A DNA stretch of 64,000 nucleotides from the NCBI GenBank assembly GCA_963977105.1, contig CAXBNI010000002.1, positions 44,675 to 108,674 of the forward strand, given 5' to 3'. Below are positions 1 to 64,000 of this stretch, one piece after another. Each line of letters starts with the position of its first letter. The first letter of the stretch is position 1. The stretch comes from an uncultured Micavibrio sp. Lineage in GTDB: Bacteria > Pseudomonadota > Alphaproteobacteria > Micavibrionales > Micavibrionaceae. The position numbers and the translations under genes were made by a program. The notes under the pieces are model-generated. The model did no database searches and was not told the origin of the DNA. It saw nothing but the letters and a program-made list of their open reading frames with translations.

Positions 1-84
1 TGGGCTTTGTAATAGTGACCTTAGAGTACCTAATAATAAGATCGTTTATATCAGACTACACTTGACAAGCCCCAATAGAAAAGA

Positions 85-534
85 GTGAAAACCGTGAAAA
101 ACTACAAAAAATATATGCGTTTGCAAGAAAATGAAGAGATCATAAAAACTGTTGAGGGCGATGCTTACAACACTTCTGCAAACCCAATATTAAGAATGAT
201 TGGGTTTATAGTCAGAATTATCAGCATATGCTTCGGGTTACGTAGAAAAATTCACATTATCATCACCAATAAAAGAGTTGTCCTTATAAAGTTTGACAAG
301 TTTCTTTGGGTCTTTGATTCGGGCATAAGTGTTTTGGGTATGACACCTAGGTCAATTCACACTATTGGATATGGCATGGTTCGTTCTCTATTAATTTTCA
401 AGACGAATTACTTCATTCTGAAAACTAGCAGTGAAAACATAATGCTAAAATTTGTCGGCAAGAAAGACGCTTTATACGATGCTGTCGTTGATGTTAATAC
501 CGTGCTTGAACAAATAAAATCACAAGACGTGTAG
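85..534 (+). CDS. hypothetical membrane protein, possible bacterial PH/GRAM-like domain
   Basis: 149-aa ORF with GTG at 85 and an alternative ATG at 115. A hydrophobic segment (ILRMIGFIVRIISICFG) is followed by IIITNKRVVLIKF, a pattern seen in bacterial PH-like domains. No named homolog recognised. Confidence 0.5.
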   Translation: MKTVKNYKKYMRLQENEEIIKTVEGDAYNTSANPILRMIGFIVRIISICFGLRRKIHIIITNKRVVLIKFDKFLWVFDSGISVLGMTPRSIHTIGYGMVRSLLIFKTNYFILKTSSENIMLKFVGKKDALYDAVVDVNTVLEQIKSQDV

Positions 535-641
535 GCTGCTAGTTTTTACAGCAACGTTGATAGTTTTCAAAAGCAATAAAACTCAGAGCTCCGAATGCGC
601 AGATCAGGCAGCACCTCACAGGGCAACCAAGCATTTGCTCC

Positions 642-1874
642 TTAAGCCGCCTCCTCCAACGCTTCGCGTGGGCCAAAGAATTCGAAATGGGTTTGTGTGC
701 TAGGGATGCCCCATTTTAGGAGGTCTTGGTAGATGTTAATCATAAAGGGTTTTGGGCCGCAGAAATAATAATCGGCGTGGCGATCTGGGACTAAGGATTC
801 GATAAGCACGGCATCGACGAAGCCTGTTGAACAGTTTTCTGCGCGTGTTGCCCCGTTTTTGGCGGCGTCGTTATAACGGTAATGTACGGTTAAATTATCA
901 TGCTGCGCTGAAAGCGCGTCGATTGTCGGCTTAAAGGCCTGCACAGCTTCATTAACCACGCCGTGGATGAAGATGATCTTGCGCTCTGGCATTGCGGCAA
1001 GCGCGGTTTTTAAGATGCTGAGAATTGGCGTAATGCCAACGCCTGCAGCAAGCAAAACCAAAGGGCGTTCATGCTGATCATGTGGGTTTAAAAAGAATTC
1101 ACCGCATGGCGCAGCAAGTTCAACCTTGTCACCAACACTTTTTTCTTCATGCAATAAATGTGACACGTATCCGTTAGGCGTTTTTGCCTGTGGCGCGGCT
1201 TCTTTCTTGACGCTAATGCGCAGATAATCAAGCCCTGCAACATCTGACAGGCTGTAATTGCGCATTGTGGTTGACCCGTTTTTCGTCGGGACGCGCAAAG
1301 TGATATATTGCCCTGGCAAATAATCAGGTAAAGCGCCGCCATCCTCTGGTTTCAGGTAAAACGATGTAATCAGGCTGCTCTCTTGTTCTTTACGGTCTAT
1401 TTTGAATGATCTAAAGCCGCTCCAACCGCCATCTTTCTCCGCAGACTCCTTATAAATTTGTGCTTCGCGTCCTGTGAGGATATCAGTGAGGAAACCATAT
1501 GCTTCGCCCCATGCGCCGATGACATCATCCGTTGCGCCCTCGCCCAAGACTTCGCGGATTGAAGACAACAGATTTTGTCCCACAATCGGGTAATGCTCGG
1601 GCTTAATTTGTAGGGACACATGTTTATGCGCGATTAATTCTACGGCGCTGCCAAGGACTTCCAAATTATCGATATTCGCCGCATAAGCGCAAATCGCCGC
1701 TGCTAAAGCGCGTTGCTGCGTCCCTTCTGCCTGGTTCGCAGGGTTAAAAAATGGCAGAACTTCGGGATTATGCGAAAACATGCGCTTATAAAAATGTTTG
1801 GTTAACGCTTCGCCATGTTCATCTAAAATTGGCGCTGTTGATTTGACGATATCGATTGTTTTTTGTGAAAGCAT
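642..1874 (-). CDS. hmp: flavohaemoprotein (nitric oxide dioxygenase)
   Basis: 410 aa. An N-terminal globin (MLSQKTIDIVKSTAPIL..., HKHVSLQIKPEHYPIVG) is fused to a ferredoxin-reductase-like FAD/NAD(P)H module (RNYSLSD, AAGVGITP). Divergent from nsrR. Confidence 0.95.
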   Translation of the reverse strand: MLSQKTIDIVKSTAPILDEHGEALTKHFYKRMFSHNPEVLPFFNPANQAEGTQQRALAAAICAYAANIDNLEVLGSAVELIAHKHVSLQIKPEHYPIVGQNLLSSIREVLGEGATDDVIGAWGEAYGFLTDILTGREAQIYKESAEKDGGWSGFRSFKIDRKEQESSLITSFYLKPEDGGALPDYLPGQYITLRVPTKNGSTTMRNYSLSDVAGLDYLRISVKKEAAPQAKTPNGYVSHLLHEEKSVGDKVELAAPCGEFFLNPHDQHERPLVLLAAGVGITPILSILKTALAAMPERKIIFIHGVVNEAVQAFKPTIDALSAQHDNLTVHYRYNDAAKNGATRAENCSTGFVDAVLIESLVPDRHADYYFCGPKPFMINIYQDLLKWGIPSTQTHFEFFGPREALEEAA

Positions 1875-1892
1875 GATGATAACCTTTTTTAT

Positions 1893-1915
1893 AATATGTA
1901 TTTGAAATATATATT
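1893..1915. promoter_or_regulatory. candidate NsrR operator (11-1-11 inverted repeat)
   Basis: AATATGTATTT-G-AAATATATATT lies in the hmp/nsrR divergent intergenic region. The published NsrR consensus is AANATGCATTT-N-AAATGCATNTT; by eye only about 3 positions differ. It sits 19-41 nt upstream of the hmp start codon. Confidence 0.55.
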
Positions 1916-1923
1916 ATAGGAGC

Positions 1924-1939
1924 TTGCATAATAATGCAA
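1924..1939. promoter_or_regulatory. second inverted repeat in the hmp/nsrR intergenic region
   Basis: TTGCAT-AATA-ATGCAA, perfect 6-bp arms, 20 nt upstream of the nsrR start. Function unknown. Confidence 0.3.
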
Positions 1940-1958
1940 CCCTATTTATAGTTTATTC

Positions 1959-2378
1959 ATGCAGCTAACCTCTTTCACAGATTACGGCTTACGGACGTTA
2001 ATGTACCTTGCCGCCCGTCCAGACACGCTATGTAACGTCAAAGGTTTGGCGGAGCATTACGGCATCTCGCGCAATCATCTGGTTAAGGTCGTCCACCGTT
2101 TAGCGCAGCTTGGCTATATTGAAACAATAAGGGGCAAAGGCGGCGGCATTAAGATTGCCACAGCAACGGTCGATTTGCGTTTAGGAGATTTAGTCTCTGC
2201 GCTTGAACCGCATATGAATATGGTTGAATGCTTTGATGCTGAAACAAACACATGCCGCATCACGCAGTCCTGTCAGCTTAAACATTATTTATTTGAAGCC
2301 ACACAAAGCTATGTTGATGTGCTGAATAAATATACACTGGGTGATACTTTAACCCGCGATAATTTGCCCTTTATGTAA
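1959..2378 (+). CDS. nsrR: Rrf2-family NO-responsive transcriptional repressor
   Basis: 139 aa with an Rrf2 winged-helix N terminus (MQLTSFTDYGLRTLMYLA). Three clustered Cys (CFDAETNTCRITQSC) could ligate an Fe-S cluster. Divergent from hmp. Confidence 0.9.
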   Translation: MQLTSFTDYGLRTLMYLAARPDTLCNVKGLAEHYGISRNHLVKVVHRLAQLGYIETIRGKGGGIKIATATVDLRLGDLVSALEPHMNMVECFDAETNTCRITQSCQLKHYLFEATQSYVDVLNKYTLGDTLTRDNLPFM

Positions 2379-2387
2379 GGCAGTTGC

Positions 2388-2576
2388 TTAACGCGGCGTT
2401 TTAGTTTCGTCTTTATCTGGCTTAGTTTTAGGGACGCGTTCTCCTGCATTAAAATATTCAGGAAATTCGCGCATATAACATGTCGGGGATGATGGATCAC
2501 GCGGATCACCCGACGCGCTCCGCTGCGCGGCATCATCATCACCTTTATGTTTTTGCTGTTTGGGCTTTTTATCCAT
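2388..2576 (-). CDS. hypothetical small basic protein
   Basis: 62-aa ORF, K/D/P-rich, convergent with nsrR. Weak RBS and no homolog recognised; may not be expressed. Confidence 0.3.
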   Translation of the reverse strand: MDKKPKQQKHKGDDDAAQRSASGDPRDPSSPTCYMREFPEYFNAGERVPKTKPDKDETKTPR

Positions 2577-2682
2577 GGCTTATTCTATCATAGCAAAAGT
2601 CTCTCAGGATAGATATTTGTTGACATTGCTGTATTTTCCATATTATAGTGCTGGCATAATAATATTTGAGCGGTGAAGAGAC

Positions 2683-3645
2683 ATGAAGAGCCAAAAACAA
2701 CGTACAGAGCATTTAATTGGCATTTTCAATGCCAGCCAGGGGCTAGATGATTTTCGCCTTATCGTACGCAGCTTAAAGACAAATAATATCCGCCTGACCC
2801 ATATTTATAACCGCAATGCAGGCCCTGCGCATTTTGACAATGCCGACCGCGCCATTCAGGTTAACATGGCTTATTCCGATGAAGCGATCCGCATTGCGCT
2901 TGACCATGAAGGCACACATGCAACGCAGCATCTGTTGCAAAACCGTCGCGCCAACACAGCGAATATAAACAGTTTTATTGGCCTGCACCTTCTTGGCGAA
3001 GCCCATGCCTATACCAGCCAGAGTGAATTTGCGGTAAAGCGCTATTTAAATGCCTTAAGTGAAGGCAAGGCAGAAGGCAGCATCGCCGAAAAAGCATTTG
3101 ATGGCTTTTTTAAGAAAAATGGCGTTGCCGGACGTGACTACCTGAAAGCGTTTTTAAAGGGGCTAACAGGCATAGAGAACATTAGCTTAAAGCAGCCAAG
3201 TGATGTGACGAGTGCGCTTCATTTCTATCATTTCAATCACGCCCAGCGCGGGGACGCATTACAGCCACGCATCATCAAAGGGCGTAAAGCCGCGATCCAA
3301 GAATTTTTCAGTGTTACGCTGTTTAAAAACAACCGTGTGATGGACGAATACATTCAAAGCTATATTCAGCATTTGACAAAGTATAAAGATGAATATGCTC
3401 GACGCGACCATCAATTAAGCTTAAACGAGATGTTATCGTCACATCAAACTAGCAATGAGCCGTTTTTAAGCGAAAAACAGCTTCAAGATGCACTGAATAT
3501 TAAAAATACGAATGATTTGCTCGGAAAAGTTATGGCTTTTAGCGCCCATAAAGCCGAATACGGCGCATTAATGCAAGACATAAACCTCGCCAGTAATGCC
3601 AGTAAAGGCTTCGGATTTTCTGACCTCTTTGGCTTTAAGCTATAA
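2683..3645 (+). CDS. hypothetical protein with an HExxH zinc-metallopeptidase-like motif
   Basis: 320-aa ORF with a purine-rich RBS (gaagag). Contains LDHEGTHATQH (H-E-G-T-H). No signal peptide obvious. Confidence 0.7.
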   Translation: MKSQKQRTEHLIGIFNASQGLDDFRLIVRSLKTNNIRLTHIYNRNAGPAHFDNADRAIQVNMAYSDEAIRIALDHEGTHATQHLLQNRRANTANINSFIGLHLLGEAHAYTSQSEFAVKRYLNALSEGKAEGSIAEKAFDGFFKKNGVAGRDYLKAFLKGLTGIENISLKQPSDVTSALHFYHFNHAQRGDALQPRIIKGRKAAIQEFFSVTLFKNNRVMDEYIQSYIQHLTKYKDEYARRDHQLSLNEMLSSHQTSNEPFLSEKQLQDALNIKNTNDLLGKVMAFSAHKAEYGALMQDINLASNASKGFGFSDLFGFKL

Positions 3646-3712
3646 AAATAGCCCTCTTAATATCAAATCAAGAAGGCTATCTGTTTTATTTTCTATAGCA
3701 GCTTACGACCGA

Positions 3713-6100
3713 TCAATCACCATAAGGCAACCAGATGTTTTTGACCTGTGTGGCCTCGCGCAAGAAACGGCGGCCTTCGCCGTGGGATGATAGCCAATCA
3801 CGCGCTTTGCCGTTATTGACCCATGTGCGCTTGAGGTTCGCGGCGCTTTCTTTTTCAATCATTGCGCTGCCCTCGGCTGATCCATGATACCAAAGCGCTT
3901 CGACTTGGTCATGTTTTGCCAGTACGCCCGCGAGCTCATCACGATCACCTGTGACAATGTTAATCACGCCTGCAGGCAGATCAGATGTTTCAAGGATCTG
4001 ATAAAAATCAGTCGCGAATAATGGGAAGCGTTGCGATGGGATAACGACGGTGCGATTACCCATTGCAATAGCCGGTGCGACTAATGACACAAATGATAAA
4101 AGCGGCATAACGTCTGGGCAGACAATGCCCATAATGCCAATGGGTTCATTCACTGCGAGCGCTACATTTTTAAGTGGCGGGGTATGCACCATACCATCAA
4201 ATTTATCAGCCCAAGCGCCATAGCTAAACAGGCGACTTACCGACATATCAAATTCAGCCTTTGCTGCTTTTTTGCTCACGCCTGTTAGCGTCACAAGACG
4301 GTGAATGATTTCGTCTTCGCGGTAGCTTAGATTTTCCGCAATATAATAAATCACCTGCGCACGATTATGTGCGGTGGCTGATGACCAGCCCGCATTCTTA
4401 AATGCCGCTTCAACTGCGTTACGAATGTCCTTGCGGTTACCTTCGCCGACGCGGCCTGCCATTTTACCGTCATGGGTGAGCACTGTTAGCGTATTGCCGC
4501 CGTCAGGGCGCGCCTGCTTGCCGCCGACATAGTTTTTGGCTGTCTGGTCTATGGCCTTTAAGCCCGCGTCATTGGCGACCTTGCTTGGCGCAGGGGCGTC
4601 AATAAGGTTTCCTTCGCTGCCAAGCCATTCGCCTTTGGGCTTCATGTATTCATACATGCCTTCTTTACCGCCTTCACGGCCAAAGCCAGATTCGCGATAT
4701 CCACCAAAGCCACATGCTGCGTCAAATTGATTGGTGGTATTGACCCAAACAACGCCCGCTTTAACCATTGATGATATTTCAAGGGCGCGGTTAATGTTTT
4801 CCGACCAGATGCTTGCAGCCAGACCAAAACGCGTATTATTGGCAAGGTCTGCGGCTTCTTTTAGTGTACGGAATGTCATCACCGTTAATACTGGGCCGAA
4901 AATCTCATCACGGACAAGCGTGTTACACGGGCTAACATCCGTCACTAATGTTGGCGGATAATAACAGCCCTTATCAGGACAGGTGAATTCAGGCTGCCAA
5001 ATCGTTGCGCCCTCTTCTTCACCTTGGTCAACCATATCCGCAATGCGTTCAAGCTGAATAGGGTCAACAATCGCGCCCATATCCATTGTTTTATCAAGCG
5101 GGTCACCAACGCGGAAATTGTTCAGGCGGGCTTTGATTTTTTCAATCACGCGCTCTGCAATGCCTTCTTCAACTAACAGGCGTGAACCTGCGCAGCAGAC
5201 TTGGCCTTGATTAAACCAGATTGCGTCAACAAGACCTTCAACGGCGCTGTCTAAATCAGCATCTTCAAACACGATATAGGGGGATTTACCGCCAAGTTCT
5301 AATGTCAGCTTTTTGTCGCTACCCGCAGTTGCTTCGCGGATGTAACGGCCAACGCCTGTTGAGCCTGTAAACGCGACTTTCGCAATATCAGGGTGGTTAA
5401 CAATGTGAGAACCTGTTTCCCCAGCGCCAGTAACAATATTAATCACGCCCGCAGGGATGCCAGCTTCCTCACAAAGCTCCGCAAAGTAAAGCGCAGTAAG
5501 TGATGTGTATTCCGCAGGTTTTAACACCACGCAGTTACCCGCCGCAATTGCAGGGGCGATTTTCCACGCCATCATCAATAGCGGGAAGTTCCAAGGAATA
5601 ACCTGCCCGACAACGCCCAAAGGCTCTTGATCCGCCAGTTCTTGATCCATCAACTGCGCCCAGCCTGCATGGTGGTAGAAATGACGCGCCACTAATGGCA
5701 CATCAATATCACGCGTTTCACGAATAGTTTTGCCGTTATCTAATGTTTCAAGCACAGAAAAGAAACGCCCTGTTTTTTGAATAAGGCGCGCTAATGTATA
5801 TAAATGCTTGGCGCGCTCATGCCCAGATAAGCCTGACCATTTTGGGAATGCTTTTGCGGCGGCTTGCACGGCAGCGTCAACGTCTTCCTTACCCGCAACG
5901 GCAATTTTACCTAAATATTCACCGTTCGCAGGATTATGGCTTTTAATGAATTTTTCGCCGCCTTTAGGCGCGATCCATTTACCATCAATAAAAAGCTTAA
6001 AGCCATCTTTATGCGCCGCTAACCATTCATGCACATAATCAGATTGTTCAGGCGCAGGGCCATATGACATTGTTTCGTATATTTCTGCTATATTGTTCAT
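3713..6100 (-). CDS. aldehyde dehydrogenase family protein (full ALDH domain plus a second partial ALDH-like domain)
   Basis: 795 aa. The N-terminal ~500 aa carry the ALDH signatures ELGGKSP and FNQGQVCCAGSR. The C-terminal ~275 aa repeat an ALDH N-terminal/NAD-binding-like segment (NYVGGKQ..., NEPIGIMGIVCP, AGVINIVTG) with no second catalytic Cys motif. Last gene of the deoB-deoC cluster. Confidence 0.9.
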   Translation of the reverse strand: MNNIAEIYETMSYGPAPEQSDYVHEWLAAHKDGFKLFIDGKWIAPKGGEKFIKSHNPANGEYLGKIAVAGKEDVDAAVQAAAKAFPKWSGLSGHERAKHLYTLARLIQKTGRFFSVLETLDNGKTIRETRDIDVPLVARHFYHHAGWAQLMDQELADQEPLGVVGQVIPWNFPLLMMAWKIAPAIAAGNCVVLKPAEYTSLTALYFAELCEEAGIPAGVINIVTGAGETGSHIVNHPDIAKVAFTGSTGVGRYIREATAGSDKKLTLELGGKSPYIVFEDADLDSAVEGLVDAIWFNQGQVCCAGSRLLVEEGIAERVIEKIKARLNNFRVGDPLDKTMDMGAIVDPIQLERIADMVDQGEEEGATIWQPEFTCPDKGCYYPPTLVTDVSPCNTLVRDEIFGPVLTVMTFRTLKEAADLANNTRFGLAASIWSENINRALEISSMVKAGVVWVNTTNQFDAACGFGGYRESGFGREGGKEGMYEYMKPKGEWLGSEGNLIDAPAPSKVANDAGLKAIDQTAKNYVGGKQARPDGGNTLTVLTHDGKMAGRVGEGNRKDIRNAVEAAFKNAGWSSATAHNRAQVIYYIAENLSYREDEIIHRLVTLTGVSKKAAKAEFDMSVSRLFSYGAWADKFDGMVHTPPLKNVALAVNEPIGIMGIVCPDVMPLLSFVSLVAPAIAMGNRTVVIPSQRFPLFATDFYQILETSDLPAGVINIVTGDRDELAGVLAKHDQVEALWYHGSAEGSAMIEKESAANLKRTWVNNGKARDWLSSHGEGRRFLREATQVKNIWLPYGD

Positions 6101-6148
6101 CGTAATAATTCCTAAATTTACTGCCTCGGGTCAAATGCTTCGCGTGGC

Positions 6149-7147
6149 TTAACCTATGGGGTGACGGTTGGCGGCTGAATAACGCCCAGTGACAAAATGC
6201 TCAAGCTGACGCTCAATATCACCAAGCAAGCTTGATGCACCGAAACGGAACATATGCGGCTGTAACCATTCATCGCCCAGTTCTTCTTTAATCAATACCA
6301 AATATTGTAGCGCAATTTTCGTTGTGCCAATGCCGCCCGCAGGTTTGTAACCAACCTTCTGGCCTGTTTTCTCGTAAAAATCGCGGATCATACGGATCAT
6401 CACTAATGATACAGGCAATGTCGCATTGACGCTTTCCATACCGGTTGATGTTTTGATGAAATCAGACCCCGCCATCATACACACCATAGAGGCTTTCGCG
6501 ACTTTGGTAATTGAGCCAAGCTGGCCTGTTGCCAAAATCGCTTTCATATGGGCTTCGCCGCATGCTTCGCGGTATGCCTTTACTTCGTCATAAAGTGCCT
6601 GCCAGTTGCCCGTCAGAACATGACGGCGCGAGATTACAATATCAATTTCTTCTGCGCCCGCAGCAACGGAAGCGCGGATTTCAGCCAATCGTGTTTCAAG
6701 CGGCGCAAGGCCAGCAGGAAAACCAGTTGATACGGCGGCGACAGGAATGCCGCTGCCTTTTAAGGCGTCAACCGCAGTTTCAACCATTTCGTGATACACA
6801 CATATCGCGCCTGTGGTCAGGCCTTTATCAGCGAAACCAAGTGCCTCTAATATGTCAGGGCGTACGGGGTTGCGTGCTTTGGCACAAAGCCTTCTTACGC
6901 GCCCTGGCGTATCGTCACCAGACAAGGTTGTTAAATCAATGCAAGAGATCGCCTTCAGCAACCATGCCGCTTGATATTCTTTTTTCACGGTGCGACGATT
7001 ATTCAGCGTCGCTATGCGGCGATCAACGGCGGATTTGTTAATCTTGATCTCATCAACCCAGTCTGGGTGAAACGCGCAGCCTTCAACGCGCGGCATCGTA
7101 TTATGCAGTATTTCTACGTTATTTTTCAACATATCCTCACTCTTCAT
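6149..7147 (-). CDS. deoC: deoxyribose-phosphate aldolase (long form)
   Basis: 332 aa with a class I aldolase DeoC-type motif around the Schiff-base lysine (DFIKTSTGM). Overlaps deoB by 11 nt. Confidence 0.9.
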
Positions 7148-8378
7148 TTTCTGTTTCCTCCGTCAAGAAAGACGTCCCAAATGGCATTGCGCCTAAGCCT
7201 AAATATGTCGAAAGGCTTGTGCCAATATCTGCGAAGGTGTCACGTTTGCCGATTGAACCGGGTTTTACTTTTGGCCCAAAGGCAATAACCGGCACATGTT
7301 CACGTGTGTGGTCAGAGCCCGGCCATGTTGGGTCGCAGCCATGATCCGCCGTGATCACCACGACATCATCAGGGCGCAATGCCTGCTGCAAGCGTGGTAA
7401 GTTACGGTCAAATTCTTCTAATGCGGCGGCATAGCCAACCACATCGCGGCGGTGACCATAGAGCATATCAAAATCAACAAAATTGGCAAAAACGATTGTG
7501 TTATCATTGGCCTTATCAACATGTTCCATCATCACATCAAAAATCTGTGCGTTGCCATGCGCTTTGTATTTCTGGGTAATGCCTTGATGGGCAAAAATAT
7601 CCGCGATTTTACCAATTGAAATTACTTCGCCGCCAGCTTCCGCCATTTTATCTAGTAATGTTGGCGCAGGGGGCAGAACTGATAAATCACGGCGGTTGCC
7701 TGTGCGCTCAAAATTGCCTGTTGTTTCGCCAAGGAATGGGCGCGCAATTACGCGGCCAATATTATATTCATCAACCAATTTACGCGCCACGGCACAAATT
7801 TCATACAGGCGCTCTAGGCCAAAATGCTTTTCATGCGCAGCAATTTGTAGCACAGAATCCGCTGAAGTATAAACAATCGGTTTACCTGTTTTAATATGTT
7901 CTTCGCCATATTGGTCAAGAATGACTGTGCCCGATGCATGGCAATTGCCCAAAATGCCCGGCAAGTCACATTCTTTAACCAATGCATCAACAAGCGCATC
8001 AGGAAAACTTGGTACTTCTTTAGGGAAGTAACCCCAATCAAACTGCACAGGAACGCCCGCCATTTCCCAGTGACCGCTTGGTGTGTCTTTACCCTTGCTT
8101 AGCTCCGCTGCAAAGCCATATTTACCGGTAATTTCGCCCTCTGCCTTGGCAACTTTAATCTCGTGACCTGCGGATTCTTCTGCCGCAAGACCAAGGCCTA
8201 AACGCATCATGTTCGGGATGTTTAATGCGCCAGAGCGCACGCCGTCTTTATCGGCCTTACCATCGGCGCAATGCTGCGCAATATGGCCAAATGTATTTGC
8301 CCCAATATCGCCGAAATCAGCGGCATCCGCCGTTTCCCCAACACCAAAAGAATCCAAAACAACAATAATCGCGCGCAA
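7137..8378 (-). CDS. deoB: phosphopentomutase
   Basis: 413 aa. [15 protein letters not shown]... at the N terminus and [10 protein letters not shown] are typical of DeoB metal-dependent phosphopentomutases. Confidence 0.95.
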
Positions 8379-8459
8379 AATATTTCTCCTCAGAACACAA
8401 AGCCAGCTTTTACTTAAGGCTAGCTATAAATTTCATACCTACGATAAGAATTTAGCTTC

Positions 8460-8479
8460 ACAAATACAGATATATTTGT
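8460..8479. promoter_or_regulatory. inverted repeat in the deoB/punA divergent promoter region
   Basis: ACAAATA-cagata-TATTTGT (7-6-7). Candidate operator; no regulator gene is seen nearby. Confidence 0.25.
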
Positions 8480-8579
8480 ATTATAGCCAAACTTAAACGT
8501 ACAGACATGTCGATATGGGCGCGATCATACGACATTTTTTTATAAATTTCCATAGCCTTTTATTCAGGGAGTATCAAAT

Positions 8580-9404
8580 ATGACTGCACCAGAGATCGAA
8601 AGAAGCGTTAACGCAATCAAACAACACCATAAAGGGGCCTTCCCCAAGACAGCGATTATCCTCGGCAGCGGCCTTGGTAGCTTCGGTGATAATATGGAGA
8701 TTGAAAGCACGGTTACCTATGACAACATCCCTGATTTCCCACAGCCAACAGTCGAAGGCCATGCAGGCCGCTTGCTTGTTGGCACAGTCGGCGGCACGCC
8801 GCTTGTCTGTATGCAAGGCCGTATGCACCTTTATGAAGGTCACCCAGCGCCGCAGCTTGCCATCGCCATCCGTACATTCAAAAAACTGGGCGTTGAACGC
8901 ATTATCATTACAAATGCAGCGGGTAGCCTGCGCATGAATATGCCCGCGGGATCAATCATGAGCATTGAAGACCACGTCAACATGTCAGGTTTCAACCCAT
9001 TAATCGGCCCAAATGATGATGAATTTGGCTCTCGTTTCTTTGATATGACCGATGCGTGGGACAAAGACCTCCGCGCCGATATGCTCGCCGCTGCACGCCG
9101 CGTTGACGTGAATTTGCACTCTGGTACATATGTCCAGTTCGCGGGCCCTAACTTTGAAACCCCTGCTGAAGTCCGCATGCTCGGCAAACTTGGCCTTGAT
9201 GCCGTTGGTATGTCGACGGTGCAAGAATGCCTCGTTGCACGTCATTGCGGCATTAAAGTCGTTGGCCTGTCGCTTATCACTAATCTAGGCGCTGGCCTTG
9301 CTGGTCACGCCCTCTCGCATGATGAAACTTTAAGCGAAGGCCAGAAAGCTTACGGCGAAGTCAGCAAGGTATTGGTTGAGTTCATTAGCAAGCTGGCGAA
9401 CTAA
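8580..9404 (+). CDS. punA: purine nucleoside phosphorylase (PNP/MTAP family, trimeric type)
   Basis: 274 aa with GRLLVGTVGGTPLVCMQGRMHLYEG and GMSTVQE motifs of the PNP family. Divergent from the deo genes. Confidence 0.88.
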   Translation: MTAPEIERSVNAIKQHHKGAFPKTAIILGSGLGSFGDNMEIESTVTYDNIPDFPQPTVEGHAGRLLVGTVGGTPLVCMQGRMHLYEGHPAPQLAIAIRTFKKLGVERIIITNAAGSLRMNMPAGSIMSIEDHVNMSGFNPLIGPNDDEFGSRFFDMTDAWDKDLRADMLAAARRVDVNLHSGTYVQFAGPNFETPAEVRMLGKLGLDAVGMSTVQECLVARHCGIKVVGLSLITNLGAGLAGHALSHDETLSEGQKAYGEVSKVLVEFISKLAN

Positions 9405-9436
9405 AAAACCATCTGAGCGTAACTATAGAATAGTTA

Positions 9437-9466
9437 AAAACCCAGCCTTGACCCGCTGGGTTTTTT
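9437..9466 (+). terminator. rho-independent terminator after punA
   Basis: AAAACCCAGC / GCTGGGTTTT stem with an 8-nt loop, followed by a T-run. Confidence 0.75.
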
Positions 9467-9530
9467 ATTTACTATCCGCATCATATTAAACAGAATTTAA
9501 TCAAGCCCATGCGCATCAGGAGAAGCCCCC

Positions 9531-10307
9531 GTGTCTAACCTAGCCGTAAAGAAATCTAGCACCACAAAGAAAATCAGCCTTATTGTTCTGACGATCCTCG
9601 CCCTCGGCGGCGCGTTCATTTATATGAACATGGGCTCAATTGCCAAAAGCGTTGCGGAAAAAATCGGCAGCGAGACATTAGGCGTTAAGGTGACCATTGC
9701 AAGCCTTGATATCAGCATCAAAGACAGATCTGTATTAGTCAGCGGCCTAAGCATAGCGAATCCAGAGGGCTTTAAGAATTCGCACGCGATGAAAGTTGAA
9801 TCGATTAACATTGCGATGAATTCATTCGCCAAAGAATTATTGGTCTTTAACGACATTCGCGTCAAAGGCACAGAGCTGTTCTTAGAAGTCACCCAAAGCG
9901 GCACAAATTTAAATGCCCTTAAAAAGAACATCGACCAAGGCAAGAAAGCTCCGAAAGAAGAAAAAGAACACGGCAGCGCCACAGCAGCAGCGGCCAAAGT
10001 TGTTCTTAAACACTTCTTGCTCTCAAGCGCACAGCTGCACCCCGCGCAGACGCTTATCAGCGGCAAAGACCTAAAAAGCGTAAGCCTACCTGACATTAAA
10101 CTGGCAGGCATTGGCGAAAAACAAAACGGCGTTCTTGCCCGCGAAGCGATTAGCCAAGTATGGGACGCAATTTCAAAATCTGCCCTAAGTGCCTCGGCCA
10201 AAGGAGGCTTATTAGAAGGCATGTCAGCCGATACCTTAAAAGACCTTACAGGCGCAGCAGGCTTACCTGCAAATATTGGCGGCCTTAAAAACATGTTTGG
10301 TCAATAA
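9531..10307 (+). CDS. hypothetical membrane-anchored protein
   Basis: 258 aa with a GTG start. An N-terminal TM segment (ISLIVLTILALGGAFIY) is followed by a soluble domain. The opposite-strand ORF 9620..10294 is judged spurious. Confidence 0.6.
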   Translation: MSNLAVKKSSTTKKISLIVLTILALGGAFIYMNMGSIAKSVAEKIGSETLGVKVTIASLDISIKDRSVLVSGLSIANPEGFKNSHAMKVESINIAMNSFAKELLVFNDIRVKGTELFLEVTQSGTNLNALKKNIDQGKKAPKEEKEHGSATAAAAKVVLKHFLLSSAQLHPAQTLISGKDLKSVSLPDIKLAGIGEKQNGVLAREAISQVWDAISKSALSASAKGGLLEGMSADTLKDLTGAAGLPANIGGLKNMFGQ

Positions 10308-10367
10308 GCCCCTTTTAAGACAACAAATGACGATAAAGCGCACAGCACAACAAAAAGATATTTGAAT

Positions 10368-11642
10368 ATGAAACTCTATATCCCAGAAACAATAAAAACA
10401 TATGGCTTAATCGCCGTGATTATTATTTGCTCTTTTTGGTTTGCAACGCGCTTTATTGAACCCACTCCGCCCAAAGAATTTACCATCGCAGCAGGCGCAG
10501 TGGATGGTGATTATTACCGTTATGCCAAGCTCTATCAAAAAAAACTCGCGGCGCAGGGCATGACACTGCATATTTTACAAACCGCAGGCTCATTTGAAAA
10601 CGTCAGGCTATTAGAAGAAGGCCAAGCTGATCTTGCTTTCATCCAAAGCGGCCTAGCAAGTGAGGAAAATGCGCAATCTATTGAAGCTCTGAGTGGCTTA
10701 TATTTTGAACCTATCTGGGTTTTCATGCGCAATGACGTGTCTAGTGGCAAAGACTTACAGAGGCTCAAAAACGCAAAAATTGCAATTGGCGCAGCGGGCA
10801 GCGGTACCAATGAAACAGCACGACAGCTTTTAGAATTAAACAACATGATGGAAAGCACCACCTTGTTTGAGCTCTCTGGTCAAGCTGCCGTAGATGACCT
10901 GAAAGCTGGCAATGTTCAAGCCGCTATATTTGTCGCCAAGCCCAGCGCCGTCATCATTCAAAATTTAATGCATGATACAACGCTGCATTTACTCTCGTTC
11001 AGCCGTGCAAATGGTTATACAAGTACCTACCCGTTCTTATCAAAAGTGACGCTTAGTGAAGGCGTGATTGATATGGCTGAGAACATTCCTGCGCACGATG
11101 TAACCTTACTTAGCCCCATCGCGCAGCTTACCGCCCATAAGGACTTTCATAGTGCGCTGAAAACATTACTGGTCAGCACCAGCATGTCCATCCATAAAGA
11201 TGCGACATTACTATCAGCCAAAGGCCGCTTCCCGACGCTCGATTTTATTGATATGCCCGTTGCAAGCGAAGCGAAACGCTATTTTAAATATGGCCCGAAC
11301 TTCTTGCAGCGCTTCTTACCGTTCTGGCTTGCCGATATGATTAGCCGTATGGTTGTTATGCTTATCCCTCTACTCGGCGTCATGTTGCCGTTAATCAAAA
11401 TGGCTTCGCCAACCTATCGCTGGCGCACACGCTCTAAAATCTACAAATGGTACAAAAGCCTAAAAAGAATGGAAGACACTGCGATTACTGGTGATACAGA
11501 TATTAGCGAAGCTCTGTCCGCACTGTCCAAAATTGACAATGAAGTCAAAAAGACCATTGTCCCATTATCATACGCTGACGAGCTGTATAATCTGCGCCTC
11601 CACATTCAAATGATTAAAGATCATTTAGAGCGCCTGAAATAA
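10368..11642 (+). CDS. TAXI-family (TRAP-associated) solute-binding protein with a C-terminal membrane anchor
   Basis: The ORF track starts at TTG 10362; ATG at 10368 is preferred. AAGAVDGDYYRYAKLY...LQTAGSFENVRLLEEGQADLAFIQSG matches the TAXI/NMT1-like signature. There is an N-terminal TM, a C-terminal TM (MISRMVVMLIPLLGVMLPLI) and a charged tail. Confidence 0.75.
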   Translation: MKLYIPETIKTYGLIAVIIICSFWFATRFIEPTPPKEFTIAAGAVDGDYYRYAKLYQKKLAAQGMTLHILQTAGSFENVRLLEEGQADLAFIQSGLASEENAQSIEALSGLYFEPIWVFMRNDVSSGKDLQRLKNAKIAIGAAGSGTNETARQLLELNNMMESTTLFELSGQAAVDDLKAGNVQAAIFVAKPSAVIIQNLMHDTTLHLLSFSRANGYTSTYPFLSKVTLSEGVIDMAENIPAHDVTLLSPIAQLTAHKDFHSALKTLLVSTSMSIHKDATLLSAKGRFPTLDFIDMPVASEAKRYFKYGPNFLQRFLPFWLADMISRMVVMLIPLLGVMLPLIKMASPTYRWRTRSKIYKWYKSLKRMEDTAITGDTDISEALSALSKIDNEVKKTIVPLSYADELYNLRLHIQMIKDHLERLK

Positions 11643-12220
11643 TGGCCTTAAAGCACAGCACCTATCATGACGAAAACGTCGTCGGCCTTAACATGGAAAA
11701 TGCAAGTCTCACGCATAGAGAGTTTTCAGGCTGCGTGTTTCAGGACTGCGATTTTACAGGCGCAAACTTCGCCGACACGCGCTTTATTGACTGTTTTTTT
11801 CAACGTTGCAACTTATCAAACATCAATGTTGAAAACGCGAACATGCAGGATGTGACCTTTGAGGAGAGCAAGTTAGCTGGGATTATTTTTTCGGCGCTAA
11901 ATACTTTTTTGATCGACGTAGCATTTGAAAACTGCAAGATAATCGCCTGTGACTTTACAGACCTTAATCTGAGGAACACAAAATTTACAGCCTGCACAGT
12001 TCATGAAACGGACTTCGTCAATACTAGCCTTGCCGGTGCAAGCTTCGCCAAAGCAGACCTCCAAGGCACGAATTTCAGAAATGTGAATTTAGAAAATTGT
12101 AACTTCGCCGCCGCAACGCGTTACTATATTGACCCGACGCAAAACAGAATGAAACGCGCAAAATTCTCAGTGCCTGAAGTACTCAGCCTCTTATCTGTGT
12201 TTCAAATTGAGATTGATTAG
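11642..12220 (+). CDS. pentapeptide-repeat protein
   Basis: 192 aa of tandem A(D/N)LxX-type pentapeptides (ANFADTRFIDCFFQRCNLSNINVENANMQDVTF...). Its ATG overlaps the TAXI stop codon (TAATG). Confidence 0.85.
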   Translation: MALKHSTYHDENVVGLNMENASLTHREFSGCVFQDCDFTGANFADTRFIDCFFQRCNLSNINVENANMQDVTFEESKLAGIIFSALNTFLIDVAFENCKIIACDFTDLNLRNTKFTACTVHETDFVNTSLAGASFAKADLQGTNFRNVNLENCNFAAATRYYIDPTQNRMKRAKFSVPEVLSLLSVFQIEID

Positions 12221-12228
12221 GCGCAGGG

Positions 12229-12516
12229 CTATGTAATCAGGCATTTTTGCAAGGCATCTCTGTTACGCAGCTTCTTTTGTGCTCCGCCATCTTCTTGCAA
12301 ATAGACTTCACCGGATTCATTGATCGTGATCGTACAGCCATTAGGCAGCACCACCGCATGATCATTAAAGCCTTCTTTAATTGTCGTCACTTTACCTTCA
12401 GTTTTTGCCTTAGCCGGATTGTGGCGGCGTATACCGCCGATACCACCTTCGCCGCCCCACATGACATCATGGCAAAGCTGCGTTTCAATGCGGTGATTAT
12501 AATCTAAGATCTGCAT
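12229..12516 (-). CDS. small paralog 1 of 4 (ILDYN / LPNGC family, unknown function)
   Basis: 95 aa. MQILDYN at the N terminus and a C-terminal module GFNDHAVVLPNGCTITINESGEVYLQE...KKLRNRD. RBS AAGGA lies in the 13-nt spacer. Confidence 0.75.
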   Translation of the reverse strand: MQILDYNHRIETQLCHDVMWGGEGGIGGIRRHNPAKAKTEGKVTTIKEGFNDHAVVLPNGCTITINESGEVYLQEDGGAQKKLRNRDALQKCLIT

Positions 12517-12529
12517 AGCTATAGCGTCC

Positions 12530-12835
12530 TTATTTTACTAATAATTTTTGTAGGCTGTCTTTATTGCGGATTTTTTTGGCCTGACCGCCATCTTCACGCA
12601 TATAAACTTCACCGCTTTCCTTGACTTCGATGACGCAGCCATTGGGCAATTTCAAGCTATGGGTGTTGAAGCCATCTTTACATGTCGTTTCATTGCCTGA
12701 TGTTTGCACCTTGCTCTGTGGCGGTGATGAACGGCCGCGTGTACCACCAGAGTAATGGGTACAAACCCCATCATCAATCATAATTTCATGACAATGTCGC
12801 GCTGTTATGTTTTGGTTATAATCTAATATCTTCAT
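12530..12835 (-). CDS. small paralog 2 of 4 (ILDYN / LPNGC family)
   Basis: 101 aa. MKILDYN..., GFNTHSLKLPNGCVIEVKESGEVYMRE...KKIRNKD. A 13-nt spacer separates it from the next gene. Confidence 0.75.
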   Translation of the reverse strand: MKILDYNQNITARHCHEIMIDDGVCTHYSGGTRGRSSPPQSKVQTSGNETTCKDGFNTHSLKLPNGCVIEVKESGEVYMREDGGQAKKIRNKDSLQKLLVK

Positions 12836-12848
12836 TCTTAATTCCCTG

Positions 12849-13112
12849 CTAATTCACTAAATGCTGTTGAATCTTGTCCGCGTTACGCAGTTTTTTAAAC
12901 GGAGCATCTTTTTCTGCTATATGCACTTCACCATTTTCATTCATGCGCACTGTGCAGCCGTTTGGCAAGGTTACAGCATATGTATTAAACCCGTCTCTCA
13001 ATGACGTTTGCGCATCCTGCTTCTTCCCTACGCACGCCCCATCACAACGCTGCCGGCGACGCTTCTGACAATGCATCGTTTCTACAAAAGTATTATAATC
13101 TAAAATATGCAT
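12849..13112 (-). CDS. small paralog 3 of 4 (ILDYN / LPNGC family)
   Basis: 87 aa. MHILDYN..., GFNTYAVTLPNGCTVRMNENGEVHIAE...KKLRNAD. The central region is basic and Cys-rich. Confidence 0.75.
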   Translation of the reverse strand: MHILDYNTFVETMHCQKRRRQRCDGACVGKKQDAQTSLRDGFNTYAVTLPNGCTVRMNENGEVHIAEKDAPFKKLRNADKIQQHLVN

Positions 13113-13125
13113 AATCGACCTTGCC

Positions 13126-13494
13126 CTATTTCACCAATAAACACTGTACGCTGTCTTTATTGCGTAACTTTTTAGGCGCGGCGTTAGCTTCTTGCAAAAA
13201 GACCTCACCGTTTTCCTGCACATTTATAACGCAGCCATTAGGCAGCTCTATACTATGCGTATTAAAGCCTGCTTTTAAGCTTGTCTTCTCCGCGCCGCTT
13301 TGCACGAGTTTCTTCTTAGCTTCGACCTGTTGTATACGAGCTTTCACATTGTCCACATTGCCAGCGCAGCCTACGCGTTCACCATGCCCTGCGCCCAAAG
13401 CGCTTGAAATATTGATTCTATCCTGTTCATAATCACCAGGCATCATCTGCACCATCGCCGTGTTTATTTTCTCGTTATAATCGAGTATATGCAT
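13126..13494 (-). CDS. small paralog 4 of 4 (ILDYN / LPNGC family), first gene of the array
   Basis: 122 aa. MHILDYN..., GFNTHSIELPNGCVINVQENGEVFLQE...KKLRNKD. It has the longest central insert (~51 aa). Confidence 0.75.
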   Translation of the reverse strand: MHILDYNEKINTAMVQMMPGDYEQDRINISSALGAGHGERVGCAGNVDNVKARIQQVEAKKKLVQSGAEKTSLKAGFNTHSIELPNGCVINVQENGEVFLQEANAAPKKLRNKDSVQCLLVK

Positions 13495-13615
13495 GGCTCG
13501 TCCCCTTATTATTTATTTTCCGTATTAATGATTAAAGCACGGCGTGCATTATGTCAATAAATTTGTTGTTTTCTTGACCAATCAAACCGTCACAACCACA
13601 GATAAGAGTTTTTAC

Positions 13616-13644
13616 TTGAAATTATATCGTGCGCTATGTATACA
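13616..13644 (+). promoter_or_regulatory. candidate sigma70-type promoter for ndk
   Basis: TTGAAA-N17-TATACA, 43 nt upstream of the ndk ATG. The -10 lies within the 10-bp palindrome ATGTATACAT. Confidence 0.3.
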
Positions 13645-13686
13645 TCGCGCATAACATATTCACCCAATTAATGAGAGTGCACAATC

Positions 13687-14109
13687 ATGACTTTAGAAAG
13701 AACGTTTTCAATCATCAAGCCTGACGCAACAAAGCGTAACCTTACAGGTGCAATTAACAAAGTATTCGAAGATAGCGGTCTTCGCATTGTGGCACAGCGC
13801 CGCATTAAAATGTCAGAAGCACAAGCGCAAAAATTCTATGGCGAACACGCTGAGCGTCCATTTTTTGGTGAATTAGTTGAATTCATGACATCTGAGCCTG
13901 TTGTTGTTCAAGTCCTTGAAGGCGACGACGCAGTATCTAAGCACCGCGACGTTATGGGCGCAACGAACCCAGAAGACGCAGCAGACGGCACAGTACGTAA
14001 GCTTTTCGCACTTTCAATCGGTGAAAACTCTGTCCACGGTTCAGATTCACTTGAAAGCGCAAACCTAGAAATCGCACAGTTCTTCGCAGCTGATGAGATT
14101 GTTGGCTAA
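13687..14109 (+). CDS. ndk: nucleoside diphosphate kinase
   Basis: 140 aa with [11 protein letters not shown] and the NSVHGSDS active-site His motif. Confidence 0.95.
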
Positions 14110-14131
14110 TTTATAGCCGTTAAAGATACGA

Positions 14132-14167
14132 AAAACCTGCATCAGCTTTACACCATGCAGGTTTTTT
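14132..14167. terminator. bidirectional rho-independent terminator between ndk and the convergent operon
   Basis: AAAACCTGCAT / ATGCAGGTTTT stem flanked by an A-run and a T-run. Confidence 0.7.
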
Positions 14168-14174
14168 ATTGTTT

Positions 14175-14738
14175 TTATTTCAGCTCAATACCCTGCTTAT
14201 CATAAACTTGCTTAATACCAAGCAAGCTCTTTTTTAGCTCTGCATTGTTCATATTATCTCTAAAATACACTAAGCTTACCACCTCACCTGCGCCATCCTG
14301 AGCAAAACAAGAATCCAATCGAGACTTCACGGCGTCACCAGATGATTCATAAATATCAACAAACTTCTGCGCTGTGCGTGATAAGTAATTAATATGCGGG
14401 TATAGGAATGAATTTACAGCGCGTTCACCGTCCACGTCTTCACCATATTCATTGCGCCACTCAGGCCCAAAATCCTTTGCAATAACTTTCGCAAGATCAT
14501 AAAAGCTCTGAATGTCATGCCGGCCCTCTAAAGCATTAGCTAAAGGAACGATCTCAGGCTGCAACGTTAAGGTCATACGTGTAAAACGAGACGTATATTC
14601 TCTATTCTCATTTAGTGCGCCCTCAAAACTTTGCTTGTCATCTGCATTCATTATCGTATGTGCAAATGTGTTACAAAGCTTTTGGCAATGAAACTTTGCG
14701 TAGCGCGCATAAGCACGAAATGTTGTTTTTAAAGACAT
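14175..14738 (-). CDS. hypothetical protein
   Basis: The ORF track extends to 14864 and would overlap the upstream methyltransferase. The internal ATG at 14738 is preceded by GGAGGG and is preferred. No homolog recognised. Confidence 0.55.
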   Translation of the reverse strand: MSLKTTFRAYARYAKFHCQKLCNTFAHTIMNADDKQSFEGALNENREYTSRFTRMTLTLQPEIVPLANALEGRHDIQSFYDLAKVIAKDFGPEWRNEYGEDVDGERAVNSFLYPHINYLSRTAQKFVDIYESSGDAVKSRLDSCFAQDGAGEVVSLVYFRDNMNNAELKKSLLGIKQVYDKQGIELK

Positions 14739-14809
14739 TGAACCCTCCATAAGCTTGAAGAGACAATAACAGAGCGTGAGAGTTATGTCAAATAATATGG
14801 GGTGAGGGC

Positions 14810-15562
14810 TTACTTCGCCTTCTGCAAAACCCAAATATTCTCGCAAGGAAAATGCTGCGCCCAATCAAGCGGTGCGAAATCAAAGCTGCTCATCGCATCT
14901 TCAGGCGGTTGCAATTCAATTAAATCAATGATGCTAAACCCTGCATCACGGAAAAGCCGTACCCACTCGCCATAGCTATACTGAAAATAGACAAGCTTAT
15001 CTTCAACGAAGCGGTTAAGGTCAAAATAGCTTTTGCACAGCGCCTTGCCGACGCTCGCCGCCTTGTCATCATAACAAATTTCATGCAAAGGGGATTGAAT
15101 GTTAAAGACAAACAGGCCGTTTTTCTTTAACACGCGGTGGACTTCGGATAGCGTCGGCGCAGTGGGCGCATAGGTCATTGCGCCGTGATCACAAAACACC
15201 ATATCAAAGCTGCGTTTTTTCGCGGGGATTTTATCTGCGCTCGCATGGAGCAACGGGAAATCATGCCCCGCCTCAGCCATTAAACGCTCTGCATGTTCTA
15301 ACTGCTTTTCAGAATTATCCAGTGCAGTAGGGTAACCGCCCATTTCAGCAATCGCAATGCTTAATTGAGCCGCACCGCTGCCAAGTTCTAACACCTGCTG
15401 ACCGCGCACATCGCCTAATGCGCCAATATCGCGCTCTGGCAAAGACCATACGCCCCAGACAAAATCCTTGCGATTAAGCTGCTGCGCATGTTTTCCCTGA
15501 TATTCATCAGAAAAATTGTCCCAGAATTTACGATTTGTTGCCGCGTCTTTAGATAATTTCAT
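14810..15562 (-). CDS. class I SAM-dependent methyltransferase
   Basis: 250 aa with motif I VLELGSGAAQLS and a following acidic residue pattern. Confidence 0.85.
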   Translation of the reverse strand: MKLSKDAATNRKFWDNFSDEYQGKHAQQLNRKDFVWGVWSLPERDIGALGDVRGQQVLELGSGAAQLSIAIAEMGGYPTALDNSEKQLEHAERLMAEAGHDFPLLHASADKIPAKKRSFDMVFCDHGAMTYAPTAPTLSEVHRVLKKNGLFVFNIQSPLHEICYDDKAASVGKALCKSYFDLNRFVEDKLVYFQYSYGEWVRLFRDAGFSIIDLIELQPPEDAMSSFDFAPLDWAQHFPCENIWVLQKAK

Positions 15563-15592
15563 CTCTCGTTACGCGGCAACTCAGCCGCGCCC

Positions 15593-16987
15593 CTATATGT
15601 GTAATGGACGGCCATCAACGGCAAGCGCCGCTTCTTTAACCGCTTCTTCCAATGTTGGGTGTGCGTGACATGTCCGTGCAATGTCTTCGGCTGATCCGCC
15701 AAATTCCATTGCGATAACAATTTCAGATATTAATGTCCCTGCTTCTGGGCCAATAATATGTGCGCCAAGCACGCGGTCAGTATCTTTATGTGCCAATATT
15801 TTAACAAAGCCATCTGTGCAGTTCATCGCGCGCGCGCGGCCATTTGCCATGAACGGGAATTTACCTGCTTTATATGGAATGCCCTCTTCCTTAAGCTGCT
15901 CTTCGGTTTTACCCACGGCTGCGATTTCAGGGTGTGTATAGACAACGCCAGGGATTAAGTTGTAATCAATATGCGGCTTTTGCCCATCAAGCATTTCAGC
16001 CAAGATAACGCCTTCATCTTCTGCTTTATGCGCAAGCATTGGCCCTGCGATTACATCGCCAATCGCATAAATGCCTTTAACGCTGCTTTGGAAATGGCCA
16101 TCAACTTCAATGCGGCCGCGATCATCGGTTTTTACGCCGACGCTATCAAGGCCGAGGCTCTCTGTATAAGCTTTACGGCCAACACTCATTAAGACGATAT
16201 CAGCTTTGACTTGTTCGGCTTTACCGCCTGCGGCTGGTTCAATAGAAAGCGTCACGCCATCTTTGCCTTTTTTGGCTTCTGTCACCTTGCTTGAAAGACG
16301 GAATGTCATGCCTTGCTTTTTGAACAGCTTCAATGCTTCTTTGCGCACTTCGTTGTCCATGCCCGGTAAAATACCATCCAAAAACTCAACAACTTCAACT
16401 TCCGCGCCAAGACGGCGCCATACGGCGCCCAGCTCTAGGCCGATTACGCCGCCGCCAATAACAACCATTTTCTTTGGCACTTTATCTAGTTCAAGTGCGC
16501 CTGTTGAAGACACGATTTGTTTTTCATCAATTTCAATGCCCGGCAGGCTAATCACATCAGAACCTGTCGCAATAACAATATGTTTTGCCTTATACGCTTC
16601 GCCGCCAACGTCGACGCTATTCGCCGCAGTGATTTTACCTGCGCCTTTTAGCCATGTGACTTTGTTCTTTTTAAACAAAAATTCGATGCCTTTAGTATTG
16701 TCGCTAACGACATTATCTTTAAAGTTCATCATCTTTTGTAGGTTCAGCTTGACGTTGCCCGTAGTGATGCCCATTTCTTCATATTCATGCTTTGTTGCTT
16801 CAAGCTTTTCAGAAGCCGCGAGTAGCGCTTTAGAAGGAATACAGCCAATATTAAGACATGTGCCGCCCAATGTATCGCGTTTTTCAACGCATGCGACCTT
16901 CATACCTAATTGTGCTGCGCGAATTGCGCAAACATAGCCACCTGGGCCTGATCCTATGATGATGACATCAAACTCTTTATCAGCCAT
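15593..16987 (-). CDS. lpdA: dihydrolipoyl dehydrogenase (E3)
   Basis: 464 aa with IIGSGPGGY (FAD binding) and the GGTCLNIGCIPSK redox-active disulfide. No E1 or E2 genes are adjacent. Confidence 0.95.
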   Translation of the reverse strand: MADKEFDVIIIGSGPGGYVCAIRAAQLGMKVACVEKRDTLGGTCLNIGCIPSKALLAASEKLEATKHEYEEMGITTGNVKLNLQKMMNFKDNVVSDNTKGIEFLFKKNKVTWLKGAGKITAANSVDVGGEAYKAKHIVIATGSDVISLPGIEIDEKQIVSSTGALELDKVPKKMVVIGGGVIGLELGAVWRRLGAEVEVVEFLDGILPGMDNEVRKEALKLFKKQGMTFRLSSKVTEAKKGKDGVTLSIEPAAGGKAEQVKADIVLMSVGRKAYTESLGLDSVGVKTDDRGRIEVDGHFQSSVKGIYAIGDVIAGPMLAHKAEDEGVILAEMLDGQKPHIDYNLIPGVVYTHPEIAAVGKTEEQLKEEGIPYKAGKFPFMANGRARAMNCTDGFVKILAHKDTDRVLGAHIIGPEAGTLISEIVIAMEFGGSAEDIARTCHAHPTLEEAVKEAALAVDGRPLHI

Positions 16988-17121
16988 TTTTTATCCTTCT
17001 GATTCTGTTGCATTAAAATTTCTATAATATATGTAGCGCCTTTGCAGGGTGAAGACGAGTTTTATTTAAAAAATGCCCCCCTATTTCCAAGAGGCTTTCA
17101 TTTACTATGAAAATAAACATA

Positions 17122-17150
17122 TTGACGTAATTGCATATATTTGCTTATAT
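17122..17150 (+). promoter_or_regulatory. candidate sigma70-type promoter
   Basis: TTGACG-N17-TTATAT, 31 nt upstream of ATG 17181. It lies inside the longer ORF-track prediction, which supports the 17181 start. Confidence 0.4.
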
Positions 17151-17180
17151 GCATCATCTCAAATAAGAACAGGGGACGGC

Positions 17181-18431
17181 ATGAGCAAGGTCATACAGAC
17201 ACTAACGGCAATAGCTGGGAATAAATCTGGTTCTCCTTTACTGGACGCCTTTGAGCGCGAGAATTTAATCGCCTACCCCATCGACCCAACAATTGAGCCT
17301 GAAATAAAAATGCTGTGGTCAACACGCATTAAAACAACAAAAAATCAGCTCAAGAAAATTTTCAACTGTTATTCAAACGCGACGACACATGACAAGTCAC
17401 AAGACCACTTCGTCTACATACCGCTTACGATTGAAGCCAATAATTACGATTTAACCAGCTTTGCGGTTGATACTTTCAAACGCAACCCAAAAACAGGCGG
17501 CCCCATCCCAACGATGGAGCTCACCAAGACTGGCTACCAGGCACGCCTGCGTATGGCAATTTCATTAGCATCCCGCGAACAGCAGCTTTTGGAGCAAATC
17601 AAAAATTACAACAGCCCAGACCAACTCTCGAAACATCCGATACAAAAACTCAGCCCCGCCACCTGCTTTGGCCCGCCAGAATTTAGTATCAAAACATTAT
17701 GGTCTGATGATGATTCTGTATTCAGGAATGAGTATGAAGCCAAGGTTGGCTATGCGCCCGATGTACTCGGTATTTATTTAACGCAGATGAAAAAAGACCT
17801 ACCAGAAGAGCTTTATAAGCAGCTTAAAGACATCCGTAAGGATAAAGAGGTCTCTCTGGGGGTTACTGCCGTCTGCATGACACGCCGCTTAGCGTATTTT
17901 ATTGCCCATTACGTGCATGAACATGATGCTTATGTGCTTTATGAATGCACATTAGACAGAAACAAATTTTGTTCACCCAACAACACCTATATACGCGGAC
18001 AGGATTTAGAACAAGAATTTGAAGCTATTTGCGTATTACCATCACGCATTGATGCACATTTATCGCCAGAACAACAAACAGAGGTGCTGGCTAAGTCTTT
18101 AGAAAACTTTGAAAGCCATGTCACTGAAAACATTCAAGGCTTAAAGCGCAGCCCCGGCAGCAAAATGGAGCGTGCGACAAGCGCAGTTGAGCAATATTAC
18201 AAACGCAACCGTAGCCGTTTGCCTGAGTATTTCAAAAATGCTGCTGAGCGTAAGGACGTGGCACAGTTTGATGGTAAATACGCCATCATGGAGCAAGTCT
18301 CGCCGCACGAAGCCATGGCTTATATCGGCAGTGGTTACGAAAAACTCGCGAAGCTATTTGTTGAAGATCACGACGACAAAGAACAATTTGTTGATAAGAA
18401 TCTTTTTTCTTCTCAAGCAAAGCCTAAATAA
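17181..18431 (+). CDS. hypothetical protein, paralog A of a two-member family
   Basis: The ORF track starts at 17073; ATG 17181 is preceded by AGGGGA and is preferred (416 aa). Shares CMTRR..F..HYV.EH.AYV.YECT.D.N.F and GSKMERA motifs with 18631..19884. Confidence 0.7.
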   Translation: MSKVIQTLTAIAGNKSGSPLLDAFERENLIAYPIDPTIEPEIKMLWSTRIKTTKNQLKKIFNCYSNATTHDKSQDHFVYIPLTIEANNYDLTSFAVDTFKRNPKTGGPIPTMELTKTGYQARLRMAISLASREQQLLEQIKNYNSPDQLSKHPIQKLSPATCFGPPEFSIKTLWSDDDSVFRNEYEAKVGYAPDVLGIYLTQMKKDLPEELYKQLKDIRKDKEVSLGVTAVCMTRRLAYFIAHYVHEHDAYVLYECTLDRNKFCSPNNTYIRGQDLEQEFEAICVLPSRIDAHLSPEQQTEVLAKSLENFESHVTENIQGLKRSPGSKMERATSAVEQYYKRNRSRLPEYFKNAAERKDVAQFDGKYAIMEQVSPHEAMAYIGSGYEKLAKLFVEDHDDKEQFVDKNLFSSQAKPK

Positions 18432-18547
18432 CACAAAAAAACCTGTTATTTTTGGAGGGCATATGAAAAACAGGGGTCTTGTAAGCTATTGAACTAACAC
18501 TAAAGGCAAAAAAAAGCAGCTCGAGTTTAGTTTTCATAATATAATTC

Positions 18548-18576
18548 TTGACTTGGCAATAGAATCTGTATATCAA
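18548..18576 (+). promoter_or_regulatory. candidate sigma70-type promoter
   Basis: TTGACT-N17-TATCAA, 55 nt upstream of ATG 18631. Confidence 0.4.
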
Positions 18577-18630
18577 TAGTTAGTAATATATTTCGTCGGC
18601 ACCACAATTTAAATATTTGGTAGGGAAAAT

Positions 18631-19884
18631 ATGAGCATTGTATTAAAGAGACTAATTGAAGAAGCAAAAGCATTAGATGGCACAACCATGGCGAAGGATG
18701 CTTTAAAATCCGCGTTTCATCGTTCCGCACATGCCAGTTATGGCTTGCCAGAAGACTATGAGAATGAGCTAAAGTTCTGCTCTCGCAAGTCCGTCACCGA
18801 GATTCAAAAAGAAATCCAAACATTGTTTTCCACACACAGCCGTCATGACTCATCGAATGACGGTTTTTTTGTGCTTAAAAAGACAGCCGAAGAAAATTCT
18901 TATTACCTTACAAGTATTCAAGTCGACAGCATCACAAAAGACGATGATGGCAATATCATCGATTCACACGGCATTCAAAACGCTGGTCACCAAATGCGTG
19001 TACGTTTAGCGTTCCACCCAAATGTTGTTGCCGATCGCGCAAGCCAAGAAAATCAAAACGCACGTAAGTTTAAAACAAATAACGTTATGGCGAATTTTGG
19101 GGCGACACAAATTTATGGCGAACCAGAAGTTTCAGTTAAAACACTCCTATCACTCAGCGAAAATCAGGAGCGCGGCGAATTTGAAGTCTTCTTAAAAGAT
19201 GATAATTATGCGGGCACGATCCTAAAAGAAAAAGGCCATGCCTTAGAACCTGATTTCAAGAAAAAACTCCAAGAGCTAGATGACGATGCAAATACGGAGC
19301 TTTGCGCTGAGGCCATTTGCATGACACGCCGCATGATGTTCTATGGCGTTCACTATGTCGCAGAACATAATGCTTATGTTGGCTATGAGTGCACAATCGA
19401 CAACAATCAATTCGCAGATGTTAATATGCGTACATCAAAAGCCTATTCTGACCGTGAAATGGAATTTGAAGCGCATTATATTTACCCTGCTGATGGCCGC
19501 ATATTGTCTACAGCTGAGCAAAAACAAGTTTTAGACGCATCAACAGACGCACTGAGCACATATATACAAGATAACACGACGTCATTTAAGCCAAGCTGGG
19601 GCAGCAAAATGGAACGTGCATCTGCTGCAGCGCGCAAAATGAACAACTCGCTCAATAAGAAATTTAGCGCAGTAAATGATAACTCCGGCAACCAAGTGCC
19701 TGATATCCATCCATGTTTAGAAGAACAGAAGCACCCAGGTGAGCTGTTACAAAACAACATTGGCGGTTTTTACAATATGTCATTGAAAATTGACTCTCCT
19801 GTTTGTGAAAACAATAGCGCCGACTGGATTAAAGAACGCCGCATCAGAGAAGCCTTTGTTGAGCCTAAAAACAAGCAGGCTTAA
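18631..19884 (+). CDS. hypothetical protein, paralog B of a two-member family
   Basis: 417 aa with RBS AGGGAAAAT. Collinear motif matches to 17181..18431 (Y.LTS..VD, G.Q.R.R.A, E.S.KTL, CMTRR, GSKMERA). Confidence 0.75.
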   Translation: MSIVLKRLIEEAKALDGTTMAKDALKSAFHRSAHASYGLPEDYENELKFCSRKSVTEIQKEIQTLFSTHSRHDSSNDGFFVLKKTAEENSYYLTSIQVDSITKDDDGNIIDSHGIQNAGHQMRVRLAFHPNVVADRASQENQNARKFKTNNVMANFGATQIYGEPEVSVKTLLSLSENQERGEFEVFLKDDNYAGTILKEKGHALEPDFKKKLQELDDDANTELCAEAICMTRRMMFYGVHYVAEHNAYVGYECTIDNNQFADVNMRTSKAYSDREMEFEAHYIYPADGRILSTAEQKQVLDASTDALSTYIQDNTTSFKPSWGSKMERASAAARKMNNSLNKKFSAVNDNSGNQVPDIHPCLEEQKHPGELLQNNIGGFYNMSLKIDSPVCENNSADWIKERRIREAFVEPKNKQA

Positions 19885-19896
19885 GAAAATATCACC

Positions 19897-20892
19897 ATGA
19901 AGATTCTCGGCTTAGGAAATGCTGTTATTGATGTAACAGCAAATATTGAAGATGACTTTCTTGATACGCATGAGATCAAGAAAGGCCTATGTTATGAATC
20001 ACATATCGACGACGTTCCTAAATATTTAGACACATTGCAAAAACTCGGCGTTGAGACAGCCTATAGCGCAGGCGGTAGCGCGGCCAATACAATGGTCTGC
20101 ATTGCTGCGCTCGGCGGACAGGCATCATTTAGCGGCTTTATTGGCGCAGATAAGGATGGTGACTTCTTCAAGGATAGCCTTGCTCTTTACGATGTCGCCA
20201 CCCAAGACATGATTATCCGCAGCAATGACGAAACAGGAAAAATATTCATCCTCGTTACGCCAGACTGCCAGCGTAGCTTCATGTCATTCCACGGCGCATC
20301 GGCCTCTGCGCAGCCAGAAGACGAACACAAACAAATGATCCAAGCTAATGACGCTCTATACATAGAGGGTTTCTCACTTTATTCGCCCAAGGGCTATGAA
20401 ATGTATAAAGCGGCATCAGATATTGCACGCCAAGAAGGTAAGCTAATTATCTTTAACCCGTGTGATGCCAATGTCGTTGCTGAAAAAGCCGAAAGCGTCA
20501 CCGACCTTATGGGGCGCGCCGACATTATCATTGCCAACCGCCTTGAGGCGCTTGCAATGACCCATGAAAAAACACTAGAATCCGCCTTAGATGCACTAGG
20601 AAAAATGCATAAAAAATGCGTTATCATTACCGACAGCGCCAATGGCGCGTATATTCTTGAGGGCAACACCTTAACGCACAGCCCAATTGAGCGCACACCG
20701 CCAAAAATCGTTAATGATAACGGCGCTGGTGATAATTTTGCTGGTGGTTTCTTATTCGGCTATTTACAGCAAGGACTTCCCGCCGCGCAAGCCGCTAAGA
20801 TCGGTCATTTATGCGCAGGCTATATTTTAGGGCAGAGCGCTTCACGCCCAGCGCAAAAAGACGACTTGAAAAAACTACTTTCCACGTTATAA
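19897..20892 (+). CDS. PfkB-family carbohydrate/nucleoside kinase (adenosine-kinase-like)
   Basis: 331 aa with AGGSAANT and the PfkB signature DNGAGDNFAGGFLFG. Starts 12 nt after the preceding gene. Confidence 0.85.
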   Translation: MKILGLGNAVIDVTANIEDDFLDTHEIKKGLCYESHIDDVPKYLDTLQKLGVETAYSAGGSAANTMVCIAALGGQASFSGFIGADKDGDFFKDSLALYDVATQDMIIRSNDETGKIFILVTPDCQRSFMSFHGASASAQPEDEHKQMIQANDALYIEGFSLYSPKGYEMYKAASDIARQEGKLIIFNPCDANVVAEKAESVTDLMGRADIIIANRLEALAMTHEKTLESALDALGKMHKKCVIITDSANGAYILEGNTLTHSPIERTPPKIVNDNGAGDNFAGGFLFGYLQQGLPAAQAAKIGHLCAGYILGQSASRPAQKDDLKKLLSTL

Positions 20893-20915
20893 TCACATCC
20901 CAATAACCCTACAGG

Positions 20916-21908
20916 ATGTTTGTCACTATGCATGATGACTTACTGCCTATCGCCGCCATGGAACGCGCCGTCGATATTGTTCTTAGCTCCCCCCACCCGA
21001 CCAGCAAAGTGTCTGCGGCTCTTTTTGGTCGCGACCTTAATGGTGATGATTATATCATTGCACGTACGAATCGGTGGCCGGAGCGCATTGAACAATGCTT
21101 CACGCATGATGACCGCATCGGCAATAGTAGCGGTACAATCCACGCCGAGACAGCCTGTATCCTCGCCGCGCCCTACACAAAAGACGCGTCGATTTGCGTG
21201 ACAGACCCATTTTGTCCAAACTGCGCCAAAAACATCGTCGAGGCAGGCATCAAAGCGGTCTATATTGACCACAAAGGCTTTATCAAAGATTTCGCAGCCC
21301 GTCGCGGCCACGACTTTGAAAATATGTCATTGAAAATTGTTGAACGTGCGGGCATTGCGATTTTTGAGGTGATCCGTAAAGATAAAATCATCCAGCCCAT
21401 CCAGATCCCCAAAGAAGGTTACCGCCCGAAAAGCGCGAACCCACCAATTATCAAAGCGCTTGAACAAGCTCCGTCAATGACGCTTTTCTTAAATGAGGTC
21501 AATGCCGCTAAAAATATTTATGATGACGACACACCTTTTTGCGTTGCCCTATCAGAAGATCGCCATCGCGCGCTGTACAGCATTACATTAAGCGCCCATT
21601 TATCACGTGGCATTAAAAAAGGTAGCGAGGCTGAAGCCCCCGCCCATCAATTAGAACAAAAATATAACTATACCATCCCACCGCTCAACCGCTTAATGAT
21701 CGGCGCGCATAAATACGGCCATCGCGTCTTAGACGATTATATTTATTTATCACACATCCCCTCAGGACGAGAGCTTATTAATTTAATGGGGGAATCCGGC
21801 CAGCAAAAATTGTTTTTTGATAAACGAGAGAACATGACGAAATATTCATCGCCGCAAGCTTTAGCGCAGCTGACGCAAGCAGGCCTTGTCAAAGCAGAGT
21901 ATATTTAA
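20916..21908 (+). CDS. CDA-fold (dCMP-deaminase-like) zinc deaminase with an unknown ~180-aa C-terminal extension
   Basis: 330 aa with H76-A-E78 (TIHAETACI) and C100-P-N-C103 (FCPNCAKNIVEAGIKAVYI), the zinc and catalytic motifs of the cytidine/deoxycytidylate deaminase fold. Residues ~150-330 have no recognisable motif. Confidence 0.8.
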   Translation: MFVTMHDDLLPIAAMERAVDIVLSSPHPTSKVSAALFGRDLNGDDYIIARTNRWPERIEQCFTHDDRIGNSSGTIHAETACILAAPYTKDASICVTDPFCPNCAKNIVEAGIKAVYIDHKGFIKDFAARRGHDFENMSLKIVERAGIAIFEVIRKDKIIQPIQIPKEGYRPKSANPPIIKALEQAPSMTLFLNEVNAAKNIYDDDTPFCVALSEDRHRALYSITLSAHLSRGIKKGSEAEAPAHQLEQKYNYTIPPLNRLMIGAHKYGHRVLDDYIYLSHIPSGRELINLMGESGQQKLFFDKRENMTKYSSPQALAQLTQAGLVKAEYI

Positions 21909-22120
21909 GACGGGACGTTTTTGCACGGAATAAGGCTCCTGCCTTTTTGTTCTTCTTTAATCGCATCGCTTAATGATTCACTATCTGCCCCATCATCATT
22001 AACCGCCTTTTGAAATGAAGGACACGAAGACTGGCCAAAGTTTTCGCAGTTCTTGCAGCCCTCATCCGCGTTATCGACAATGTCTTTAGCTTTTGTTTTT
22101 ATATCATTATTTTTACCCAT
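21905..22120 (-). CDS. hypothetical small Cys-containing acidic protein
   Basis: 71 aa with RBS AGGGA. Its stop codon overlaps the stop of the convergent deaminase gene (TTAA). Confidence 0.45.
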   Translation of the reverse strand: MGKNNDIKTKAKDIVDNADEGCKNCENFGQSSCPSFQKAVNDDGADSESLSDAIKEEQKGRSLIPCKNVPS

Positions 22121-22167
22121 GTCGCAGCCATCCCTTTATGCGTCATTAAAATCGCCCTGTCTTGCCC

Positions 22168-23334
22168 CTAGTGCAAAAACGGCGTTAATGTTGTGCCCTG
22201 CACACAAAACACAGAATCGCCTGCAACTTTATTTTCTTTATCTTTGATGCCTTGTGCGCTGCACTGAGCTAACTCTTGCGCGCGAATACGCAGCTCATCA
22301 TGTATTTCTGTCTGCAAAGATGACAGCATATAGCTAAAGAGATCAGCGTCTTCATCACCAATTTCAACGGCAAGTTCATCAACCCACTTTTCGAGGGCGG
22401 CTAATGTCTCTTTAAAGTCCTCCGCGTCCATTTCGGTCTCAATAAAGCCATTCGCCATATCCCCCATTTGTGCAAAATAACATTCATATGCCCAGTCCTG
22501 CGCTTGGTCGAGCACTTCTAAAATTTTCCCGTCGCCGTCTTGTTTATCCGGTAAAGCATCCATATAGTCGATTTGATCTTGTAACAGACTAATTACATCA
22601 CCAGACGTCCCCGCCTCATCACCAGGCAAGCCATGCTCAACGATTAATTCCTCTAAGCTGTCTGTGTAAAAGGCAGGCATAATCTCGCAGAGTATAGCCA
22701 CAACATTTTTCGTCAGCGGTAAGGTCATATGCCCCCCTTCACCGATGTTCATTTGTATGAGTACAGCGTCTTCTTCTGCATTTTGTACCTCGACCTCCAA
22801 GGCCGCAAATGGGTCTGCTTTCTCTTCATATTTCTGCTCTAAGTTAACAGCAAGATGCGGATAGATCATCGCCATGTATTCAACAACAGGCATATAAGCC
22901 TCTGCATTGTCATAGTCATCCTTTGCCATCAGAGCCTCGCTTTGCTCAATCAGAGCGTTAAAAATTATAGAAATTGACTGCTCGTCATCACCAATAGTGT
23001 CAAGGACCGCTTCAATGTATTGCTCTGATACACCTGCATAATATGAACTTACAGTATCAGCAAGATCATCAATTGCGCCCATAATTTGACCGCTAAGCAA
23101 TCCACGTTCTGCCATTTCAAGACGATATTCGCGAATCGAATCGAGAACAGTATTATCACTGACCGCAAACTTACCTGTGACTTCGCCATCCGGATGAATT
23201 ATGGGGCTTGCCGCGCAAAGCGCCGCGAGCTCATCATATGTAGGCAGCGCTGTGAATTCTGTAATGTCGCCTGCGCCATCCATTAATATCATTGGATGCT
23301 GCGCGAGAATATTGTTTATGTTGCTATAATCCAT
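22168..23334 (-). CDS. hypothetical highly acidic protein
   Basis: 388 aa, very D/E-rich throughout. No motif recognised. Confidence 0.7.
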   Translation of the reverse strand: MDYSNINNILAQHPMILMDGAGDITEFTALPTYDELAALCAASPIIHPDGEVTGKFAVSDNTVLDSIREYRLEMAERGLLSGQIMGAIDDLADTVSSYYAGVSEQYIEAVLDTIGDDEQSISIIFNALIEQSEALMAKDDYDNAEAYMPVVEYMAMIYPHLAVNLEQKYEEKADPFAALEVEVQNAEEDAVLIQMNIGEGGHMTLPLTKNVVAILCEIMPAFYTDSLEELIVEHGLPGDEAGTSGDVISLLQDQIDYMDALPDKQDGDGKILEVLDQAQDWAYECYFAQMGDMANGFIETEMDAEDFKETLAALEKWVDELAVEIGDEDADLFSYMLSSLQTEIHDELRIRAQELAQCSAQGIKDKENKVAGDSVFCVQGTTLTPFLH

Positions 23335-23363
23335 TTTATTCTACCTAACTTGATTAATGTGCC

Positions 23364-23735
23364 TTAAAAGGAACACGCTTTGGCCGTGTCTCTCACTAAA
23401 TTTTCTAATTGCTTTGCCTTATAACAGTCTTGAAAAGCCCGCTCACTATGCCCAACTTTCAATGCGCTACGCTGCGCTGTCAACTCATCAAGGCATATTT
23501 TCCATTCATCCTGCCGCGCTGAGCATGTAACCTGCTCCAATGCATTTTCAATACGCAGTTCAAGCTCAGCTGCACGGCGAAACACATCACGGCGATAAGT
23601 TTCCGTCTTCTCACTCGCCCAATCATTGAACATCGATAGTAAGCCTTGACCTTGTTCAGGCTCTTTATCGCCGCGCTGATCTTTTCGGCGCTGCTCTTCG
23701 CTTGTGTAAATTTTCTGAGATTGTAATCCACCCAT
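23364..23735 (-). CDS. hypothetical charged/coiled-coil protein
   Basis: 123 aa, preferred over the overlapping ORF 23480..23818 on composition. The N terminus is MGGLQSQK. Confidence 0.55.
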   Translation of the reverse strand: MGGLQSQKIYTSEEQRRKDQRGDKEPEQGQGLLSMFNDWASEKTETYRRDVFRRAAELELRIENALEQVTCSARQDEWKICLDELTAQRSALKVGHSERAFQDCYKAKQLENLVRDTAKACSF

Positions 23736-24060
23736 GTCTTAACGCCCTTATATCTTGCCATTATCGTTGCTTTGCAATGCAATAACCATAGTTTACATAA
23801 TTTAAGACCTTCTTTCAAGCAAAAAAATTAACAAAAAGTTAATCCAAACAGCTCGTTCATCCGTATGAAGATATATGAGAGCGATAAATGTCCACTATTT
23901 CGGAATTTATTTACCTCTTATATATTGCATTTACTGGACTGATGACTATTATGTACGCAATCGAGTATATGAACAGTCCCACGATAGTAAATAGGGAATA
24001 GATGATGGTGCCTATGGTAGGGCCATTAGCGATATTCGCCACTAAATGAAAGGTATTAAA

Positions 24061-25992
24061 ATGAGCAAAGTCATTGGTATTGACCTAGGTACAACCAACT
24101 CTTGTGTAGCCGTAATGGATGGTAAAGATCCACGCGTAATTGAAAACTCAGAAGGTACACGGACCACCCCGTCAATGGTAGCGATTACCAAAGATGGTGA
24201 ACAACTCGTCGGGCAGCCTGCAAAACGTCAGGCCGTTACAAATCCAGAAAACACACTCTATGCTGTAAAACGTCTTATTGGCCGTCGTTATGACGATGCC
24301 GCCGTTCAGGATATGATGGACAAAGCGCCATTCCATATTATTGAAGGCGAAAATGGCGATGCATGGGTTGAAGTCGATGGCGAAAAATACGCCCCAGCAC
24401 AAATAGCTGCGATGATTTTGACAAAAATGAAAGAAACGGCAGAAAGCTTCTTAGGCGCAGACGTCACAGAAGCTGTTATTACAGTCCCTGCTTATTTTAA
24501 CGATGCACAGCGTCAAGCAACAAAAGATGCCGGCCGCATTGCGGGCCTTGATGTTCTACGTATCATCAACGAGCCAACAGCCGCTGCGTTATCATATGGC
24601 CTCGACAAAGAAGAAAGCGGCGTTATCGCTGTTTATGACCTTGGTGGCGGTACATTTGATATCTCAATTCTTGAAATTGGCGACGGCGTGTTCGAAGTTA
24701 AATCAACCAATGGTGACACATTCCTTGGCGGTGAAGACTTTGACCTACGTATCATTGACTTCTTGGTTGACGAGTTCAAAAAAGAACAAGGCATTGACCT
24801 GAAAAAAGATAATCTTGCTCTACAGCGCCTAAAAGAAGCTGCTGAAAAAGCAAAAATCGAACTTTCAAGTGCACAGCAAACTGATGTTAACTTGCCGTTT
24901 ATTACCGCAGATGCTGCGGGCCCTAAACACCTGAACATCAAACTTACACGTGCAAAATTAGAATCACTCGTTGATGACCTGATCAAGCGTACAATTGAAC
25001 CACTCAAAGCAGCGTTAAAAGATGCTGGCTATAAGCCATCTGACATTGACGAAGTTGTTATGGTTGGTGGTATGACACGTATGCCAAAAGTCATTAGCGC
25101 AGTTAAAGACTATTTTGGTAAAGAGCCTCACAAAGGCGTGAACCCTGATGAAGTTGTTGCCAATGGTGCGGCGATTCAAGGCGGCGTATTACAAGGCGAC
25201 GTTAAAGACGTTCTTCTTCTTGATGTAACGCCTTTATCACTTGGCATTGAAACTTTGGGCGGCGTGTTCACACGTTTGATTGACCGTAACACGACAATCC
25301 CAACTAAAAAGTCTCAAACATTTTCTACTGCAGAAGACAATCAAAGCGCAGTGACCATTCGTGTCTTCCAAGGTGAACGTGAAATGGCGGCCGACAATAA
25401 GATGCTTGGTCAGTTTGACCTCGTAGGCATTCCACCAGCGCCGCGCGGCGTTCCACAAGTTGAAGTCACATTCGACATTGATGCGAACGGCATTGTACAG
25501 GTTTCTGCAAAAGATAAAGCGACCAACAAAGAGCAACAAATTCGTATCCAAGCCTCAGGCGGTCTGTCTGACAATGATATTGAACAAATGGTTCAGGACG
25601 CTGAAAGTAACTCTGAGAAAGACAAAGCGAAGCGCGATGAAGTTGAAGCTCGTAACGGCGCAGAGTCACTCATCCACGCAACTGAGAACAGCATGGAAGA
25701 ACTTGGCGATAAAATTGGAGCTGAAGACAAAGCAGCTGCAGAAGACGCCATGCAAGATCTGAAAGCTGCGCTTGAGGGCGACAATGCAGAAGACATCAAA
25801 GCGAAAACGGACGCCTTGCAAAAAGCATCAATGAAAATTGGTGAAGCAATGTATCGCGCATCACAAGAAGAAGATTCCGCTGAATCAGAAAGCGCATCAA
25901 CTGAAAGCAAAGCCGAAGAAGGCGACGACCTTTCAAGTGATGATGACGTTCTGGATGCAGACTTCACTGTTGATGACGAAGATAAAAAGTAG
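24061..25992 (+). CDS. dnaK: molecular chaperone DnaK (Hsp70)
   Basis: The ORF track starts at 24046; the canonical [14 protein letters not shown] begins at 24061. Also carries DLGGGTFD and an acidic C-terminal tail. Confidence 0.97.
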
Positions 25993-26009
25993 TCCAACCT
26001 GATTAAAAA

Positions 26010-26055
26010 AAGCTTTGGCCGATCCATTAAGCGTATTGGCCAAAGCTTGTTTTTT
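26010..26055 (+). terminator. strong hairpin plus T-run between dnaK and dnaJ (partial terminator or attenuator)
   Basis: Perfect 11-bp stem AAGCTTTGGCC / GGCCAAAGCTT with a 17-nt loop, followed by GTTTTTT. Confidence 0.6.
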
Positions 26056-26081
26056 AATTCGATACATATTGAGCGTAGCCC

Positions 26082-27251
26082 ATGTCGGAAAAAGACTTAT
26101 ATAAAACTCTTAACGTAGATCGCAATGCCGATGCTGATACGATTAAAAAATCTTATCGTAAGCTCGCATTAAAATACCACCCTGATCAAAATAAAGACAA
26201 TCCAGAAGCGGAAGCGAAATTTAAAGAAATTTCACATGCTTATGACATCTTAAAGGACACGCAAAAGAAACAAATGTATGACCAGTTTGGTGAGCGCGCT
26301 TTCCAAAATGGCGGCCCCAGTGGCGGCGCAGGAGGTCCTGGCGGCTTCGGTGGCGCAGGCGGCGGTGGCGGCTTTGGCGATATATTTGAAGAAATGTTTG
26401 GTGACTTTATGGGCGGCGGCGGTCGTGGCCAAGGACGCTCATCAGCGATGCGTGGCTCGGACGTTCAGTTTTCAATGGATGTTAGCCTAGAAGACGCTTT
26501 TAGCGGTAAAGAAGCCAATATCCGCGTCCCCACGGTCGAAAGCTGCGCAGGTTGTAGTGGCACTGGTGCAGAAGATGGCAGCGGCGGCACAGAAAATTGT
26601 AGCACTTGCGCCGGACAAGGGCGCGTTCGTGCGCAGCAAGGCTTCTTTACAATTGAACGCGCCTGCCCAACCTGTAATGGGCAAGGTCAAATCATTCGTA
26701 ACCCGTGCCGTAAATGTAGCGGTCAAGGCCGTATCAAAGGCAGCAAAAAGCTTAAAGTTAACATCCCCGCAGGCATTGATGACGGACGAAGAATCCGCAT
26801 TAGCGGCGAAGGTGAAGCTGGCGTACGCGGCGGCCCTGCTGGCGATTTGTATATTCTTATCAGCGTCAAACAGCATAATTTGTTTAAACGCGCCGATAGT
26901 AATTTGCATTGCCACGTTCCCATTGCCTTTACATCAGCGGCCCTTGGCGGCGAAGTGGAAGTACCAACAATTGACGGCAAAACAGCGCAAGTCAAAATAC
27001 CTGCAGGCACACAAAGCGGTCAACAATTCCGTCTACGTGGCAAAGGCATGCCTGTACTGAAAAGCGGCATCAAGGGCGATATGTTCGTTGAGATTTTTGT
27101 CGAAACACCGGTGAATTTGTCAAAGAAACAAACGCAACTACTGAAACAGTTCGCTGATGAAGGCCCGAAAAAAGGCAGCCCATCCAACAGCCCTGAATCT
27201 GAAGGATTTTTTAGTAAAGTCAAAGATATGTGGTCTGATTTGAAAGACTAA
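26082..27251 (+). CDS. dnaJ: molecular chaperone DnaJ
   Basis: 389 aa with a J-domain HPD (KYHPDQN), a G/F-rich linker and four CxxCxGxG zinc-finger repeats. Confidence 0.97.
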
Positions 27252-27278
27252 ACGCACAAACGCGTACCAATATAAAGA

Positions 27279-27307
27279 AAAGCACGCTGTCATTAGCGTG
27301 CTTTTTT
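27279..27307. terminator. rho-independent terminator after dnaJ (also usable by the convergent OMP gene)
   Basis: AAAGCACGCT / AGCGTGCTTT stem with a 6-nt loop, flanked by an A-rich and a T-rich tract. Confidence 0.7.
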
Positions 27308-27312
27308 AATGG

Positions 27313-27900
27313 TTAAAACTTGATGCTCGCTTGCAAGGTAATCAGCTCTGGGTTTACCCTATCTTTAATTGCAAGCTCTGGCATATAGCCTAGCTTAACC
27401 GAATATTTATCCGCATACTCACCGCGTAGATACAGCTGCCCCGCTGGCGTGGCTTTATAACCTGACACATGATCATACCCCGTGACTACGCCTGCCATCA
27501 TACCGACTGATAATGTCCAGTCCTTATGCAGTTTATATGCAAGCTCTCCCTGCGTCGAGGCATAGAAGCTGTCTTTACTGTAAGAGTTTTTATAATAGCC
27601 GACGCTGCCACCAATGCGTAAATCAGCGTCCATAAAATGCGTTATGTCATGAAGCTGCGTGTAGCCAATGCCCCAGTTTTTTTCATTGAAATTTTTCTTT
27701 TCACCGTCATCATCCCGATAATAAACACGCTCACGATCAAATGGGTCATGCACAGATAAAATATTAAAATCAACATACCTATGTACCGTTCTTTCCGCCG
27801 CCGCCTTATCCGCAAGCGCAATGTCTGGCACAGTAGCCCCCACCAAAAATACAGGCAGAGCCACATTTTTAAAAAAATTACTATATGTTCCCGACATCAT
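27313..27900 (-). CDS. small outer-membrane beta-barrel protein (possibly PagL-like lipid A deacylase)
   Basis: The start is chosen at the MMSG... signal-peptide-like segment ending ALA-DK. It has alternating beta-strand patterning, a C-terminal aromatic residue (...LQASIKF) and an HVSG motif resembling the PagL His-x-Ser. The ORF track extends to 27942. Confidence 0.6.
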   Translation of the reverse strand: MMSGTYSNFFKNVALPVFLVGATVPDIALADKAAAERTVHRYVDFNILSVHDPFDRERVYYRDDDGEKKNFNEKNWGIGYTQLHDITHFMDADLRIGGSVGYYKNSYSKDSFYASTQGELAYKLHKDWTLSVGMMAGVVTGYDHVSGYKATPAGQLYLRGEYADKYSVKLGYMPELAIKDRVNPELITLQASIKF

Positions 27901-28023
27901 CCACCCCATGGTCAAACCGATACAGCAACAGTAGCACAGCAATAAACAGAATAAAAATTATGGGAAAATGTAATTATATTTCATAAACATAGCTTTATAT
28001 GCAAAAACTATAATGGAACAGGC

Positions 28024-28374
28024 TTAACCTTTGACCAAGAAAGTCGCAATCAAAGCCATAATGTTTTGGCGCAGCGGTGCCGCGCTTATATTTGCCATCT
28101 GCAACTGCGCCCCGCCAGCGTTTGTAAACACGGCGCTTACGGCGTCAAAATCTAATGATGTATTATCAAACACACGGCTTTGTTTATCAGCGGACGAATC
28201 CATAGACCGAAAACCAAGCGCCCGCACATCCCCATGCGCACCGTCAACATGCAGCCAGTGATAGACAAGACTTTTATCCGCCTCCGCAGGCAAATCAAGC
28301 CGTTTGACCTCAACCACATAATCATGCCCCGCATGAAAAGCATAAAGAACCTCAAATGATATCGCGCGAGGCAT
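28024..28374 (-). CDS. hypothetical protein
   Basis: 116-aa ORF. No motif recognised. Confidence 0.45.
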   Translation of the reverse strand: MPRAISFEVLYAFHAGHDYVVEVKRLDLPAEADKSLVYHWLHVDGAHGDVRALGFRSMDSSADKQSRVFDNTSLDFDAVSAVFTNAGGAQLQMANISAAPLRQNIMALIATFLVKG

Positions 28375-28398
28375 AGCCTTCTCCCAAGAATAAAAATA

Positions 28399-28755
<357 letters not shown>

Positions 28756-28891
28756 TATGGATGTCATAGCAAACAAAATCCTAAACAGCAAGCGAGATTA
28801 AATTTGCGCCCCCATGAGCCTCTACGATGTGCGCTATATACTCGTCGAATCAACACGCGTCTCACACAGCAGAACAAAAACAAGAAATTGA

Positions 28892-28920
28892 TTTACATAA
28901 AACGCGCCGTATGTTATACC
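28892..28920 (+). promoter_or_regulatory. candidate sigma70-type promoter
   Basis: TTTACA-N17-TATACC, 28 nt upstream of ATG 28948. The TTTACATAAA and GTTATACCCT elements recur upstream of the paralog at 29991. Confidence 0.35.
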
Positions 28921-28947
28921 CTTCTTTATTAAATAAGTGGGTAGATA

Positions 28948-29883
28948 ATGTTTATAAATACACTCAAAGCCATAGATACAGCGCAGCTACGCCTCAAAGA
29001 CCACGAGGCCGCAGACATCTTGCATAATGTCACGCAGGCTTACGATGCCCTTTTCAAACGCTTTGAGCAAACGCACGCTATAAACAAACCGCTTTATGTG
29101 ATTATGGGTGAATATCACGACCGCCCTTCACATCACATTGCGCATACCCTACTCACCAGATGCTTAAGCGACCTAGCAAGCCCTATTATCACGGCATTAG
29201 AATGCCCGATAAACATCAAAGCATCCGATTACCCCGGACTAAAGCTGACGGCTTCAACTAAACGGGCGCTCTGCCCCGAAAGCGTATCAAATTTAGATTT
29301 GTTAAAAAATTATATGATGTCTGAACATGCCCCATATTCAGGGCAATCTTTTGAAGCGAGCCTTATCCATCAGCGAGACCGCCTCATCACAATATTTAAT
29401 GACATCGCGCGCAATGATGACTATACCATGGATTTATCAAGCATGCTTGGCCCTAACGAGGCGGACCTAGCGCGGGGCATCACTTCGAAATCAGTAAATG
29501 GTGTTGCCCTGCGTAACATCCATATGAGCGACCATCTCATCGCTGCGGTAAAGGAATACAAGGCGCCATTAGCTATACAGATTTGCGGGCAGGCGCATGT
29601 TAACGGCTCAGAATTTAATTCACCTAAAGAGAGCCTTACCGGCTTGCTCAAAGCGAAAAAACAAGAGGTATTCAACATTTTTTGGGGCGCAGCCAGTGCA
29701 ATGCCCATACATCTTGCACCGTCTGAATTTTACATTAGTAAAAATATGCCTGACCGCTACATCAACTATCAGCAACATGGCTCCATAGATGATTACAGCC
29801 CCGAAGAGCTTGAAAACTATAACCTTGAAAAAGATTATGTGCAGCGTGTCTATCAATCATTAGGCATCAAGCCACCACAATAA
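28948..29883 (+). CDS. hypothetical protein, paralog 1 (GExH / GxAHxxG motifs, ChaN/Tiki-superfamily-like)
   Basis: 311 aa with LYVIMGEYHDRPSHH and LAIQICGQAHVNGSEF. Collinear with 29991..30935. Confidence 0.7.
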   Translation: MFINTLKAIDTAQLRLKDHEAADILHNVTQAYDALFKRFEQTHAINKPLYVIMGEYHDRPSHHIAHTLLTRCLSDLASPIITALECPINIKASDYPGLKLTASTKRALCPESVSNLDLLKNYMMSEHAPYSGQSFEASLIHQRDRLITIFNDIARNDDYTMDLSSMLGPNEADLARGITSKSVNGVALRNIHMSDHLIAAVKEYKAPLAIQICGQAHVNGSEFNSPKESLTGLLKAKKQEVFNIFWGAASAMPIHLAPSEFYISKNMPDRYINYQQHGSIDDYSPEELENYNLEKDYVQRVYQSLGIKPPQ

Positions 29884-29990
29884 TCGGCTAGTTTTGTGTC
29901 GCATTCCTTGTGCTATATGCCATACTCACCCGTAAACTTTACATAAATAAAAGAGTGTGCTAAGTTATACCCTCAAGCAGGGGAGCGAGC

Positions 29991-30935
29991 ATGTATATAG
30001 ACAAGTTGAAAGCGATCAACCAAGATGAATTGCGGCTTACAAATGACGAAGCGGTCGATATACTTCATAATGTCATCACAGCCTATGATGCCATCATCCA
30101 GCGGAAAGCACAGCTCGTTCAACAAGGCTCAAGCAGACCGCTTTATGTGCTATTAGGCGAACAGCACGCTTCTGTCTCTCAAAAAATTTCACAGACCCTA
30201 CTCATAAAGTGCCTGAGCGAAGCCTTTTATGATCGCGATAAAAACTCCGCCGTGACGAACAAGCCGATTGTAAGTGCCTTAGAGCACCCCATATCCATAA
30301 AAGCGCCGCTTCCTCTTGATGGTTCGCGTTCTGATAAAGTGGTTTGCCCACAAAGCGCCGCGAATATAGTTCATTTATTAGAATCCCACTTTTCTAAAAA
30401 CACTCCACTTACTTTGAAATATTTTCAAATGGGTCTTTCCAGCATGCAGCATCGCTTAACGACAATATTTAGCGATGTCGCACGCCATGAAAACCGCACA
30501 CTGAAACTGCCGAACCAAGCAGATGACGGTATTGACCCGCGTGAAGAAAAGGCCTTATTCATCCGCAACCAGCATATGTATACCCAGCTTCAGCAGGAAG
30601 CCGTAAGACATCAAGCGCCGTTAGCCATTCAAGTCTGCGGTCAAGCACATGTCAATGGCGGCGAATTATGCGCACAAGAATACGGCTTAGCAAACATTTA
30701 TAAGGACGCCGGACAAGACGTTTTTTGCGTATTTTGGGAAGAGAGCTGCGCAGACACGTCAGAGCTAACAGACACAGAATATTTCGTGGCGCGTAATATG
30801 CCAGAGCGCTACATTAGTTACAACTTGTTCACAGCGGATGGCCAAAATATTGACGAGAACCAATCTGGCTACCAGCTCGAAGATCAATATTTACAAGGCT
30901 TTACAAAGGCCTTAAAAGGCGCCAAGCCCTTCTAA
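29991..30935 (+). CDS. hypothetical protein, paralog 2 (GExH / GxAHxxG motifs)
   Basis: 314 aa. MYIDKLKAINQDELRLTNDEAVDILHNV aligns to MFINTLKAIDTAQLRLKDHEAADILHNV. Also carries LYVLLGEQHASVS and LAIQVCGQAHVNGGEL. Confidence 0.7.
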   Translation: MYIDKLKAINQDELRLTNDEAVDILHNVITAYDAIIQRKAQLVQQGSSRPLYVLLGEQHASVSQKISQTLLIKCLSEAFYDRDKNSAVTNKPIVSALEHPISIKAPLPLDGSRSDKVVCPQSAANIVHLLESHFSKNTPLTLKYFQMGLSSMQHRLTTIFSDVARHENRTLKLPNQADDGIDPREEKALFIRNQHMYTQLQQEAVRHQAPLAIQVCGQAHVNGGELCAQEYGLANIYKDAGQDVFCVFWEESCADTSELTDTEYFVARNMPERYISYNLFTADGQNIDENQSGYQLEDQYLQGFTKALKGAKPF

Positions 30936-30955
30936 TAGACACGCCTTTACAAATA

Positions 30956-31450
30956 TTACAGTAGACGCTGGCGAAACGACGCCCATGGGAAAGCAGGCCC
31001 TGGATCTTTTTTACGTACAGGCGCAATATCATCATGGCCAATGACGTTGGCGGCTGAAATATTAAAGCGTTGCTGAATATCGCAACATAACTCAACAAGA
31101 CGGTCTATCTGGGCGGCTTCAAATGGTGGGAAGTTATTAAACTCCCCCTCATTAACAAGCTCAATACCGATCGACGTTGAATTTATGTCTGTCTCGCCCT
31201 GCCACACAGACACCCCCGCATGCCAAGCACGTTTATTCTCAGCGACAAATTGATACACTGTGCCATCGCCATCAATCATATAATGCGGGCTGATCGGCCC
31301 TGCATCAGGGTCGGTTGTTGTATTCAAATAATAAGCAGCCGCCTCATCAGCGGTTTTTGTCCCTGTATAATGGACAATAATCAAGCTGGGGTCGACATTG
31401 CCGGCGCGCGCGTTATAATTGGGGCTTGGGCGCTGGATTATTTTCATCAA
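30956..31450 (-). CDS. ampD: N-acetylmuramoyl-L-alanine amidase, AmpD-like (amidase_2)
   Basis: 164 aa with PSPNYNAR, IIVHYTG, AWHAGVS and IGIELVN motifs. Confidence 0.85.
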   Translation of the reverse strand: MMKIIQRPSPNYNARAGNVDPSLIIVHYTGTKTADEAAAYYLNTTTDPDAGPISPHYMIDGDGTVYQFVAENKRAWHAGVSVWQGETDINSTSIGIELVNEGEFNNFPPFEAAQIDRLVELCCDIQQRFNISAANVIGHDDIAPVRKKDPGPAFPWASFRQRLL

Positions 31451-31487
31451 TGTAACTTTCTTAATTGTTTATACGAACTATATAATT

Positions 31488-32129
31488 ATGATGAAGATAA
31501 TTGCAAGTTTGATAGTAGTATTAGTGATTCTTATAGGCTGGCAAGTCCGCGCAAACGCAGGACTGCCTATTGCGGAGAGTATTATGGACGAAAAACCACA
31601 AGGTTACCCCACCATCACCATAGCCGGTGGCTGTTTTTGGTGCTTAGAAAGTGAATTCCGCTCATTAAAAGGCATTAAGTTCACCCATGTCGGCTATACA
31701 GGCGGCAAGGTAGAAAACCCAAGCTACCAAGACATCACAACAGGGCGCACAGGCCACGCAGAAGCCGTGATCCTGACTTACGACCCAGAACAGTTAAGCT
31801 TAAAAGATTTGCTGCATTATTTCTTTGAAATAGCCCATGACCCAACAACATTAAACGCGCAGGGCGTTGATAAAGGTACGCAGTACAGATCAGCCGTTTT
31901 CTACGCCAATGCCGAAGAAAAAGCCCTCACCGAAAAAGTCATCAAGGCCGTAAATGCAAAGAAAGCCTATAAAAACCCCATTGTCACAACATTAGAACCA
32001 CTAGGCACGTTCTGGGAAGGCGAAGATCACCATCAGCAATATTACGAGAAATACGAAGAAGAAACCGGCCAAGAACACATCCGCGTTTTCTTAAAGAAAA
32101 AGAAGAAAGCCGCGAAAGGGCTTTATTAA
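31488..32129 (+). CDS. msrA: peptide-methionine (S)-S-oxide reductase with an N-terminal signal or anchor sequence
   Basis: The ORF track starts at 31419 and would overlap ampD; ATG 31488 (MMKIIASLIVVLVILIG) is preferred. It has the GGCFWC catalytic motif and a lysine-rich C-terminal tail. Confidence 0.9.
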   Translation: MMKIIASLIVVLVILIGWQVRANAGLPIAESIMDEKPQGYPTITIAGGCFWCLESEFRSLKGIKFTHVGYTGGKVENPSYQDITTGRTGHAEAVILTYDPEQLSLKDLLHYFFEIAHDPTTLNAQGVDKGTQYRSAVFYANAEEKALTEKVIKAVNAKKAYKNPIVTTLEPLGTFWEGEDHHQQYYEKYEEETGQEHIRVFLKKKKKAAKGLY

Positions 32130-32422
32130 AGCAGCGGCTCGTACTTGCCGTAAAGCGAGAAGCAGACTGTTTTTTCGACGCCGCTCTCACCATCTGTGGT
32201 CGTCACTGTATATTCTCTGTTATACGTCCCATTACCGCACCAACTCCCCCAAGCGTCTAAATCATCGCCGCCCGCTATTTGCGTGTAGCCTTTGCCTTCC
32301 AGAAACTCTTTTCCATCTTCTTGAGAGTACATTGCATTCGTACATGAATTTATACCCGCAACGACGCATGCACCGAATATGAGGTGTAACGCCAAGCTTT
32401 TATATTTGCTTTTCTTCGACAT
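32126..32422 (-). CDS. hypothetical lipoprotein
   Basis: 98 aa with a lipobox-like VVAGINSC. Its stop overlaps the msrA stop (TTAA). Confidence 0.55.
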   Translation of the reverse strand: MSKKSKYKSLALHLIFGACVVAGINSCTNAMYSQEDGKEFLEGKGYTQIAGGDDLDAWGSWCGNGTYNREYTVTTTDGESGVEKTVCFSLYGKYEPLL

Positions 32423-32442
32423 CAGAAGCCCCCTGTTTAAAT

Positions 32443-32757
32443 TTATTTAAGGCGAATATTGGCCGTGCTTGATAAGGGCGCTTTACACACGACAGCTGGA
32501 ATTTGTCGGCCGTTATCAAAAGCGGCGACAAAGCCTGTACTCATATGCTCACCGCGTAAGCAGCCTAAGGGCTCATAACCTGTGAATCGGATCTGCGCAT
32601 CATCAAAGCGCGTGTCATTCGCAATCACCTGCATCGCGTGCACTTCATCCGTTAAGAACGCATCACCTATATCTTGTTGGAAGAAGACACTCGCCCCCAC
32701 TGCGAGTGCAAAAGCCCCCGCTACGCTATATTTAACTGTATTATTCAACCTGCTCAC
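32443..32757 (-). CDS. hypothetical exported protein
   Basis: 104 aa with a signal-like N terminus (VAGAFALAVGASVFF). Lies 20 nt upstream of the lipoprotein gene. Confidence 0.5.
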   Translation of the reverse strand: MSRLNNTVKYSVAGAFALAVGASVFFQQDIGDAFLTDEVHAMQVIANDTRFDDAQIRFTGYEPLGCLRGEHMSTGFVAAFDNGRQIPAVVCKAPLSSTANIRLK

Positions 32758-32917
32758 CTGTGTTTTATTATTTTTATTTAGATTAATTATATAACATTAT
32801 TATTACTACATAAAACTGAATGGCGCAATACGTTGCACTGAATAATCCCAACAGGATTGACTTGACATAAAAAATACTTATAGTTACAAAAATAGCCATA
32901 TACACAGGAACCGACAA

Positions 32918-33292
32918 ATGCACGATAGATCAGCCCGCGAACAAAAATACGTAACAATGCTCGAAGCCATTATTGACCTTGGCACAGAGTTTAATGGCAT
33001 CGCAGATTTACAGCGTCATTACAAAGACGAAGTCCAGCGCCACACAACGCGCCTAGATACCAATAAAAAATATACATCTCTGTTCAACAGCTATGCGCAA
33101 GGCAAAGAAAAAGAAGATGCTTTTGCCTTAAAAATGCTTTGTGACGATAACGCTATGAGCACAGAAAAAAGCAAGCTCAAGAGTTTTGCCTTAGGTGCAA
33201 AAATAATCGGCTCCGTTCTCTACTTCCTTCCCACGGCTTATCAGCAAAGAAAACGTGAAGAAAAGCTTGTAGAGATCGCCTACGCGCCGTAA
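32918..33292 (+). CDS. hypothetical protein
   Basis: 124 aa with one C-terminal hydrophobic segment. Confidence 0.45.
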   Translation: MHDRSAREQKYVTMLEAIIDLGTEFNGIADLQRHYKDEVQRHTTRLDTNKKYTSLFNSYAQGKEKEDAFALKMLCDDNAMSTEKSKLKSFALGAKIIGSVLYFLPTAYQQRKREEKLVEIAYAP

Positions 33293-33330
33293 ACATTCCA
33301 CACAGGGCAATAAAGTTTAAGTTTAAGTTT

Positions 33331-33645
33331 ATGTTTATATTGAATAAAGTAAAATCTAAATTTGGTCTCGATTACCCGCCATATTCACTTGCTGTATTAA
33401 CGGTGACAGCTCTACACAGCTTAGCACTGATAAGTGGCATAGCCGCCGCCTCTTTGCTTTTAACATATGTGCTCGGTATCTATTTCTACGCAAGCAATGT
33501 CTTCCCTGACGGATTCTCGTTTAACGCTCTACCGTTAAATGCCGACCTGAGGGGCTATAGTTTATATGTCACCACATATTTACTCTTAAGCCTCATCAGA
33601 TACAGGACCGTAAAATTTTTGCACAAAAACAAAAAAACGGCATAA
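33331..33645 (+). CDS. hypothetical membrane protein
   Basis: 104 aa with two to three hydrophobic helices. Confidence 0.45.
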   Translation: MFILNKVKSKFGLDYPPYSLAVLTVTALHSLALISGIAAASLLLTYVLGIYFYASNVFPDGFSFNALPLNADLRGYSLYVTTYLLLSLIRYRTVKFLHKNKKTA

Positions 33646-33652
33646 AAATCAA

Positions 33653-34981
33653 CTAAGCAAGGCGAATATCAGCGCCGCAAGCGCTTAATTTCTCAACCAG
33701 CTTTTCATAGCCACGGTTCAAATGGTAAATACGGTTCACAACGGTTTCGCCCTCAGCCACCAAACCTGCGAGAACGAGTGCGACACTGGCGCGTAAATCG
33801 GTTGCCATGACTTCTGCGCCTGTTAGGCCAGCCACGCCTCGCACAAGGGCGCTATTGCCGTGTACGGTGATGTCAGCGCCCATACGGACAAGTTCAGGGA
33901 CGTGCATGAAACGATTTTCAAAGATTGTCTCGGTAATCATTCCTGCCCCCTTACAAATACTCATCAAGCTCATTAACTGTGCCTGCAAATCTGTAGGGAA
34001 GCCTGGGTGCGGCTCCGTCATAATATCAAAGCCTTTAAGGTCAACGCCATTGCGTTCAACAATCAGGTCTTTGCCATCTTCTTCAATATGCATACCCGCT
34101 TCTTTAAGCGGCCCAATTAAGCTTGTGAGCAAATCAGCGCGCGTATTTTCAAGCACGACCTTACCGCCTGTCATTGCAACGGCAATCATATATGTGCCGG
34201 CTTCGATACGGTCAGGGACAATATCATATGAAATGCCATGTAGGCGCTCTACGCCTTCAATAACGATTTTTCCTGTGCCAAGGCCTGTAATTTTTGCGCC
34301 CATTTGAATCAGCGCTTCGCCTTGGTCAACAATTTCTGGCTCGCGCGCTGCGTTATTAATGATTGTGATGCCCTTGGCCAAAGTCGCCGCCATCATAATA
34401 TTTTCCGTCGCACCAACAGATATTTTGCTAAAGTTAATTTCAGCGCCGCGTAGGCCATTAGGCGCAGATGCTTTAACGTAGCCTTGTTCAAGTTTAATTT
34501 CAGCGCCCATTTGGGTCAGCGCGTCTAAATGCATATCAATCGGGCGCGTCCCAATCGCGCAGCCACCCGGCAAGGACACTTCAGCTTTACCGCAGCGTGC
34601 CAATAATGGACCAAGAATAAGTACTGACGCACGCATACGGCGCACAAGGTCATATGGCGCAACGTGGTTTTTGATTGAAGGCGTGTGGATCATGGCAAGG
34701 CCATCTTCACGCAGGACAACTTCAGCGCCCAAGGTTTTCAGCACCGCCGCTTGCATTTTAATGTCGCCAAGATGCACAGGGCAATTCATTAAATGCATCG
34801 GCTCATCAGTGAGCAAACACGCAACCATATGTTTAAGCGCCGCATTTTTCGCGCCGCTAATACGGATACGTCCATTAAGTTCATTGCCGCCCTGAATCAC
34901 CATTTTTTCAAGCTCTGAAGCTTGTGAAAGTTTATCAGGGTCTACAGTAATTTCTTTTGCAACGGCATTCATGTAACTCAT
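33653..34981 (-). CDS. murA: UDP-N-acetylglucosamine 1-carboxyvinyltransferase
   Basis: 442 aa with ISGAKNAALK and the active-site Cys loop LPGGCAIGTRPID. Confidence 0.95.
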   Translation of the reverse strand: MSYMNAVAKEITVDPDKLSQASELEKMVIQGGNELNGRIRISGAKNAALKHMVACLLTDEPMHLMNCPVHLGDIKMQAAVLKTLGAEVVLREDGLAMIHTPSIKNHVAPYDLVRRMRASVLILGPLLARCGKAEVSLPGGCAIGTRPIDMHLDALTQMGAEIKLEQGYVKASAPNGLRGAEINFSKISVGATENIMMAATLAKGITIINNAAREPEIVDQGEALIQMGAKITGLGTGKIVIEGVERLHGISYDIVPDRIEAGTYMIAVAMTGGKVVLENTRADLLTSLIGPLKEAGMHIEEDGKDLIVERNGVDLKGFDIMTEPHPGFPTDLQAQLMSLMSICKGAGMITETIFENRFMHVPELVRMGADITVHGNSALVRGVAGLTGAEVMATDLRASVALVLAGLVAEGETVVNRIYHLNRGYEKLVEKLSACGADIRLA

Positions 34982-35031
34982 TCTCCAAAACCAATACGTA
35001 CTAAATTTATTATGTGAAAAGCTGTTCTAGC

Positions 35032-35685
35032 CTAAGTGCGTGGTAATGTCACGCCTTTTTGTCCCATGTATTTACCGCCACGATCACTATAGTTAACTTC
35101 GCATGCGCTAGAGCCTTTAAAGAACAAGAACTGACAAACGCCTTCATTCGCATAGATTTTCGCGGGTAGCGGCGTTGTGTTTGAAATCTCAAGCGTAACA
35201 TGGCCTTCCCAGCCGGGCTCCAACGGTGTGACGTTTACAATCAAACCACAGCGCGCATAAGTACTTTTACCAAGGCAAATAACAAGCGCGTCTTTAGGAA
35301 TTTTAAAATACTCAACAGTGCGGCACAGCACAAAGCTATTTGGCGGAATAACGCAAACGTCACCTTTACGCTCAACAAAGCTTTTCTCTGAGAAATTCTT
35401 TGGGTCAACAAGCGCATTATCAACATTTGTGAAAATCATAAATTCATCAGCAAGACGAGAGTCATAACCATATGATGACAGCCCATAAGAAATAATTTTT
35501 TCTTCATCAACGTAACGTACCTGACCATCAACAAACGGCGTAATCATCCCCTGATTTTCAGCTTGTTCTCTAATCCAATGATCCGGCATGATGCCCGGTA
35601 GATGGTCTGCGCTATCTTTTAACAAACGCATAGCCTCGCTTGGTTTGCCTTCTGCGCCCGTTTTTGTGCCTAGAGTATCGCTCAT
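35032..35685 (-). CDS. dcd: dCTP deaminase
   Basis: 217 aa with LSSYGYD and a dUTPase-like trimeric fold pattern. The conserved Dcd core starts at IMPDHWIRE (M33, coordinate 35589), so the true start may be 35589. ATG 35685 has the better RBS. Confidence 0.9.
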
Positions 35686-35855
35686 TCTTGATTACCTTTA
35701 TCTACAACTGAATCTTCATTATTAACGCCATCTATTTCTTTCGCCGCTTTATTAACAGATGCGTCACGCTTAACCTTCTTGCGGCGCATTAAATTCGCGC
35801 GCAAGGCATCGGCTCTTTTATCGAACTTTGTGTTCTTGTCTTCTTTTATCGACAT
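35682..35855 (-). CDS. possible small basic protein (57 aa, below the ORF-track cutoff)
   Basis: My manual translation is [57 protein letters not shown]. Its TGA overlaps ATG 35685 of dcd (ATGA). The RBS is weak. Confidence 0.3.
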
Positions 35856-35990
35856 AACATACCTAAATAGATGAGATTACCGCGAATATAGTAAATATAG
35901 GCGTGACAATCCAGTCTTTTTGTTGTATCTTCCCCTCGCTCTTCGGGATAACCTTGTTAAGGGCTTTATATATAAGATTTTTTTATCTTC

Positions 35991-36065
35991 GCCGCGGTAG
36001 CTCAGTGGTAGAGCGCGTCATTGGTAATGACGAGGTCGAGAGTTCAATTCCCTCTCGTGGCACCA
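35991..36065 (+). tRNA. tRNA-Thr (anticodon GGT)
   Basis: Cloverleaf folded by hand: acceptor GCCGCGG/TCGTGGC, D arm GCTC-AGTGGTA-GAGC, anticodon arm CGTCA-TTGGTAA-TGACG, T arm GAGAG-TTCAATT-CCCTC (one mismatch), and an encoded CCA. Confidence 0.9.
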
Positions 36066-36512
36066 TTTTCCTGTTTTCCCCATCCATTCCACTACATTGG
36101 TAATTAACCGCCAATATTGACATAACGCAAGCCCTTGCTGTGATACATGTTAAATCAACAACGCACAGGCACGTCACGCAAGAAGGCTGGATGAACGTAA
36201 CAGGATACAATGCAGGTGAAAACGTACAGCCCTCACGCCACAATAGCCGCATGCTTTATGCCTCACCAGAGGCACGCCTGACCTTTAGAGCTCTACCATC
36301 TCTAATGCTCAGTGGGCAACGTAATATAGCGCAGATTAATGCACCGCTAAGTCCAAATGAAGGATTTGCAATCACATGCAACCACTTATAAACCCTGTGC
36401 CTACCCCCGTACTATCGCACTATTCCCTTTTCCATCATGCTAATATAAAAGCATATTCATACATTTATAAAAACAACTTTATTTGGTGTAAAGACGGTGC
36501 TAGAATAAACTT

Positions 36513-36821
36513 ATGGTTGAAGCAAAGGGTTATTGGCTATCTATTCAAACGAACAATACACAATACCGTTCGGAACATAAAATAGATAACAGTCAAATCA
36601 AATATATTGTCAAAATACACAATGGTGATTCACCGGTAACTGCCGCTGCGCATAACTACAATGATGCAATACAGGCGCTAAAAGACAAACTCCGCGCATT
36701 AAAGGCAAGCGCCCCACAAAGCTTGCCCGCCTTTGAAGACTTCGAAGCCCCCATAGAAAATGAAGTCGATAATATTGCTATGGTTTTCTTAAGCGAAAGC
36801 GACCTAGAAAACGCTAATTGA
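36513..36821 (+). CDS. hypothetical protein
   Basis: 102-aa ORF with no convincing RBS. It is preceded by two overlapping ORFs in other frames (36140..36391, 36376..36585). Confidence 0.35.
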   Translation: MVEAKGYWLSIQTNNTQYRSEHKIDNSQIKYIVKIHNGDSPVTAAAHNYNDAIQALKDKLRALKASAPQSLPAFEDFEAPIENEVDNIAMVFLSESDLENAN

Positions 36822-36880
36822 GCCGTGAAAGCTCGGCTTGTTAGAACACTAACTTCCTATATTACACCAGGCACGCGGTC

Positions 36881-36914
36881 AAAAAAAAAGCGGCCATATT
36901 CTGGGCAGCTTTTT
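36881..36914. terminator. bidirectional terminator downstream of autotransporter 1
   Basis: A9 run, an imperfect stem AGCGGCC / GGGCAGCT (6 of 7 pairs), then a T-run. Confidence 0.5.
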
Positions 36915-36939
36915 CTTCAATTATTTCGATTCTACGGGG

Positions 36940-39900
36940 CTAGAACTTATAAGCCGCCTTAACAACGCCCGAATGCGCCGCGTATTCAGACTTGTATTCA
37001 AAATCATACCCGCCCGTGAATTCCCAGCTATTGGTATTATAAACCGTTGCGCCGAAGCCAACGTTAAACGTGCTGTTTACAGGGTCAGAACCTTCAGTTC
37101 TGAATGTTGTTCCACCACCAATAAACTTAGATGACGCCGAAACTTTATCACCGATCACATCATTGCGGTAACCAACATGAACTGCAGGTTCAAAAATGCC
37201 ACCATTGCTCAGCTCTTTCATCCAAGTCGCTTCTAAAGCAACCCCGAGTTCAAAGACATCTAAATCGCCAGGGTCAACATCAAGGTTCGCACCGCCTGCA
37301 CCTGATTCTGTATAAGCATCTTGGTCAACATGAATATAGTTAATCATTGCTGTCGGCGTTAACACGACTTCGTTAAAGGCTTTTAAGTGGTAATCATTAC
37401 CGAGTTCAAAACGGGCAACATATTGGTTGCCAGTTGTATCGCCCTCTGCTGTCAAGCCAGATGTCCCTGCGACGTTGTGACGCTTGCTTTCAACATCGTT
37501 AAACACGTAGCCAAGCATCACATCTAAGAACGCAGTATCAGCCAAATCGTAATTCGCATAAGCGGCAACTTGCCAGCTGCTAATCTCTGTTTCGGTTTTA
37601 TTTGCGTTGTCAGAATCAACATTTGTCACCGCGTAACTGCCCGCGAAGCCTAATGTCATGCCTTCTAATTTATCCGCTGTATCAATACCGGCTGCGAGAC
37701 CCAACGAGTTTGAGTCATAACCAGCAACATTCTCACGCTCGTCTTGCGTCGCTGTGTTACCAAAAGCCTGCCCCCAGACTTTCGTGCCATAGAGGCCATT
37801 ACCCGCATACATGCCAGTGCCGACTTTATCGTTACGAACCTCTGCAAGGCGAGTCCCGATCACGTTCAAAGACTGATTTGTGACACTCAACGCTGAAACA
37901 ACAGCGCCGCCATCAACTGTCGGAATTGACGATTCTAATATGTCGTTCACGGCTTGTTGTGAAGTCGCCGTGTTTAAATTCTGTTGCAACTGCGCGATTT
38001 GCGTATTGGCAGATGTACCAATTGCATCAAGTACAGTACCCACAGCGTTGTTATTAGTATTCGTCGCTGCAGCCGCTTTTGAACCGATGGTTGCGACAAC
38101 AACAAGGTCAGAATCACTCGTTGTATCCTGCGCAAATGACACAAGATAACTGTTATCTAGAATTGTCGTGGTTAGATCCGCAACGCCAGCGCCGCCAGCG
38201 CCGTCAATCAATGTGAAGGATTGTGCGTTCGCAATTGCATCACCCGTCACAACATCAATCGATAATATTGCCGTCGCATCAACGCTTGCATTGCCTGTTG
38301 CCGTCATCTGGCCTGCGGCTGTCGCGCCTTTGATGTCAAACATCAAGGTCTGCCCTGCATCGACGTCAATTGTGCCTCCTACATTCAGTGTACCGCTGCC
38401 AATATCTGTGGTTTTAGCCGCTTCAAAATTACCGCCCGCACTCACAATGCTGCTTGAGCCGAGAATCTGGAACGATTTAAGCTCCGTTCCATCCGTACCA
38501 AAAGCATCAATACTGCCTGACCCTGCAAGGACGAAGCTACCTGTATCGGCGGTAGATGTAATAATCGCGCCTGTGATGTCTTTTGTATCAGCAAGACGTA
38601 ACGTACCATCTGCATCAAAATCAACTGCGCCTGTGATGTTGCCATTTGACTGCACTGTGCCCGCACCCGCGACTTTGATGTCTGTTGCACGGATATTACC
38701 GGCCAATGTCACCGTTTCACCGCTCCCGCCATTAAAGTTGATCGCCGCGAGGCTGTTTGTTGTGATGCCCAAAGTACCGCTTACTGTAGACGAGCCAGCA
38801 AAGTTCACTGTACCGTTTGCGCCCGCTGTACTGTCAATAGAGCCTGTAAGGTTTGCATTATCAGCAAAGTTAATTGTACCTGCGTTATTGGCGAAGTTAA
38901 TATCGTTTGTTGTGGTCACGTTACCTGCGAAATTCACAGTCGCCGCGCCGCCAAAGTTAATATCATCAACATTCACCGTAGAACCAAAGCTAGATGTGCC
39001 AACGCCGTTAATGGTAATTAAGTTCAAGCTTTTGGTTGCGCCTACACTGCCTGAGACAATAGAAGAGCCTGCAATCGTGATGTTACCTGCGCCGTCGGCT
39101 GCGGTGATATTATCAACGCTGCCTGTGATGTCCGCGCCATCAGCAAGCAAAGCTGCCGCATTTGCGCCAAACTGGACATTACCCGTCACGTCCTGTGCAA
39201 AGTCTAGGTTACCTGCAGCCGTTGCGGTGATTGTTGTTGCGGCGACTGTACCGTTAAAGTCAAACGTACCAGTACCGTTATAAGTAATCGCGCCAATAGA
39301 GTTTGTTGCGCCAACATTGCCTGAAATAAGGGTCGTGCCTGCGCCTGTGCCGCTGATTGTGCCAACGCCCGCAGAGCCTGACGTATTATCAACCGCGCCC
39401 GTGACGCCGAAAGTGTTACCCAGAGCAAGCGTACCTGCGCCAGTAAGGTTCACTGCGCCCGTCACTGCGCCACCTGTTGTTAATGTGGTTGCCGCGCCAA
39501 TATTTACGTTTGTCGCCTGTAGCGTCGCGCCAGTGGTTAAGCCTGTGCCTTCACCTGAGAGTGTGACGTTGTCTAAGACCGTCACATTCCCCCAAGCTGC
39601 GTCTGTTGTAAGTGTATTGCCGCCAGATACGATAACGTTCGATGTATCGGTAGCTGCGCCCTGCACTGTGCCTGATGCCGCGATTGCGCCGCCTGCAGTG
39701 TCAAATGTCACAGTGTATGTGTCCGCCGTGCCGCCGCCATCGCCAATGACGATACCCGAAGCATTATCAACGCCGACATCGCCTTGGAATGTAACAGCAG
39801 AGCCTGTGCCGTCATTCGAGATTGTAATTTGGTTTAAGTCGTTTGTATCACCGATTGCGCCTGCAAAAGTTGCGCCTGCGCCTGTGATCGCGATGTCACC

Positions 39901-40581
39901 ATCCCCTGCAACGCCGCCGTCAATTGTCCCTGTGAGCGTTTGTAACGTGCCGCCATCAAGCGTTAGCGTTGCCGTCGAAACCGCACCTGTTAGGGTGGTT
40001 GAGGCCGCTGTGATATTACCGCTGACGGAGACATTCACATTGTTATTCGCATTCACGCCATCAGCCGTAATGGCGAGCGCGCCTGTGCCTAAATTGATGT
40101 TGCCATTGAGGTCAACGGTTAATACGTCGCCCGTTGCGTCAGTATCTTCGCCTGTGATAGTGAAGTTCATGGATGTAAACGCACCAACGGAAACATCACC
40201 AGATATAGTGACCGCTTCGGCGGCATCATCATTAAGCGCATCATCAATTGTAAATGTCAGGGCATCTGCGCCTGCGACCACGGCGGCGACGGTCGCGGTG
40301 CCATCACCAATAATGTCTGTATCCTGCACCGTTACGGTTGCATTGCTGTTCACGCGCAGGTCGCGGCTTTGCGTTGCTTCGCCAGCAGCGGCGGTGCCGT
40401 TTGTGTTGGTCTGCCAATCAAAAGGAGAGCTTGCGAGTTCGTCCGCATCAAACGTACCGCTGCTATCTGCATCGACGCTAATTTCATCCGCCGCGTAGGC
40501 AGGTGAGATAAATAATGGCGTCGCGCCGACTGCAACAATTGCAGTGCCGGCTAATAATAGCTTTTTAATATCTAATTTCAT
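36940..40581 (-). CDS. autotransporter outer-membrane protein 1 (long T/G/A/N-rich passenger plus C-terminal beta-barrel)
   Basis: The start is set at MKLDIKKLLLAGTAIVAVGATPLFISPAYA (signal peptide); the ORF track extends to 40674. The ~900-aa passenger is made of degenerate G-T/A-x repeats. The C-terminal ~280 aa have alternating beta-strands and end in ...AAYKF. Confidence 0.88.
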   Translation of the reverse strand: MKLDIKKLLLAGTAIVAVGATPLFISPAYAADEISVDADSSGTFDADELASSPFDWQTNTNGTAAAGEATQSRDLRVNSNATVTVQDTDIIGDGTATVAAVVAGADALTFTIDDALNDDAAEAVTISGDVSVGAFTSMNFTITGEDTDATGDVLTVDLNGNINLGTGALAITADGVNANNNVNVSVSGNITAASTTLTGAVSTATLTLDGGTLQTLTGTIDGGVAGDGDIAITGAGATFAGAIGDTNDLNQITISNDGTGSAVTFQGDVGVDNASGIVIGDGGGTADTYTVTFDTAGGAIAASGTVQGAATDTSNVIVSGGNTLTTDAAWGNVTVLDNVTLSGEGTGLTTGATLQATNVNIGAATTLTTGGAVTGAVNLTGAGTLALGNTFGVTGAVDNTSGSAGVGTISGTGAGTTLISGNVGATNSIGAITYNGTGTFDFNGTVAATTITATAAGNLDFAQDVTGNVQFGANAAALLADGADITGSVDNITAADGAGNITIAGSSIVSGSVGATKSLNLITINGVGTSSFGSTVNVDDINFGGAATVNFAGNVTTTNDINFANNAGTINFADNANLTGSIDSTAGANGTVNFAGSSTVSGTLGITTNSLAAINFNGGSGETVTLAGNIRATDIKVAGAGTVQSNGNITGAVDFDADGTLRLADTKDITGAIITSTADTGSFVLAGSGSIDAFGTDGTELKSFQILGSSSIVSAGGNFEAAKTTDIGSGTLNVGGTIDVDAGQTLMFDIKGATAAGQMTATGNASVDATAILSIDVVTGDAIANAQSFTLIDGAGGAGVADLTTTILDNSYLVSFAQDTTSDSDLVVVATIGSKAAAATNTNNNAVGTVLDAIGTSANTQIAQLQQNLNTATSQQAVNDILESSIPTVDGGAVVSALSVTNQSLNVIGTRLAEVRNDKVGTGMYAGNGLYGTKVWGQAFGNTATQDERENVAGYDSNSLGLAAGIDTADKLEGMTLGFAGSYAVTNVDSDNANKTETEISSWQVAAYANYDLADTAFLDVMLGYVFNDVESKRHNVAGTSGLTAEGDTTGNQYVARFELGNDYHLKAFNEVVLTPTAMINYIHVDQDAYTESGAGGANLDVDPGDLDVFELGVALEATWMKELSNGGIFEPAVHVGYRNDVIGDKVSASSKFIGGGTTFRTEGSDPVNSTFNVGFGATVYNTNSWEFTGGYDFEYKSEYAAHSGVVKAAYKF

Positions 40582-40743
40582 TGAAATAAATCTCCAGAAG
40601 ATGAGGTAAAAACAGAATACGGGAAGAAACACAAAACGGGCGAACGCCCAAATACAGGTTAAATCATAACACATTTACAAAGTTTTAAAAGAGCCCGCGT
40701 GCAAAAAACTGCGCACGGATGAAAGCCAAAGATAGCCGCGCAT

Positions 40744-40776
40744 AAGAAAACAGGGCTTCCCATTAAGGAAGCCCTG
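40744..40776 (-). terminator. rho-independent terminator after autotransporter 2
   Basis: Perfect 10-bp stem CAGGGCTTCC / GGAAGCCCTG with a 6-nt loop, followed on the minus strand by TTTTCTT. Confidence 0.75.
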
Positions 40777-40804
40777 CTTAATATAATATCTATCTGGTTA
40801 GAGA

Positions 40805-43800
40805 CTAGAACTTGTAAGAAGCTTTAACCATACCAGCATGTGCATCGTAATCAGACTTGAATTCGAAGTTGTAACCGGCGCTTAGTGTCCAGTTTGTGTC
40901 AGTGATGTATTTAACACCAACACCAGCATCGAAAGTTGTCTGTGCAGGATCGAAGCCTTTAACTTTGAAAGCAGAACCACCGCCAGCAAATGTGTTAGAT
41001 GCTTCGAACTCGTCGCCGATAAGGTCATGACGAACACCTAGGCCGATAGATGGCATTAGGTGTGTGCCGTTTGCATTCTGGATATCCCATTGTGCATCAA
41101 CGCCAAGACCAATTTCGAACAAGCTCAGAGAGTCTGCGTCAACTGTAAGGTTTGCACCGCCAGCACCTGTTTCTGTGTAGCTATCTGCAGAGTAGTGCAT
41201 ATAGTCAGCAGAAACTTTAGGTGTAAGAACGAGCGTACCGTGACCTGTGTGGTAATCACGACCAACTGCTAGGCCAGCTACGAATGCGTCTGCATTGTAT
41301 GAACCTTTAGCATTTAGTGCAGCAATACCGCCTGGGTTACGTGTAGTGTCATTATCAGACCAGATATAACCAAGTTGACCAGAAACGAATACTGTCTCGT
41401 TCACGTCGTAATCACCGTAAAGTGAAATTTGGTAGCTATCTACTTCTGTTTTCGCGTTGCTGATGGCGTCAGAGTCAACGTCCGTATCAGCGTAAGCGAA
41501 TGACATACCGATAGTCGTGTCTTGGCCAAGCTCTTCTGTGTCAAAACCAATTGCGAAACCGTAAGTATCAGCATCGTAACCAGAAACACCATCACGCTTG
41601 TCTTGTTGAGCTTGCTGACCGAAACCTTCGATCCAGCCGTTCAAGCCGTTCATGACTTGACCAGCATTCATGCCAGTTTCGCCAGAGCGTAGTGATGCAA
41701 GACGGTCATTGTTGATAGCAGACGTGCTACCCGCAACTTGAATACCCGCAACAACAGCGCCGCCAGAAACGTCAGAAGCAGCCGCTTCGATTACGTTATT
41801 AACGTCACCTTGCGTGCTTTTAGACTGAAGTTCAGACTGTAACAAGTTGATTTGGGTGTTCGTAGATGCCGCAAGCGTCGTTAGAAGCTGGTTACCAGTT
41901 GCAACATAGCCACTGTTAACACTTGTGCTTTCAACAGAGTTAGCTTGAGTAACAGTAACATCGAAGTCATTGCCGTTTGCTGTAAGAGCAAAACCGTACA
42001 AATATGAGTTATCTGTTACTGTAGCCGCTGTTGTTGCCGCGCCAGTGTTACCACCAACAACAGAAGCAATAACTTCAGCCGCTAGAGGTTGAGAGCCTGA
42101 TTCAACAACAAAGTTTACAGTATCGTTAGAAAGGTCAACTGCACCGCCTGCTGTGATATCAACAGTACCAATTGTTGTTGTACCCGCTGTACGTTTAACA
42201 CCAAGGTTAAATGTACCTGCAGCCGCATCAGCAGTATAACCGTTGCCGCCAGCAAGTGTAACGCCAGAGTTAACTGTAACTGTGCCATCATTATCAATAG
42301 CGCCTGTACCAATTGTTGCGTTAGCAGCAAATGTTGCTGCTGCATTAGCAGAAACATTTAATGCACCAACAGCTGTAGTACCAATAACACCGTTAAATGT
42401 AACGCTTGATGTTGTTGTGCCATTACCAATAGTAAGAACACCATCATTTGCGAGTGCACCATCAATTGTACCAGAGACAACTTGTGCAGATGTACCTAGG
42501 AACTGAAGAACGTCAGCATCATCAAGTGTGATTGCATCAACATAAAGGTTACCAGTTGTAGTAACTGTCTGTGCATTACCTGCACCAGTCGCTAGAACAC
42601 CGATCGCCTTCGTGCTAGTACCAACATTACCTGTAAATGCTACTGTACCTGCTGCGCTATCCGCGATTGAGATCAAACCTTGGCCATCTGTTGCTGTCGT
42701 AATCGCACCAGAAACTGTCAAAGTATTCGTTTGATCATCTAGGATAAGACCATCATCAACACCGCTGTCATTAATAACAACTGCGCCAGACAATGTTTCG
42801 TTACCAGTAGTCGCATCAACAGTCAAAGTCACGTTATCAGCAATATCAACTGAGTTCGCAACGGAGCCTGTAACAGTAGCATCAGCATCAACGTCAAAAG
42901 TACCCGCACCTGTAATGTTACCAGTAATGTCACCTGTACCACCAGCAGATATTTTCAATGTACCTGTGTTCGCAATGTTACCAATTAGATTACCTGCGCC
43001 AGTAATATTAACTGTACCCGCGTTAGTAATCGCGCCATTAATATCGCCTGCACCTTGGTCAACTGTTGAACCAGAAGCCACAGTAACAGCCGCAGAAATT
43101 GCCGCGTCTGAATCTAATGTTGTGCTACCAGTAACAGAAACTGTATCGATGTTAGCTGTTGCTACGCCAGTTAGTGTGATTGTATCACCGCCTGTGAAGA
43201 CAAGAGCTACAGTATCACCAGCGCCGCCACCAGCAATTGTCGCAGCGATTGTTTGTGTCGTACCATTAAATGTAGCTGTTTTTGTGTCAGTGCCAGTGTT
43301 ATCACCGAGTACAATTGTACCCGCGCCCCAGTCACCGTTAAATGTAACAGCTTGGTCAATACCTGTGCCGTTCATTGTCACTGTACCAGTGCTTGTGCTG
43401 TCACCAGAGAATGTAACACCTGAAGCATGTGTGTTTGAAACTGTAATGCTGCCATTACCAGAAACAACACCAGTTACTGTTTGAGCTGTCGTTCCGTTAA
43501 GAACCAATGTTCCTAAGCCGTCAGGGCCGTCAGCCAAAACAATGCCCGTCGCTGTAATGTTGCCAGCAACATTTAACGTAGCATCATCGCCCGCATCGCT
43601 TGAATTTGAAGCGTTAGTACCACCTGTTACTGTCACGTTGCCAGTAGTTGTAATTGAGCCTGTTACTGTAACTGCTGTAGCATCTGCGTTAGCACTTACT
43701 GTGTTCTCAGTTGCTTGTACTACAAAGTTACCAGAACCCAACGTCGCTGAGCCAACAGTAATCGCAGTAGAAACGTTATCACCTGCGTTTGAATCAAATG

Positions 43801-44053
43801 TTACGTTACCGTCTGGTGTTGCGTTTGTATCTGTAATCGCGCCAATAGCAGTTACGTCACTTTCGTCAATTGCAAGGTTAAAACCATCCAAGTTAACATT
43901 GTCAGCTGCTGTTGGTGCATTAACAGGTACTGTTGTGCCCCATGTTGAATTACCTGCGAGGGTCAAATCAGCTGCTTGTGCTGTACCTGCCGTTGCACCC
44001 ACTGCAACGATAGCTGTACCAGCCAATAGTAGTTTTTTAATATCAAGTTTCAT
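40805..44053 (-). CDS. autotransporter outer-membrane protein 2
   Basis: The start is set at MKLDIKKLLLAGTAIVAVGATAGTAQA; the ORF track extends to 44128. It has a repetitive T/G/A/V/N-rich passenger and a C-terminal barrel ending ...KASYKF, collinear with autotransporter 1. Confidence 0.88.
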   Translation of the reverse strand: MKLDIKKLLLAGTAIVAVGATAGTAQAADLTLAGNSTWGTTVPVNAPTAADNVNLDGFNLAIDESDVTAIGAITDTNATPDGNVTFDSNAGDNVSTAITVGSATLGSGNFVVQATENTVSANADATAVTVTGSITTTGNVTVTGGTNASNSSDAGDDATLNVAGNITATGIVLADGPDGLGTLVLNGTTAQTVTGVVSGNGSITVSNTHASGVTFSGDSTSTGTVTMNGTGIDQAVTFNGDWGAGTIVLGDNTGTDTKTATFNGTTQTIAATIAGGGAGDTVALVFTGGDTITLTGVATANIDTVSVTGSTTLDSDAAISAAVTVASGSTVDQGAGDINGAITNAGTVNITGAGNLIGNIANTGTLKISAGGTGDITGNITGAGTFDVDADATVTGSVANSVDIADNVTLTVDATTGNETLSGAVVINDSGVDDGLILDDQTNTLTVSGAITTATDGQGLISIADSAAGTVAFTGNVGTSTKAIGVLATGAGNAQTVTTTGNLYVDAITLDDADVLQFLGTSAQVVSGTIDGALANDGVLTIGNGTTTSSVTFNGVIGTTAVGALNVSANAAATFAANATIGTGAIDNDGTVTVNSGVTLAGGNGYTADAAAGTFNLGVKRTAGTTTIGTVDITAGGAVDLSNDTVNFVVESGSQPLAAEVIASVVGGNTGAATTAATVTDNSYLYGFALTANGNDFDVTVTQANSVESTSVNSGYVATGNQLLTTLAASTNTQINLLQSELQSKSTQGDVNNVIEAAASDVSGGAVVAGIQVAGSTSAINNDRLASLRSGETGMNAGQVMNGLNGWIEGFGQQAQQDKRDGVSGYDADTYGFAIGFDTEELGQDTTIGMSFAYADTDVDSDAISNAKTEVDSYQISLYGDYDVNETVFVSGQLGYIWSDNDTTRNPGGIAALNAKGSYNADAFVAGLAVGRDYHTGHGTLVLTPKVSADYMHYSADSYTETGAGGANLTVDADSLSLFEIGLGVDAQWDIQNANGTHLMPSIGLGVRHDLIGDEFEASNTFAGGGSAFKVKGFDPAQTTFDAGVGVKYITDTNWTLSAGYNFEFKSDYDAHAGMVKASYKF

Positions 44054-44441
44054 TCTGAGAGTTCTCCTTTGGTCAAAACGAATAAACAAAAATTCTTTAT
44101 ATTGGATAGATAAAGCATTTACCAACATAGACAGTCATACACAAGTTTTGTAAGTCGTGGTGCTGAGCCCTTATATATACTGCAAAGAACAGATATAACG
44201 AATCAGGACACGAATCGACCTACAGCAATTGTAGGGAAACTTATACCAGTGGGTAGATAGGCGGTAAACCCCTGATAGAGGAAAATTTGTAACTTTTTCA
44301 ACACATAAACATCAGAAAACCCTAATTTACAGGGCTTAAAGTTTAGTTTATAGGGCGCCGCCCTATACCCTCGCGTGTAGTCCGGACGTGGCTTTGAGTC
44401 GATTTTCAGTGGGCTGATTTGATGAGAAAAGTACCGTAAAC

Positions 44442-44466
44442 AAAAAAGCGACACTGTTGCTTTTTT
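44442..44466 (-). terminator. rho-independent terminator after the IalB-like gene
   Basis: AGCAAC-AGT-GTCGCT stem followed by T6 on the minus strand; an A-run on the other side. Confidence 0.55.
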
Positions 44467-44511
44467 GCAACAATGCCGCTTTTAAACTTATAATCGCTAA
44501 TATATAAAAGC

Positions 44512-45027
44512 TTATTTCTTCATAAGCTCTTTATGCGCTTTGCTAAAGCCTGAAAGTGAAAGCTTGACGCTAAACACTTTGCCTGTTTGGTCATGCGTCG
44601 CAAGGACAAGGTTGTTGCCTTTACGCATTTCTTTTAACAATACTTCAGTCACGCCAATGCGCCCAAGGCAGCCGCCCGGTGTACAGGTGTGAAAATTAAA
44701 TGCGTTTTTCTCGCCTTCATTTTTCTCGCCGCCATCAACTTGCATCAACACAGGGTTCGCAACCAATAAACCAAGGGGCAGAATAATAATGCCGCCAAGC
44801 TTGTCTTCTTTGTCTTTAAAGAGTGCGATCTCCATAAAACGCTGGCCTGTGTCTTTGACCGTGATCATCTGGAACATTTCGCAATATTCTTTTTTATCGG
44901 TTTCATTTGTTTTACAGCGGACATCCCATGCTTTTTCATCAGCGGCCTGTGCGCTTGGCGCGAAGCCTGCGACAGAAAACAATGCCAAAGCAGTGAGAGA
45001 TAAAACAGAAAATACTATACGGCGCAT
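44512..45027 (-). CDS. ialB: invasion-associated locus B (IalB) family protein
   Basis: The start is set at MRRIVFSVLSLTALALFSVAGFAPSAQA (signal peptide, RBS AAGGAAGG). The mature part has the W.V.C...C pattern and the size (~145 aa) typical of IalB-family proteins. Confidence 0.6.
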   Translation of the reverse strand: MRRIVFSVLSLTALALFSVAGFAPSAQAADEKAWDVRCKTNETDKKEYCEMFQMITVKDTGQRFMEIALFKDKEDKLGGIIILPLGLLVANPVLMQVDGGEKNEGEKNAFNFHTCTPGGCLGRIGVTEVLLKEMRKGNNLVLATHDQTGKVFSVKLSLSGFSKAHKELMKK

Positions 45028-45099
45028 AAAACTAACCTTCCTTATAATTAAGCAATGCCTCAATGACTTAAAGCATTATAAAAATCTAACGCACGAGTT

Positions 45100-45957
45100 T
45101 TAACATGGCATTGTTTTACGTAGCAAGGCCGGCCAGAGATCAATCCACCCTTTTCCGTGCGTTACGCCTTTTAACGTTTCAATGCGCACGCAGCGCGGGT
45201 CGCCCATTTTGCTGACGAAGCTCTGTGCGATGGGCTGCGGGACGATCGGGTCATCAGCGCCGACAAAATGATATTGCGGCAAGGCGGCGTAGTCCGGTGC
45301 ATAATTTGCAGGGTTGAGCGATTCGGGCATCATGCTGACTTTATGGTAGCGTGAATGGGCATCAATATCTAAATTCCCTGCGACTGTGCGGATCGCGGTG
45401 ATGTCGGTGCGGCCGCGCGCCATTAACAACGCCAAAGTTGCGCCGCCTGAATATCCGACCAGTTCGACATGCTGCCAGCCGCGCTCCGCCTTGAGGCGCG
45501 CAAGCAAGGCGCTATAGGCGCGCAGAACTTCGGGCGCGTAGCGGTGGGTTGTCCAATATTTACGTGGGCAGTTGCCTTCGCGGTCCCAGCCAGAATACTG
45601 ACATGGGCGCGCAAGGTAGACGCGGTCCACCCCTGCGCCGCTGTCAATTTCAGCAAGGCGCAGCGCGTAAGGGTCAATCGGCGTTGGGTTTAATGATGGC
45701 GTGGATTTACTCAGCCATGCAAGGCCGTCGCCCTCAATATAGACGCGCCCTGTGGTGGCGGCTTTGGTGTTGGTTGCGCTCAGATAGGCGGTGACGTAAA
45801 AAGGTGCCGCGTGGAAAACGTGCTTATCCAGCCCGTCGCGCGCGGCAACATCATCCGCCAAAGCAAAGCGGTTTGATAAAGACGCGCCGCAGCCAGATAA
45901 CGCCAACAGCACAAAGCCGCTCAATAATACAAATATGGACGCTTTGACAGCGCCCAT
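45100..45957 (-). CDS. alpha/beta-hydrolase-like lipoprotein, paralog 1
   Basis: The start is set at MGAVKASIFVLLSGFVLLALSGC (lipobox). It has a nucleophile-elbow-like VGYSGGA and an LPQYHFVGADD motif shared with 45983..46981. Confidence 0.7.
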   Translation of the reverse strand: MGAVKASIFVLLSGFVLLALSGCGASLSNRFALADDVAARDGLDKHVFHAAPFYVTAYLSATNTKAATTGRVYIEGDGLAWLSKSTPSLNPTPIDPYALRLAEIDSGAGVDRVYLARPCQYSGWDREGNCPRKYWTTHRYAPEVLRAYSALLARLKAERGWQHVELVGYSGGATLALLMARGRTDITAIRTVAGNLDIDAHSRYHKVSMMPESLNPANYAPDYAALPQYHFVGADDPIVPQPIAQSFVSKMGDPRCVRIETLKGVTHGKGWIDLWPALLRKTMPC

Positions 45958-45982
45958 ATTCTTTGTTTCATGCTGCATTGGT

Positions 45983-46981
45983 TTATTTCTTACCGCGGCC
46001 ATGCATATCATCCATAATGTCTAATGTATCAGGGTTAAATGGCACTGGCGTTAAATCAACAACAGGCTCCATGCCTCCATTTTCGCGGTTCGCGCGGCAA
46101 TTAAGCGGCAGCTTTAATAAGTCAGGCCATTGCTCAACCCAGCCATCTTGGTCATCCGCGTCTGGAATAATGCTGTGACGCATACACCATGTTGGGCCAA
46201 CGGCCTGCGCGTAATTGTGATAGCTTTGCAAGGCTTCGACCTTATCATCCTCACCAACGAAGTGATATTGCGGCAAATGCGCCATTGATTGTGCGTAGTC
46301 AATCGGGTTAAGGCCGCCTTCGTAATAATGGTTTAATTTACGATCCGCATATTCAGAGCCATCTAAATAACTCGCCGCCGTACGTACCGCTTCGACATCC
46401 ATACGCTGTGAAGCGAGGATCGTCGCAACAGACGCGCCGCTGCCGTAACCGTTTAATACGAAAGTATCAACGCCATGGTAACGGCGTATATTATCTAAAG
46501 CCTGCATATAGGAATCAAGCACAGATGACGACACAGGGCCTTCTTTATAATATTTGTTTACGCAGCGCCCAGCCTCGCTCTCGCCCAGTAAGGCACGGCG
46601 CAAATACTGACACGGCGATGAAAGGTAAATTACGTTACTCGCCGAATCGCGTGCGGCAAGGCGCAACGCAACAGGGTTAGATGGCGCTTTGGAGTAAAAA
46701 ATCTTTGGGTTAAGCTCATTGAAAGAGAAACCATCACGAAAAACCTGATTATCCTCGATATAGACCTGCACGACCTTAAGCGGGTCATGAACACGCTCAA
46801 AAGCGACCAAAGCCACATCATCGGTTGGCACTTGGCGTTTCAACATGAAAACAGGAAGCGCAATGCGGTTAAGCTGCGTTTCTTTAACGTGTATCGCGCC
46901 GCTTTCGCAGCCAGCAAGGCCAGCCAAAAGCGTGATACCTAAAGCTAAAGTTGAGAATTTTTTGAATGTTTTGAATATCAT
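45983..46981 (-). CDS. alpha/beta-hydrolase-like lipoprotein, paralog 2
   Basis: 332 aa with lipobox LLAGLAGC, NGYGSGAS and LPQYHFVGEDD. Confidence 0.7.
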   Translation of the reverse strand: MIFKTFKKFSTLALGITLLAGLAGCESGAIHVKETQLNRIALPVFMLKRQVPTDDVALVAFERVHDPLKVVQVYIEDNQVFRDGFSFNELNPKIFYSKAPSNPVALRLAARDSASNVIYLSSPCQYLRRALLGESEAGRCVNKYYKEGPVSSSVLDSYMQALDNIRRYHGVDTFVLNGYGSGASVATILASQRMDVEAVRTAASYLDGSEYADRKLNHYYEGGLNPIDYAQSMAHLPQYHFVGEDDKVEALQSYHNYAQAVGPTWCMRHSIIPDADDQDGWVEQWPDLLKLPLNCRANRENGGMEPVVDLTPVPFNPDTLDIMDDMHGRGKK

Positions 46982-47066
46982 GACAGACCCATCATCATAA
47001 GAATTTTTAAGTTAAATAACCGCATAACTGTATCACGGTGCCTGTGAAAAGCCTATAGCGTTTTTT

Positions 47067-47831
47067 TTAGTTGTCCAAAGTCAAAATGACAGGCACATGG
47101 TCAGATGGCTGTTCTAGGCCGCGCGGGGCGGTATCAATCACGCAGCTTTCCATGCGGTCAACCAATGTCGGCGACAGCAGAAAATGGTCAATGCGAATAC
47201 CGTGGTTTTTTTGGTAAGCGCCGCGCTGATAATCCCAGAAGCTATATTGTTCGTCTTGATGATTATTGACGCGGAATGCATCTGTGTAGCCCAAAAACCC
47301 GTATGAGCGGTACAAAGCGCGGGTTTGCGGCAGCGTCGCGGCGTCGCCTTCCCATGCTTTGGGATCATGGCAGTCGCGGTCTTCGGGAATTACATTGTAA
47401 TCGCCAGCGACCAAAACATCGCTTTCTGCGCCGCGCAGGCCTTCCATATAAGTGTAAAGCCGCTTCATCCATGATAATTTATAAGTGTATTTGTCGCTAT
47501 CAACTGGGTTGCCGTTGGGCAAATAGATATTAACGCAGCGTACGCCGTTAATCATGCAATCAAGGAAACGCGCTTGTTCATCGCTCTCATCGCCAGGTAA
47601 CTTATCACAGCGCAGGTCAATGTCGTGCTTGCTTAATATCGCTACGCCATTATAGGCTTTTTGTGCGGTATAGGCTGATTTATAGCCGATTTCTTCAAAT
47701 GCTGCAGCAGGAAAGGCCTCGCCCTTAAGTTCTTGCAGCATCAATACGTCGACTTGATGCGTCGCGAGCCAGTTTTTAACATGCTCAAGGCGTATTTTGA
47801 TTGAATTTACATTCCAAATGGCAATTTTCAT
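47067..47831 (-). CDS. xthA: exodeoxyribonuclease III
   Basis: 254 aa with MKIAIWNVNS, LQELK, GDYN and SDHVPV motifs of the EEP/ExoIII family. Confidence 0.93.
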   Translation of the reverse strand: MKIAIWNVNSIKIRLEHVKNWLATHQVDVLMLQELKGEAFPAAAFEEIGYKSAYTAQKAYNGVAILSKHDIDLRCDKLPGDESDEQARFLDCMINGVRCVNIYLPNGNPVDSDKYTYKLSWMKRLYTYMEGLRGAESDVLVAGDYNVIPEDRDCHDPKAWEGDAATLPQTRALYRSYGFLGYTDAFRVNNHQDEQYSFWDYQRGAYQKNHGIRIDHFLLSPTLVDRMESCVIDTAPRGLEQPSDHVPVILTLDN

Positions 47832-47904
47832 TAGACCCGATACCTTTATTATTTATCGCGCCATAGTAACGGCAAATAACGAAAAAGGAAGACCGAAATA
47901 TAGA

Positions 47905-48225
47905 TTAAAGGGAGAACGACGTGCCGCAGCCACATGAGCTGTTCGCCGCAGGGTTATCAATCTGGAACATGCGCCCCATCATATCATCATGAAATTTTAT
48001 GGTTGAGCCTTTCATATATTTCAGTGACAGCGAATCGATAACGACCACGCCCTCATATATCAGGTCATCATCGCTGACGGCCTCGTTATCCCACTCATAT
48101 TTATACTGGAAACCAGAACAACCGCCGCCATCAACGCGAATCCGCAAATGCAGACTTGCGTCAGCCTTTGCCTCGCGTTCACGTTTTACTTCATTTATTG
48201 CAGTCTCATCAATAATCAGTGCCAT
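47905..48225 (-). CDS. erpA: iron-sulfur cluster insertion protein (HesB/IscA/ErpA family)
   Basis: The start is set at MALIIDETAINEV; the ORF track extends to 48294. It has GGGCSGFQY and a C-terminal CGCGTSF. Confidence 0.9.
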   Translation of the reverse strand: MALIIDETAINEVKREREAKADASLHLRIRVDGGGCSGFQYKYEWDNEAVSDDDLIYEGVVVIDSLSLKYMKGSTIKFHDDMMGRMFQIDNPAANSSCGCGTSFSL

Positions 48226-48374
48226 CAGCATCCATACTCTAGTGTCAAAAAAACATCTCCTTATATTATATGGAGGAATACTCAAAATAATCAAGCTCTA
48301 CGACTTGGCGCGGGGGCATCATTCTGTTAGTTTTGGGTAAATCTGAAATAAAAAACGCGAAATGAGTTTGTGAA

Positions 48375-49613
48375 ATGACAACAAATGCTGCCGAAAGCAA
48401 TATGGCTTATAATTATTGCGCCGTGCCTTTAGCACATTATGCCTGCCGCCCCGACCAAAGCCGTGGCCGCATACATGATGAAGCAGAAAGCCGCCACCGC
48501 ACTTGTTTTCAGCGTGACCGCGACCGCGTCATTCACTGCAGCGCCTTTCGCCGCCTTAAAGACAAAACCCAAGTCTTTGTTTACTATGAAGGTGAAGATT
48601 ACCGCACCAGATTATCCCACACTATCGAAGTCGCGCAGATTGCCCGTACGCTGTCTCGTGCATTATTGGTCAATGAAGACCTCGCAGAGGCCATTGCCCT
48701 TGCACATGATTTAGGCCACACGCCATTTGCCCATGCCGGTGAAGAAACCCTTAAAAAATGCATGAAGGATTTAGGCGAGTTTGAACATAACGACCAATCC
48801 CTGCGTGTCCTCACCACATTAGAAGACAAATACCCATCATGGCGCGGGTTAAACCTGACATGGGAAACACTGGAAGGCGTGGTCAAGCATAATGGCCCTT
48901 TAATTGGCCCCAATGCGCGTAAGCAAGTCGCGCCACTGCCAACATCACTGCGTGAACTGCAAGAGCACGCCGAATTAGAGATTGAAGGCTTTGCATCCGT
49001 TGAGGCTCAGGTCGCCGCGCTTGCTGATGACATTGCATATAATAACCATGACGTTGAAGACGGTTTAAAATCTGAGATATTCTCATTGCATGATATTTGT
49101 AGCGCCGTCCCCCTCTTCCGCGAGCGCGTTGAATGCGTGCGTGCAAAATATAGTGACTTACCTGAGAAAATTTTGATCTCAGAATCCATCCGCGACATGA
49201 TGGGCGTGATGGTCGATGATGTTTTGGCAGAAAGCTTGAAAAATCTAGCGGCGTTAAAACCACAACATGTTGATGACGTACGCGCACACAATGCCGCGAT
49301 TGTCAGGTTTTCCGATGGCATGTTCCAAGAGCTAAAGATCCTACGCGCTTTTTTGATGGAAAATATGTACCGCCATTACACCGTTCAGCGCATCTGGGTA
49401 AAGGCCGAGAAGATCATTGGCGACTTATTCAATGTCTTTATCGGCGACAATTTGCTTTTACCGACCGAAGTGCAAAACGAAATTAAAGCGCTAAAAAATG
49501 ATAATAACGGCTTCCGTAAAGCGCGGATTATTGCCGACCATATTGCCTGCATGACCGACCGCAGCGCCGCCGCCGAACATGAAGCAATATTTAATCTATA
49601 TAAGCGCCTATAA
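48375..49613 (+). CDS. dgt: dGTP triphosphohydrolase-like HD-domain protein
   Basis: 412 aa with RTRLSHTIEVAQIAR and ALAHDLGHTPFAHAGE (HD motif). The erpA-dgt neighbourhood is common in alphaproteobacteria. Confidence 0.9.
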   Translation: MTTNAAESNMAYNYCAVPLAHYACRPDQSRGRIHDEAESRHRTCFQRDRDRVIHCSAFRRLKDKTQVFVYYEGEDYRTRLSHTIEVAQIARTLSRALLVNEDLAEAIALAHDLGHTPFAHAGEETLKKCMKDLGEFEHNDQSLRVLTTLEDKYPSWRGLNLTWETLEGVVKHNGPLIGPNARKQVAPLPTSLRELQEHAELEIEGFASVEAQVAALADDIAYNNHDVEDGLKSEIFSLHDICSAVPLFRERVECVRAKYSDLPEKILISESIRDMMGVMVDDVLAESLKNLAALKPQHVDDVRAHNAAIVRFSDGMFQELKILRAFLMENMYRHYTVQRIWVKAEKIIGDLFNVFIGDNLLLPTEVQNEIKALKNDNNGFRKARIIADHIACMTDRSAAAEHEAIFNLYKRL

Positions 49614-49640
49614 GCGCCACAACAGAATGAAGACAACGCA

Positions 49641-50567
49641 ATGAAACCAAATGCAATCTTACTTATATGTGCGGTGATTATCGCCAGTGGCCTCGTATGG
49701 TACAGCGCAAACAACACCAGCGGCACGGTGCCGATTATACGCGCGGATAATTCCCCGATAAAAGAGCGCCCCAATGAACGCGGCGGCATGAATATCGCGC
49801 ATAAAGACAGCACAATATACAACACCATGCGCGGCAGCGCTGAACAGGGGCGCGTTGAAAACTTGCTCGCAGAGCGCCCTGCGCAAGGCAGCGTTAACCG
49901 CGATGAGTTATTTGCAGGCATCAAAGCACAGCAAATCAAAAAGCAACAAGCCGCAGCAGTCATTGAGCCTAAAGAAATAAAGGCCACAGAAACAGAGTCC
50001 GCAAGCCAAGTGATGAGCAGCAACAACACAGTGCCGCTATCGCCAGCCCTTGAAGAACAGAGCACAACCACGCCCCCAGAAGCAAGCGGCGCGCTCGAAA
50101 TCGTAAAAACTGAAAAACACACCACGGTAAACGTCACCACCCCAAAGGCGCGCCCGCGAAATGCGCTCACCGCTACGGCAAAGTCTAGCACCACCACTCC
50201 GGCAGATACAAAGCAACTCAGCAGCCTGCTTGCTGAAGTACAAGGCTTAAAAATTGATCCCATCCAAAAAAAGAAAGCGCAGCCTGCAAACGCGCCCTCC
50301 ATAACACAAGCGACACACAGCGCCGGAAGTCACTATATTCAAATTGGTAGCTTAAGGTCGGAATCCGCCGCCAAAGCTCACTGGGCAGCACGCAGTAAAG
50401 AGTTCGCCGCGACGCTCAAAGGCTTCTCACTACGCATTGAACATATTGAAATCGCAGAGCGCGGCAGCTTTTATCGTGTACAGGGCGGCGCCGTCAGCAA
50501 AGAAACTGCGAAAAAGGCTTGCGCCGTTATAAACGCGCGCCACAGCAACAGCTGCATCGTGAAATAG
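49641..50567 (+). CDS. SPOR-domain protein
   Basis: 308 aa with an N-terminal TM, a low-complexity S/T/P/A linker and a C-terminal SPOR-like module (HYIQIGSLRSESAAKAHW...FYRVQGG). Confidence 0.8.
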   Translation: MKPNAILLICAVIIASGLVWYSANNTSGTVPIIRADNSPIKERPNERGGMNIAHKDSTIYNTMRGSAEQGRVENLLAERPAQGSVNRDELFAGIKAQQIKKQQAAAVIEPKEIKATETESASQVMSSNNTVPLSPALEEQSTTTPPEASGALEIVKTEKHTTVNVTTPKARPRNALTATAKSSTTTPADTKQLSSLLAEVQGLKIDPIQKKKAQPANAPSITQATHSAGSHYIQIGSLRSESAAKAHWAARSKEFAATLKGFSLRIEHIEIAERGSFYRVQGGAVSKETAKKACAVINARHSNSCIVK

Positions 50568-50717
50568 GCCACGTCTAGGAAGCCCAGAAAACCAAAGTAA
50601 AAACGCAATTGATGCATTATTTGACTAAAACGCTTCACAAATATGAATTGGGGCGCTATTTTATATGAAGCTAAATTTAATCATGGCGTATCAATTCCAC
50701 GAAAAGGTATCTTTCAA

Positions 50718-51512
50718 ATGGCTCAGTTTACACTGCCCAAAAATTCTAAAATCAGCAAAGGCCATAAATTTACGGCCAAAGAAGATGCAAAAGATGTAAA
50801 GAATTTCAGAATTTATCGCTGGGATCCCGACCGTGACGAAACGCCGCGCATGGATGAATATGAGCTTGATACTGCGGCTTGTGGCCCTATGGTGCTCGAC
50901 GCGTTGATCAAGATTAAAGACGAAGTCGACAGCACATTAACCTTCCGCCGCTCTTGCCGCGAAGGTATTTGTGGATCATGTGCTATGAATATTGACGGCA
51001 CCAATACACTCGCCTGCTTAAAGCCCATCGACGAAGTAAAAGGTGACGTAAAAATTACGCCGCTGCCACATATGCCTGTGGTCAAAGACCTTGTCCCTGA
51101 TTTGAACCATGTTTATGCGCAATACGAATCAATCGAACCGTGGCTAAAAAGCGACACGCCAGCCCCTGAAAAAGAGCGCCTACAAAGCGCTGCTGACGCT
51201 GATATTCTTAACGGTGATGATGGCCACGGCCCTGCGGCATGTATTTTATGTTTCTGCTGTTCAACATCCTGCCCAAGTTACTGGTGGAATGGTGATCGCT
51301 TCTTAGGCCCAGCTATTTTATTGCAGGCTTATCGCTGGATATCTGATTCGCGTGATGATGCGGTCGGTGAACGTCTTGATCAATTAGAAGACCCATTCCG
51401 CCTTTTCCGCTGTCATACAATTATGAATTGTACAAAGACATGTCCAAAAGGCCTCAACCCTGCAAAATCAATCGCAGAAATTAAGAAGCTTATGGTCGCA
51501 CGCCAAGCGTAA
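50718..51512 (+). CDS. sdhB: succinate dehydrogenase iron-sulfur subunit
   Basis: The start is set at [11 protein letters not shown]; the ORF track starts at 50643. Three Fe-S cluster motifs: [31 protein letters not shown] and [17 protein letters not shown]. No sdhCDA genes are adjacent. Confidence 0.95.
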
Positions 51513-51590
51513 AACGCCGCAAGCCGCACAGCAAAACACTGATAATATGCACATTTTGCATCGATAGCTCACTATCCATGTACTTTACGC

Positions 51591-51619
51591 TTGCCTATTT
51601 ATGGCTCGTCCATATATAA
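51591..51619 (+). promoter_or_regulatory. candidate sigma70-type promoter for infA
   Basis: TTGCCT-N17-ATATAA, 40 nt upstream of the infA ATG. Confidence 0.3.
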
Positions 51620-51658
51620 CAACCCTACAGAATAATTAATTATATAAGAAATGGTGCC

Positions 51659-51877
51659 ATGGCTAAAGAAGACCTGATTGAATTTAAAGGAACTGTAACT
51701 GAAGTTCTCCCGAACGCAATGTTTCGCGTTAAGCTTGAAAATGACCACGAAGTTCTTGCGCATACTGCTGGCAAGATGCGTAAAAACCGTATCCGCGTAT
51801 TACAAGGCGATACTGTTGTTGTTGAAATGACACCTTACGACCTTTCAAAAGGCCGTATCATCTTCCGCGAGAAGTAA
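51659..51877 (+). CDS. infA: translation initiation factor IF-1
   Basis: 72 aa. [48 protein letters not shown] is near-canonical IF-1. Confidence 0.97.
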
Positions 51878-51916
51878 AATCCACTTAGCTTACTCACGCG
51901 TTAAGGCAAGTTTACC

Positions 51917-52519
51917 ATGTCGAAATCACAACTGATTCTTGCCTCCGCTTCCCCGCGCCGATTAGAACTGCTAAAACAGATTCATATTACGCCCGCGCAT
52001 ATTTTTCCCGCCGATATTAACGAAGAGCGCCAGTCTGGTGAAAAGCCTGCTGCGTTAGCTGAGCGGCTTGCTGTAGAAAAAGCGCAGCATGTCTATAATG
52101 CACAGCGCATAAGCCATCCTGACCATTATATTTTAGCCGCAGATACCGTTGTCAGCCTTGGACAACGTGACCTCGCAAAACCAAATGACGCAAAACAAGC
52201 CGCATATTTTTTAAAGCTGCTTTCAGGGCGCCGTCATGATGTTTTAGGCGGCATAGCGATGATCGCACCAGACGGCACAGTTTCTTCACGTCTTATCCGC
52301 AGCAGCGTTAAATTTAAACGCCTCAGCCCTCAAGACATTGAAGGCTACATTGCCAGCAATGAATGGGATGGCAAAGCAGGCGGCTATGCCATACAAGGCC
52401 TTGCCGCGCGTTATATTAAATCCATCCAAGGCTCCTACACCAATATTGTCGGCTTATCCTTATATGAGACACACAACATGCTAAACGGGCTTGGCTATAA
52501 CGCTTCATCCCCTTTATAA
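51917..52519 (+). CDS. maf: Maf-family nucleoside triphosphate pyrophosphatase
   Basis: 200 aa with LILASASPRR.ELL, LAADTVV and GAYGIQG-like (GGYAIQG) motifs. Confidence 0.9.
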   Translation: MSKSQLILASASPRRLELLKQIHITPAHIFPADINEERQSGEKPAALAERLAVEKAQHVYNAQRISHPDHYILAADTVVSLGQRDLAKPNDAKQAAYFLKLLSGRRHDVLGGIAMIAPDGTVSSRLIRSSVKFKRLSPQDIEGYIASNEWDGKAGGYAIQGLAARYIKSIQGSYTNIVGLSLYETHNMLNGLGYNASSPL

Positions 52520-52526
52520 TAGCCGC

Positions 52527-53744
52527 ATGGAAATTTTAATTGATAGCATTAGTGATTCGCTCTGCGCTGTGGCTTTAGACAAAGGACACAAGCTAGAAGC
52601 CGTTGAAATTGACCCCGAACTTGAACAAGTGCGTCATGGTACAATTTACATGGGGCGTATTGACCGCATTGATGCCACAGAAAACACCGCCTATATCGAT
52701 ATTGGCAATAATTTACAGGGCTTCCTTAACGCCAAGGATGCGCGGCATTTAGGCAACAAAACAGATAAATCACTCTCCCAGTGGCTTAATAATGGCGATT
52801 TAGTCATTGTGCAGGCACAAGATGGCGCGGTCATGCCCCGCAGCCATGCATATGATGATTATGAAGACAAGCATGTTCGCCTGACAATGGACATCACCTT
52901 ACATGGGCGCTTCACCCTTTATGCGCCTTACCGTAAAGACAACAAAATTTCCCGCCGCATTGACGATAAGCAGCGCCGCGCCCATTTAAAAGACATGATG
53001 GACAAAGAAGACATGCAGGGCACCGTCCTGCGTGCCGCATCAACCATGCTGCAAAACGATATGATTTTGCGTGAATATAAATTGCTCCGAAAAATATGGC
53101 TCGCGGTTTTAGAAAGCCTGCCGACAGCAAACACCGCCCGCCCAATATTGGCGGGGCCAAACGCAATGATGCGGATGCTTGCCAACCAAGCCATGAACAC
53201 AATTGAGCGCATCGAGATCTGCGGCGAGGATTATTTCGACCTCACCCAGACATGGTGTATGCAATTCGCCCCCGACTTGGTTAACAAGCTCGTCTTTAGC
53301 GACATTAAGGAAACGAGCCGCGATGCGGACAGGTTATTCGAATTCCGCGGCGTCTTAACGCCGATAGAAGACCTCTACCGCCCCTATTGCGTGTTAGATA
53401 ACGGCAGCTCCATCATTATCGAGGAAACGGCTGCGCTGACGGCTGTGGACGTTAATCGCGGTGCGGCGGATGGCTCTCGCCTTGACGTCAATATATATAC
53501 GGCCAAGGAAATCATGCGCCAAATCCGCCTGCGCAACTTAAGCGGCATTATTATTATCGACTTCCTTAAAATGAAAAATGATGATGAACGCAAAAAATTT
53601 ACAAAGCTTGTGAAAGATTTAGCCCGTACTGACCCGTATACAGTACAAGTACACGGCCTAACCAAGCTAGGCCTGATGGAGCTAACCCGCGCACGCCGCA
53701 CGCCGCCACTGGCGGATAAGCTTGATTTAGTCATTAACAGCTAA
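52527..53744 (+). CDS. rng: ribonuclease E/G family protein (short, RNase G-like)
   Basis: The start is set at MEILIDS; the ORF track starts at 52491. It has an S1-like segment GTIYMGRIDRIDATENTAYIDIG and a catalytic region with AVDVNRGA and IIIDFL. Confidence 0.85.
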   Translation: MEILIDSISDSLCAVALDKGHKLEAVEIDPELEQVRHGTIYMGRIDRIDATENTAYIDIGNNLQGFLNAKDARHLGNKTDKSLSQWLNNGDLVIVQAQDGAVMPRSHAYDDYEDKHVRLTMDITLHGRFTLYAPYRKDNKISRRIDDKQRRAHLKDMMDKEDMQGTVLRAASTMLQNDMILREYKLLRKIWLAVLESLPTANTARPILAGPNAMMRMLANQAMNTIERIEICGEDYFDLTQTWCMQFAPDLVNKLVFSDIKETSRDADRLFEFRGVLTPIEDLYRPYCVLDNGSSIIIEETAALTAVDVNRGAADGSRLDVNIYTAKEIMRQIRLRNLSGIIIIDFLKMKNDDERKKFTKLVKDLARTDPYTVQVHGLTKLGLMELTRARRTPPLADKLDLVINS

Positions 53745-53776
53745 CGGCCTAAACGTCACAACCACCGCACAATTAT

Positions 53777-53825
53777 GAAATGTGACCGAAATGTGACAAA
53801 CATAGCCGCAATTTTTGTCACATTT
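53777..53825. repeat. three copies of the 9-mer AAATGTGAC (two direct, one inverted)
   Basis: GAAATGTGAC at 53777-53786 and 53788-53797; GTCACATTT at 53817-53825. They lie in the gap between the 3' ends of two convergent genes. Confidence 0.8.
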
Positions 53826-53843
53826 ATATGAGAATATTATTAT
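53815..53843 (+). promoter_or_regulatory. candidate orphan sigma70-type promoter
   Basis: TTGTCA-N17-TATTAT. The -35 overlaps the inverted AAATGTGAC copy. No protein ORF lies downstream before the terminator at 53954. Confidence 0.3.
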
Positions 53844-53953
53844 ATAGAGAGAAATAACTAATAAAAAAAATTTGGGAAATCTGATAAGAATATCTAATTT
53901 TACGTTATTAATCTCCTCTTAAAATACCAGCAAAATTAAATACCAGCTAAATA

Positions 53954-53988
53954 AGCGTCGATCCAATTGCCCCCGGATCGACGCTTTT
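53954..53988 (+). terminator. rho-independent terminator (for rng read-through or an intergenic small RNA)
   Basis: Perfect 11-bp stem AGCGTCGATCC / GGATCGACGCT with a 10-nt loop, followed by TTTT. Confidence 0.7.
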
Positions 53989-53992
53989 GCTT

Positions 53993-54020
53993 GTCTGGCT
54001 TCTGGCTTCTGACTTCTGGC
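53993..54020. repeat. short tandem heptamer repeat
   Basis: GTCTGGC TTCTGGC TTCTGAC TTCTGGC (4 x 7 bp), between the two terminators. Confidence 0.6.
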
Positions 54021-54073
54021 TTTTCATTTCCACCCTCCTTCTCTAAACTTGATAGAACACAAACACCGAACAT

Positions 54074-54103
54074 AAAAAAAGCCCCAGGCGTGAACCTAGG
54101 GCT
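54074..54103 (-). terminator. rho-independent terminator after the Gly-rich protein gene
   Basis: On the minus strand the stem is AGCCCTAGG / CCTGGGGCT with a 6-nt loop, followed by T7. Confidence 0.7.
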
Positions 54104-54130
54104 TTCGGAAACTGAGAGGTTTCTTTTTAT

Positions 54131-54994
54131 TTACATCGCGAGGTCAAGTTTTTGAACTACAGGAGCTGCAGATGTACCTTTGTTTAACAGACCAGAAGCA
54201 ATCGATCCGCCCCAACCAAGTACTTTAGGAACTTTGGTAAGTAAACCAAGGCCAAAGCCGTACTCTGCTGCTGTGTGTAATGCATGCCCAGCCGCACTGT
54301 CAATATCAGGCTTATTAATACCAACCGCAGTATCTTCAACAGCTTTATTCCAACTCTTAGCTAGATCTGAGTAACTATCATCACTAACAAGGCTAGCTAC
54401 ACCTGCCGCTGTATGAACCAGCATGCTTTGTAAACCATGTGACACATTGTGCACACCATCCATCAAATTCATTTCGTTTGGCAGATAGACCCCCGCCTTA
54501 ACAGCTTGCGCAAAACCAACTTTTGCATCTGGAGCCTGCGCCAAACCTGTTGCAGGGTCAATATTCTGCTGCGGACCATATTCTAATACTTCACGCTGCG
54601 CTTTTCTGTCTTGGTCAATCTTAAAGGCGCGCTCTTCCATACCGTCAACTTTTTTCATGCACCAATCAGCAAGTGGCTTACCAGCATCACCGAATAGCGA
54701 GAAGAAAGCGCCTAATTTAGCAAAAAACCACTGAAAACTAGAGCTTGCGTCTGCAACCTCAGCATCACGCTTCGCTGCAGCTTCCGTTTGTGTCGCTTCT
54801 TGCATACCACGGCCAAAAAGACCGCCAATGCCATCAATAAAAGAACTAGTACCACGCCCTCTATTTAACGCTTGGTCTGCCACTAAGCCTGCGCCACCTA
54901 GACCAACTAAGCCCAAGCCTCCTTTAAGTAAGGTTCCGCCGAAAGCCCAACCCGTTTTTAATAAACCTAAACCTTTGCCAATAAATGGTAACAT
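54131..54994 (-). CDS. hypothetical protein with glycine-zipper-like termini
   Basis: 287 aa. The N terminus is MLPFIGKGLGLLKTGWAFGGTLLKGGLGLVGLGGAGLV and the C terminus is GFGLGLLTKVPKVLGWGGSIASGLL. No homolog recognised. Confidence 0.65.
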   Translation of the reverse strand: MLPFIGKGLGLLKTGWAFGGTLLKGGLGLVGLGGAGLVADQALNRGRGTSSFIDGIGGLFGRGMQEATQTEAAAKRDAEVADASSSFQWFFAKLGAFFSLFGDAGKPLADWCMKKVDGMEERAFKIDQDRKAQREVLEYGPQQNIDPATGLAQAPDAKVGFAQAVKAGVYLPNEMNLMDGVHNVSHGLQSMLVHTAAGVASLVSDDSYSDLAKSWNKAVEDTAVGINKPDIDSAAGHALHTAAEYGFGLGLLTKVPKVLGWGGSIASGLLNKGTSAAPVVQKLDLAM

Positions 54995-55317
54995 CTACTC
55001 TTCCTCTCAGTGTTTCTACTTAATTTATTTTATACTCTTTATATAAAGATTTTCTTAAGTAGCGTTAATTTCTAAATAAAGTTTACGATAAAAAAGATAA
55101 CTTTGCAAACTTATGCTATTTTTCTCATTAAACTCAATAGCTTAGCTTGTTATGCCTTCGTGATCATCAAAACACCACTATGGCCAGTTACTTAATATAG
55201 TTGCATAAGAGTTATATAATCATACATATAAATATTATGCAACTTTTTTTATTTTGCCACTAGACAAGATGCACAGCTTCTTATATAAAACTGCACTACA
55301 GATCATTTATACGGTCT

Positions 55318-55392
55318 GCCCGGGTAGCTCAGTGGTAGAGCAGAGGATTGAAAATCCTCGTGTCGGTAGTTCAATTCTACCTCCGGGCACCA
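55318..55392 (+). tRNA. tRNA-Phe (anticodon GAA)
   Basis: Cloverleaf folded by hand: acceptor GCCCGGG/TCCGGGC, anticodon arm GAGGA-TTGAAAA-TCCTC, T arm GGTAG-TTCAATT-CTACC, and an encoded CCA. Confidence 0.92.
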
Positions 55393-55427
55393 CTTTTCCC
55401 AAATATACTATGAATACGAATAACTGA

Positions 55428-57065
55428 TTAAAGTACAGGCGCACCATTTGCAGGCGCTTCATGCTTAGGTCGCTCGGCCTTTTCTTGGCTGCTTATACGT
55501 GCGCGTATAGAATCAAGCACATCCGCCGATAATACGTCGTCCCCAACGCAGCAATCTGCAGACGTTTTCACAGCCCAGGACTTTTCACCGCGTATTGCCA
55601 CTTGCCCATGGGCAAGAATGCGTGATGGCCCGTCAACGCTGCCTAATATATCAATATTACCGCCCGCATGGATTTCAACCCTACCGCTAACATTGCCAAT
55701 AATGCGAACATTTCCCGTTGTTTTAATAATGACTTTTCCAAGCATGTCGCCATTAATAACAACATCCTCATTTCCCGCATCAATTTCAATTGCACCCTTC
55801 TTATAGCTGCTTTCTTCAACAGGCATTTTAACAGGGCGCCCATCTTCACCACGCACCACTTTAGTGACCATTTTTGCATTGCGGATGCGACCATCAACCT
55901 GACCATCAATAAAGGCACCATTACAATGCAGCTTTAAAGATCCAGAAAGAGCGACATTATCTGGCTTTTTATCTGCATGGTTAACAGCATAACTCCCGAC
56001 CTTTAAACCGCCCTTAATATCAAAACCGTTTTTACCCGACCATGAACGCTGCACTCCATCAATGCCGCACATCACATGAAGGTCAACATTGCCGTAGTCG
56101 CTATACGCTGCATTCAAATGCATAGGAAGGCCAAAATGAGGGCTTGATGCGCCGCCTTGTGGGTAAATAGCCTGCTCACGCGCACTTTGCTGAAAGCTTT
56201 TTCGCGCGGCATTCTGTTCATCTTCAAAGTCTGCATCCACACCTTCAGGCAAGCTTGCCCTTGGATCTTCCTCTGCCTCAAACTCCTCTTCAGGCTCATC
56301 CACCCATGCCGATTCGCCATCAACTGTGTGGCCGATACGTTTTTGTTGGGGCGCGGGCTCTGGGCGCGGTGGTGCTTCTATGTATTCACCATCAACGTTT
56401 TGTGATTCGCCCGCAGCATCAGCCTCTGCGATTGGCGCGTTGGCATCAACGACGCGCACATCTTTTATCTCTGCATCCCCTTGATCAAAATCAGCCTGCA
56501 CATCCTGCTGCTTATGTTTTAAATCCCAGCTATACTTATGATAGGTCACCATGAAGCGATTGAGCAGCTGCTGAATTTTTTGTGCATCAGCATCATCTTT
56601 CAGTTCAAAATTACTGCCAGAAACAACACTATCTTCTAAATGCTTATAATAAGCGGCAAGTGCGTTTTCTTCGCCATCAGGGGCGAATTGTCGACCAACG
56701 AGCTTATCATTCTTTTGCGCATGGCTCTGCCCCTGCAGAAGTTCTGGCTGTGCGCGTAATTGTTCATTATATATTTTTAATTTTTTAGGGTCGGCAAGAA
56801 CAAGGCGATAGATAGAAGCCTTATTCGCAAGGTCAGCAATAAAGCCCTGCGTTTCGTCATCGCCCCATTGGGAAAAAGTATCTTTAATATGCTGCGGTAC
56901 ATCTAACTTTATGTTTTTCGTGATTAACTTATCAAGTTTGACGCCGTACACTTGCTCAATATTTTCAAAAGCCTGCTTAATGCGCTTCTTATCACTCTCA
57001 AAATCATCTAAGCCTAAGAATAAGTACACATTCTCAAAATTACTCTTCGCTTTTTCTTCACTCAT
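55428..57065 (-). CDS. hypothetical protein with a C-terminal bactofilin/FapA-like beta-helical repeat region
   Basis: 545 aa with an acidic central linker. The C-terminal third carries repeats of the type VVINGDMLGKVIIKTTGNVRIIGNVSGRVEIHAGGNIDILGSVDG, resembling polymer-forming bactofilin-type beta-helices. Confidence 0.65.
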   Translation of the reverse strand: MSEEKAKSNFENVYLFLGLDDFESDKKRIKQAFENIEQVYGVKLDKLITKNIKLDVPQHIKDTFSQWGDDETQGFIADLANKASIYRLVLADPKKLKIYNEQLRAQPELLQGQSHAQKNDKLVGRQFAPDGEENALAAYYKHLEDSVVSGSNFELKDDADAQKIQQLLNRFMVTYHKYSWDLKHKQQDVQADFDQGDAEIKDVRVVDANAPIAEADAAGESQNVDGEYIEAPPRPEPAPQQKRIGHTVDGESAWVDEPEEEFEAEEDPRASLPEGVDADFEDEQNAARKSFQQSAREQAIYPQGGASSPHFGLPMHLNAAYSDYGNVDLHVMCGIDGVQRSWSGKNGFDIKGGLKVGSYAVNHADKKPDNVALSGSLKLHCNGAFIDGQVDGRIRNAKMVTKVVRGEDGRPVKMPVEESSYKKGAIEIDAGNEDVVINGDMLGKVIIKTTGNVRIIGNVSGRVEIHAGGNIDILGSVDGPSRILAHGQVAIRGEKSWAVKTSADCCVGDDVLSADVLDSIRARISSQEKAERPKHEAPANGAPVL

Positions 57066-57152
57066 AACAGCCTCAATACCCCAAAATTATTATTCTTCAC
57101 TTACTATTCTTCACTACCATGTATAAACACAAAGGGTTAATTTTTTCTATAT

Positions 57153-58646
57153 TTATGTGAAAAGAACCTGCCCGATGGATTTCTTCCACCCCGCTAACGC
57201 TTCCGTGCGCCTATCAGCGGGCATATCTGCCTGATAACGTTTATCAAGCTGCCATTTTCTGCTCACATCATCTAAGTCTTTATATAGCCCTGCATGTAGC
57301 CCCGCCAAATACGCCGCGCCCAAAGCCGTGGTTTCGGTAATAAGTGGCAGCTCAACAGGCTTATCGAGAATGTCTGACAAATACTGACACATAAAACCAT
57401 TACTGACGAGACCGCCATCGCAGCGCAAAGCCGCAATCTCCCCGCCGCTATCAGCCATGAACGCCGCCATTAAGTCCTGCGTTTGGTATGCCTGCGCTTC
57501 AATCGCGGCACGGGTAATATGCGCTTTGTTACTTTCACGGCTCAGCCCCAAAATCGCCGCCTTGGCATCAGGCGCCCAATATGGCGCGCCAAGCCCCGTA
57601 AAGGCAGGCACAAAATACACGCCGTTACTGTCTTCCACCGATAACGCAAGCGCTTCGCTTTCACTCGCATTGTCAAAGAATGACACATTATCACGCAGCC
57701 ACTGTATCGCCGCCCCTGCCACAAAAATAGAGCCTTCTAGCGCATAAGTGATTTTGCCACCAATTTGATATGCAATTGTCGTGAGCAGCCTGTTTTGTGA
57801 AGCTTTAAAGCTATCCCCAATATTCATCAGCACAAAGCAGCCTGTCCCATAGGTAGACTTCACCATGCCTTTGGTAAAGCACGCCTGCCCGATTAAGGCC
57901 GCTTGTTGATCCCCTGCAACGCCGCCAATCTGCAGCGCCTTGCCTGCATAATCGCTATCAATCATGCCGAAATCATGAATATTGTCACAAATTTGCGGCA
58001 GCATCGACTCAGGAATATCGAACAGCGCCAGTAAATCCGTATCCCACGTCCCCTTTTCAATATTCATCAACATTGTACGTGATGCATTTGTCGCATCAGT
58101 ATAATGGCGCTGTCCTTTAGTTAAATGCCAAATCAGAAAGCTATCAACGGTGCCAAAGGCAAGCTGCCCTGCATCGGCCTTGACGCGCGCGCCATCAACA
58201 TTATCTAATATCCATGCAATTTTGCTGGCTGAAAAATAAGGGTCGAGAAGCAGGCCTGTTTTATCTGTTATCGCGGCTTCATGACCTGCGTCTTTTAATC
58301 TCTGGCATAGATCTGCAGTGCGGCGGTCTTGCCAGACAATCGCATTATATATAGGCTTGCCACTTTCACGATCCCAAATAACCGTCGTCTCGCGCTGATT
58401 GGTTATACCTGCCGTGATGACATCAAAGCCCTTATCAGTGGCTTCCTGCAAAGCCGCCTTTATCGCCCAGAGCGTATCAGCCCAAATATCATTCGCGTCT
58501 TGCTCTACCCAGCCTTTATGCGGGTAATGTAACGTCAGTTCCTTTTGCGCAAGCGCGATAATCTCGCCAGCAGCGCTAAAAACTATGGCGCGGCTGCTTG
58601 TTGTGCCTTGGTCAATGGAAAGGATTGCTTTGTCGGTCATACTCAT
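57153..58646 (-). CDS. glpK: glycerol kinase
   Basis: 497 aa with ILSIDQGTTSSR, GITNQRETT and GGAGDQQAAL-like (GVAGDQQAALIGQ) FGGY-family motifs. Confidence 0.96.
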   Translation of the reverse strand: MSMTDKAILSIDQGTTSSRAIVFSAAGEIIALAQKELTLHYPHKGWVEQDANDIWADTLWAIKAALQEATDKGFDVITAGITNQRETTVIWDRESGKPIYNAIVWQDRRTADLCQRLKDAGHEAAITDKTGLLLDPYFSASKIAWILDNVDGARVKADAGQLAFGTVDSFLIWHLTKGQRHYTDATNASRTMLMNIEKGTWDTDLLALFDIPESMLPQICDNIHDFGMIDSDYAGKALQIGGVAGDQQAALIGQACFTKGMVKSTYGTGCFVLMNIGDSFKASQNRLLTTIAYQIGGKITYALEGSIFVAGAAIQWLRDNVSFFDNASESEALALSVEDSNGVYFVPAFTGLGAPYWAPDAKAAILGLSRESNKAHITRAAIEAQAYQTQDLMAAFMADSGGEIAALRCDGGLVSNGFMCQYLSDILDKPVELPLITETTALGAAYLAGLHAGLYKDLDDVSRKWQLDKRYQADMPADRRTEALAGWKKSIGQVLFT

Positions 58647-58669
58647 ACTCCCAGCGCATAAGGGCTTCG

Positions 58670-60163
58670 TTATTTTTGAAAACGATCAATATAGTCTTGT
58701 AAAGCATCGCGCTGCACGGGCGTATAATGCAGACCTAATTTTGTCCGCCGCCATAATATGTCATCCGCCTGCACCGCAAATTCTTCGCGAAGCAGATAAT
58801 CAACCTCTGCCTGATACAGGCCGCAGCCAAAATCAATTCCGCCTGTTAAGCCAGCCTTAAGCCCCTGATCGATAATAACTTGCGCACGACTACCATATTG
58901 GCGCGCCCATCTTTGCGCGACCGTACGGCAATGTGCGGCGTCCCCGTCAGGGCAGAGTGCCTGCACGCCATCATATAATGTATCAGCATTTAACTTACCG
59001 CCAAGCCCGCCGGGCAAAATGCTGCCCTTTGTCCACGGCGCACGCGGCGTTAGTTTTGAGAGTGCCTTTTCCGCTAAGACGCGATAGGTTGTGATTTTAC
59101 CGCCAAATATTGACAGCAAAGGCGCGCCGGCAGCATCGCTGCGTTCCAGCACGTAATCACGTGTGACAGCAGATGCATTATTCTCGCCGCTATCTAGTAA
59201 GGGGCGCACGCCGCTGTAACTCGCCACGACATCATTCGCCGATATTTCATCACGTAGATATAAATTCACTGCCTTGCAAAGGTAATCAACTTCATCATCA
59301 CTGATTTGAACCGCCGCAGGATCCCCTTGATATTCGATATCCGTCGTCCCGATTAAACTAAATTCATCTTCATACGGTATAATAAAAACAATCCGCCCAT
59401 CGGTCTGCTGTAATATATAACACTCATCCCCCTCAAACAGGCGGCCCGTGATAATATGAGAACCCTTCACGAGACGAATATCATGCGTCTGCGCATTGGC
59501 AAGATCATTACCATCCAAGAAGTCACGCACCCAGGGCCCCGCAGCATTAACAAGCTGCCTCGCCTTAATCGTTTGCCCAGCAAGCACGCCGCTTGCTTTT
59601 AAATGCCACAGTCCATCATGGCATGACGCAGATTCGCAGCGCGTATAATTATAGATATCAGCCCCATGTTCGCAGGCGTCGATCGCATTCAAAATAACCA
59701 TCCGCGCATCATCAACCCAACAATCCGCATAGGAAAAGCCTTTTTTATAGGCCGTTTTTAACTTATCCGGGTTCAGTCTCACCATCTTAGAGCCTGCAAG
59801 CTTTTTACGCCCACCTAAATGGTCATATAAAAACAGCCCCATGCGGATAAGCCATGCAGGGCGCATATCGCGGCTATAGGGCAGAATAAATTCAAGCGGC
59901 CAAATAATATGCGGCGCCATATTTAATAAAACTTCACGTTCTTTAAGTGCCGCGCGCACTAAGCCGAATTCGTAATATTCTAAATAACGCAGCCCGCCAT
60001 GCACTAACTTGGTAGAGGCTGATGATGTCGCCGAGGCAAAATCCCCTTGCTCTAATAACAATACAGATAGACCACGCCCCGCCGCGTCACGGGCAATGCC
60101 CATGCCGTTAATTCCGCCGCCTATAATTGCAATGTCATATATCTGTTCTGTCATAACGCGCAT
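58670..60163 (-). CDS. glpD: aerobic glycerol-3-phosphate dehydrogenase
   Basis: 497 aa with a YDIAIIGGGINGMGIARDAAGRG FAD-binding N terminus. It is immediately upstream of glpK. Confidence 0.95.
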   Translation of the reverse strand: MRVMTEQIYDIAIIGGGINGMGIARDAAGRGLSVLLLEQGDFASATSSASTKLVHGGLRYLEYYEFGLVRAALKEREVLLNMAPHIIWPLEFILPYSRDMRPAWLIRMGLFLYDHLGGRKKLAGSKMVRLNPDKLKTAYKKGFSYADCWVDDARMVILNAIDACEHGADIYNYTRCESASCHDGLWHLKASGVLAGQTIKARQLVNAAGPWVRDFLDGNDLANAQTHDIRLVKGSHIITGRLFEGDECYILQQTDGRIVFIIPYEDEFSLIGTTDIEYQGDPAAVQISDDEVDYLCKAVNLYLRDEISANDVVASYSGVRPLLDSGENNASAVTRDYVLERSDAAGAPLLSIFGGKITTYRVLAEKALSKLTPRAPWTKGSILPGGLGGKLNADTLYDGVQALCPDGDAAHCRTVAQRWARQYGSRAQVIIDQGLKAGLTGGIDFGCGLYQAEVDYLLREEFAVQADDILWRRTKLGLHYTPVQRDALQDYIDRFQK

Positions 60164-60466
60164 ATATTAACACAAAAACAGCATTCCTCCATAGGGGGCA
60201 GGTAAAATAAACATCCAATATAGATTATATAGTTGATAGGTTGCAACAGATGATGATACAATGGTTACGTAAACTAAAATTGGATTAGAGAGGCGTAAGC
60301 GGGGATTCACACGATCCTCCCTTATTAAGACAAACCTCTCTAATTTTTTTTGGCTATATATTTCATGAAAAACATCTGCGCAAATAATCAAATAACGCGA
60401 GTAAGCATTGGCGCAATATCTCTTTGGGTTTAGAATAAAGGCGAATATAAAGGTACACACGTCTTT

Positions 60467-62608
60467 ATGAAGCATCTAAAATCTCGGCGTCCCCTTCTGG
60501 CGCTCATTTCATTTACAGCCCTTATCCCCTTTGCTGCACCAAGCTTTGCAGCGGATACATCCGTGCGCCCTGCTGCATTTAAGACCATCACCCTAAAATC
60601 AATCTACGGGCAGGCGGGCACATTAACAACGCCAACTGCACGCCATTTCAAGACAGGTACGCTTAGCGCCCATATTGGTACATTAGACCCTTATGTGCAT
60701 TTCGGCCTTGGTTTACAATTATTTGATGGGCTGCACGCGCAAATGCGTCAAAGCGCTGAAATATCAAGCGTTCAAGATGACGCAAACCGCTTATTCCCCG
60801 GCATTGACCTTAAATTACGCCTGATGCGCGAAACCCAGCGCCGCCCTGAAATATCCATGGGGCTAAGCTCAGCCATTGGCCATAAACGAATGGCAGGCGA
60901 ATACATCGCCGCAACGAAACGCTTTGGCGATTTCGACCTCACAACAGGACTTGGCTGGGGGCGCTTTGGCAGCGCCGCACATTTTGACAATCCGCTTAGC
61001 GCCCTCGGCGGTCATTTTAAAAGCCGCCGTCCCTTAGATGGCGAAGACGCCAACAGCCCTGATGATTGGTTCACAGGCAACAGCATTGGCTTTTTCGGTA
61101 GCATCACATGGCAAAGCCCAATAGACGGTTTAAGCCTCAGCGCAGATTATGGCGCGGATCGTTATCGCGCAGAAAAAGCGGCCATTAACAGTTTCGACAG
61201 CCCTGCGCCCTATAGCATCGGCGCATCATATGCGCCGAAGAAATGGGCAAGCTTTAGTGTCGGCCTCAGCGGCGCTGATAAAATCATGGGGCAGATCCAC
61301 CTAAGCACCCCCATGCAAGATGCCAAAACCCACAGCGCAAAACGCTACACCGAACGCGCCTTACCGAACCGCCTATGGCATAAAATACGCGGCAGTACCG
61401 ACACCAACATCTGGCCAGAAGATAACCCTGACGCCTTTATTTCCAGTACAGAGTATAACAATCACGAAAAAACCATCCAGATTGAAACCGCAGGTCAGCA
61501 TGAAACCCTGCCGTATATTATCGGCAAGGCAAGCAAAGAACTGATAAACAAAAGTTATGCCGAGCTGCGCAGGGTTGAAGCGCTCCCTATGCGTTACGGG
61601 TTACAAGGGCCGAAGATTAAAATTCTCAGACGTGACCTACATCATGCATCAGTTGACAATATTGGTAGCGCTGAAGAAATTTGGCAAAACGCCCAAATAA
61701 CAAAAAAATCTTTTAAACCTGCGAAGCCAAGCCGTGAGTATCAAAAGCAAACCGCCAAGTTCTGGGGATTTACTTTAGAAAACCATATCAGCCTTAATGA
61801 GGAAGATAACGGTACACTGATGCGCAGCGCGCTGCTCGTCTCGCGCCGTATTCCTGTCGGACGCCATTTTCTATCGATCAACCGCGCGCGAATAAATTTA
61901 TTTAATAATCTCGAAGGCTTAAAATACCTCCGCTTATCGGACGCGAAAACTGTGCGCGGTAATGTCGAAGATTTCGCCGCCAATAGATTCGGCTACGATC
62001 AAGCCGCTGCCGTATATAACCGCACACTATTCAATAGTCTGCATGTTGCGATGAGCGCAGGGTATTTAGAAGAAATGTATTTTGGCGGCGGCGCAGAAAT
62101 ACTTTACCGTCCGTTTGATAAAACATGGGCGATTGGCGCGGAGATATTCGATGTCATAAAACGCAACCCGTTCACCCTCGGCGCAAGCGGCTTTGAAGAT
62201 GGCACCAACACCATAACAGGCCATGTTAACACTTATTACGAAGTGCCCAACACTGACGCCACCATCGGCCTGTCCGCAGGGCGTTATCTTGCCAAAGAAT
62301 ATGGCGCGACACTCTCCATCGCGCAGAATTTTAGGAATGGTACGATGCTCAATGGCTTTGTGACCTCCACCCAAAAACAAGACCAAGATGTCTTTGGCGG
62401 GACAACGCATTTATATGGCGGCCTGAATTTAAGCGTACCGCTCGGGGCGTTATCATTCCTGCCAAATGGTTCGGCAGCGACTTTAAAAACATCTCCACTC
62501 GGGCGCAATGCAGGGCAGAGGCTAGGCAAGCCGTTTGCTCTCTATGATGAGACCGAACAGCTTTCCCGCCGCCATATTATTCAAAACTGGGCTGATATCA
62601 CGCCGTAA
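60467..62608 (+). CDS. yjbH: YjbH-domain outer-membrane (lipo)protein
   Basis: 713 aa with a signal peptide. Motif-level collinearity with my recollection of E. coli YjbH: TPTAR near the N terminus, DLKLRL, FDLTTGLGWGRFGS, GYLEEMYFGGGAEILYRP and PLGRNAGQRLGKPFALYD near the C terminus. Confidence 0.78.
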   Translation: MKHLKSRRPLLALISFTALIPFAAPSFAADTSVRPAAFKTITLKSIYGQAGTLTTPTARHFKTGTLSAHIGTLDPYVHFGLGLQLFDGLHAQMRQSAEISSVQDDANRLFPGIDLKLRLMRETQRRPEISMGLSSAIGHKRMAGEYIAATKRFGDFDLTTGLGWGRFGSAAHFDNPLSALGGHFKSRRPLDGEDANSPDDWFTGNSIGFFGSITWQSPIDGLSLSADYGADRYRAEKAAINSFDSPAPYSIGASYAPKKWASFSVGLSGADKIMGQIHLSTPMQDAKTHSAKRYTERALPNRLWHKIRGSTDTNIWPEDNPDAFISSTEYNNHEKTIQIETAGQHETLPYIIGKASKELINKSYAELRRVEALPMRYGLQGPKIKILRRDLHHASVDNIGSAEEIWQNAQITKKSFKPAKPSREYQKQTAKFWGFTLENHISLNEEDNGTLMRSALLVSRRIPVGRHFLSINRARINLFNNLEGLKYLRLSDAKTVRGNVEDFAANRFGYDQAAAVYNRTLFNSLHVAMSAGYLEEMYFGGGAEILYRPFDKTWAIGAEIFDVIKRNPFTLGASGFEDGTNTITGHVNTYYEVPNTDATIGLSAGRYLAKEYGATLSIAQNFRNGTMLNGFVTSTQKQDQDVFGGTTHLYGGLNLSVPLGALSFLPNGSAATLKTSPLGRNAGQRLGKPFALYDETEQLSRRHIIQNWADITP

Positions 62609-62613
62609 GCGTA

Positions 62614-63519
62614 TTATAAAATTGGCGTATCGCGGCCAGACATTAGATTTAATGCCGTAATTTGTTCATCACGTACGGCTTTACGCTGATGATAACCTTG
62701 CGAACGGCGCGTTGATGATGAAACGCAGCCGACGCCGAATGAGCCGATGGCAAAACCTAGTACCATGCTAAACCACGCCGCCCCTGTCAGGCTATCATAA
62801 TCATATTGTTGATAGGCGCTTTGATTTTTGATTTTGCTGTCATCAAAATAAGATTCCGTATTATTTTGATGCTTACGATAATAATCCCACTCGGTAACCG
62901 CTTTATTAAACGTCGCACGATACAAGGATAGATTATCACTTTCTGCGTCATATCCTTCAGACGCTTCAACGACATCTTGCAAGCTCAGCGGCGTGGCGTC
63001 ATCATCAATAATATCTTTACGCAGCGTATAAAACTTATCATGTATGTCATAGACGATCGCGGGGGCGCTATACTCAACATTAGTGACAATGCTGAATTCA
63101 TCGGCGAAACTAAAGTCACCCTTGCGTGCATTGGCCCGTAGATCTGACATACAGTGATCAATTCTTTCATATAAATTTTGCTGGGTATGGAGCGGCTGAA
63201 TGTCACTCGTTTCAGAATCTCCACGTGAGAGCTCCAGCGTGCCATCCGGTTTCTGCGATATCAAGTAACGATAGCTATCCAAATTACAATCATCAGGAAA
63301 ACGCAACAAAGCACCATCGCCATGGATCGCTAAGTCTTCTTCAAGATGCGCGCTGAAATCCTGCGCAGAATCCAAGTGCACAAACCCGATAAGTAGCGCT
63401 GAAATTGAGCCCGAAATACCGCCATAAATGACGCTATGCGATACACTCTCACCAGTCATACCGCTAAATGCGTAATCAACGCCGCCTTTAAACTTTATCC
63501 ATTTTGATTTTATGCTCAT
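62614..63519 (-). CDS. hypothetical membrane protein, SGRDTPIL-tail family, paralog 1
   Basis: 301 aa with an N-terminal hydrophobic segment, a C-proximal TM (AAWFSMVLGFAIGSFGVGCV), a basic stretch and a terminal ...LMSGRDTPIL. Confidence 0.7.
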   Translation of the reverse strand: MSIKSKWIKFKGGVDYAFSGMTGESVSHSVIYGGISGSISALLIGFVHLDSAQDFSAHLEEDLAIHGDGALLRFPDDCNLDSYRYLISQKPDGTLELSRGDSETSDIQPLHTQQNLYERIDHCMSDLRANARKGDFSFADEFSIVTNVEYSAPAIVYDIHDKFYTLRKDIIDDDATPLSLQDVVEASEGYDAESDNLSLYRATFNKAVTEWDYYRKHQNNTESYFDDSKIKNQSAYQQYDYDSLTGAAWFSMVLGFAIGSFGVGCVSSSTRRSQGYHQRKAVRDEQITALNLMSGRDTPIL

Positions 63520-63530
63520 TGGCTATTCCT

Positions 63531-64000
63531 TTATAGAATTGGCGTATCGCGGCCTGATAAGGCGTTAATGGCGCTTAAACGCTCTCTGCGCTTTGCGGCG
63601 CGCGTTTCGTATGCACTGCTGCGGCGCGTATCACCGCCTGCGATCATGAACAAAGCAAGCAACCCAACGCCGCCCACAGTTTTACCCCATGTCGCAAAGC
63701 TCATGCTGTGATATTCATATTGTGCGTATTGATCCGCATTTTTAATCTCGCCGCTAGCGTAATAAGGCTCTGTCTGGTTATCATTACGGCGGTATTCACC
63801 CCATGAGTTCGTAGCCTGTTTGAACGCAGCGCGGTAAAGCGCCTTATTGTCGTCATCTTCGACATAGCCCTCATTATTTTTGACCATCGTCTCCATCGTC
63901 ATCGTTTCGCTATCACCCATATTAAGAATATCTTTATACAGCCATGTTTCTTCTTCCGTTAAATCATGGATCAATCCTGCTTCGGAATATTCAACGCCAG
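63531..64000 (-). CDS. hypothetical membrane protein, SGRDTPIL-tail family, paralog 2 (5' end truncated by the window edge)
   Basis: The ORF-track start at 63974 is a TTG. The frame stays open to position 64000, and the upstream residues GVEYSEAGLIHD align with VEYSAPAIVYDIHD of paralog 1, so the gene continues beyond the window. It ends ...ALSGRDTPIL. Confidence 0.7.
   Translation of the reverse strand, partial: GVEYSEAGLIHDLTEEETWLYKDILNMGDSETMTMETMVKNNEGYVEDDDNKALYRAAFKQATNSWGEYRRNDNQTEPYYASGEIKNADQYAQYEYHSMSFATWGKTVGGVGLLALFMIAGGDTRRSSAYETRAAKRRERLSAINALSGRDTPIL

Follow-up and report, generated by a model that had tools for sequence, protein, structure and literature searches.

A tandem operon of ancient paralogs from an unannotated small-protein family in uncultured marine Micavibrio-like bacteria

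Four consecutive small genes in a 64-kb stretch of DNA (the window) constitute a genuine, chromosomally native operon of ancient paralogs that belong to an unannotated small-protein family, and this family is confined to a small number of marine, uncultured Micavibrio-like lineages. The proteins consist of three parts each: a ~20-aa N-terminal segment, a flexible paralog-specific linker and a ~52-aa C-terminal domain, hereafter the C-module. Our best guess at their function, to which we assign a probability of about 0.35, is that the paralogs may be translated together as non-redundant subunits, which would associate through a module built of an amphipathic beta-sheet; the main rival reading is that they are exported peptides.

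Organisation and ancestry of the array

The lengths and strand of the four ORFs, as given by the first-pass annotation, were confirmed (coordinates in Table 1), as were the gaps of exactly 13 nt, each of which carries an AGG/AAGG-type ribosome-binding site. The annotation had also proposed one polycistronic unit, and the four genes do look like one: the spacers are short, each has its Shine-Dalgarno sequence, and a TTGACA box is found upstream of gene 1 only. This box is unchanged across five related genomes, where it is followed by a conserved GTGCTTTA, and is retained by most related arrays; together the two elements probably act as a sigma-70-like promoter. The 13-nt spacing is peculiar to the window species, and we attach no special significance to it, since related arrays have spacers of 8-30 nt and only their shortness is conserved. 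The stop codon of gene 4 lies 8 nt from that of a convergent pentapeptide-repeat gene (11642-12220, + strand). No additional paralogs were found elsewhere in the window.

Table 1. Features of the four-gene array, in window coordinates.
Feature	Coordinates	Strand	Description
Gene 1, type 1	13126..13494	minus	122 aa; MHILDYN N-motif, 54-aa centre, 52-aa C-module
Gene 2, type 2b	12849..13112	minus	87 aa; 19-aa centre, Arg/Cys-rich
Gene 3, type 3	12530..12835	minus	101 aa
Gene 4, type 4	12229..12516	minus	95 aa; Gly-rich centre
Spacer, genes 1/2	13113..13125	minus	13 nt; Shine-Dalgarno AAGG
Spacer, genes 2/3	12836..12848	minus	13 nt; Shine-Dalgarno AGGGA
Spacer, genes 3/4	12517..12529	minus	13 nt; Shine-Dalgarno (TA)AGGAC, overlapping stop codon
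Shine-Dalgarno AAGGGGA	13501..13507	minus	upstream of gene 1
Putative sigma-70-like array promoter	13528..13557	minus	-35 TTGACA, 13557-13552; -10 region GTGCTTTA, 13540-13533

Arrays of 2-6 copies occur in related uncultured marine genomes. Seven independent arrays, of 4, 4, 6, 3, 2(+1), 4 and 4 genes, were recovered, and wherever the flanking sequence suffices for a judgement, the short forms of the protein are arranged in this way; locus L018 retains just two copies. An identity matrix resolved the genes of the window (W) and of the related loci L001 (A) and L007 (B) into the ortholog groups W1/A1/B1, W3/A3/B5, W4/A4/B6, W2/B3 and A2/B2. Gene order is kept among these groups, and different members of a set of at least six genes have been lost in different genomes. 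Gene 1 is 75% identical to each of its orthologs A1 and B1, and gene 2 is 58% identical to B3 of the six-gene L007 array; type 2b is absent from L001, which retains type 2a instead. Types 1, 3 and 4 are kept in conserved order in the three closest genomes; some genomes do without type 2a, 2b or x. The closest relatives keep not only the gene order but also the divergent linkage to ndk.

Between orthologs, dN/dS is 0.02-0.31 for the C-module (for gene 3 and its L001 ortholog, 0.02 at 98% identity) and 0.17-0.63 for the centre. Between paralogs, synonymous sites are saturated (pS 0.6-0.99) and the paralogs are therefore old duplicates, in agreement with the earlier suggestion of old duplicates under purifying selection. 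Given that ortholog dN/dS is below 1, that the same ORF structure recurs in seven independent arrays, and that the -35 box is conserved, we judge the genes to be real. The array has a native composition and a core-genome context, and tblastn against phages and plasmids gave no match; we reject a mobile origin on the grounds of composition and of this search. A 15-nt inverted repeat brackets the array (12188-12202 and 13594-13608) but is attributed to chance, as its downstream copy is absent in L001, in L007 and even in a 99.3%-identical strain (L012). The nearest named relative is a MAG of Micavibrio, a predatory genus.

Protein architecture, database searches and predicted fold

A four-way alignment of the window proteins contains 27 invariant columns (M1, I3-N7, GFN, LPNGC, E..GEV, KK.RN.D and Q), which bears out the shared N-terminal MxILDYN motif and the C-terminal module, ~52 aa long, whose invariant residues were described previously. 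The C-modules of the four paralogs are 46-63% identical, whereas their centres are 9-26% identical and range from 19 to 54 aa. The N-terminal segment reads MxILDYNxxIE..C.. and often ends with a GG at residues 21-24; the linker is rich in Gly, Ser, Pro and basic residues, with a composition specific to each paralog. In 19 of 31 family members residues 21-24 hold the first GG; in most cases an aromatic-Ser and then a basic/Pro-rich stretch come after it, and this pattern across the wider family indicates that the centre is not featureless.

We regard the C-module as autonomous because single-copy 'long forms' join it to an unrelated N-domain of ~100 aa and because members P0020 and P0033 carry it in internally duplicated form. 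The short N-motif is not a remnant of the long-form N-domain (ILDYN versus VLDWN...LLKC; hhalign probability 0.3%). Nor does it seem to occur independently of the C-module: the candidate for this was the third gene of the L004 array, whose L020 ortholog has a degenerate GF...PDG...TGE module. Outside the window the cysteine of LPNGC is variable and may be V, A, T, I or S. All 15 of the 15 members with a Cys at position 15/16 also have the LPNGC cysteine, as against 7 of the 14 members without Cys15/16; these are raw counts in which kinship is ignored, and they hint that the N-terminal segment may contact the sheet. The proteins are near-neutral (pI 5-9, net charge -6 to +4), which lends no support to nucleic-acid binding.

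An exhaustive search of 1.84 billion proteins (cluster representatives) returned 27 matches, five of them giant repeat proteins, and the annotation is 'hypothetical protein' in every source. Four of these giants (P0026, P0030, P0035 and P0036) were rejected as whole-module homologs, since their scores add up many weak hits on hairpin repeats of Rib/SprB-like type. When the four proteins and distant members were scanned against Pfam, NCBIfam, PADLOC and PHROG, nothing rose above cut-off; the best PDB profile match was to titin Ig domains (E-value 0.27, noise), and the long-form N-domain found nothing in the PDB. The first reading of the locus had been unable to assign the module to any described family, and these searches uphold it.

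The nearest sub-threshold matches were to atypical Rib (aRib, PF18938; best 15 bits against a gathering threshold of 27, E 0.017-0.021, 4 of 27 members), the Tcp10_C/CPAP G-box (PF07202; best 20.9 bits against 36, E 2.9e-4, reached only by the extra internal repeat of P0020, with sub-threshold matches in 3 of 27 members), DUF6799 (PF20606; gene 4, 14.1 bits against 26.8, E 0.042, 2 of 27 members) and CopK (NF033793; 14.3 bits against a cut-off of 123, NCBIfam E 0.03). All four share with the C-module the strand-turn-strand motif h-x-h-P-[ND]-G-x-x-h-x-h-x-x-x-G-x-h, yet every match is far below the curated cut-off. These beta-hairpin-repeat families comprise repeats of surface adhesins, a centriole protein of eukaryotes and a copper protein of the periplasm. 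The array proteins carry no signal peptide, anchor or Met-rich copper site; for CopK in particular, neither an N-terminal hydrophobic signal nor conserved methionines were seen in the family sequences. Like the 'dark matter' families of metagenomes, the array family is narrowly distributed and unannotated, with purifying selection and conserved synteny. It is set apart from that category, which is not a mechanism, by its obligate tandem paralogs and its N-motif/linker/C-module modularity.

In two AlphaFold2 runs (mean pLDDT 64-66) the C-terminal domain was predicted as an antiparallel beta-meander of six strands, whose turns contain Gly, with a short helix at its C-terminus. Confidence was highest for the strands at residues 37-83 (pLDDT ~80) and fell below 50 in the linker; the weak N-terminal helix is of low confidence and not consistently amphipathic, and the first GG at residues 21-24, where present, directly follows it. 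Foldseek searches with two models against the PDB and one against BFVD found nothing at E<0.1. For both models the top analogues were polo-box beta6-alpha domains (rmsd 2.2-2.7 A over 42-44 columns, probability 0.9-0.98, E 0.3-0.5, TM-score ~0.36). Polo boxes are eukaryotic kinase domains that serve as protein-protein interaction and dimerisation modules, and those of PLK1 (PBD) and PLK4 (PB3) likewise have six antiparallel strands in a beta-meander and then a short helix. However, the likeness is an analogy at most, with 12-18% sequence identity and E-values that are not significant, and the phosphopeptide-binding residues of polo boxes cannot be mapped on the C-module.

Candidate functions

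We propose, tentatively, that the paralogs would be made together and in similar amounts, and that they would either be the non-redundant subunits of a hetero-oligomer or act as adaptors to one shared partner. Co-production and non-redundancy are suggested by the cistron spacing of 8-30 nt, the one conserved promoter, the arrays of two to six copies and the retention of types 1, 3 and 4 in order. The predicted sheet would have one hydrophobic face (alternating L/L, C/I/V, V/M and I), and such a face would need a partner surface, which could be provided by the N-terminal helix of the same protein or by a sister subunit's sheet. The C-module may be an interaction or oligomerisation module in the manner of the polo-box or G-box beta-sheets, with the linkers conferring specificity on each subunit. 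The dispensability of types 2a, 2b and x and the two-copy L018 array count against this proposal, and for that reason a fixed stoichiometric complex is not required. Co-expressed paralogs in tandem are just as characteristic of families of exported peptides.

The main rival, which we consider unlikely, holds that the array encodes bacteriocin- or microcin-like exported peptides or effectors of a predatory lineage, from which a C39-peptidase ABC exporter encoded elsewhere would cleave a ~20-aa leader at a double glycine, leaving the conserved C-module as the active or receptor-binding part. Double-glycine bacteriocin and class II microcin precursor arrays are, like the window array, composed of tandem small co-oriented genes, and both kinds of protein have a conserved extreme N-terminus of ~20 aa, often with GG at its end, a Gly-rich stretch after that, and cysteines (3-4% of residues here). 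In the array family, conservation begins at Met1, the GG at residues 21-24 sits immediately after the predicted helix, the nearest named relative is from a predatory genus, and a C39 ABC transporter and an outer-membrane factor are encoded 5-8 kb upstream of the distant L004 array. However, this transporter is on the opposite strand, with clpS, clpA and an M23 peptidase gene between it and the array. The canonical leader pattern (hydrophobic residues at -4, -7 and -12 and an acidic one at -8), sought at the N-terminus as [LIVMFA]xx[LIVM]xxx[ED][LIVMF]xx[LIVM]xG[GAS], is present in none of the 31 members, no NCBIfam or Pfam leader model (e.g. TIGR01847) matches at E<=10, and type 1 proteins and window gene 2 lack any GG. 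Unlike double-glycine precursor loci, the array has no adjacent C39-ABC exporter, membrane fusion protein (MFP) or immunity gene, and no exporter, accessory or immunity gene was found within +/-10 kb in the window species or among the large window ORFs tested. Furthermore, the most conserved part of the array proteins is the 52-aa C-terminal domain, predicted to be folded, and the core-genome context, strong purifying selection, stable gene order and want of phage or plasmid matches also argue against export. A more specific version, slightly less probable again, is that marine Micavibrio-like predators would use these proteins as a new effector class, in which a non-canonical leader of ~22 aa (MxILDYNxxIE...GG) is cut at the GG and the mature linker and beta-meander, with disulfides in some paralogs, acts on prey or competitors in a paralog-specific manner.

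It is less probable still that these are small cytoplasmic metal or redox proteins, whose Cys/His clusters would hold Zn, Cu or Fe, or would act as a redox switch by which the N-terminal segment is clamped onto the beta-sheet. This idea draws on the four conserved cysteines of type-3 orthologs (15, 25, 52 and 67), which together with His form a cluster (HCH at residues 14-16, then Cys25, Cys52 and Cys67), on the covariation of Cys15/16 with the LPNGC cysteine, and on weak echoes of CopK in sequence and in Foldseek (rmsd 1.3 A over 29 columns). However, type 2a and L004 members have 0-2 cysteines, the number is odd in many members, no set of ligands is shared by the whole family, and the Met ligands and signal peptide of CopK are absent.

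Two further readings are highly improbable, both raised by the first-pass annotation. That the array is an orphan set of immunity proteins, a remnant of a polymorphic toxin system, would fit tandem small paralogs without a known family and a weak Foldseek echo of a CDI toxin-immunity complex (chain 8ey4_A, E 0.45-0.62), but no toxin, Rhs, CdiA or T6SS gene, nor a T7SS effector gene, is found in any of the seven array neighbourhoods, PADLOC gives no match, and the native composition, core-genome setting, own promoter and cross-species conservation of order and orthology are unlike fast-turnover immunity islands. The other reading, a variable-loop display scaffold or diversity-generating array in which packed constant termini would enclose a rapidly diversifying binding loop, was suggested by the unalignable centres of the window paralogs and is already refuted in large part. 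From species to species, the centre of a given paralog type is retained (56-76% identity between orthologs in types 1, 3 and 4, though as low as 16% in type 2b), and dN/dS of the centre is below 1 in every computable pair. In the 99.3%-identical strain there are 3 SNPs in the 1266-nt array against 140 in 19.8 kb overall, so that the array is below the flanking rate. The earlier observation that no toxin, reverse transcriptase or maturase is adjacent holds within +/-10 kb, as does the observation that nothing enzymatic adjoins the array; nor is there a template/variable repeat pair with adenine-specific differences such as a diversity-generating retroelement would have, the sole direct repeats at the array being diverged paralogous coding blocks of 61-70% identity. 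In the AlphaFold2 models the N-terminus is not confidently packed against the C-module, and the centre is disordered and does not form a loop between packed termini. What had been described as a hypervariable core is a fast-evolving flexible linker.

Significance of the family

As judged from sequence, the family is new: none of the families in Pfam, NCBIfam, PHROG, PADLOC or the PDB includes it. Metagenomes hold very many orphan families, and the novelty here is that of an 'unclassified' sequence family, not of a new mechanism. The family is very rare yet strongly conserved, always multi-copy and promoter-equipped, and its hosts are a poorly known group of uncultured marine bacteria with epibiotic predators among their relatives. 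Should the proteins be exported, they would form a new class of effectors or bacteriocins whose leader is non-canonical. If instead they form a hetero-oligomer from a minimal beta-meander module, as we favour, the array would offer a compact model of how multi-subunit assemblies arise through duplication in tandem and divergence of linkers.

Organisation and distribution of the array

The first-pass annotation described four tandem paralogs with conserved termini, divergent centres and 13-nt spacers, and we found this description to be correct: the four open reading frames are as given in the table, each of the three intergenic gaps is 13 nt and contains AAGG, AGGGA or AGGAC, and the four-protein alignment has 27 invariant columns (M1, I3-L4-D5-Y6-N7, GFN, LPNGC, E..GEV, KK.RN.D and Q). 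Among the window paralogs the centres, of 19-54 aa, are 9-26% identical and the 52-aa C-terminal module (C-module) is 46-63% identical, with synonymous sites saturated (pS 0.6-0.99). The exact 13-nt spacing holds in the window but not in relatives, where spacers are 8-30 nt. A family HMM recovered the four array copies from the 64-kb window, and no others.

Features of the array, its surroundings and related loci (window coordinates unless a locus is named)
Feature	Position	Strand	Size	Remarks
Gene 1	13494-13126	minus	122 aa	AAGGGGA upstream
Gene 2	13112-12849	minus	87 aa	
Gene 3	12835-12530	minus	101 aa	
Gene 4	12516-12229	minus	95 aa	
Gap between convergent stops	12221-12228		8 nt	
Pentapeptide-repeat gene	11642-12220			PF13599/PF00805; convergent with gene 4
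TTGACA box	13557-13552			
Conserved pre-ndk stretch	13590-13686		~100 nt	ndk side of ndk/array intergenic region
Overlapping palindrome	13623-13658		22 nt	within pre-ndk stretch
Inverted repeat	12188-12202; 13594-13608		15 nt	14/15 complementary
ORF beyond ndk	14175-14864	minus	229 aa	TTG start
Autotransporter ORF	36940-40674	minus	1244 aa	
Autotransporter ORF	40805-44128	minus	1107 aa	
Insert in L018 array	L018 7319-7750		143 aa	
Long forms	L002 8001-8501; L008, L009 8001-8495			P0027, P0039, P0037, P0041, P0043-45
Array, window (= L011-L014)			4 genes	adjoins ndk
Array, L001 / L015			4 genes	adjoins ndk
Array, L007 / L016			6 genes	adjoins ndk
Array, L017			3 genes	adjoins ndk
Array, L018			2 genes + unrelated insert	adjoins ndk
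Array, L004			4 genes	M23 peptidase gene on one side, fmt on other
Array, L020			4 genes	upstream of fmt, like L004

A TTGACA box, with the conserved GTGCTTTA downstream of it, shows no variation among the window and the related loci L001, L007, L015 and L017. The base composition of the array is native, and searches of phage and plasmid collections gave no match. Judged from their sequence, the array genes are real, old, vertically inherited and co-oriented, with their own putative promoter. The organisation is operon-like, and the array is very probably one operon, as the first-pass annotation had suggested; we infer its transcription.

Among 5.8 billion clusters, a word-indexed search returned 20 family proteins; HMMER, run exhaustively over 1.84 billion representatives, gave 27 matches, five of them giant repeat proteins that match via many weak hairpin repeats only. 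The family, comprising short forms (N-terminal MxILDYN motif, paralog-specific centre and C-module) and long forms, is extremely rare, and its proteins are annotated as hypothetical in every source. The sole match among 185,579 GTDB species representatives is the MAG Micavibrio sp. UBA2705 (L001), the flanks of which share 77-84% DNA identity with the window; the remaining carriers are marine metagenome contigs (Tara, JGI, ENA). A survey of copy number and neighbourhood, proposed earlier, recovered seven independent arrays of two to six genes, five of which adjoin ndk, and short forms are multi-copy at all loci except L019, a 1-kb contig too short to give context. The family is genuine, previously unannotated and lineage-restricted, and its tandem organisation is obligate and unusual. 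The L018 insert, which has neither N-motif nor C-module, lies between two family members.

The stops of gene 4 and the convergent pentapeptide-repeat gene leave no space for an intergenic terminator; L007 has no pentapeptide gene adjoining the last gene of its array. The stretch directly upstream of ndk is almost 100% identical in the window, L001, L007 and L015, whereas flanking coding DNA is 77-86% identical. It contains the palindrome, centred on ATGTATACAT, and a promoter-like pair on the plus strand (TTGAAA-17-TATACA); its RNA folding is unexceptional (z = -1.3) and it has no Rfam match. The stretch may serve ndk as an operator, promoter or leader. An inverted repeat flanks the array and promoter, and its 12-mer core occurs in the window only at the two arms (0.11 expected). 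As L001, L007 and L012 (a strain 99.3% identical to the window) all lack the downstream arm, the repeat is probably due to chance. The ORF beyond ndk has no Pfam match, and gene calls for this species make it 187-191 aa. L007, L011, L017 and L018 have a gene of 158-187 aa at the corresponding place beside ndk, so that this is another conserved hypothetical of the lineage. Elsewhere in the window, two adjacent large ORFs have autotransporter beta-domains at their ends (PF03797; E 7e-47 and 4e-55), with no Pfam match in their passenger regions.

Paralog types and the central region

An identity matrix resolved the genes of the window (W1-W4), L001 (A1-A4) and L007 (B1-B6) into clean ortholog groups (W1/A1/B1, W3/A3/B5, W4/A4/B6, W2/B3 and A2/B2) with gene order kept, a pattern consistent with differential loss from an ancestral array that had six or more genes. 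Ortholog dN/dS, calculated per segment as had been proposed, is 0.02-0.31 for the C-module and 0.17-0.63 for the centre, and never exceeds 1. With synonymous sites saturated between paralogs, these values bear out the earlier view of old duplicates: the paralog types are ancient and orthologous, and are under purifying selection.

The centre had been read as hypervariable, as in a display scaffold. However, centres vary between types and little between orthologs, being 56-76% identical in types 1, 3 and 4 at dS ~0.5-1.2. Given this conservation, that L012 carries 140 SNPs in 19.8 kb versus 3 in the 1266-nt array, that neither a reverse transcriptase nor template/variable repeats occur in the array neighbourhood, and that the leading part of the centre shows partial conservation family-wide (an acidic/aromatic stretch, GG, aromatic-Ser, then a basic/Pro-rich segment), we reject a diversifying display loop and conclude that the centre is a type-specific linker that evolves fast under relaxed purifying selection. 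The first double glycine (GG) falls at residues 21-24 in 19 of 31 family members.

Predicted fold and long forms

The C-module lies outside known families, as first noted: Pfam, NCBIfam, PADLOC and PHROGs gave no family match above curated threshold, and neither a sequence search of PDB nor Foldseek runs against PDB and BFVD gave anything significant. The weak matches that recurred were all to beta-hairpin-repeat families (aRib, Tcp10_C/G-box, DUF6799 and CopK), and the best structural analogues were polo boxes (beta6-alpha), with an rmsd of 2.2-2.7 A over ~43 columns and E 0.3-0.5. Purely by analogy, these matches speak for the predicted class of fold and for a role in protein interaction. 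AlphaFold2, run twice (27-28 sequences, mean pLDDT 64-66), predicted both times a low-confidence helix at residues 3-20, a disordered linker (pLDDT <50), a six-stranded antiparallel beta-meander (pLDDT ~80) and a short C-terminal helix. Turns of the predicted meander coincide with the conserved NG, xG and GG, and, as read from the sequence itself, the strand residues alternate to give one hydrophobic face. The proteins, which are hydrophilic and near-neutral, have neither a signal peptide nor a membrane segment. Cys15/16 occurs only alongside the LPNGC cysteine (15/15 members, versus 7/14 without Cys15/16; Fisher p = 0.002, not phylogeny-corrected) and type-3 orthologs keep four cysteines, which hints that the N-segment may contact the sheet via metal or disulfide, in a pattern that is not family-wide.

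In the single-copy long forms (158-166 aa), the C-module is fused to an unrelated, unannotated ~100-aa N-domain (MAKYLNLTCTN...W..PQ.G.FLLKC...); this domain has no relative in Pfam, NCBIfam or PDB and, by hhalign, no relation to the short N-segment. This fusion marks the C-module as an autonomous unit, as does the additional internal copy of it in the proteins P0020 and P0033. In L002, dotB/dotC/dotD-like type IVB secretion genes are found 1.5 kb away from the long-form gene; in L008 the long-form gene adjoins an HNH nuclease gene. For one long form and one type-1 short-form ortholog the largest carrying contig is 762,186 bp, so the two may share one genome.

Candidate roles

We infer co-expression, oligomerisation and any cellular role, and tentatively propose (probability about 0.35) that the paralogs, presumably co-transcribed and tightly spaced and so co-translated, would act as non-redundant subunits or adaptors. 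Their association would run through the amphipathic beta-sheet module, which either the N-helix or a sister subunit would cover, and the type-specific linkers would give specificity. The main rival, that these are exported peptides with a non-canonical GG-terminated leader, we consider unlikely: although the GG position is fixed, cysteines are present and the lineage is predatory, the family fell outside the double-glycine-leader class, the leader consensus failed, some paralogs have no GG, and no exporter or immunity gene lies nearby. Metal or redox binding is somewhat less likely again. A display scaffold and the immunity-protein array suggested earlier are both highly improbable, the family having fallen outside the DGR and immunity-array classes when tested for membership.

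Uncultured marine bacteria have many orphan families, of which the array family is one; it is so far new as a family rather than as a mechanism.

Follow-up and report, generated by a model that had tools for sequence, protein, structure and literature searches.

When a gene for a PfkB-family kinase lies immediately upstream of a gene for a CDA-fold deaminase, one may ask whether the two form an ordinary metabolic pair or a split version of the anti-phage proteins that deplete nucleotides. The question is raised by a locus in the window that we analysed, i.e. a 64,000-nt stretch of DNA from an uncultured Micavibrio sp. (GCA_963977105.1, CAXBNI010000002.1:44675-108674), in which two upstream genes, the kinase gene and the deaminase gene follow one another on the same strand. 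The reading that we favour, and consider fairly probable, is that of a chromosomal, Micavibrio-lineage-specific operon for cytosine-nucleotide conversion (cytosine to uracil), and not that of a defence system.

The features of the locus are collected in Table 1. The reading frames and their spacing are as the first-pass annotation gave them, with 12 nt between the upstream paralog and the kinase gene and 23 nt between the latter and the deaminase gene. M5 of the deaminase (MHDDL...) is equivalent to the start in its closest homologs, so the real start may be 20928, in which case the gap is 35 nt. The frame of paralog 1 is open from 17073, and its homologs support a start that is probably at 17181 instead. 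A promoter-like site overlapping the stop codon of the kinase gene could serve the deaminase gene as an internal promoter; the number of such sites in the region is no higher than in shuffles. The terminator-like hairpin begins 24 nt past the deaminase stop codon and may mark the end of the operon. The housekeeping genes near the locus are lpdA, ndk, dnaK and dnaJ. The window also encodes deoC, deoB, PNP and, as had been reported earlier, a separate canonical dcd, a context that we counted in favour of a conversion operon; as an alternative route to dUMP, dcd also counts against it.

Table 1. Positions of the features discussed, counted from the first letter of the window
Feature	Position	Strand	Basis
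lpdA (dihydrolipoyl dehydrogenase)	15593..16987	-	conserved upstream anchor of the locus
Paralog 1, TTM/CYTH-like motif set	17181..18431	+	family motifs, identity to paralog 2
Paralog 2, TTM/CYTH-like motif set	18631..19884	+	family motifs; ends 12 nt before the PfkB gene
PfkB-family nucleoside kinase, adenosine-kinase subgroup	19897..20892	+	Pfam PfkB, 3UBO/4E3A matches
Promoter-like site, TTGAAA-16-TATAAT (11/12)	20866..20893	+	consensus scan
Deaminase, 330 aa	20916..21908	+	ORF coordinates
Deaminase N-terminal domain, residues 1-165	20916..21410	+	zinc motifs, hhalign, Foldseek
HAE motif, deaminase residues 76-78	21141..21149	+	
CPNC motif, deaminase residues 100-103	21213..21224	+	
Deaminase C-terminal domain, residues 172-330, pseudo-deaminase	21429..21908	+	AF2, Foldseek, hhalign
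Terminator-like hairpin and T-run	21932..21945	+	pattern scan
dcd, canonical	35032..35685	-	Pfam DCD 4.4e-34

The two zinc motifs that had been recognised in the N-terminal domain of the deaminase, HAE and CPNC, are both invariant in 37 homologs. Equally invariant in the family are N52, W54 and P55, directly after the strand that residues 45-51 form in the model. An NxxP ending strand 2 is a signature of the dCMP deaminase/ComEB clade (PMC3239186), and this signature is present here as N52-x-W54-P55. With members of that clade (2W4L, 1VQ2, 2HVW, 7FH4), which are the top fold matches of both domains of the protein, the N-terminal domain further has in common the HAE and PCxxC motifs and a C-terminal AGI-x-V...RK segment. 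A profile of the deaminase matched PDB entries 1VQ2 (1.2e-8) and 4P9C (1.5e-6), and the N-terminal domain aligned with T4 Cd in hhalign with a probability of 96.8% (E 2e-10). The full-length model was of good quality (pLDDT 89, pTM 0.89), and Foldseek matched its N-terminal domain to human DCTD (2W4L, 3e-6), to PBCV-1 bi-DCD and to the dCMP deaminases of S. mutans and T4. By its motifs and model this domain is thus a predicted intact zinc-dependent deaminase with a dCMP-deaminase (DCTD/ComEB)-like CDA fold, and its likeliest reaction would be the deamination of a cytosine nucleotide, namely of (d)CMP to (d)UMP.

It is, however, not an ordinary dCMP deaminase. In the family alignment there are no conserved cysteines at residues 56-75 that would indicate the structural-zinc insert; S25-P-H27 stands before strand 1. 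The allosteric motif of dCMP deaminases, G(Y/W)N(A/G) (PMC12088426), was not found in the N-terminal domain either: the G-Y-N-G of T4 Cd corresponds in the family to x-T51-N52-(Y/H/F)53, in a register set by eye and anchored on KVxAxx and NxxP. Since the score against the NCBIfam ComEB equivalog is also low (30.4 bits vs a cutoff of 219.45), the substrate could differ from that of the typical enzymes.

The rest of the protein, from about residue 150 to 330, had been described as an extension that matches nothing. At the level of sequence this holds, as the C-terminal domain had no match in Pfam (27 members) or, as a profile, in the PDB. At the level of fold it does not, since structure prediction and remote homology show a degenerate second deaminase domain that is dCMP-deaminase-like. 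Modelled alone by AF2 (pLDDT 87), the domain matched 7FH4 and 2HVW in Foldseek at E 8e-5 with TM 0.5-0.64, followed by 2W4L, 4P9E and APOBEC3; the best match, PBCV-1 bi-DCD (7FH4), is also a top match of the whole protein. The same order of secondary-structure elements occurs twice along the deaminase model, and hhalign detects an internal repeat (E 3e-4) in which C100 aligns with S283 and C103 with E286, position 283 being serine or threonine across the family. The register taken from T4 Cd puts HAE on I254-P255-P256 (consensus L-E-P). Between them, the two registers show that the zinc ligands (His/Cys/Cys) and the catalytic glutamate are all gone, and the domain therefore cannot deaminate. 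As this domain has the CDA fold without the zinc site, the protein joins one active deaminase domain to one dead one in tandem. H228 was considered as the counterpart of HAE and rejected, because both the secondary-structure register and hhalign place that counterpart at 254-256; this histidine falls close to where DCTD has its allosteric loop. A RibD-like protein (deaminase plus reductase), which the length had suggested, was also rejected, as there is no Pfam RibD_C match and the C-terminal domain folds as a CDA.

The dead domain has invariant residues of its own, namely H228, G232, K249, Y250, P256, N258, R259, P282, R285, E286, N289 and G292. An internal duplication of the same fold would have given rise to the extension, and the second copy would then have gained the polar and basic residues among these (K249, Y250, N258, R259, R285, E286). 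It may serve as a built-in partner subunit in a pseudo-dimer, in a structural and perhaps nucleotide-sensing role, and this partner would take the place of the canonical DCTD allosteric motif that the N-terminal domain lacks. The result is a protein twice as long as a dCMP deaminase, with a zinc-less second copy of the fold fused C-terminally, and it is restricted to the Micavibrio lineage. A similar layout, with an N-terminal catalytic and a C-terminal non-catalytic CDA-like domain, is found in the two-domain E. coli-type cytidine deaminases (1CTT, 4EG2, 6K63, 6L08). Foldseek aligned these with the deaminase over its whole length (about 345-354 columns), at a TM of only 0.33-0.38 and an RMSD of about 9 Å, which indicates that the domains are packed differently. 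Each domain taken alone resembles dCMP deaminases, not the CDD/CDA clade, and the tandem would represent a different duplication event.

The deaminase behaves like a stable chromosomal gene. Its family comprises 761 full-length homologs, and a profile search of 1.84e9 representatives with the C-terminal domain gave only 149 clusters at 50% identity, a small family in which the domain always occurs in the fused form; nearly all clusters have it at about positions 165-320 of a protein of some 300-400 aa. Within the Micavibrio lineage 189 species genomes carry the gene, which nearly always lies between lpdA and sucB, the latter normally downstream. Among 80 scanned loci, 62 have lpdA upstream on the opposite strand; in 17 of the 18 remaining loci the contig stops within 10 kb of the deaminase on at least one side. 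No gene intervenes between lpdA and the deaminase in 12 loci; elsewhere the interval varies among genomes and takes many different genes. No match to the deaminase was found in the phage set, and the plasmid set yielded one partial match and no full-length copy. This looks like the behaviour of a core gene in lineage-specific pyrimidine metabolism. The first-pass annotation had held that a conserved housekeeping deaminase of the clade, with the extension in its relatives and without linkage to its neighbours, would refute its proposal of a split anti-phage system. Conservation across the clade and an extension in all relatives are indeed what we observed, whereas the linkage to the kinase is real.

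The kinase was correctly described as ribokinase/adenosine-kinase-like. It matches Pfam PfkB at 5.6e-51 (174.1 bits vs a gathering score of 25.8), has the motifs GNAVID (7-12), GG (59-60), NRLE (the NxxE motif, 214-217) and DNGAGD (274-279), and carries DNGAGDNFAGGF at residues 274-285. It matches the S. meliloti adenosine kinase 3UBO end to end (8.3e-39, residues 3-319), the R. etli protein 4E3A at 1e-37 and eukaryotic adenosine kinases at about 1e-18 to 1e-19. In common with the alphaproteobacterial PfkB adenosine kinases (3UBO, 4E3A) it has the full set of PfkB catalytic motifs as well as the nucleoside-ribose motif GNxxxD at the N-terminus; unlike them, it shares an operon specifically with the long deaminase in the Micavibrio lineage. 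Identity outside its own small clade is about 37% or less, and all NCBIfam equivalogs scored below their own cutoffs.

Directly upstream of the deaminase, PfkB was found in 21 of 82 loci, which fall into at least five clusters of the deaminase tree and include its deepest branch. Of the 20 gaps measured between the two genes, 19 fall in the range from -23 to +57 nt, and three are 4-bp overlaps. The nearest PfkB relatives from outside the clade (37% and 33% identity) also stand beside a long deaminase. Such recurrence, in separate parts of the tree and with near-zero gaps, shows that the pairing is old and real, and it supports, more firmly than had been anticipated, the mundane reading of a kinase and a nucleotide deaminase as a metabolic pair. 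The two genes would share a transcript, and in some relatives their translation would be coupled as well; the kinase would supply a nucleoside monophosphate to the pathway of the deaminase. M. aeruginosavorus reportedly synthesises nucleotides de novo and is without known nucleotide transporters (PMC3189940), which weakens prey salvage as a rationale for the pair.

One may also consider that the two genes are unrelated housekeeping genes in one transcription unit, PfkB being an adenosine kinase of purine salvage and the deaminase acting separately in pyrimidine metabolism. The closest solved or named relatives of the kinase, and the nearest characterised ones, are indeed adenosine and not cytidine kinases, so that the two enzymes may belong to different pathways. 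Moreover, three quarters of the lineages have the deaminase without PfkB, and the slot between lpdA and the deaminase accepts many different genes. Against this, the pairing persists although the kinases have diverged to 26-37% identity, with overlapping or nearly touching genes, and the next PfkB relative outside the Micavibrio lineage (L088) has an unrelated context. One would hardly expect conserved translational coupling between functionally unrelated genes, and we regard this explanation as unlikely. If our reading is right, one would predict from the conserved coupling that this PfkB nucleoside kinase may act on something other than adenosine.

Other genomes provide an alternative neighbour. 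In 17 other loci the long deaminase is adjoined by a yeast-type cytosine deaminase (E 3e-38), and these loci often also hold a LOG-like protein, a 911-aa Micavibrio form of which had no PDB match. The label 'TadA' for the small neighbouring deaminase, which is its best NCBIfam match but lies below the cutoff, was discarded in favour of yeast-type cytosine deaminase. Whether PfkB or this enzyme occupies the position beside the long deaminase, both neighbours point to cytosine-to-uracil chemistry.

The two genes upstream of the kinase are true paralogs, as had been noted (31% identity over about 350 aa, E 8e-45). Their family consists of unannotated ('hypothetical') proteins of about 350-450 aa and had no match in Pfam, NCBIfam or the PDB by profile; a large protein search returned nothing beyond 11 'hypothetical' relatives. 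BLAST placed homologs between lpdA and PfkB in 12 of 80 scanned loci, and an HMM added two loci with the same position (L067 and the separately fetched L087). The family alignment shows ExExK, RxR, K, RxExE, R, D, ExExE and SK as invariant motifs; paralog 2 has ENELK (44-48), RVR (123-125), RGEFEV (181-186), EMEFE (276-280) and SKMERA (325-330). CYTH/TTM proteins are defined by an N-terminal ExExK hallmark, xRxR and an acidic ExE (PMC8233210), and paralog 2 has E44-x-E46-x-K48, R123-x-R125 and E276-x-E278-x-E280 accordingly, residues that vary little or not at all among 14 sequences. A permissive profile alignment with the CYTH domain of E. coli YgiF (5A60) pairs all motifs of the paralogs collinearly (ExExK, RxR, K, RxE, D, ExExE, SKxxR). 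The hhalign probability for this pair is at most 1%, with a score of 19.7 that exceeds all 150 of 150 shuffles (mean 12.6, SD 2.1), and the global hhalign alignment is a meaningless one of 3 columns. The paralogs differ from the CYTH domain in being about twice its size, with long inserts, and they lack the AC-IV 'HF' and ThTPase 'W' specificity motifs. On the strength of these motifs they are probably triphosphate-tunnel (CYTH-like) enzymes, for which a TTM fold is predicted, and they may act on a triphosphorylated substrate in the same context as the kinase and the deaminase. If so, they may represent an additional branch of the triphosphate-tunnel superfamily, one that escapes the profile libraries now in use.

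A more ambitious version of the conversion operon can be formulated, in which these genes constitute an uncharacterised three-enzyme cytosine-to-uracil module peculiar to obligate epibiotic predators. The paralogs would then be a new, highly divergent TTM family, PfkB would be re-tuned to pyrimidine (deoxy)nucleosides, and the deaminase would be an independently evolved counterpart of CDADC1 whose dead domain, through its six invariant polar and basic residues, forms a nucleotide sensor or a triphosphate pocket that replaces dCTP/dTTP allostery. We consider the full set of these proposals rather improbable.

The comparison with CDADC1 deserves attention in itself. Vertebrate CDADC1 derives from DCTD and pairs an inactive domain with an active one; it prefers dCTP/CTP, and its dead domain is thought to be architectural in role (PMC12088426). 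The Micavibrio protein has the same general design, one polypeptide with two DCTD-type domains of which one is dead, and it could be a functional analogue that deaminates (d)CTP rather than (d)CMP. A remodelled dead domain would then take part in forming an oligomer or a pocket for the triphosphate, and the same triphosphates would be substrates of the TTM-like paralogs. CDADC1 (9HFS/9HFQ) is among the fold matches of the deaminase, the best fold match of the C-terminal domain is a dCMP/dCTP deaminase (PBCV-1 bi-DCD), and both the conserved basic residues of the dead domain and the triphosphate-enzyme-like neighbours would fit. The order of the domains is reversed, however: CDADC1 (9HFQ-9HFT, 534 aa) has an inactive N-terminal and an active C-terminal domain, the protein described here (330 aa) an active N-terminal and a dead C-terminal one. 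The dead domain of CDADC1 keeps zinc and HAG, while here the histidine, the glutamate and both cysteines are replaced. Similarity to CDADC1 is low, with E 8.6e-4 for the sequence match and E 5e-3 at a TM of 0.28 in Foldseek. A canonical dcd of the trimeric type is already present in the genome, and a nucleoside kinase alongside suggests a pool of monophosphate products. A triphosphate-specific analogue thus appears doubtful. Given domain order, zinc loss and the weak sequence and fold matches, the protein does not qualify as an ortholog of CDADC1 or of the CDD clade, and with a similarity this weak the tandem appears to have arisen independently of CDADC1. Should our reading of the tandem be correct, Micavibrio-type predators would possess a dCMP-type deaminase of their own, with an active and a dead domain fused in tandem, and the design that was recently recognised in vertebrate CDADC1 would have a second example of independent origin. 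The protein would also be a natural test case for the recycling of a dead catalytic domain as a structural or regulatory partner.

A split anti-phage system, in which the kinase, the deaminase and the upstream partners deplete dCTP/dCMP upon infection and thereby starve phage replication, was the proposal of the first-pass annotation, and it is very improbable. There is a general likeness, in that the anti-phage dCTP deaminases also associate a CDA-fold zinc deaminase with a kinase, here an adjoining gene, and the region upstream of the deaminase is variable among genomes. The zinc-motif region matches the corresponding models weakly and locally (NCBIfam NF041025, E 6.9e-4; PADLOC dCTPase, E 4.9e-6), over about 45 residues around HAE/PCxxC, with 18.6 bits against a cutoff of 400 in the former and 23.7 bits over just 48 residues (71-118) in the latter. 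In PADLOC the PfkB protein had no match, and the paralogs had sub-threshold ones only. The defence dCTP deaminase is a single 576-aa polypeptide with an N-terminal kinase domain, chosen for its location in a defence island (10.1101/2021.04.26.441389); such proteins, which are enriched in defence islands, are fusions of more than 350 aa with the deaminase domain at the C-terminus, whereas here a separate PfkB-family gene precedes a protein whose deaminase domain is N-terminal. A gene that is fixed and syntenic in the 189 species genomes, among housekeeping neighbours and with no full-length copy in the phage and plasmid sets, also has the wrong distribution. Model scores, architecture and distribution, i.e. 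every point that could be checked, all speak against defence, and a false lead is thereby removed.

Very improbable, too, is a predation effector, in which the deaminase or the operon would enter prey cells and corrupt their nucleotide pools or nucleic acids in the manner of polymorphic-toxin deaminases. In favour of it one may cite the obligate epibiotic predation practised by the host lineage (PMC3189940), the many CDA-fold toxins of bacteria (PMC3239186) and a weak, sub-threshold match to Pfam MafB19-deam (E 1.5e-4, 22 vs 27 bits). Against it, the protein has neither an N-terminal extension nor a signal or trafficking domain (helix 1 starts at residue 5), both of its domains best match metabolic dCMP deaminases and not toxin clades, no conserved immunity-like small gene adjoins it, and its position is fixed within the 2-oxoglutarate dehydrogenase gene neighbourhood.

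Public records name the protein plain 'deoxycytidylate deaminase', and its C-terminal domain has no Pfam model. Both the name and the missing model are points at which existing annotation can be improved, as is the 'hypothetical' label of the paralogs.

The long deaminase of the window (330 aa; N-domain residues 1-165, C-domain residues 172-330) is encoded by a fixed, lineage-specific gene and is a tandem enzyme, made of one active and one dead dCMP-deaminase-like domain. In a six-frame ORF list of the window, from which the gene layout was taken, four plus-strand genes lie downstream of lpdA (see table). The list bears out the spacing in the first-pass annotation, 12 nt between paralog 2 and the PfkB kinase and 23 nt between kinase and deaminase. 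The same holds for the kinase itself (Pfam; DNGAGDNFAGGF at residues 274-285, a GG dipeptide and NxxE), the zinc motifs HAE at 76-78 and CPNC at 100-103, the paralogy of the two upstream proteins (31% identity, E 8e-45) and the presence of a separate canonical dcd. The long deaminase barely reaches its Pfam model (25.5 bits vs 25.0), and in its nearest homologs the start corresponds to M5, so that the window gene may need a start-site adjustment.

Positions of features in the window and, where an L-number is given, in homologous loci from other genomes
Feature	Position	Strand	Remarks
Aldehyde dehydrogenase	3713-6100	-	
DeoC-family aldolase	6149-7147	-	
Phosphopentomutase-like metalloenzyme	7137-8378	-	
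PNP/UDP-family phosphorylase	8580-9404	+	
Small paralogous ORFs	12229-12516, 12530-12835, 13126-13494	-	95-122 aa
lpdA	15593-16987	-	
Paralog 1	17073-18431	+	452-aa ORF; likely true start 17181
Paralog 2	18631-19884	+	417-aa ORF
PfkB kinase	19897-20892	+	331-aa ORF; Pfam PfkB 5.6e-51
Candidate internal promoter	20866-20893	+	
Long deaminase	20916-21908	+	330-aa ORF; Pfam dCMP_cyt_deam_1
Two unannotated genes in place of sucB	21905-23735	-	388 and 123 aa; no Pfam
RNase P RNA, class A	28395-28755	-	334.6 bits
Tandem paralog pair	28948-29883, 29991-30935	+	311 and 314 aa
Canonical dcd	35032-35685	-	
tRNA-Thr(GGT)	35991-36065	+	
Giant paralogous ORFs	36940-40674, 40805-44128	-	1244 and 1107 aa; adjacent
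tRNA-Phe(GAA)	55318-55392	+	
LOG-like protein	L004:4582-7317	-	and 19 other loci
Fcy1-type cytosine deaminase	L004:7449-7904, L032:3293-3745	-	and 15 other loci
Second two-domain deaminase copy	L015:8890-9936, L047:6988-7971, L069:12457-13491, L024:1581-2771		
Small gene with Pfam Inhibitor_I78 match	L087:7987-8484, L089:7927-8202		

A large protein collection contains 761 homologs of 305-360 aa, down to about 40% identity; since these are full-length, spanning about 84-100% of the query, the C-terminal extension is constant in the family. When one genome per species was scanned, the gene was present in 189 species, labelled Micavibrio, Alphaproteobacteria, Rhodospirillales or Pseudobdellovibrionaceae (the last being where NCBI files Micavibrio), and 80 loci were retrieved. 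Its database name is plain "deoxycytidylate deaminase". The window is 94% identical at the protein level to Micavibrio sp. UBA2705. No long deaminase was found in the phage set searched, and the plasmid set gave one partial match only. One 10-kb contig from a MAG labelled "Devosia sp." (NZ_JAQGJM010000052.1) carries a Micavibrio-type deaminase beside sucB, and is probably mis-binned.

What kind of deaminase is the N-domain? Aligned with T4 dCMP deaminase by hhalign, it scored a probability of 96.8% (E 2e-10, 38% identity over 76 columns), and its invariant N52-x-W54-P55 is the "NxxP at end of strand 2" that Iyer et al. (PMC3239186) give as the signature of the dCMP-deaminase clade. Unlike classical DCTDs, however, it is without the conserved Cys/His of the structural-zinc insert, and in a by-eye register it has x-T-N-(Y/H/F) in place of the DCTD allosteric motif G(Y/W)N(A/G) (PMC12088426). 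The ComEB equivalog model scored the protein at 30 bits, against a cutoff of 219. Judged by these motifs and profiles, the active domain belongs to a divergent side branch of the dCMP-deaminase clade and is not an ordinary member.

The earlier statement that the extension matches nothing holds at the level of sequence, where the C-domain has no Pfam or PDB match, but not at the level of the modelled fold. In the alignment of 37 homologs, the C-terminal half has twelve invariant or near-invariant residues (H228, G232, K249, Y250, P256, N258, R259, P282, R285, E286, N289 and G292). An AlphaFold2 model built from this alignment (pLDDT 89, pTM 0.89) repeats the helix/strand order of residues 5-153 in residues 188-329. 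Foldseek matched the full model to human DCTD (3e-6) and to the PBCV-1 bi-DCD, S. mutans and T4 dCMP deaminases, and also, over its whole length (about 350 aligned columns), to the two-domain cytidine deaminases 1CTT, 4EG2, 6K63 and 6L08. Modelled alone (pLDDT 87), residues 172-330 again had dCMP deaminases as best matches, namely 7FH4 (E 8e-5, TM 0.58/0.64), 2HVW (E 8e-5, TM 0.51/0.54), 2W4L (E 1e-3, TM 0.45/0.44) and 4P9E (E 6.5e-3, TM 0.55/0.68), followed by APOBEC3 domains and then noise. A profile-profile comparison of the two halves (E 3e-4) places S283 opposite C100 and E286 opposite C103; in register with the T4 enzyme, HAE becomes I254-P255-P256 (family consensus L-E-P) and PCxxC becomes P-(S/T)-x-R-E. 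Thus, fold matches and internal register together identify the extension, as modelled, as another dCMP-deaminase-like domain, in which none of the three zinc ligands remains and the catalytic Glu is gone as well. When 1.84 billion representatives were searched exhaustively with its profile, the C-domain turned up in no more than 149 clusters; nearly all have it at about residues 165-320 of proteins some 300-400 aa long, and it therefore appears to exist only in fused form.

Across the 80 loci the long deaminase is nearly always flanked by lpdA upstream and sucB downstream, both on the opposite strand, while the content of the lpdA-deaminase interval varies. In 12 loci this slot is empty and lpdA directly neighbours the deaminase. 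Given the constant position and a slot that is sometimes empty, the long deaminase behaves as a fixed, vertically inherited gene. A PfkB gene lies directly upstream in 21 of 82 loci (the 80 scanned plus L087 and L089). The alternative neighbours are cytosine deaminases of about 150 aa and the yeast Fcy1 type, divergently adjacent in 17 loci. They match the solved yeast enzymes 2O3K/1UAQ over their full length (E 3e-38), and a TadA identity, for which there was only a sub-threshold NCBIfam match, was discarded. A LOG-like protein of 716-980 aa is present in 20 loci, often placed between lpdA and the cytosine deaminase; it is unannotated apart from a weak LOG/TIGR00730 (nucleotide nucleosidase-like) domain at its C-terminus and had no PDB sequence match. 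In four loci the slot is taken by a tandem paralog of the long deaminase, a diverged second copy (24-34% identity) of the two-domain protein that adjoins the first; three of the four retain H[A/S]E and CPNC, and that of L024 has HGE, CPTC and decayed C-domain motifs. Downstream, sucB is absent in the window's clade (compared with L004 and L006): two unannotated genes take its place, followed by dnaK-dnaJ, and this loss of synteny is common to the relatives at 73-94% identity. In the two deepest-branching PfkB-linked loci, L087 and L089, a small gene that matches Pfam Inhibitor_I78 directly follows the long deaminase.

The upstream PfkB nucleoside kinase is a recurrent, tightly coupled neighbour. 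In 19 of 20 loci the kinase stop and the deaminase start lie -23 to +57 nt apart (the exception, L037, is a start-calling artefact), and three of the pairs overlap by 4 bp. This spacing holds despite kinases that are only 26-37% identical to that of the window. In a neighbour-joining tree of the deaminase, the PfkB-linked loci are spread over at least five distinct clusters, and the deepest branch is among them. Searching with the kinase, identity falls sharply from 73-88% in close relatives to at most 37%; of three looked up among the next-best kinases, two (37% and 33% identity) have directly downstream of them, within the lpdA-sucB interval, a gene of 313-324 aa, in both cases a long-deaminase homolog by tblastn, and the third, from another lineage, is not placed in this way. 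The kinase is thus really linked to the deaminase. Its closest solved relatives, aligned end to end, are the alphaproteobacterial adenosine kinases 3UBO (8e-39) and 4E3A; no NCBIfam equivalog threshold was reached.

By BLAST, 12 of the 80 scanned loci have homologs of the two upstream paralogs between lpdA and the PfkB gene. An HMM brings in L067 as well as L087, fetched separately from the 80, and extends weakly to a further cluster, whose proteins are 341-432 aa long and are encoded at the corresponding place. The family had no match in Pfam, NCBIfam or PDB, and a large protein search returned 11 relatives only, all "hypothetical". Among 14 aligned members the invariant set is very small and almost all charged: E44-x-E46-x-K48, R123-x-R125, K170, R181-x-E183-x-E185, R234, D257, E276-x-E278-x-E280 and S325-K326. 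The set corresponds to the defining pattern of CYTH/triphosphate tunnel metalloenzymes (TTM), i.e. ExExK, xRxR, acidic ExE and a C-terminal plug helix (PMC8233210). The CYTH domain of E. coli YgiF has eight motifs alike in kind and order, and a permissive hhalign run paired all of them over 192 columns (paralog 2/YgiF: ENELKF/EIELKF, MRVR/LRIR, VKT/MKV, RGEFEV/RPEYNV, ECTID/EIALD, EMEFE/ELELE, SKMERA/SKAARG). The alignment is statistically weak (probability at most 1%), but none of the 150 shuffled controls (mean 12.6, SD 2.1) reached its score of 19.7. Going by these motifs, a TTM-like fold is likely for the paralogs.

One may also consider a split anti-phage kinase-deaminase system, as had been suggested. 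The known anti-phage dCTP deaminase, discovered by enrichment in defence islands, is a single 576-aa protein with an N-terminal kinase plus a C-terminal deaminase, both essential (10.1101/2021.04.26.441389), whereas here the kinase is a gene of its own, of the PfkB family. Similarity to the anti-phage models is limited to about 45 residues round the zinc motif (18.6 bits, where the cutoff is 400, and 23.7 bits in a second model), the flanks are without mobile-element or defence genes, and the long deaminase is fixed in the 2-oxoglutarate dehydrogenase neighbourhood of the whole lineage. We therefore reject this explanation as very improbable. The metabolic, salvage-type reading of the pair is instead supported and sharpened by the recurrent tight linkage and the fixed lineage gene.

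By descent, the closest relatives of the long deaminase are dCMP deaminases. By design they are vertebrate CDADC1, a tandem DCTD-like protein in which one domain is dead (PMC12088426), and cytidine deaminases of the two-domain E. coli type. The long deaminase belongs to neither: CDADC1 differs in domain order and zinc status, and, unlike in the E. coli type, both domains resemble DCTD rather than CDD. No description of the bacterial tandem architecture was found in the literature searched, which is absence of evidence only. What lends the locus its worth is the reuse of a dead domain, the conserved coupling to a kinase and what is probably a new TTM-like family.

In the metabolic reading, the active domain would convert a cytosine nucleotide to a uracil nucleotide, in the simplest case (d)CMP to (d)UMP. 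CDA-fold enzymes (DCTD, E. coli CDA, CDADC1) act as oligomers, with active and allosteric sites that are shaped by the interfaces, and the dead domain may serve as a covalently attached partner subunit. A nucleotide effector may bind in its conserved Lys/Tyr/Asn/Arg/Arg/Glu pocket and would then make up for the absent DCTD allosteric motif. The kinase could supply the nucleoside monophosphate, possibly (d)CMP from (deoxy)cytidine, and the TTM-like proteins would act on a triphosphate. Nucleoside turnover is prominent in the window, since deoC, deoB and dcd are found there too, along with genes for an aldehyde dehydrogenase and an enzyme of the purine nucleoside phosphorylase family. Positions 3713-9404 form a nucleoside/deoxyribose catabolism cluster. 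We do not lean on a "prey salvage" rationale, because M. aeruginosavorus is reported to synthesize nucleotides de novo and to be without known nucleotide transporters (PMC3189940).

Elsewhere in the window, the RNase P RNA and the two tRNAs are ordinary housekeeping RNAs. Three small paralogous ORFs in tandem share the same N-terminus (M-x-ILDYN...), and the sole match of the 311/314-aa pair is a sub-threshold one of one copy to the ChaN/Tiki haem-binding family (E 1.6e-4). Both giant ORFs have MKLDIKKLLLAGTAIVAVG a short way in from the listed start, and thus presumably encode secreted or surface proteins.
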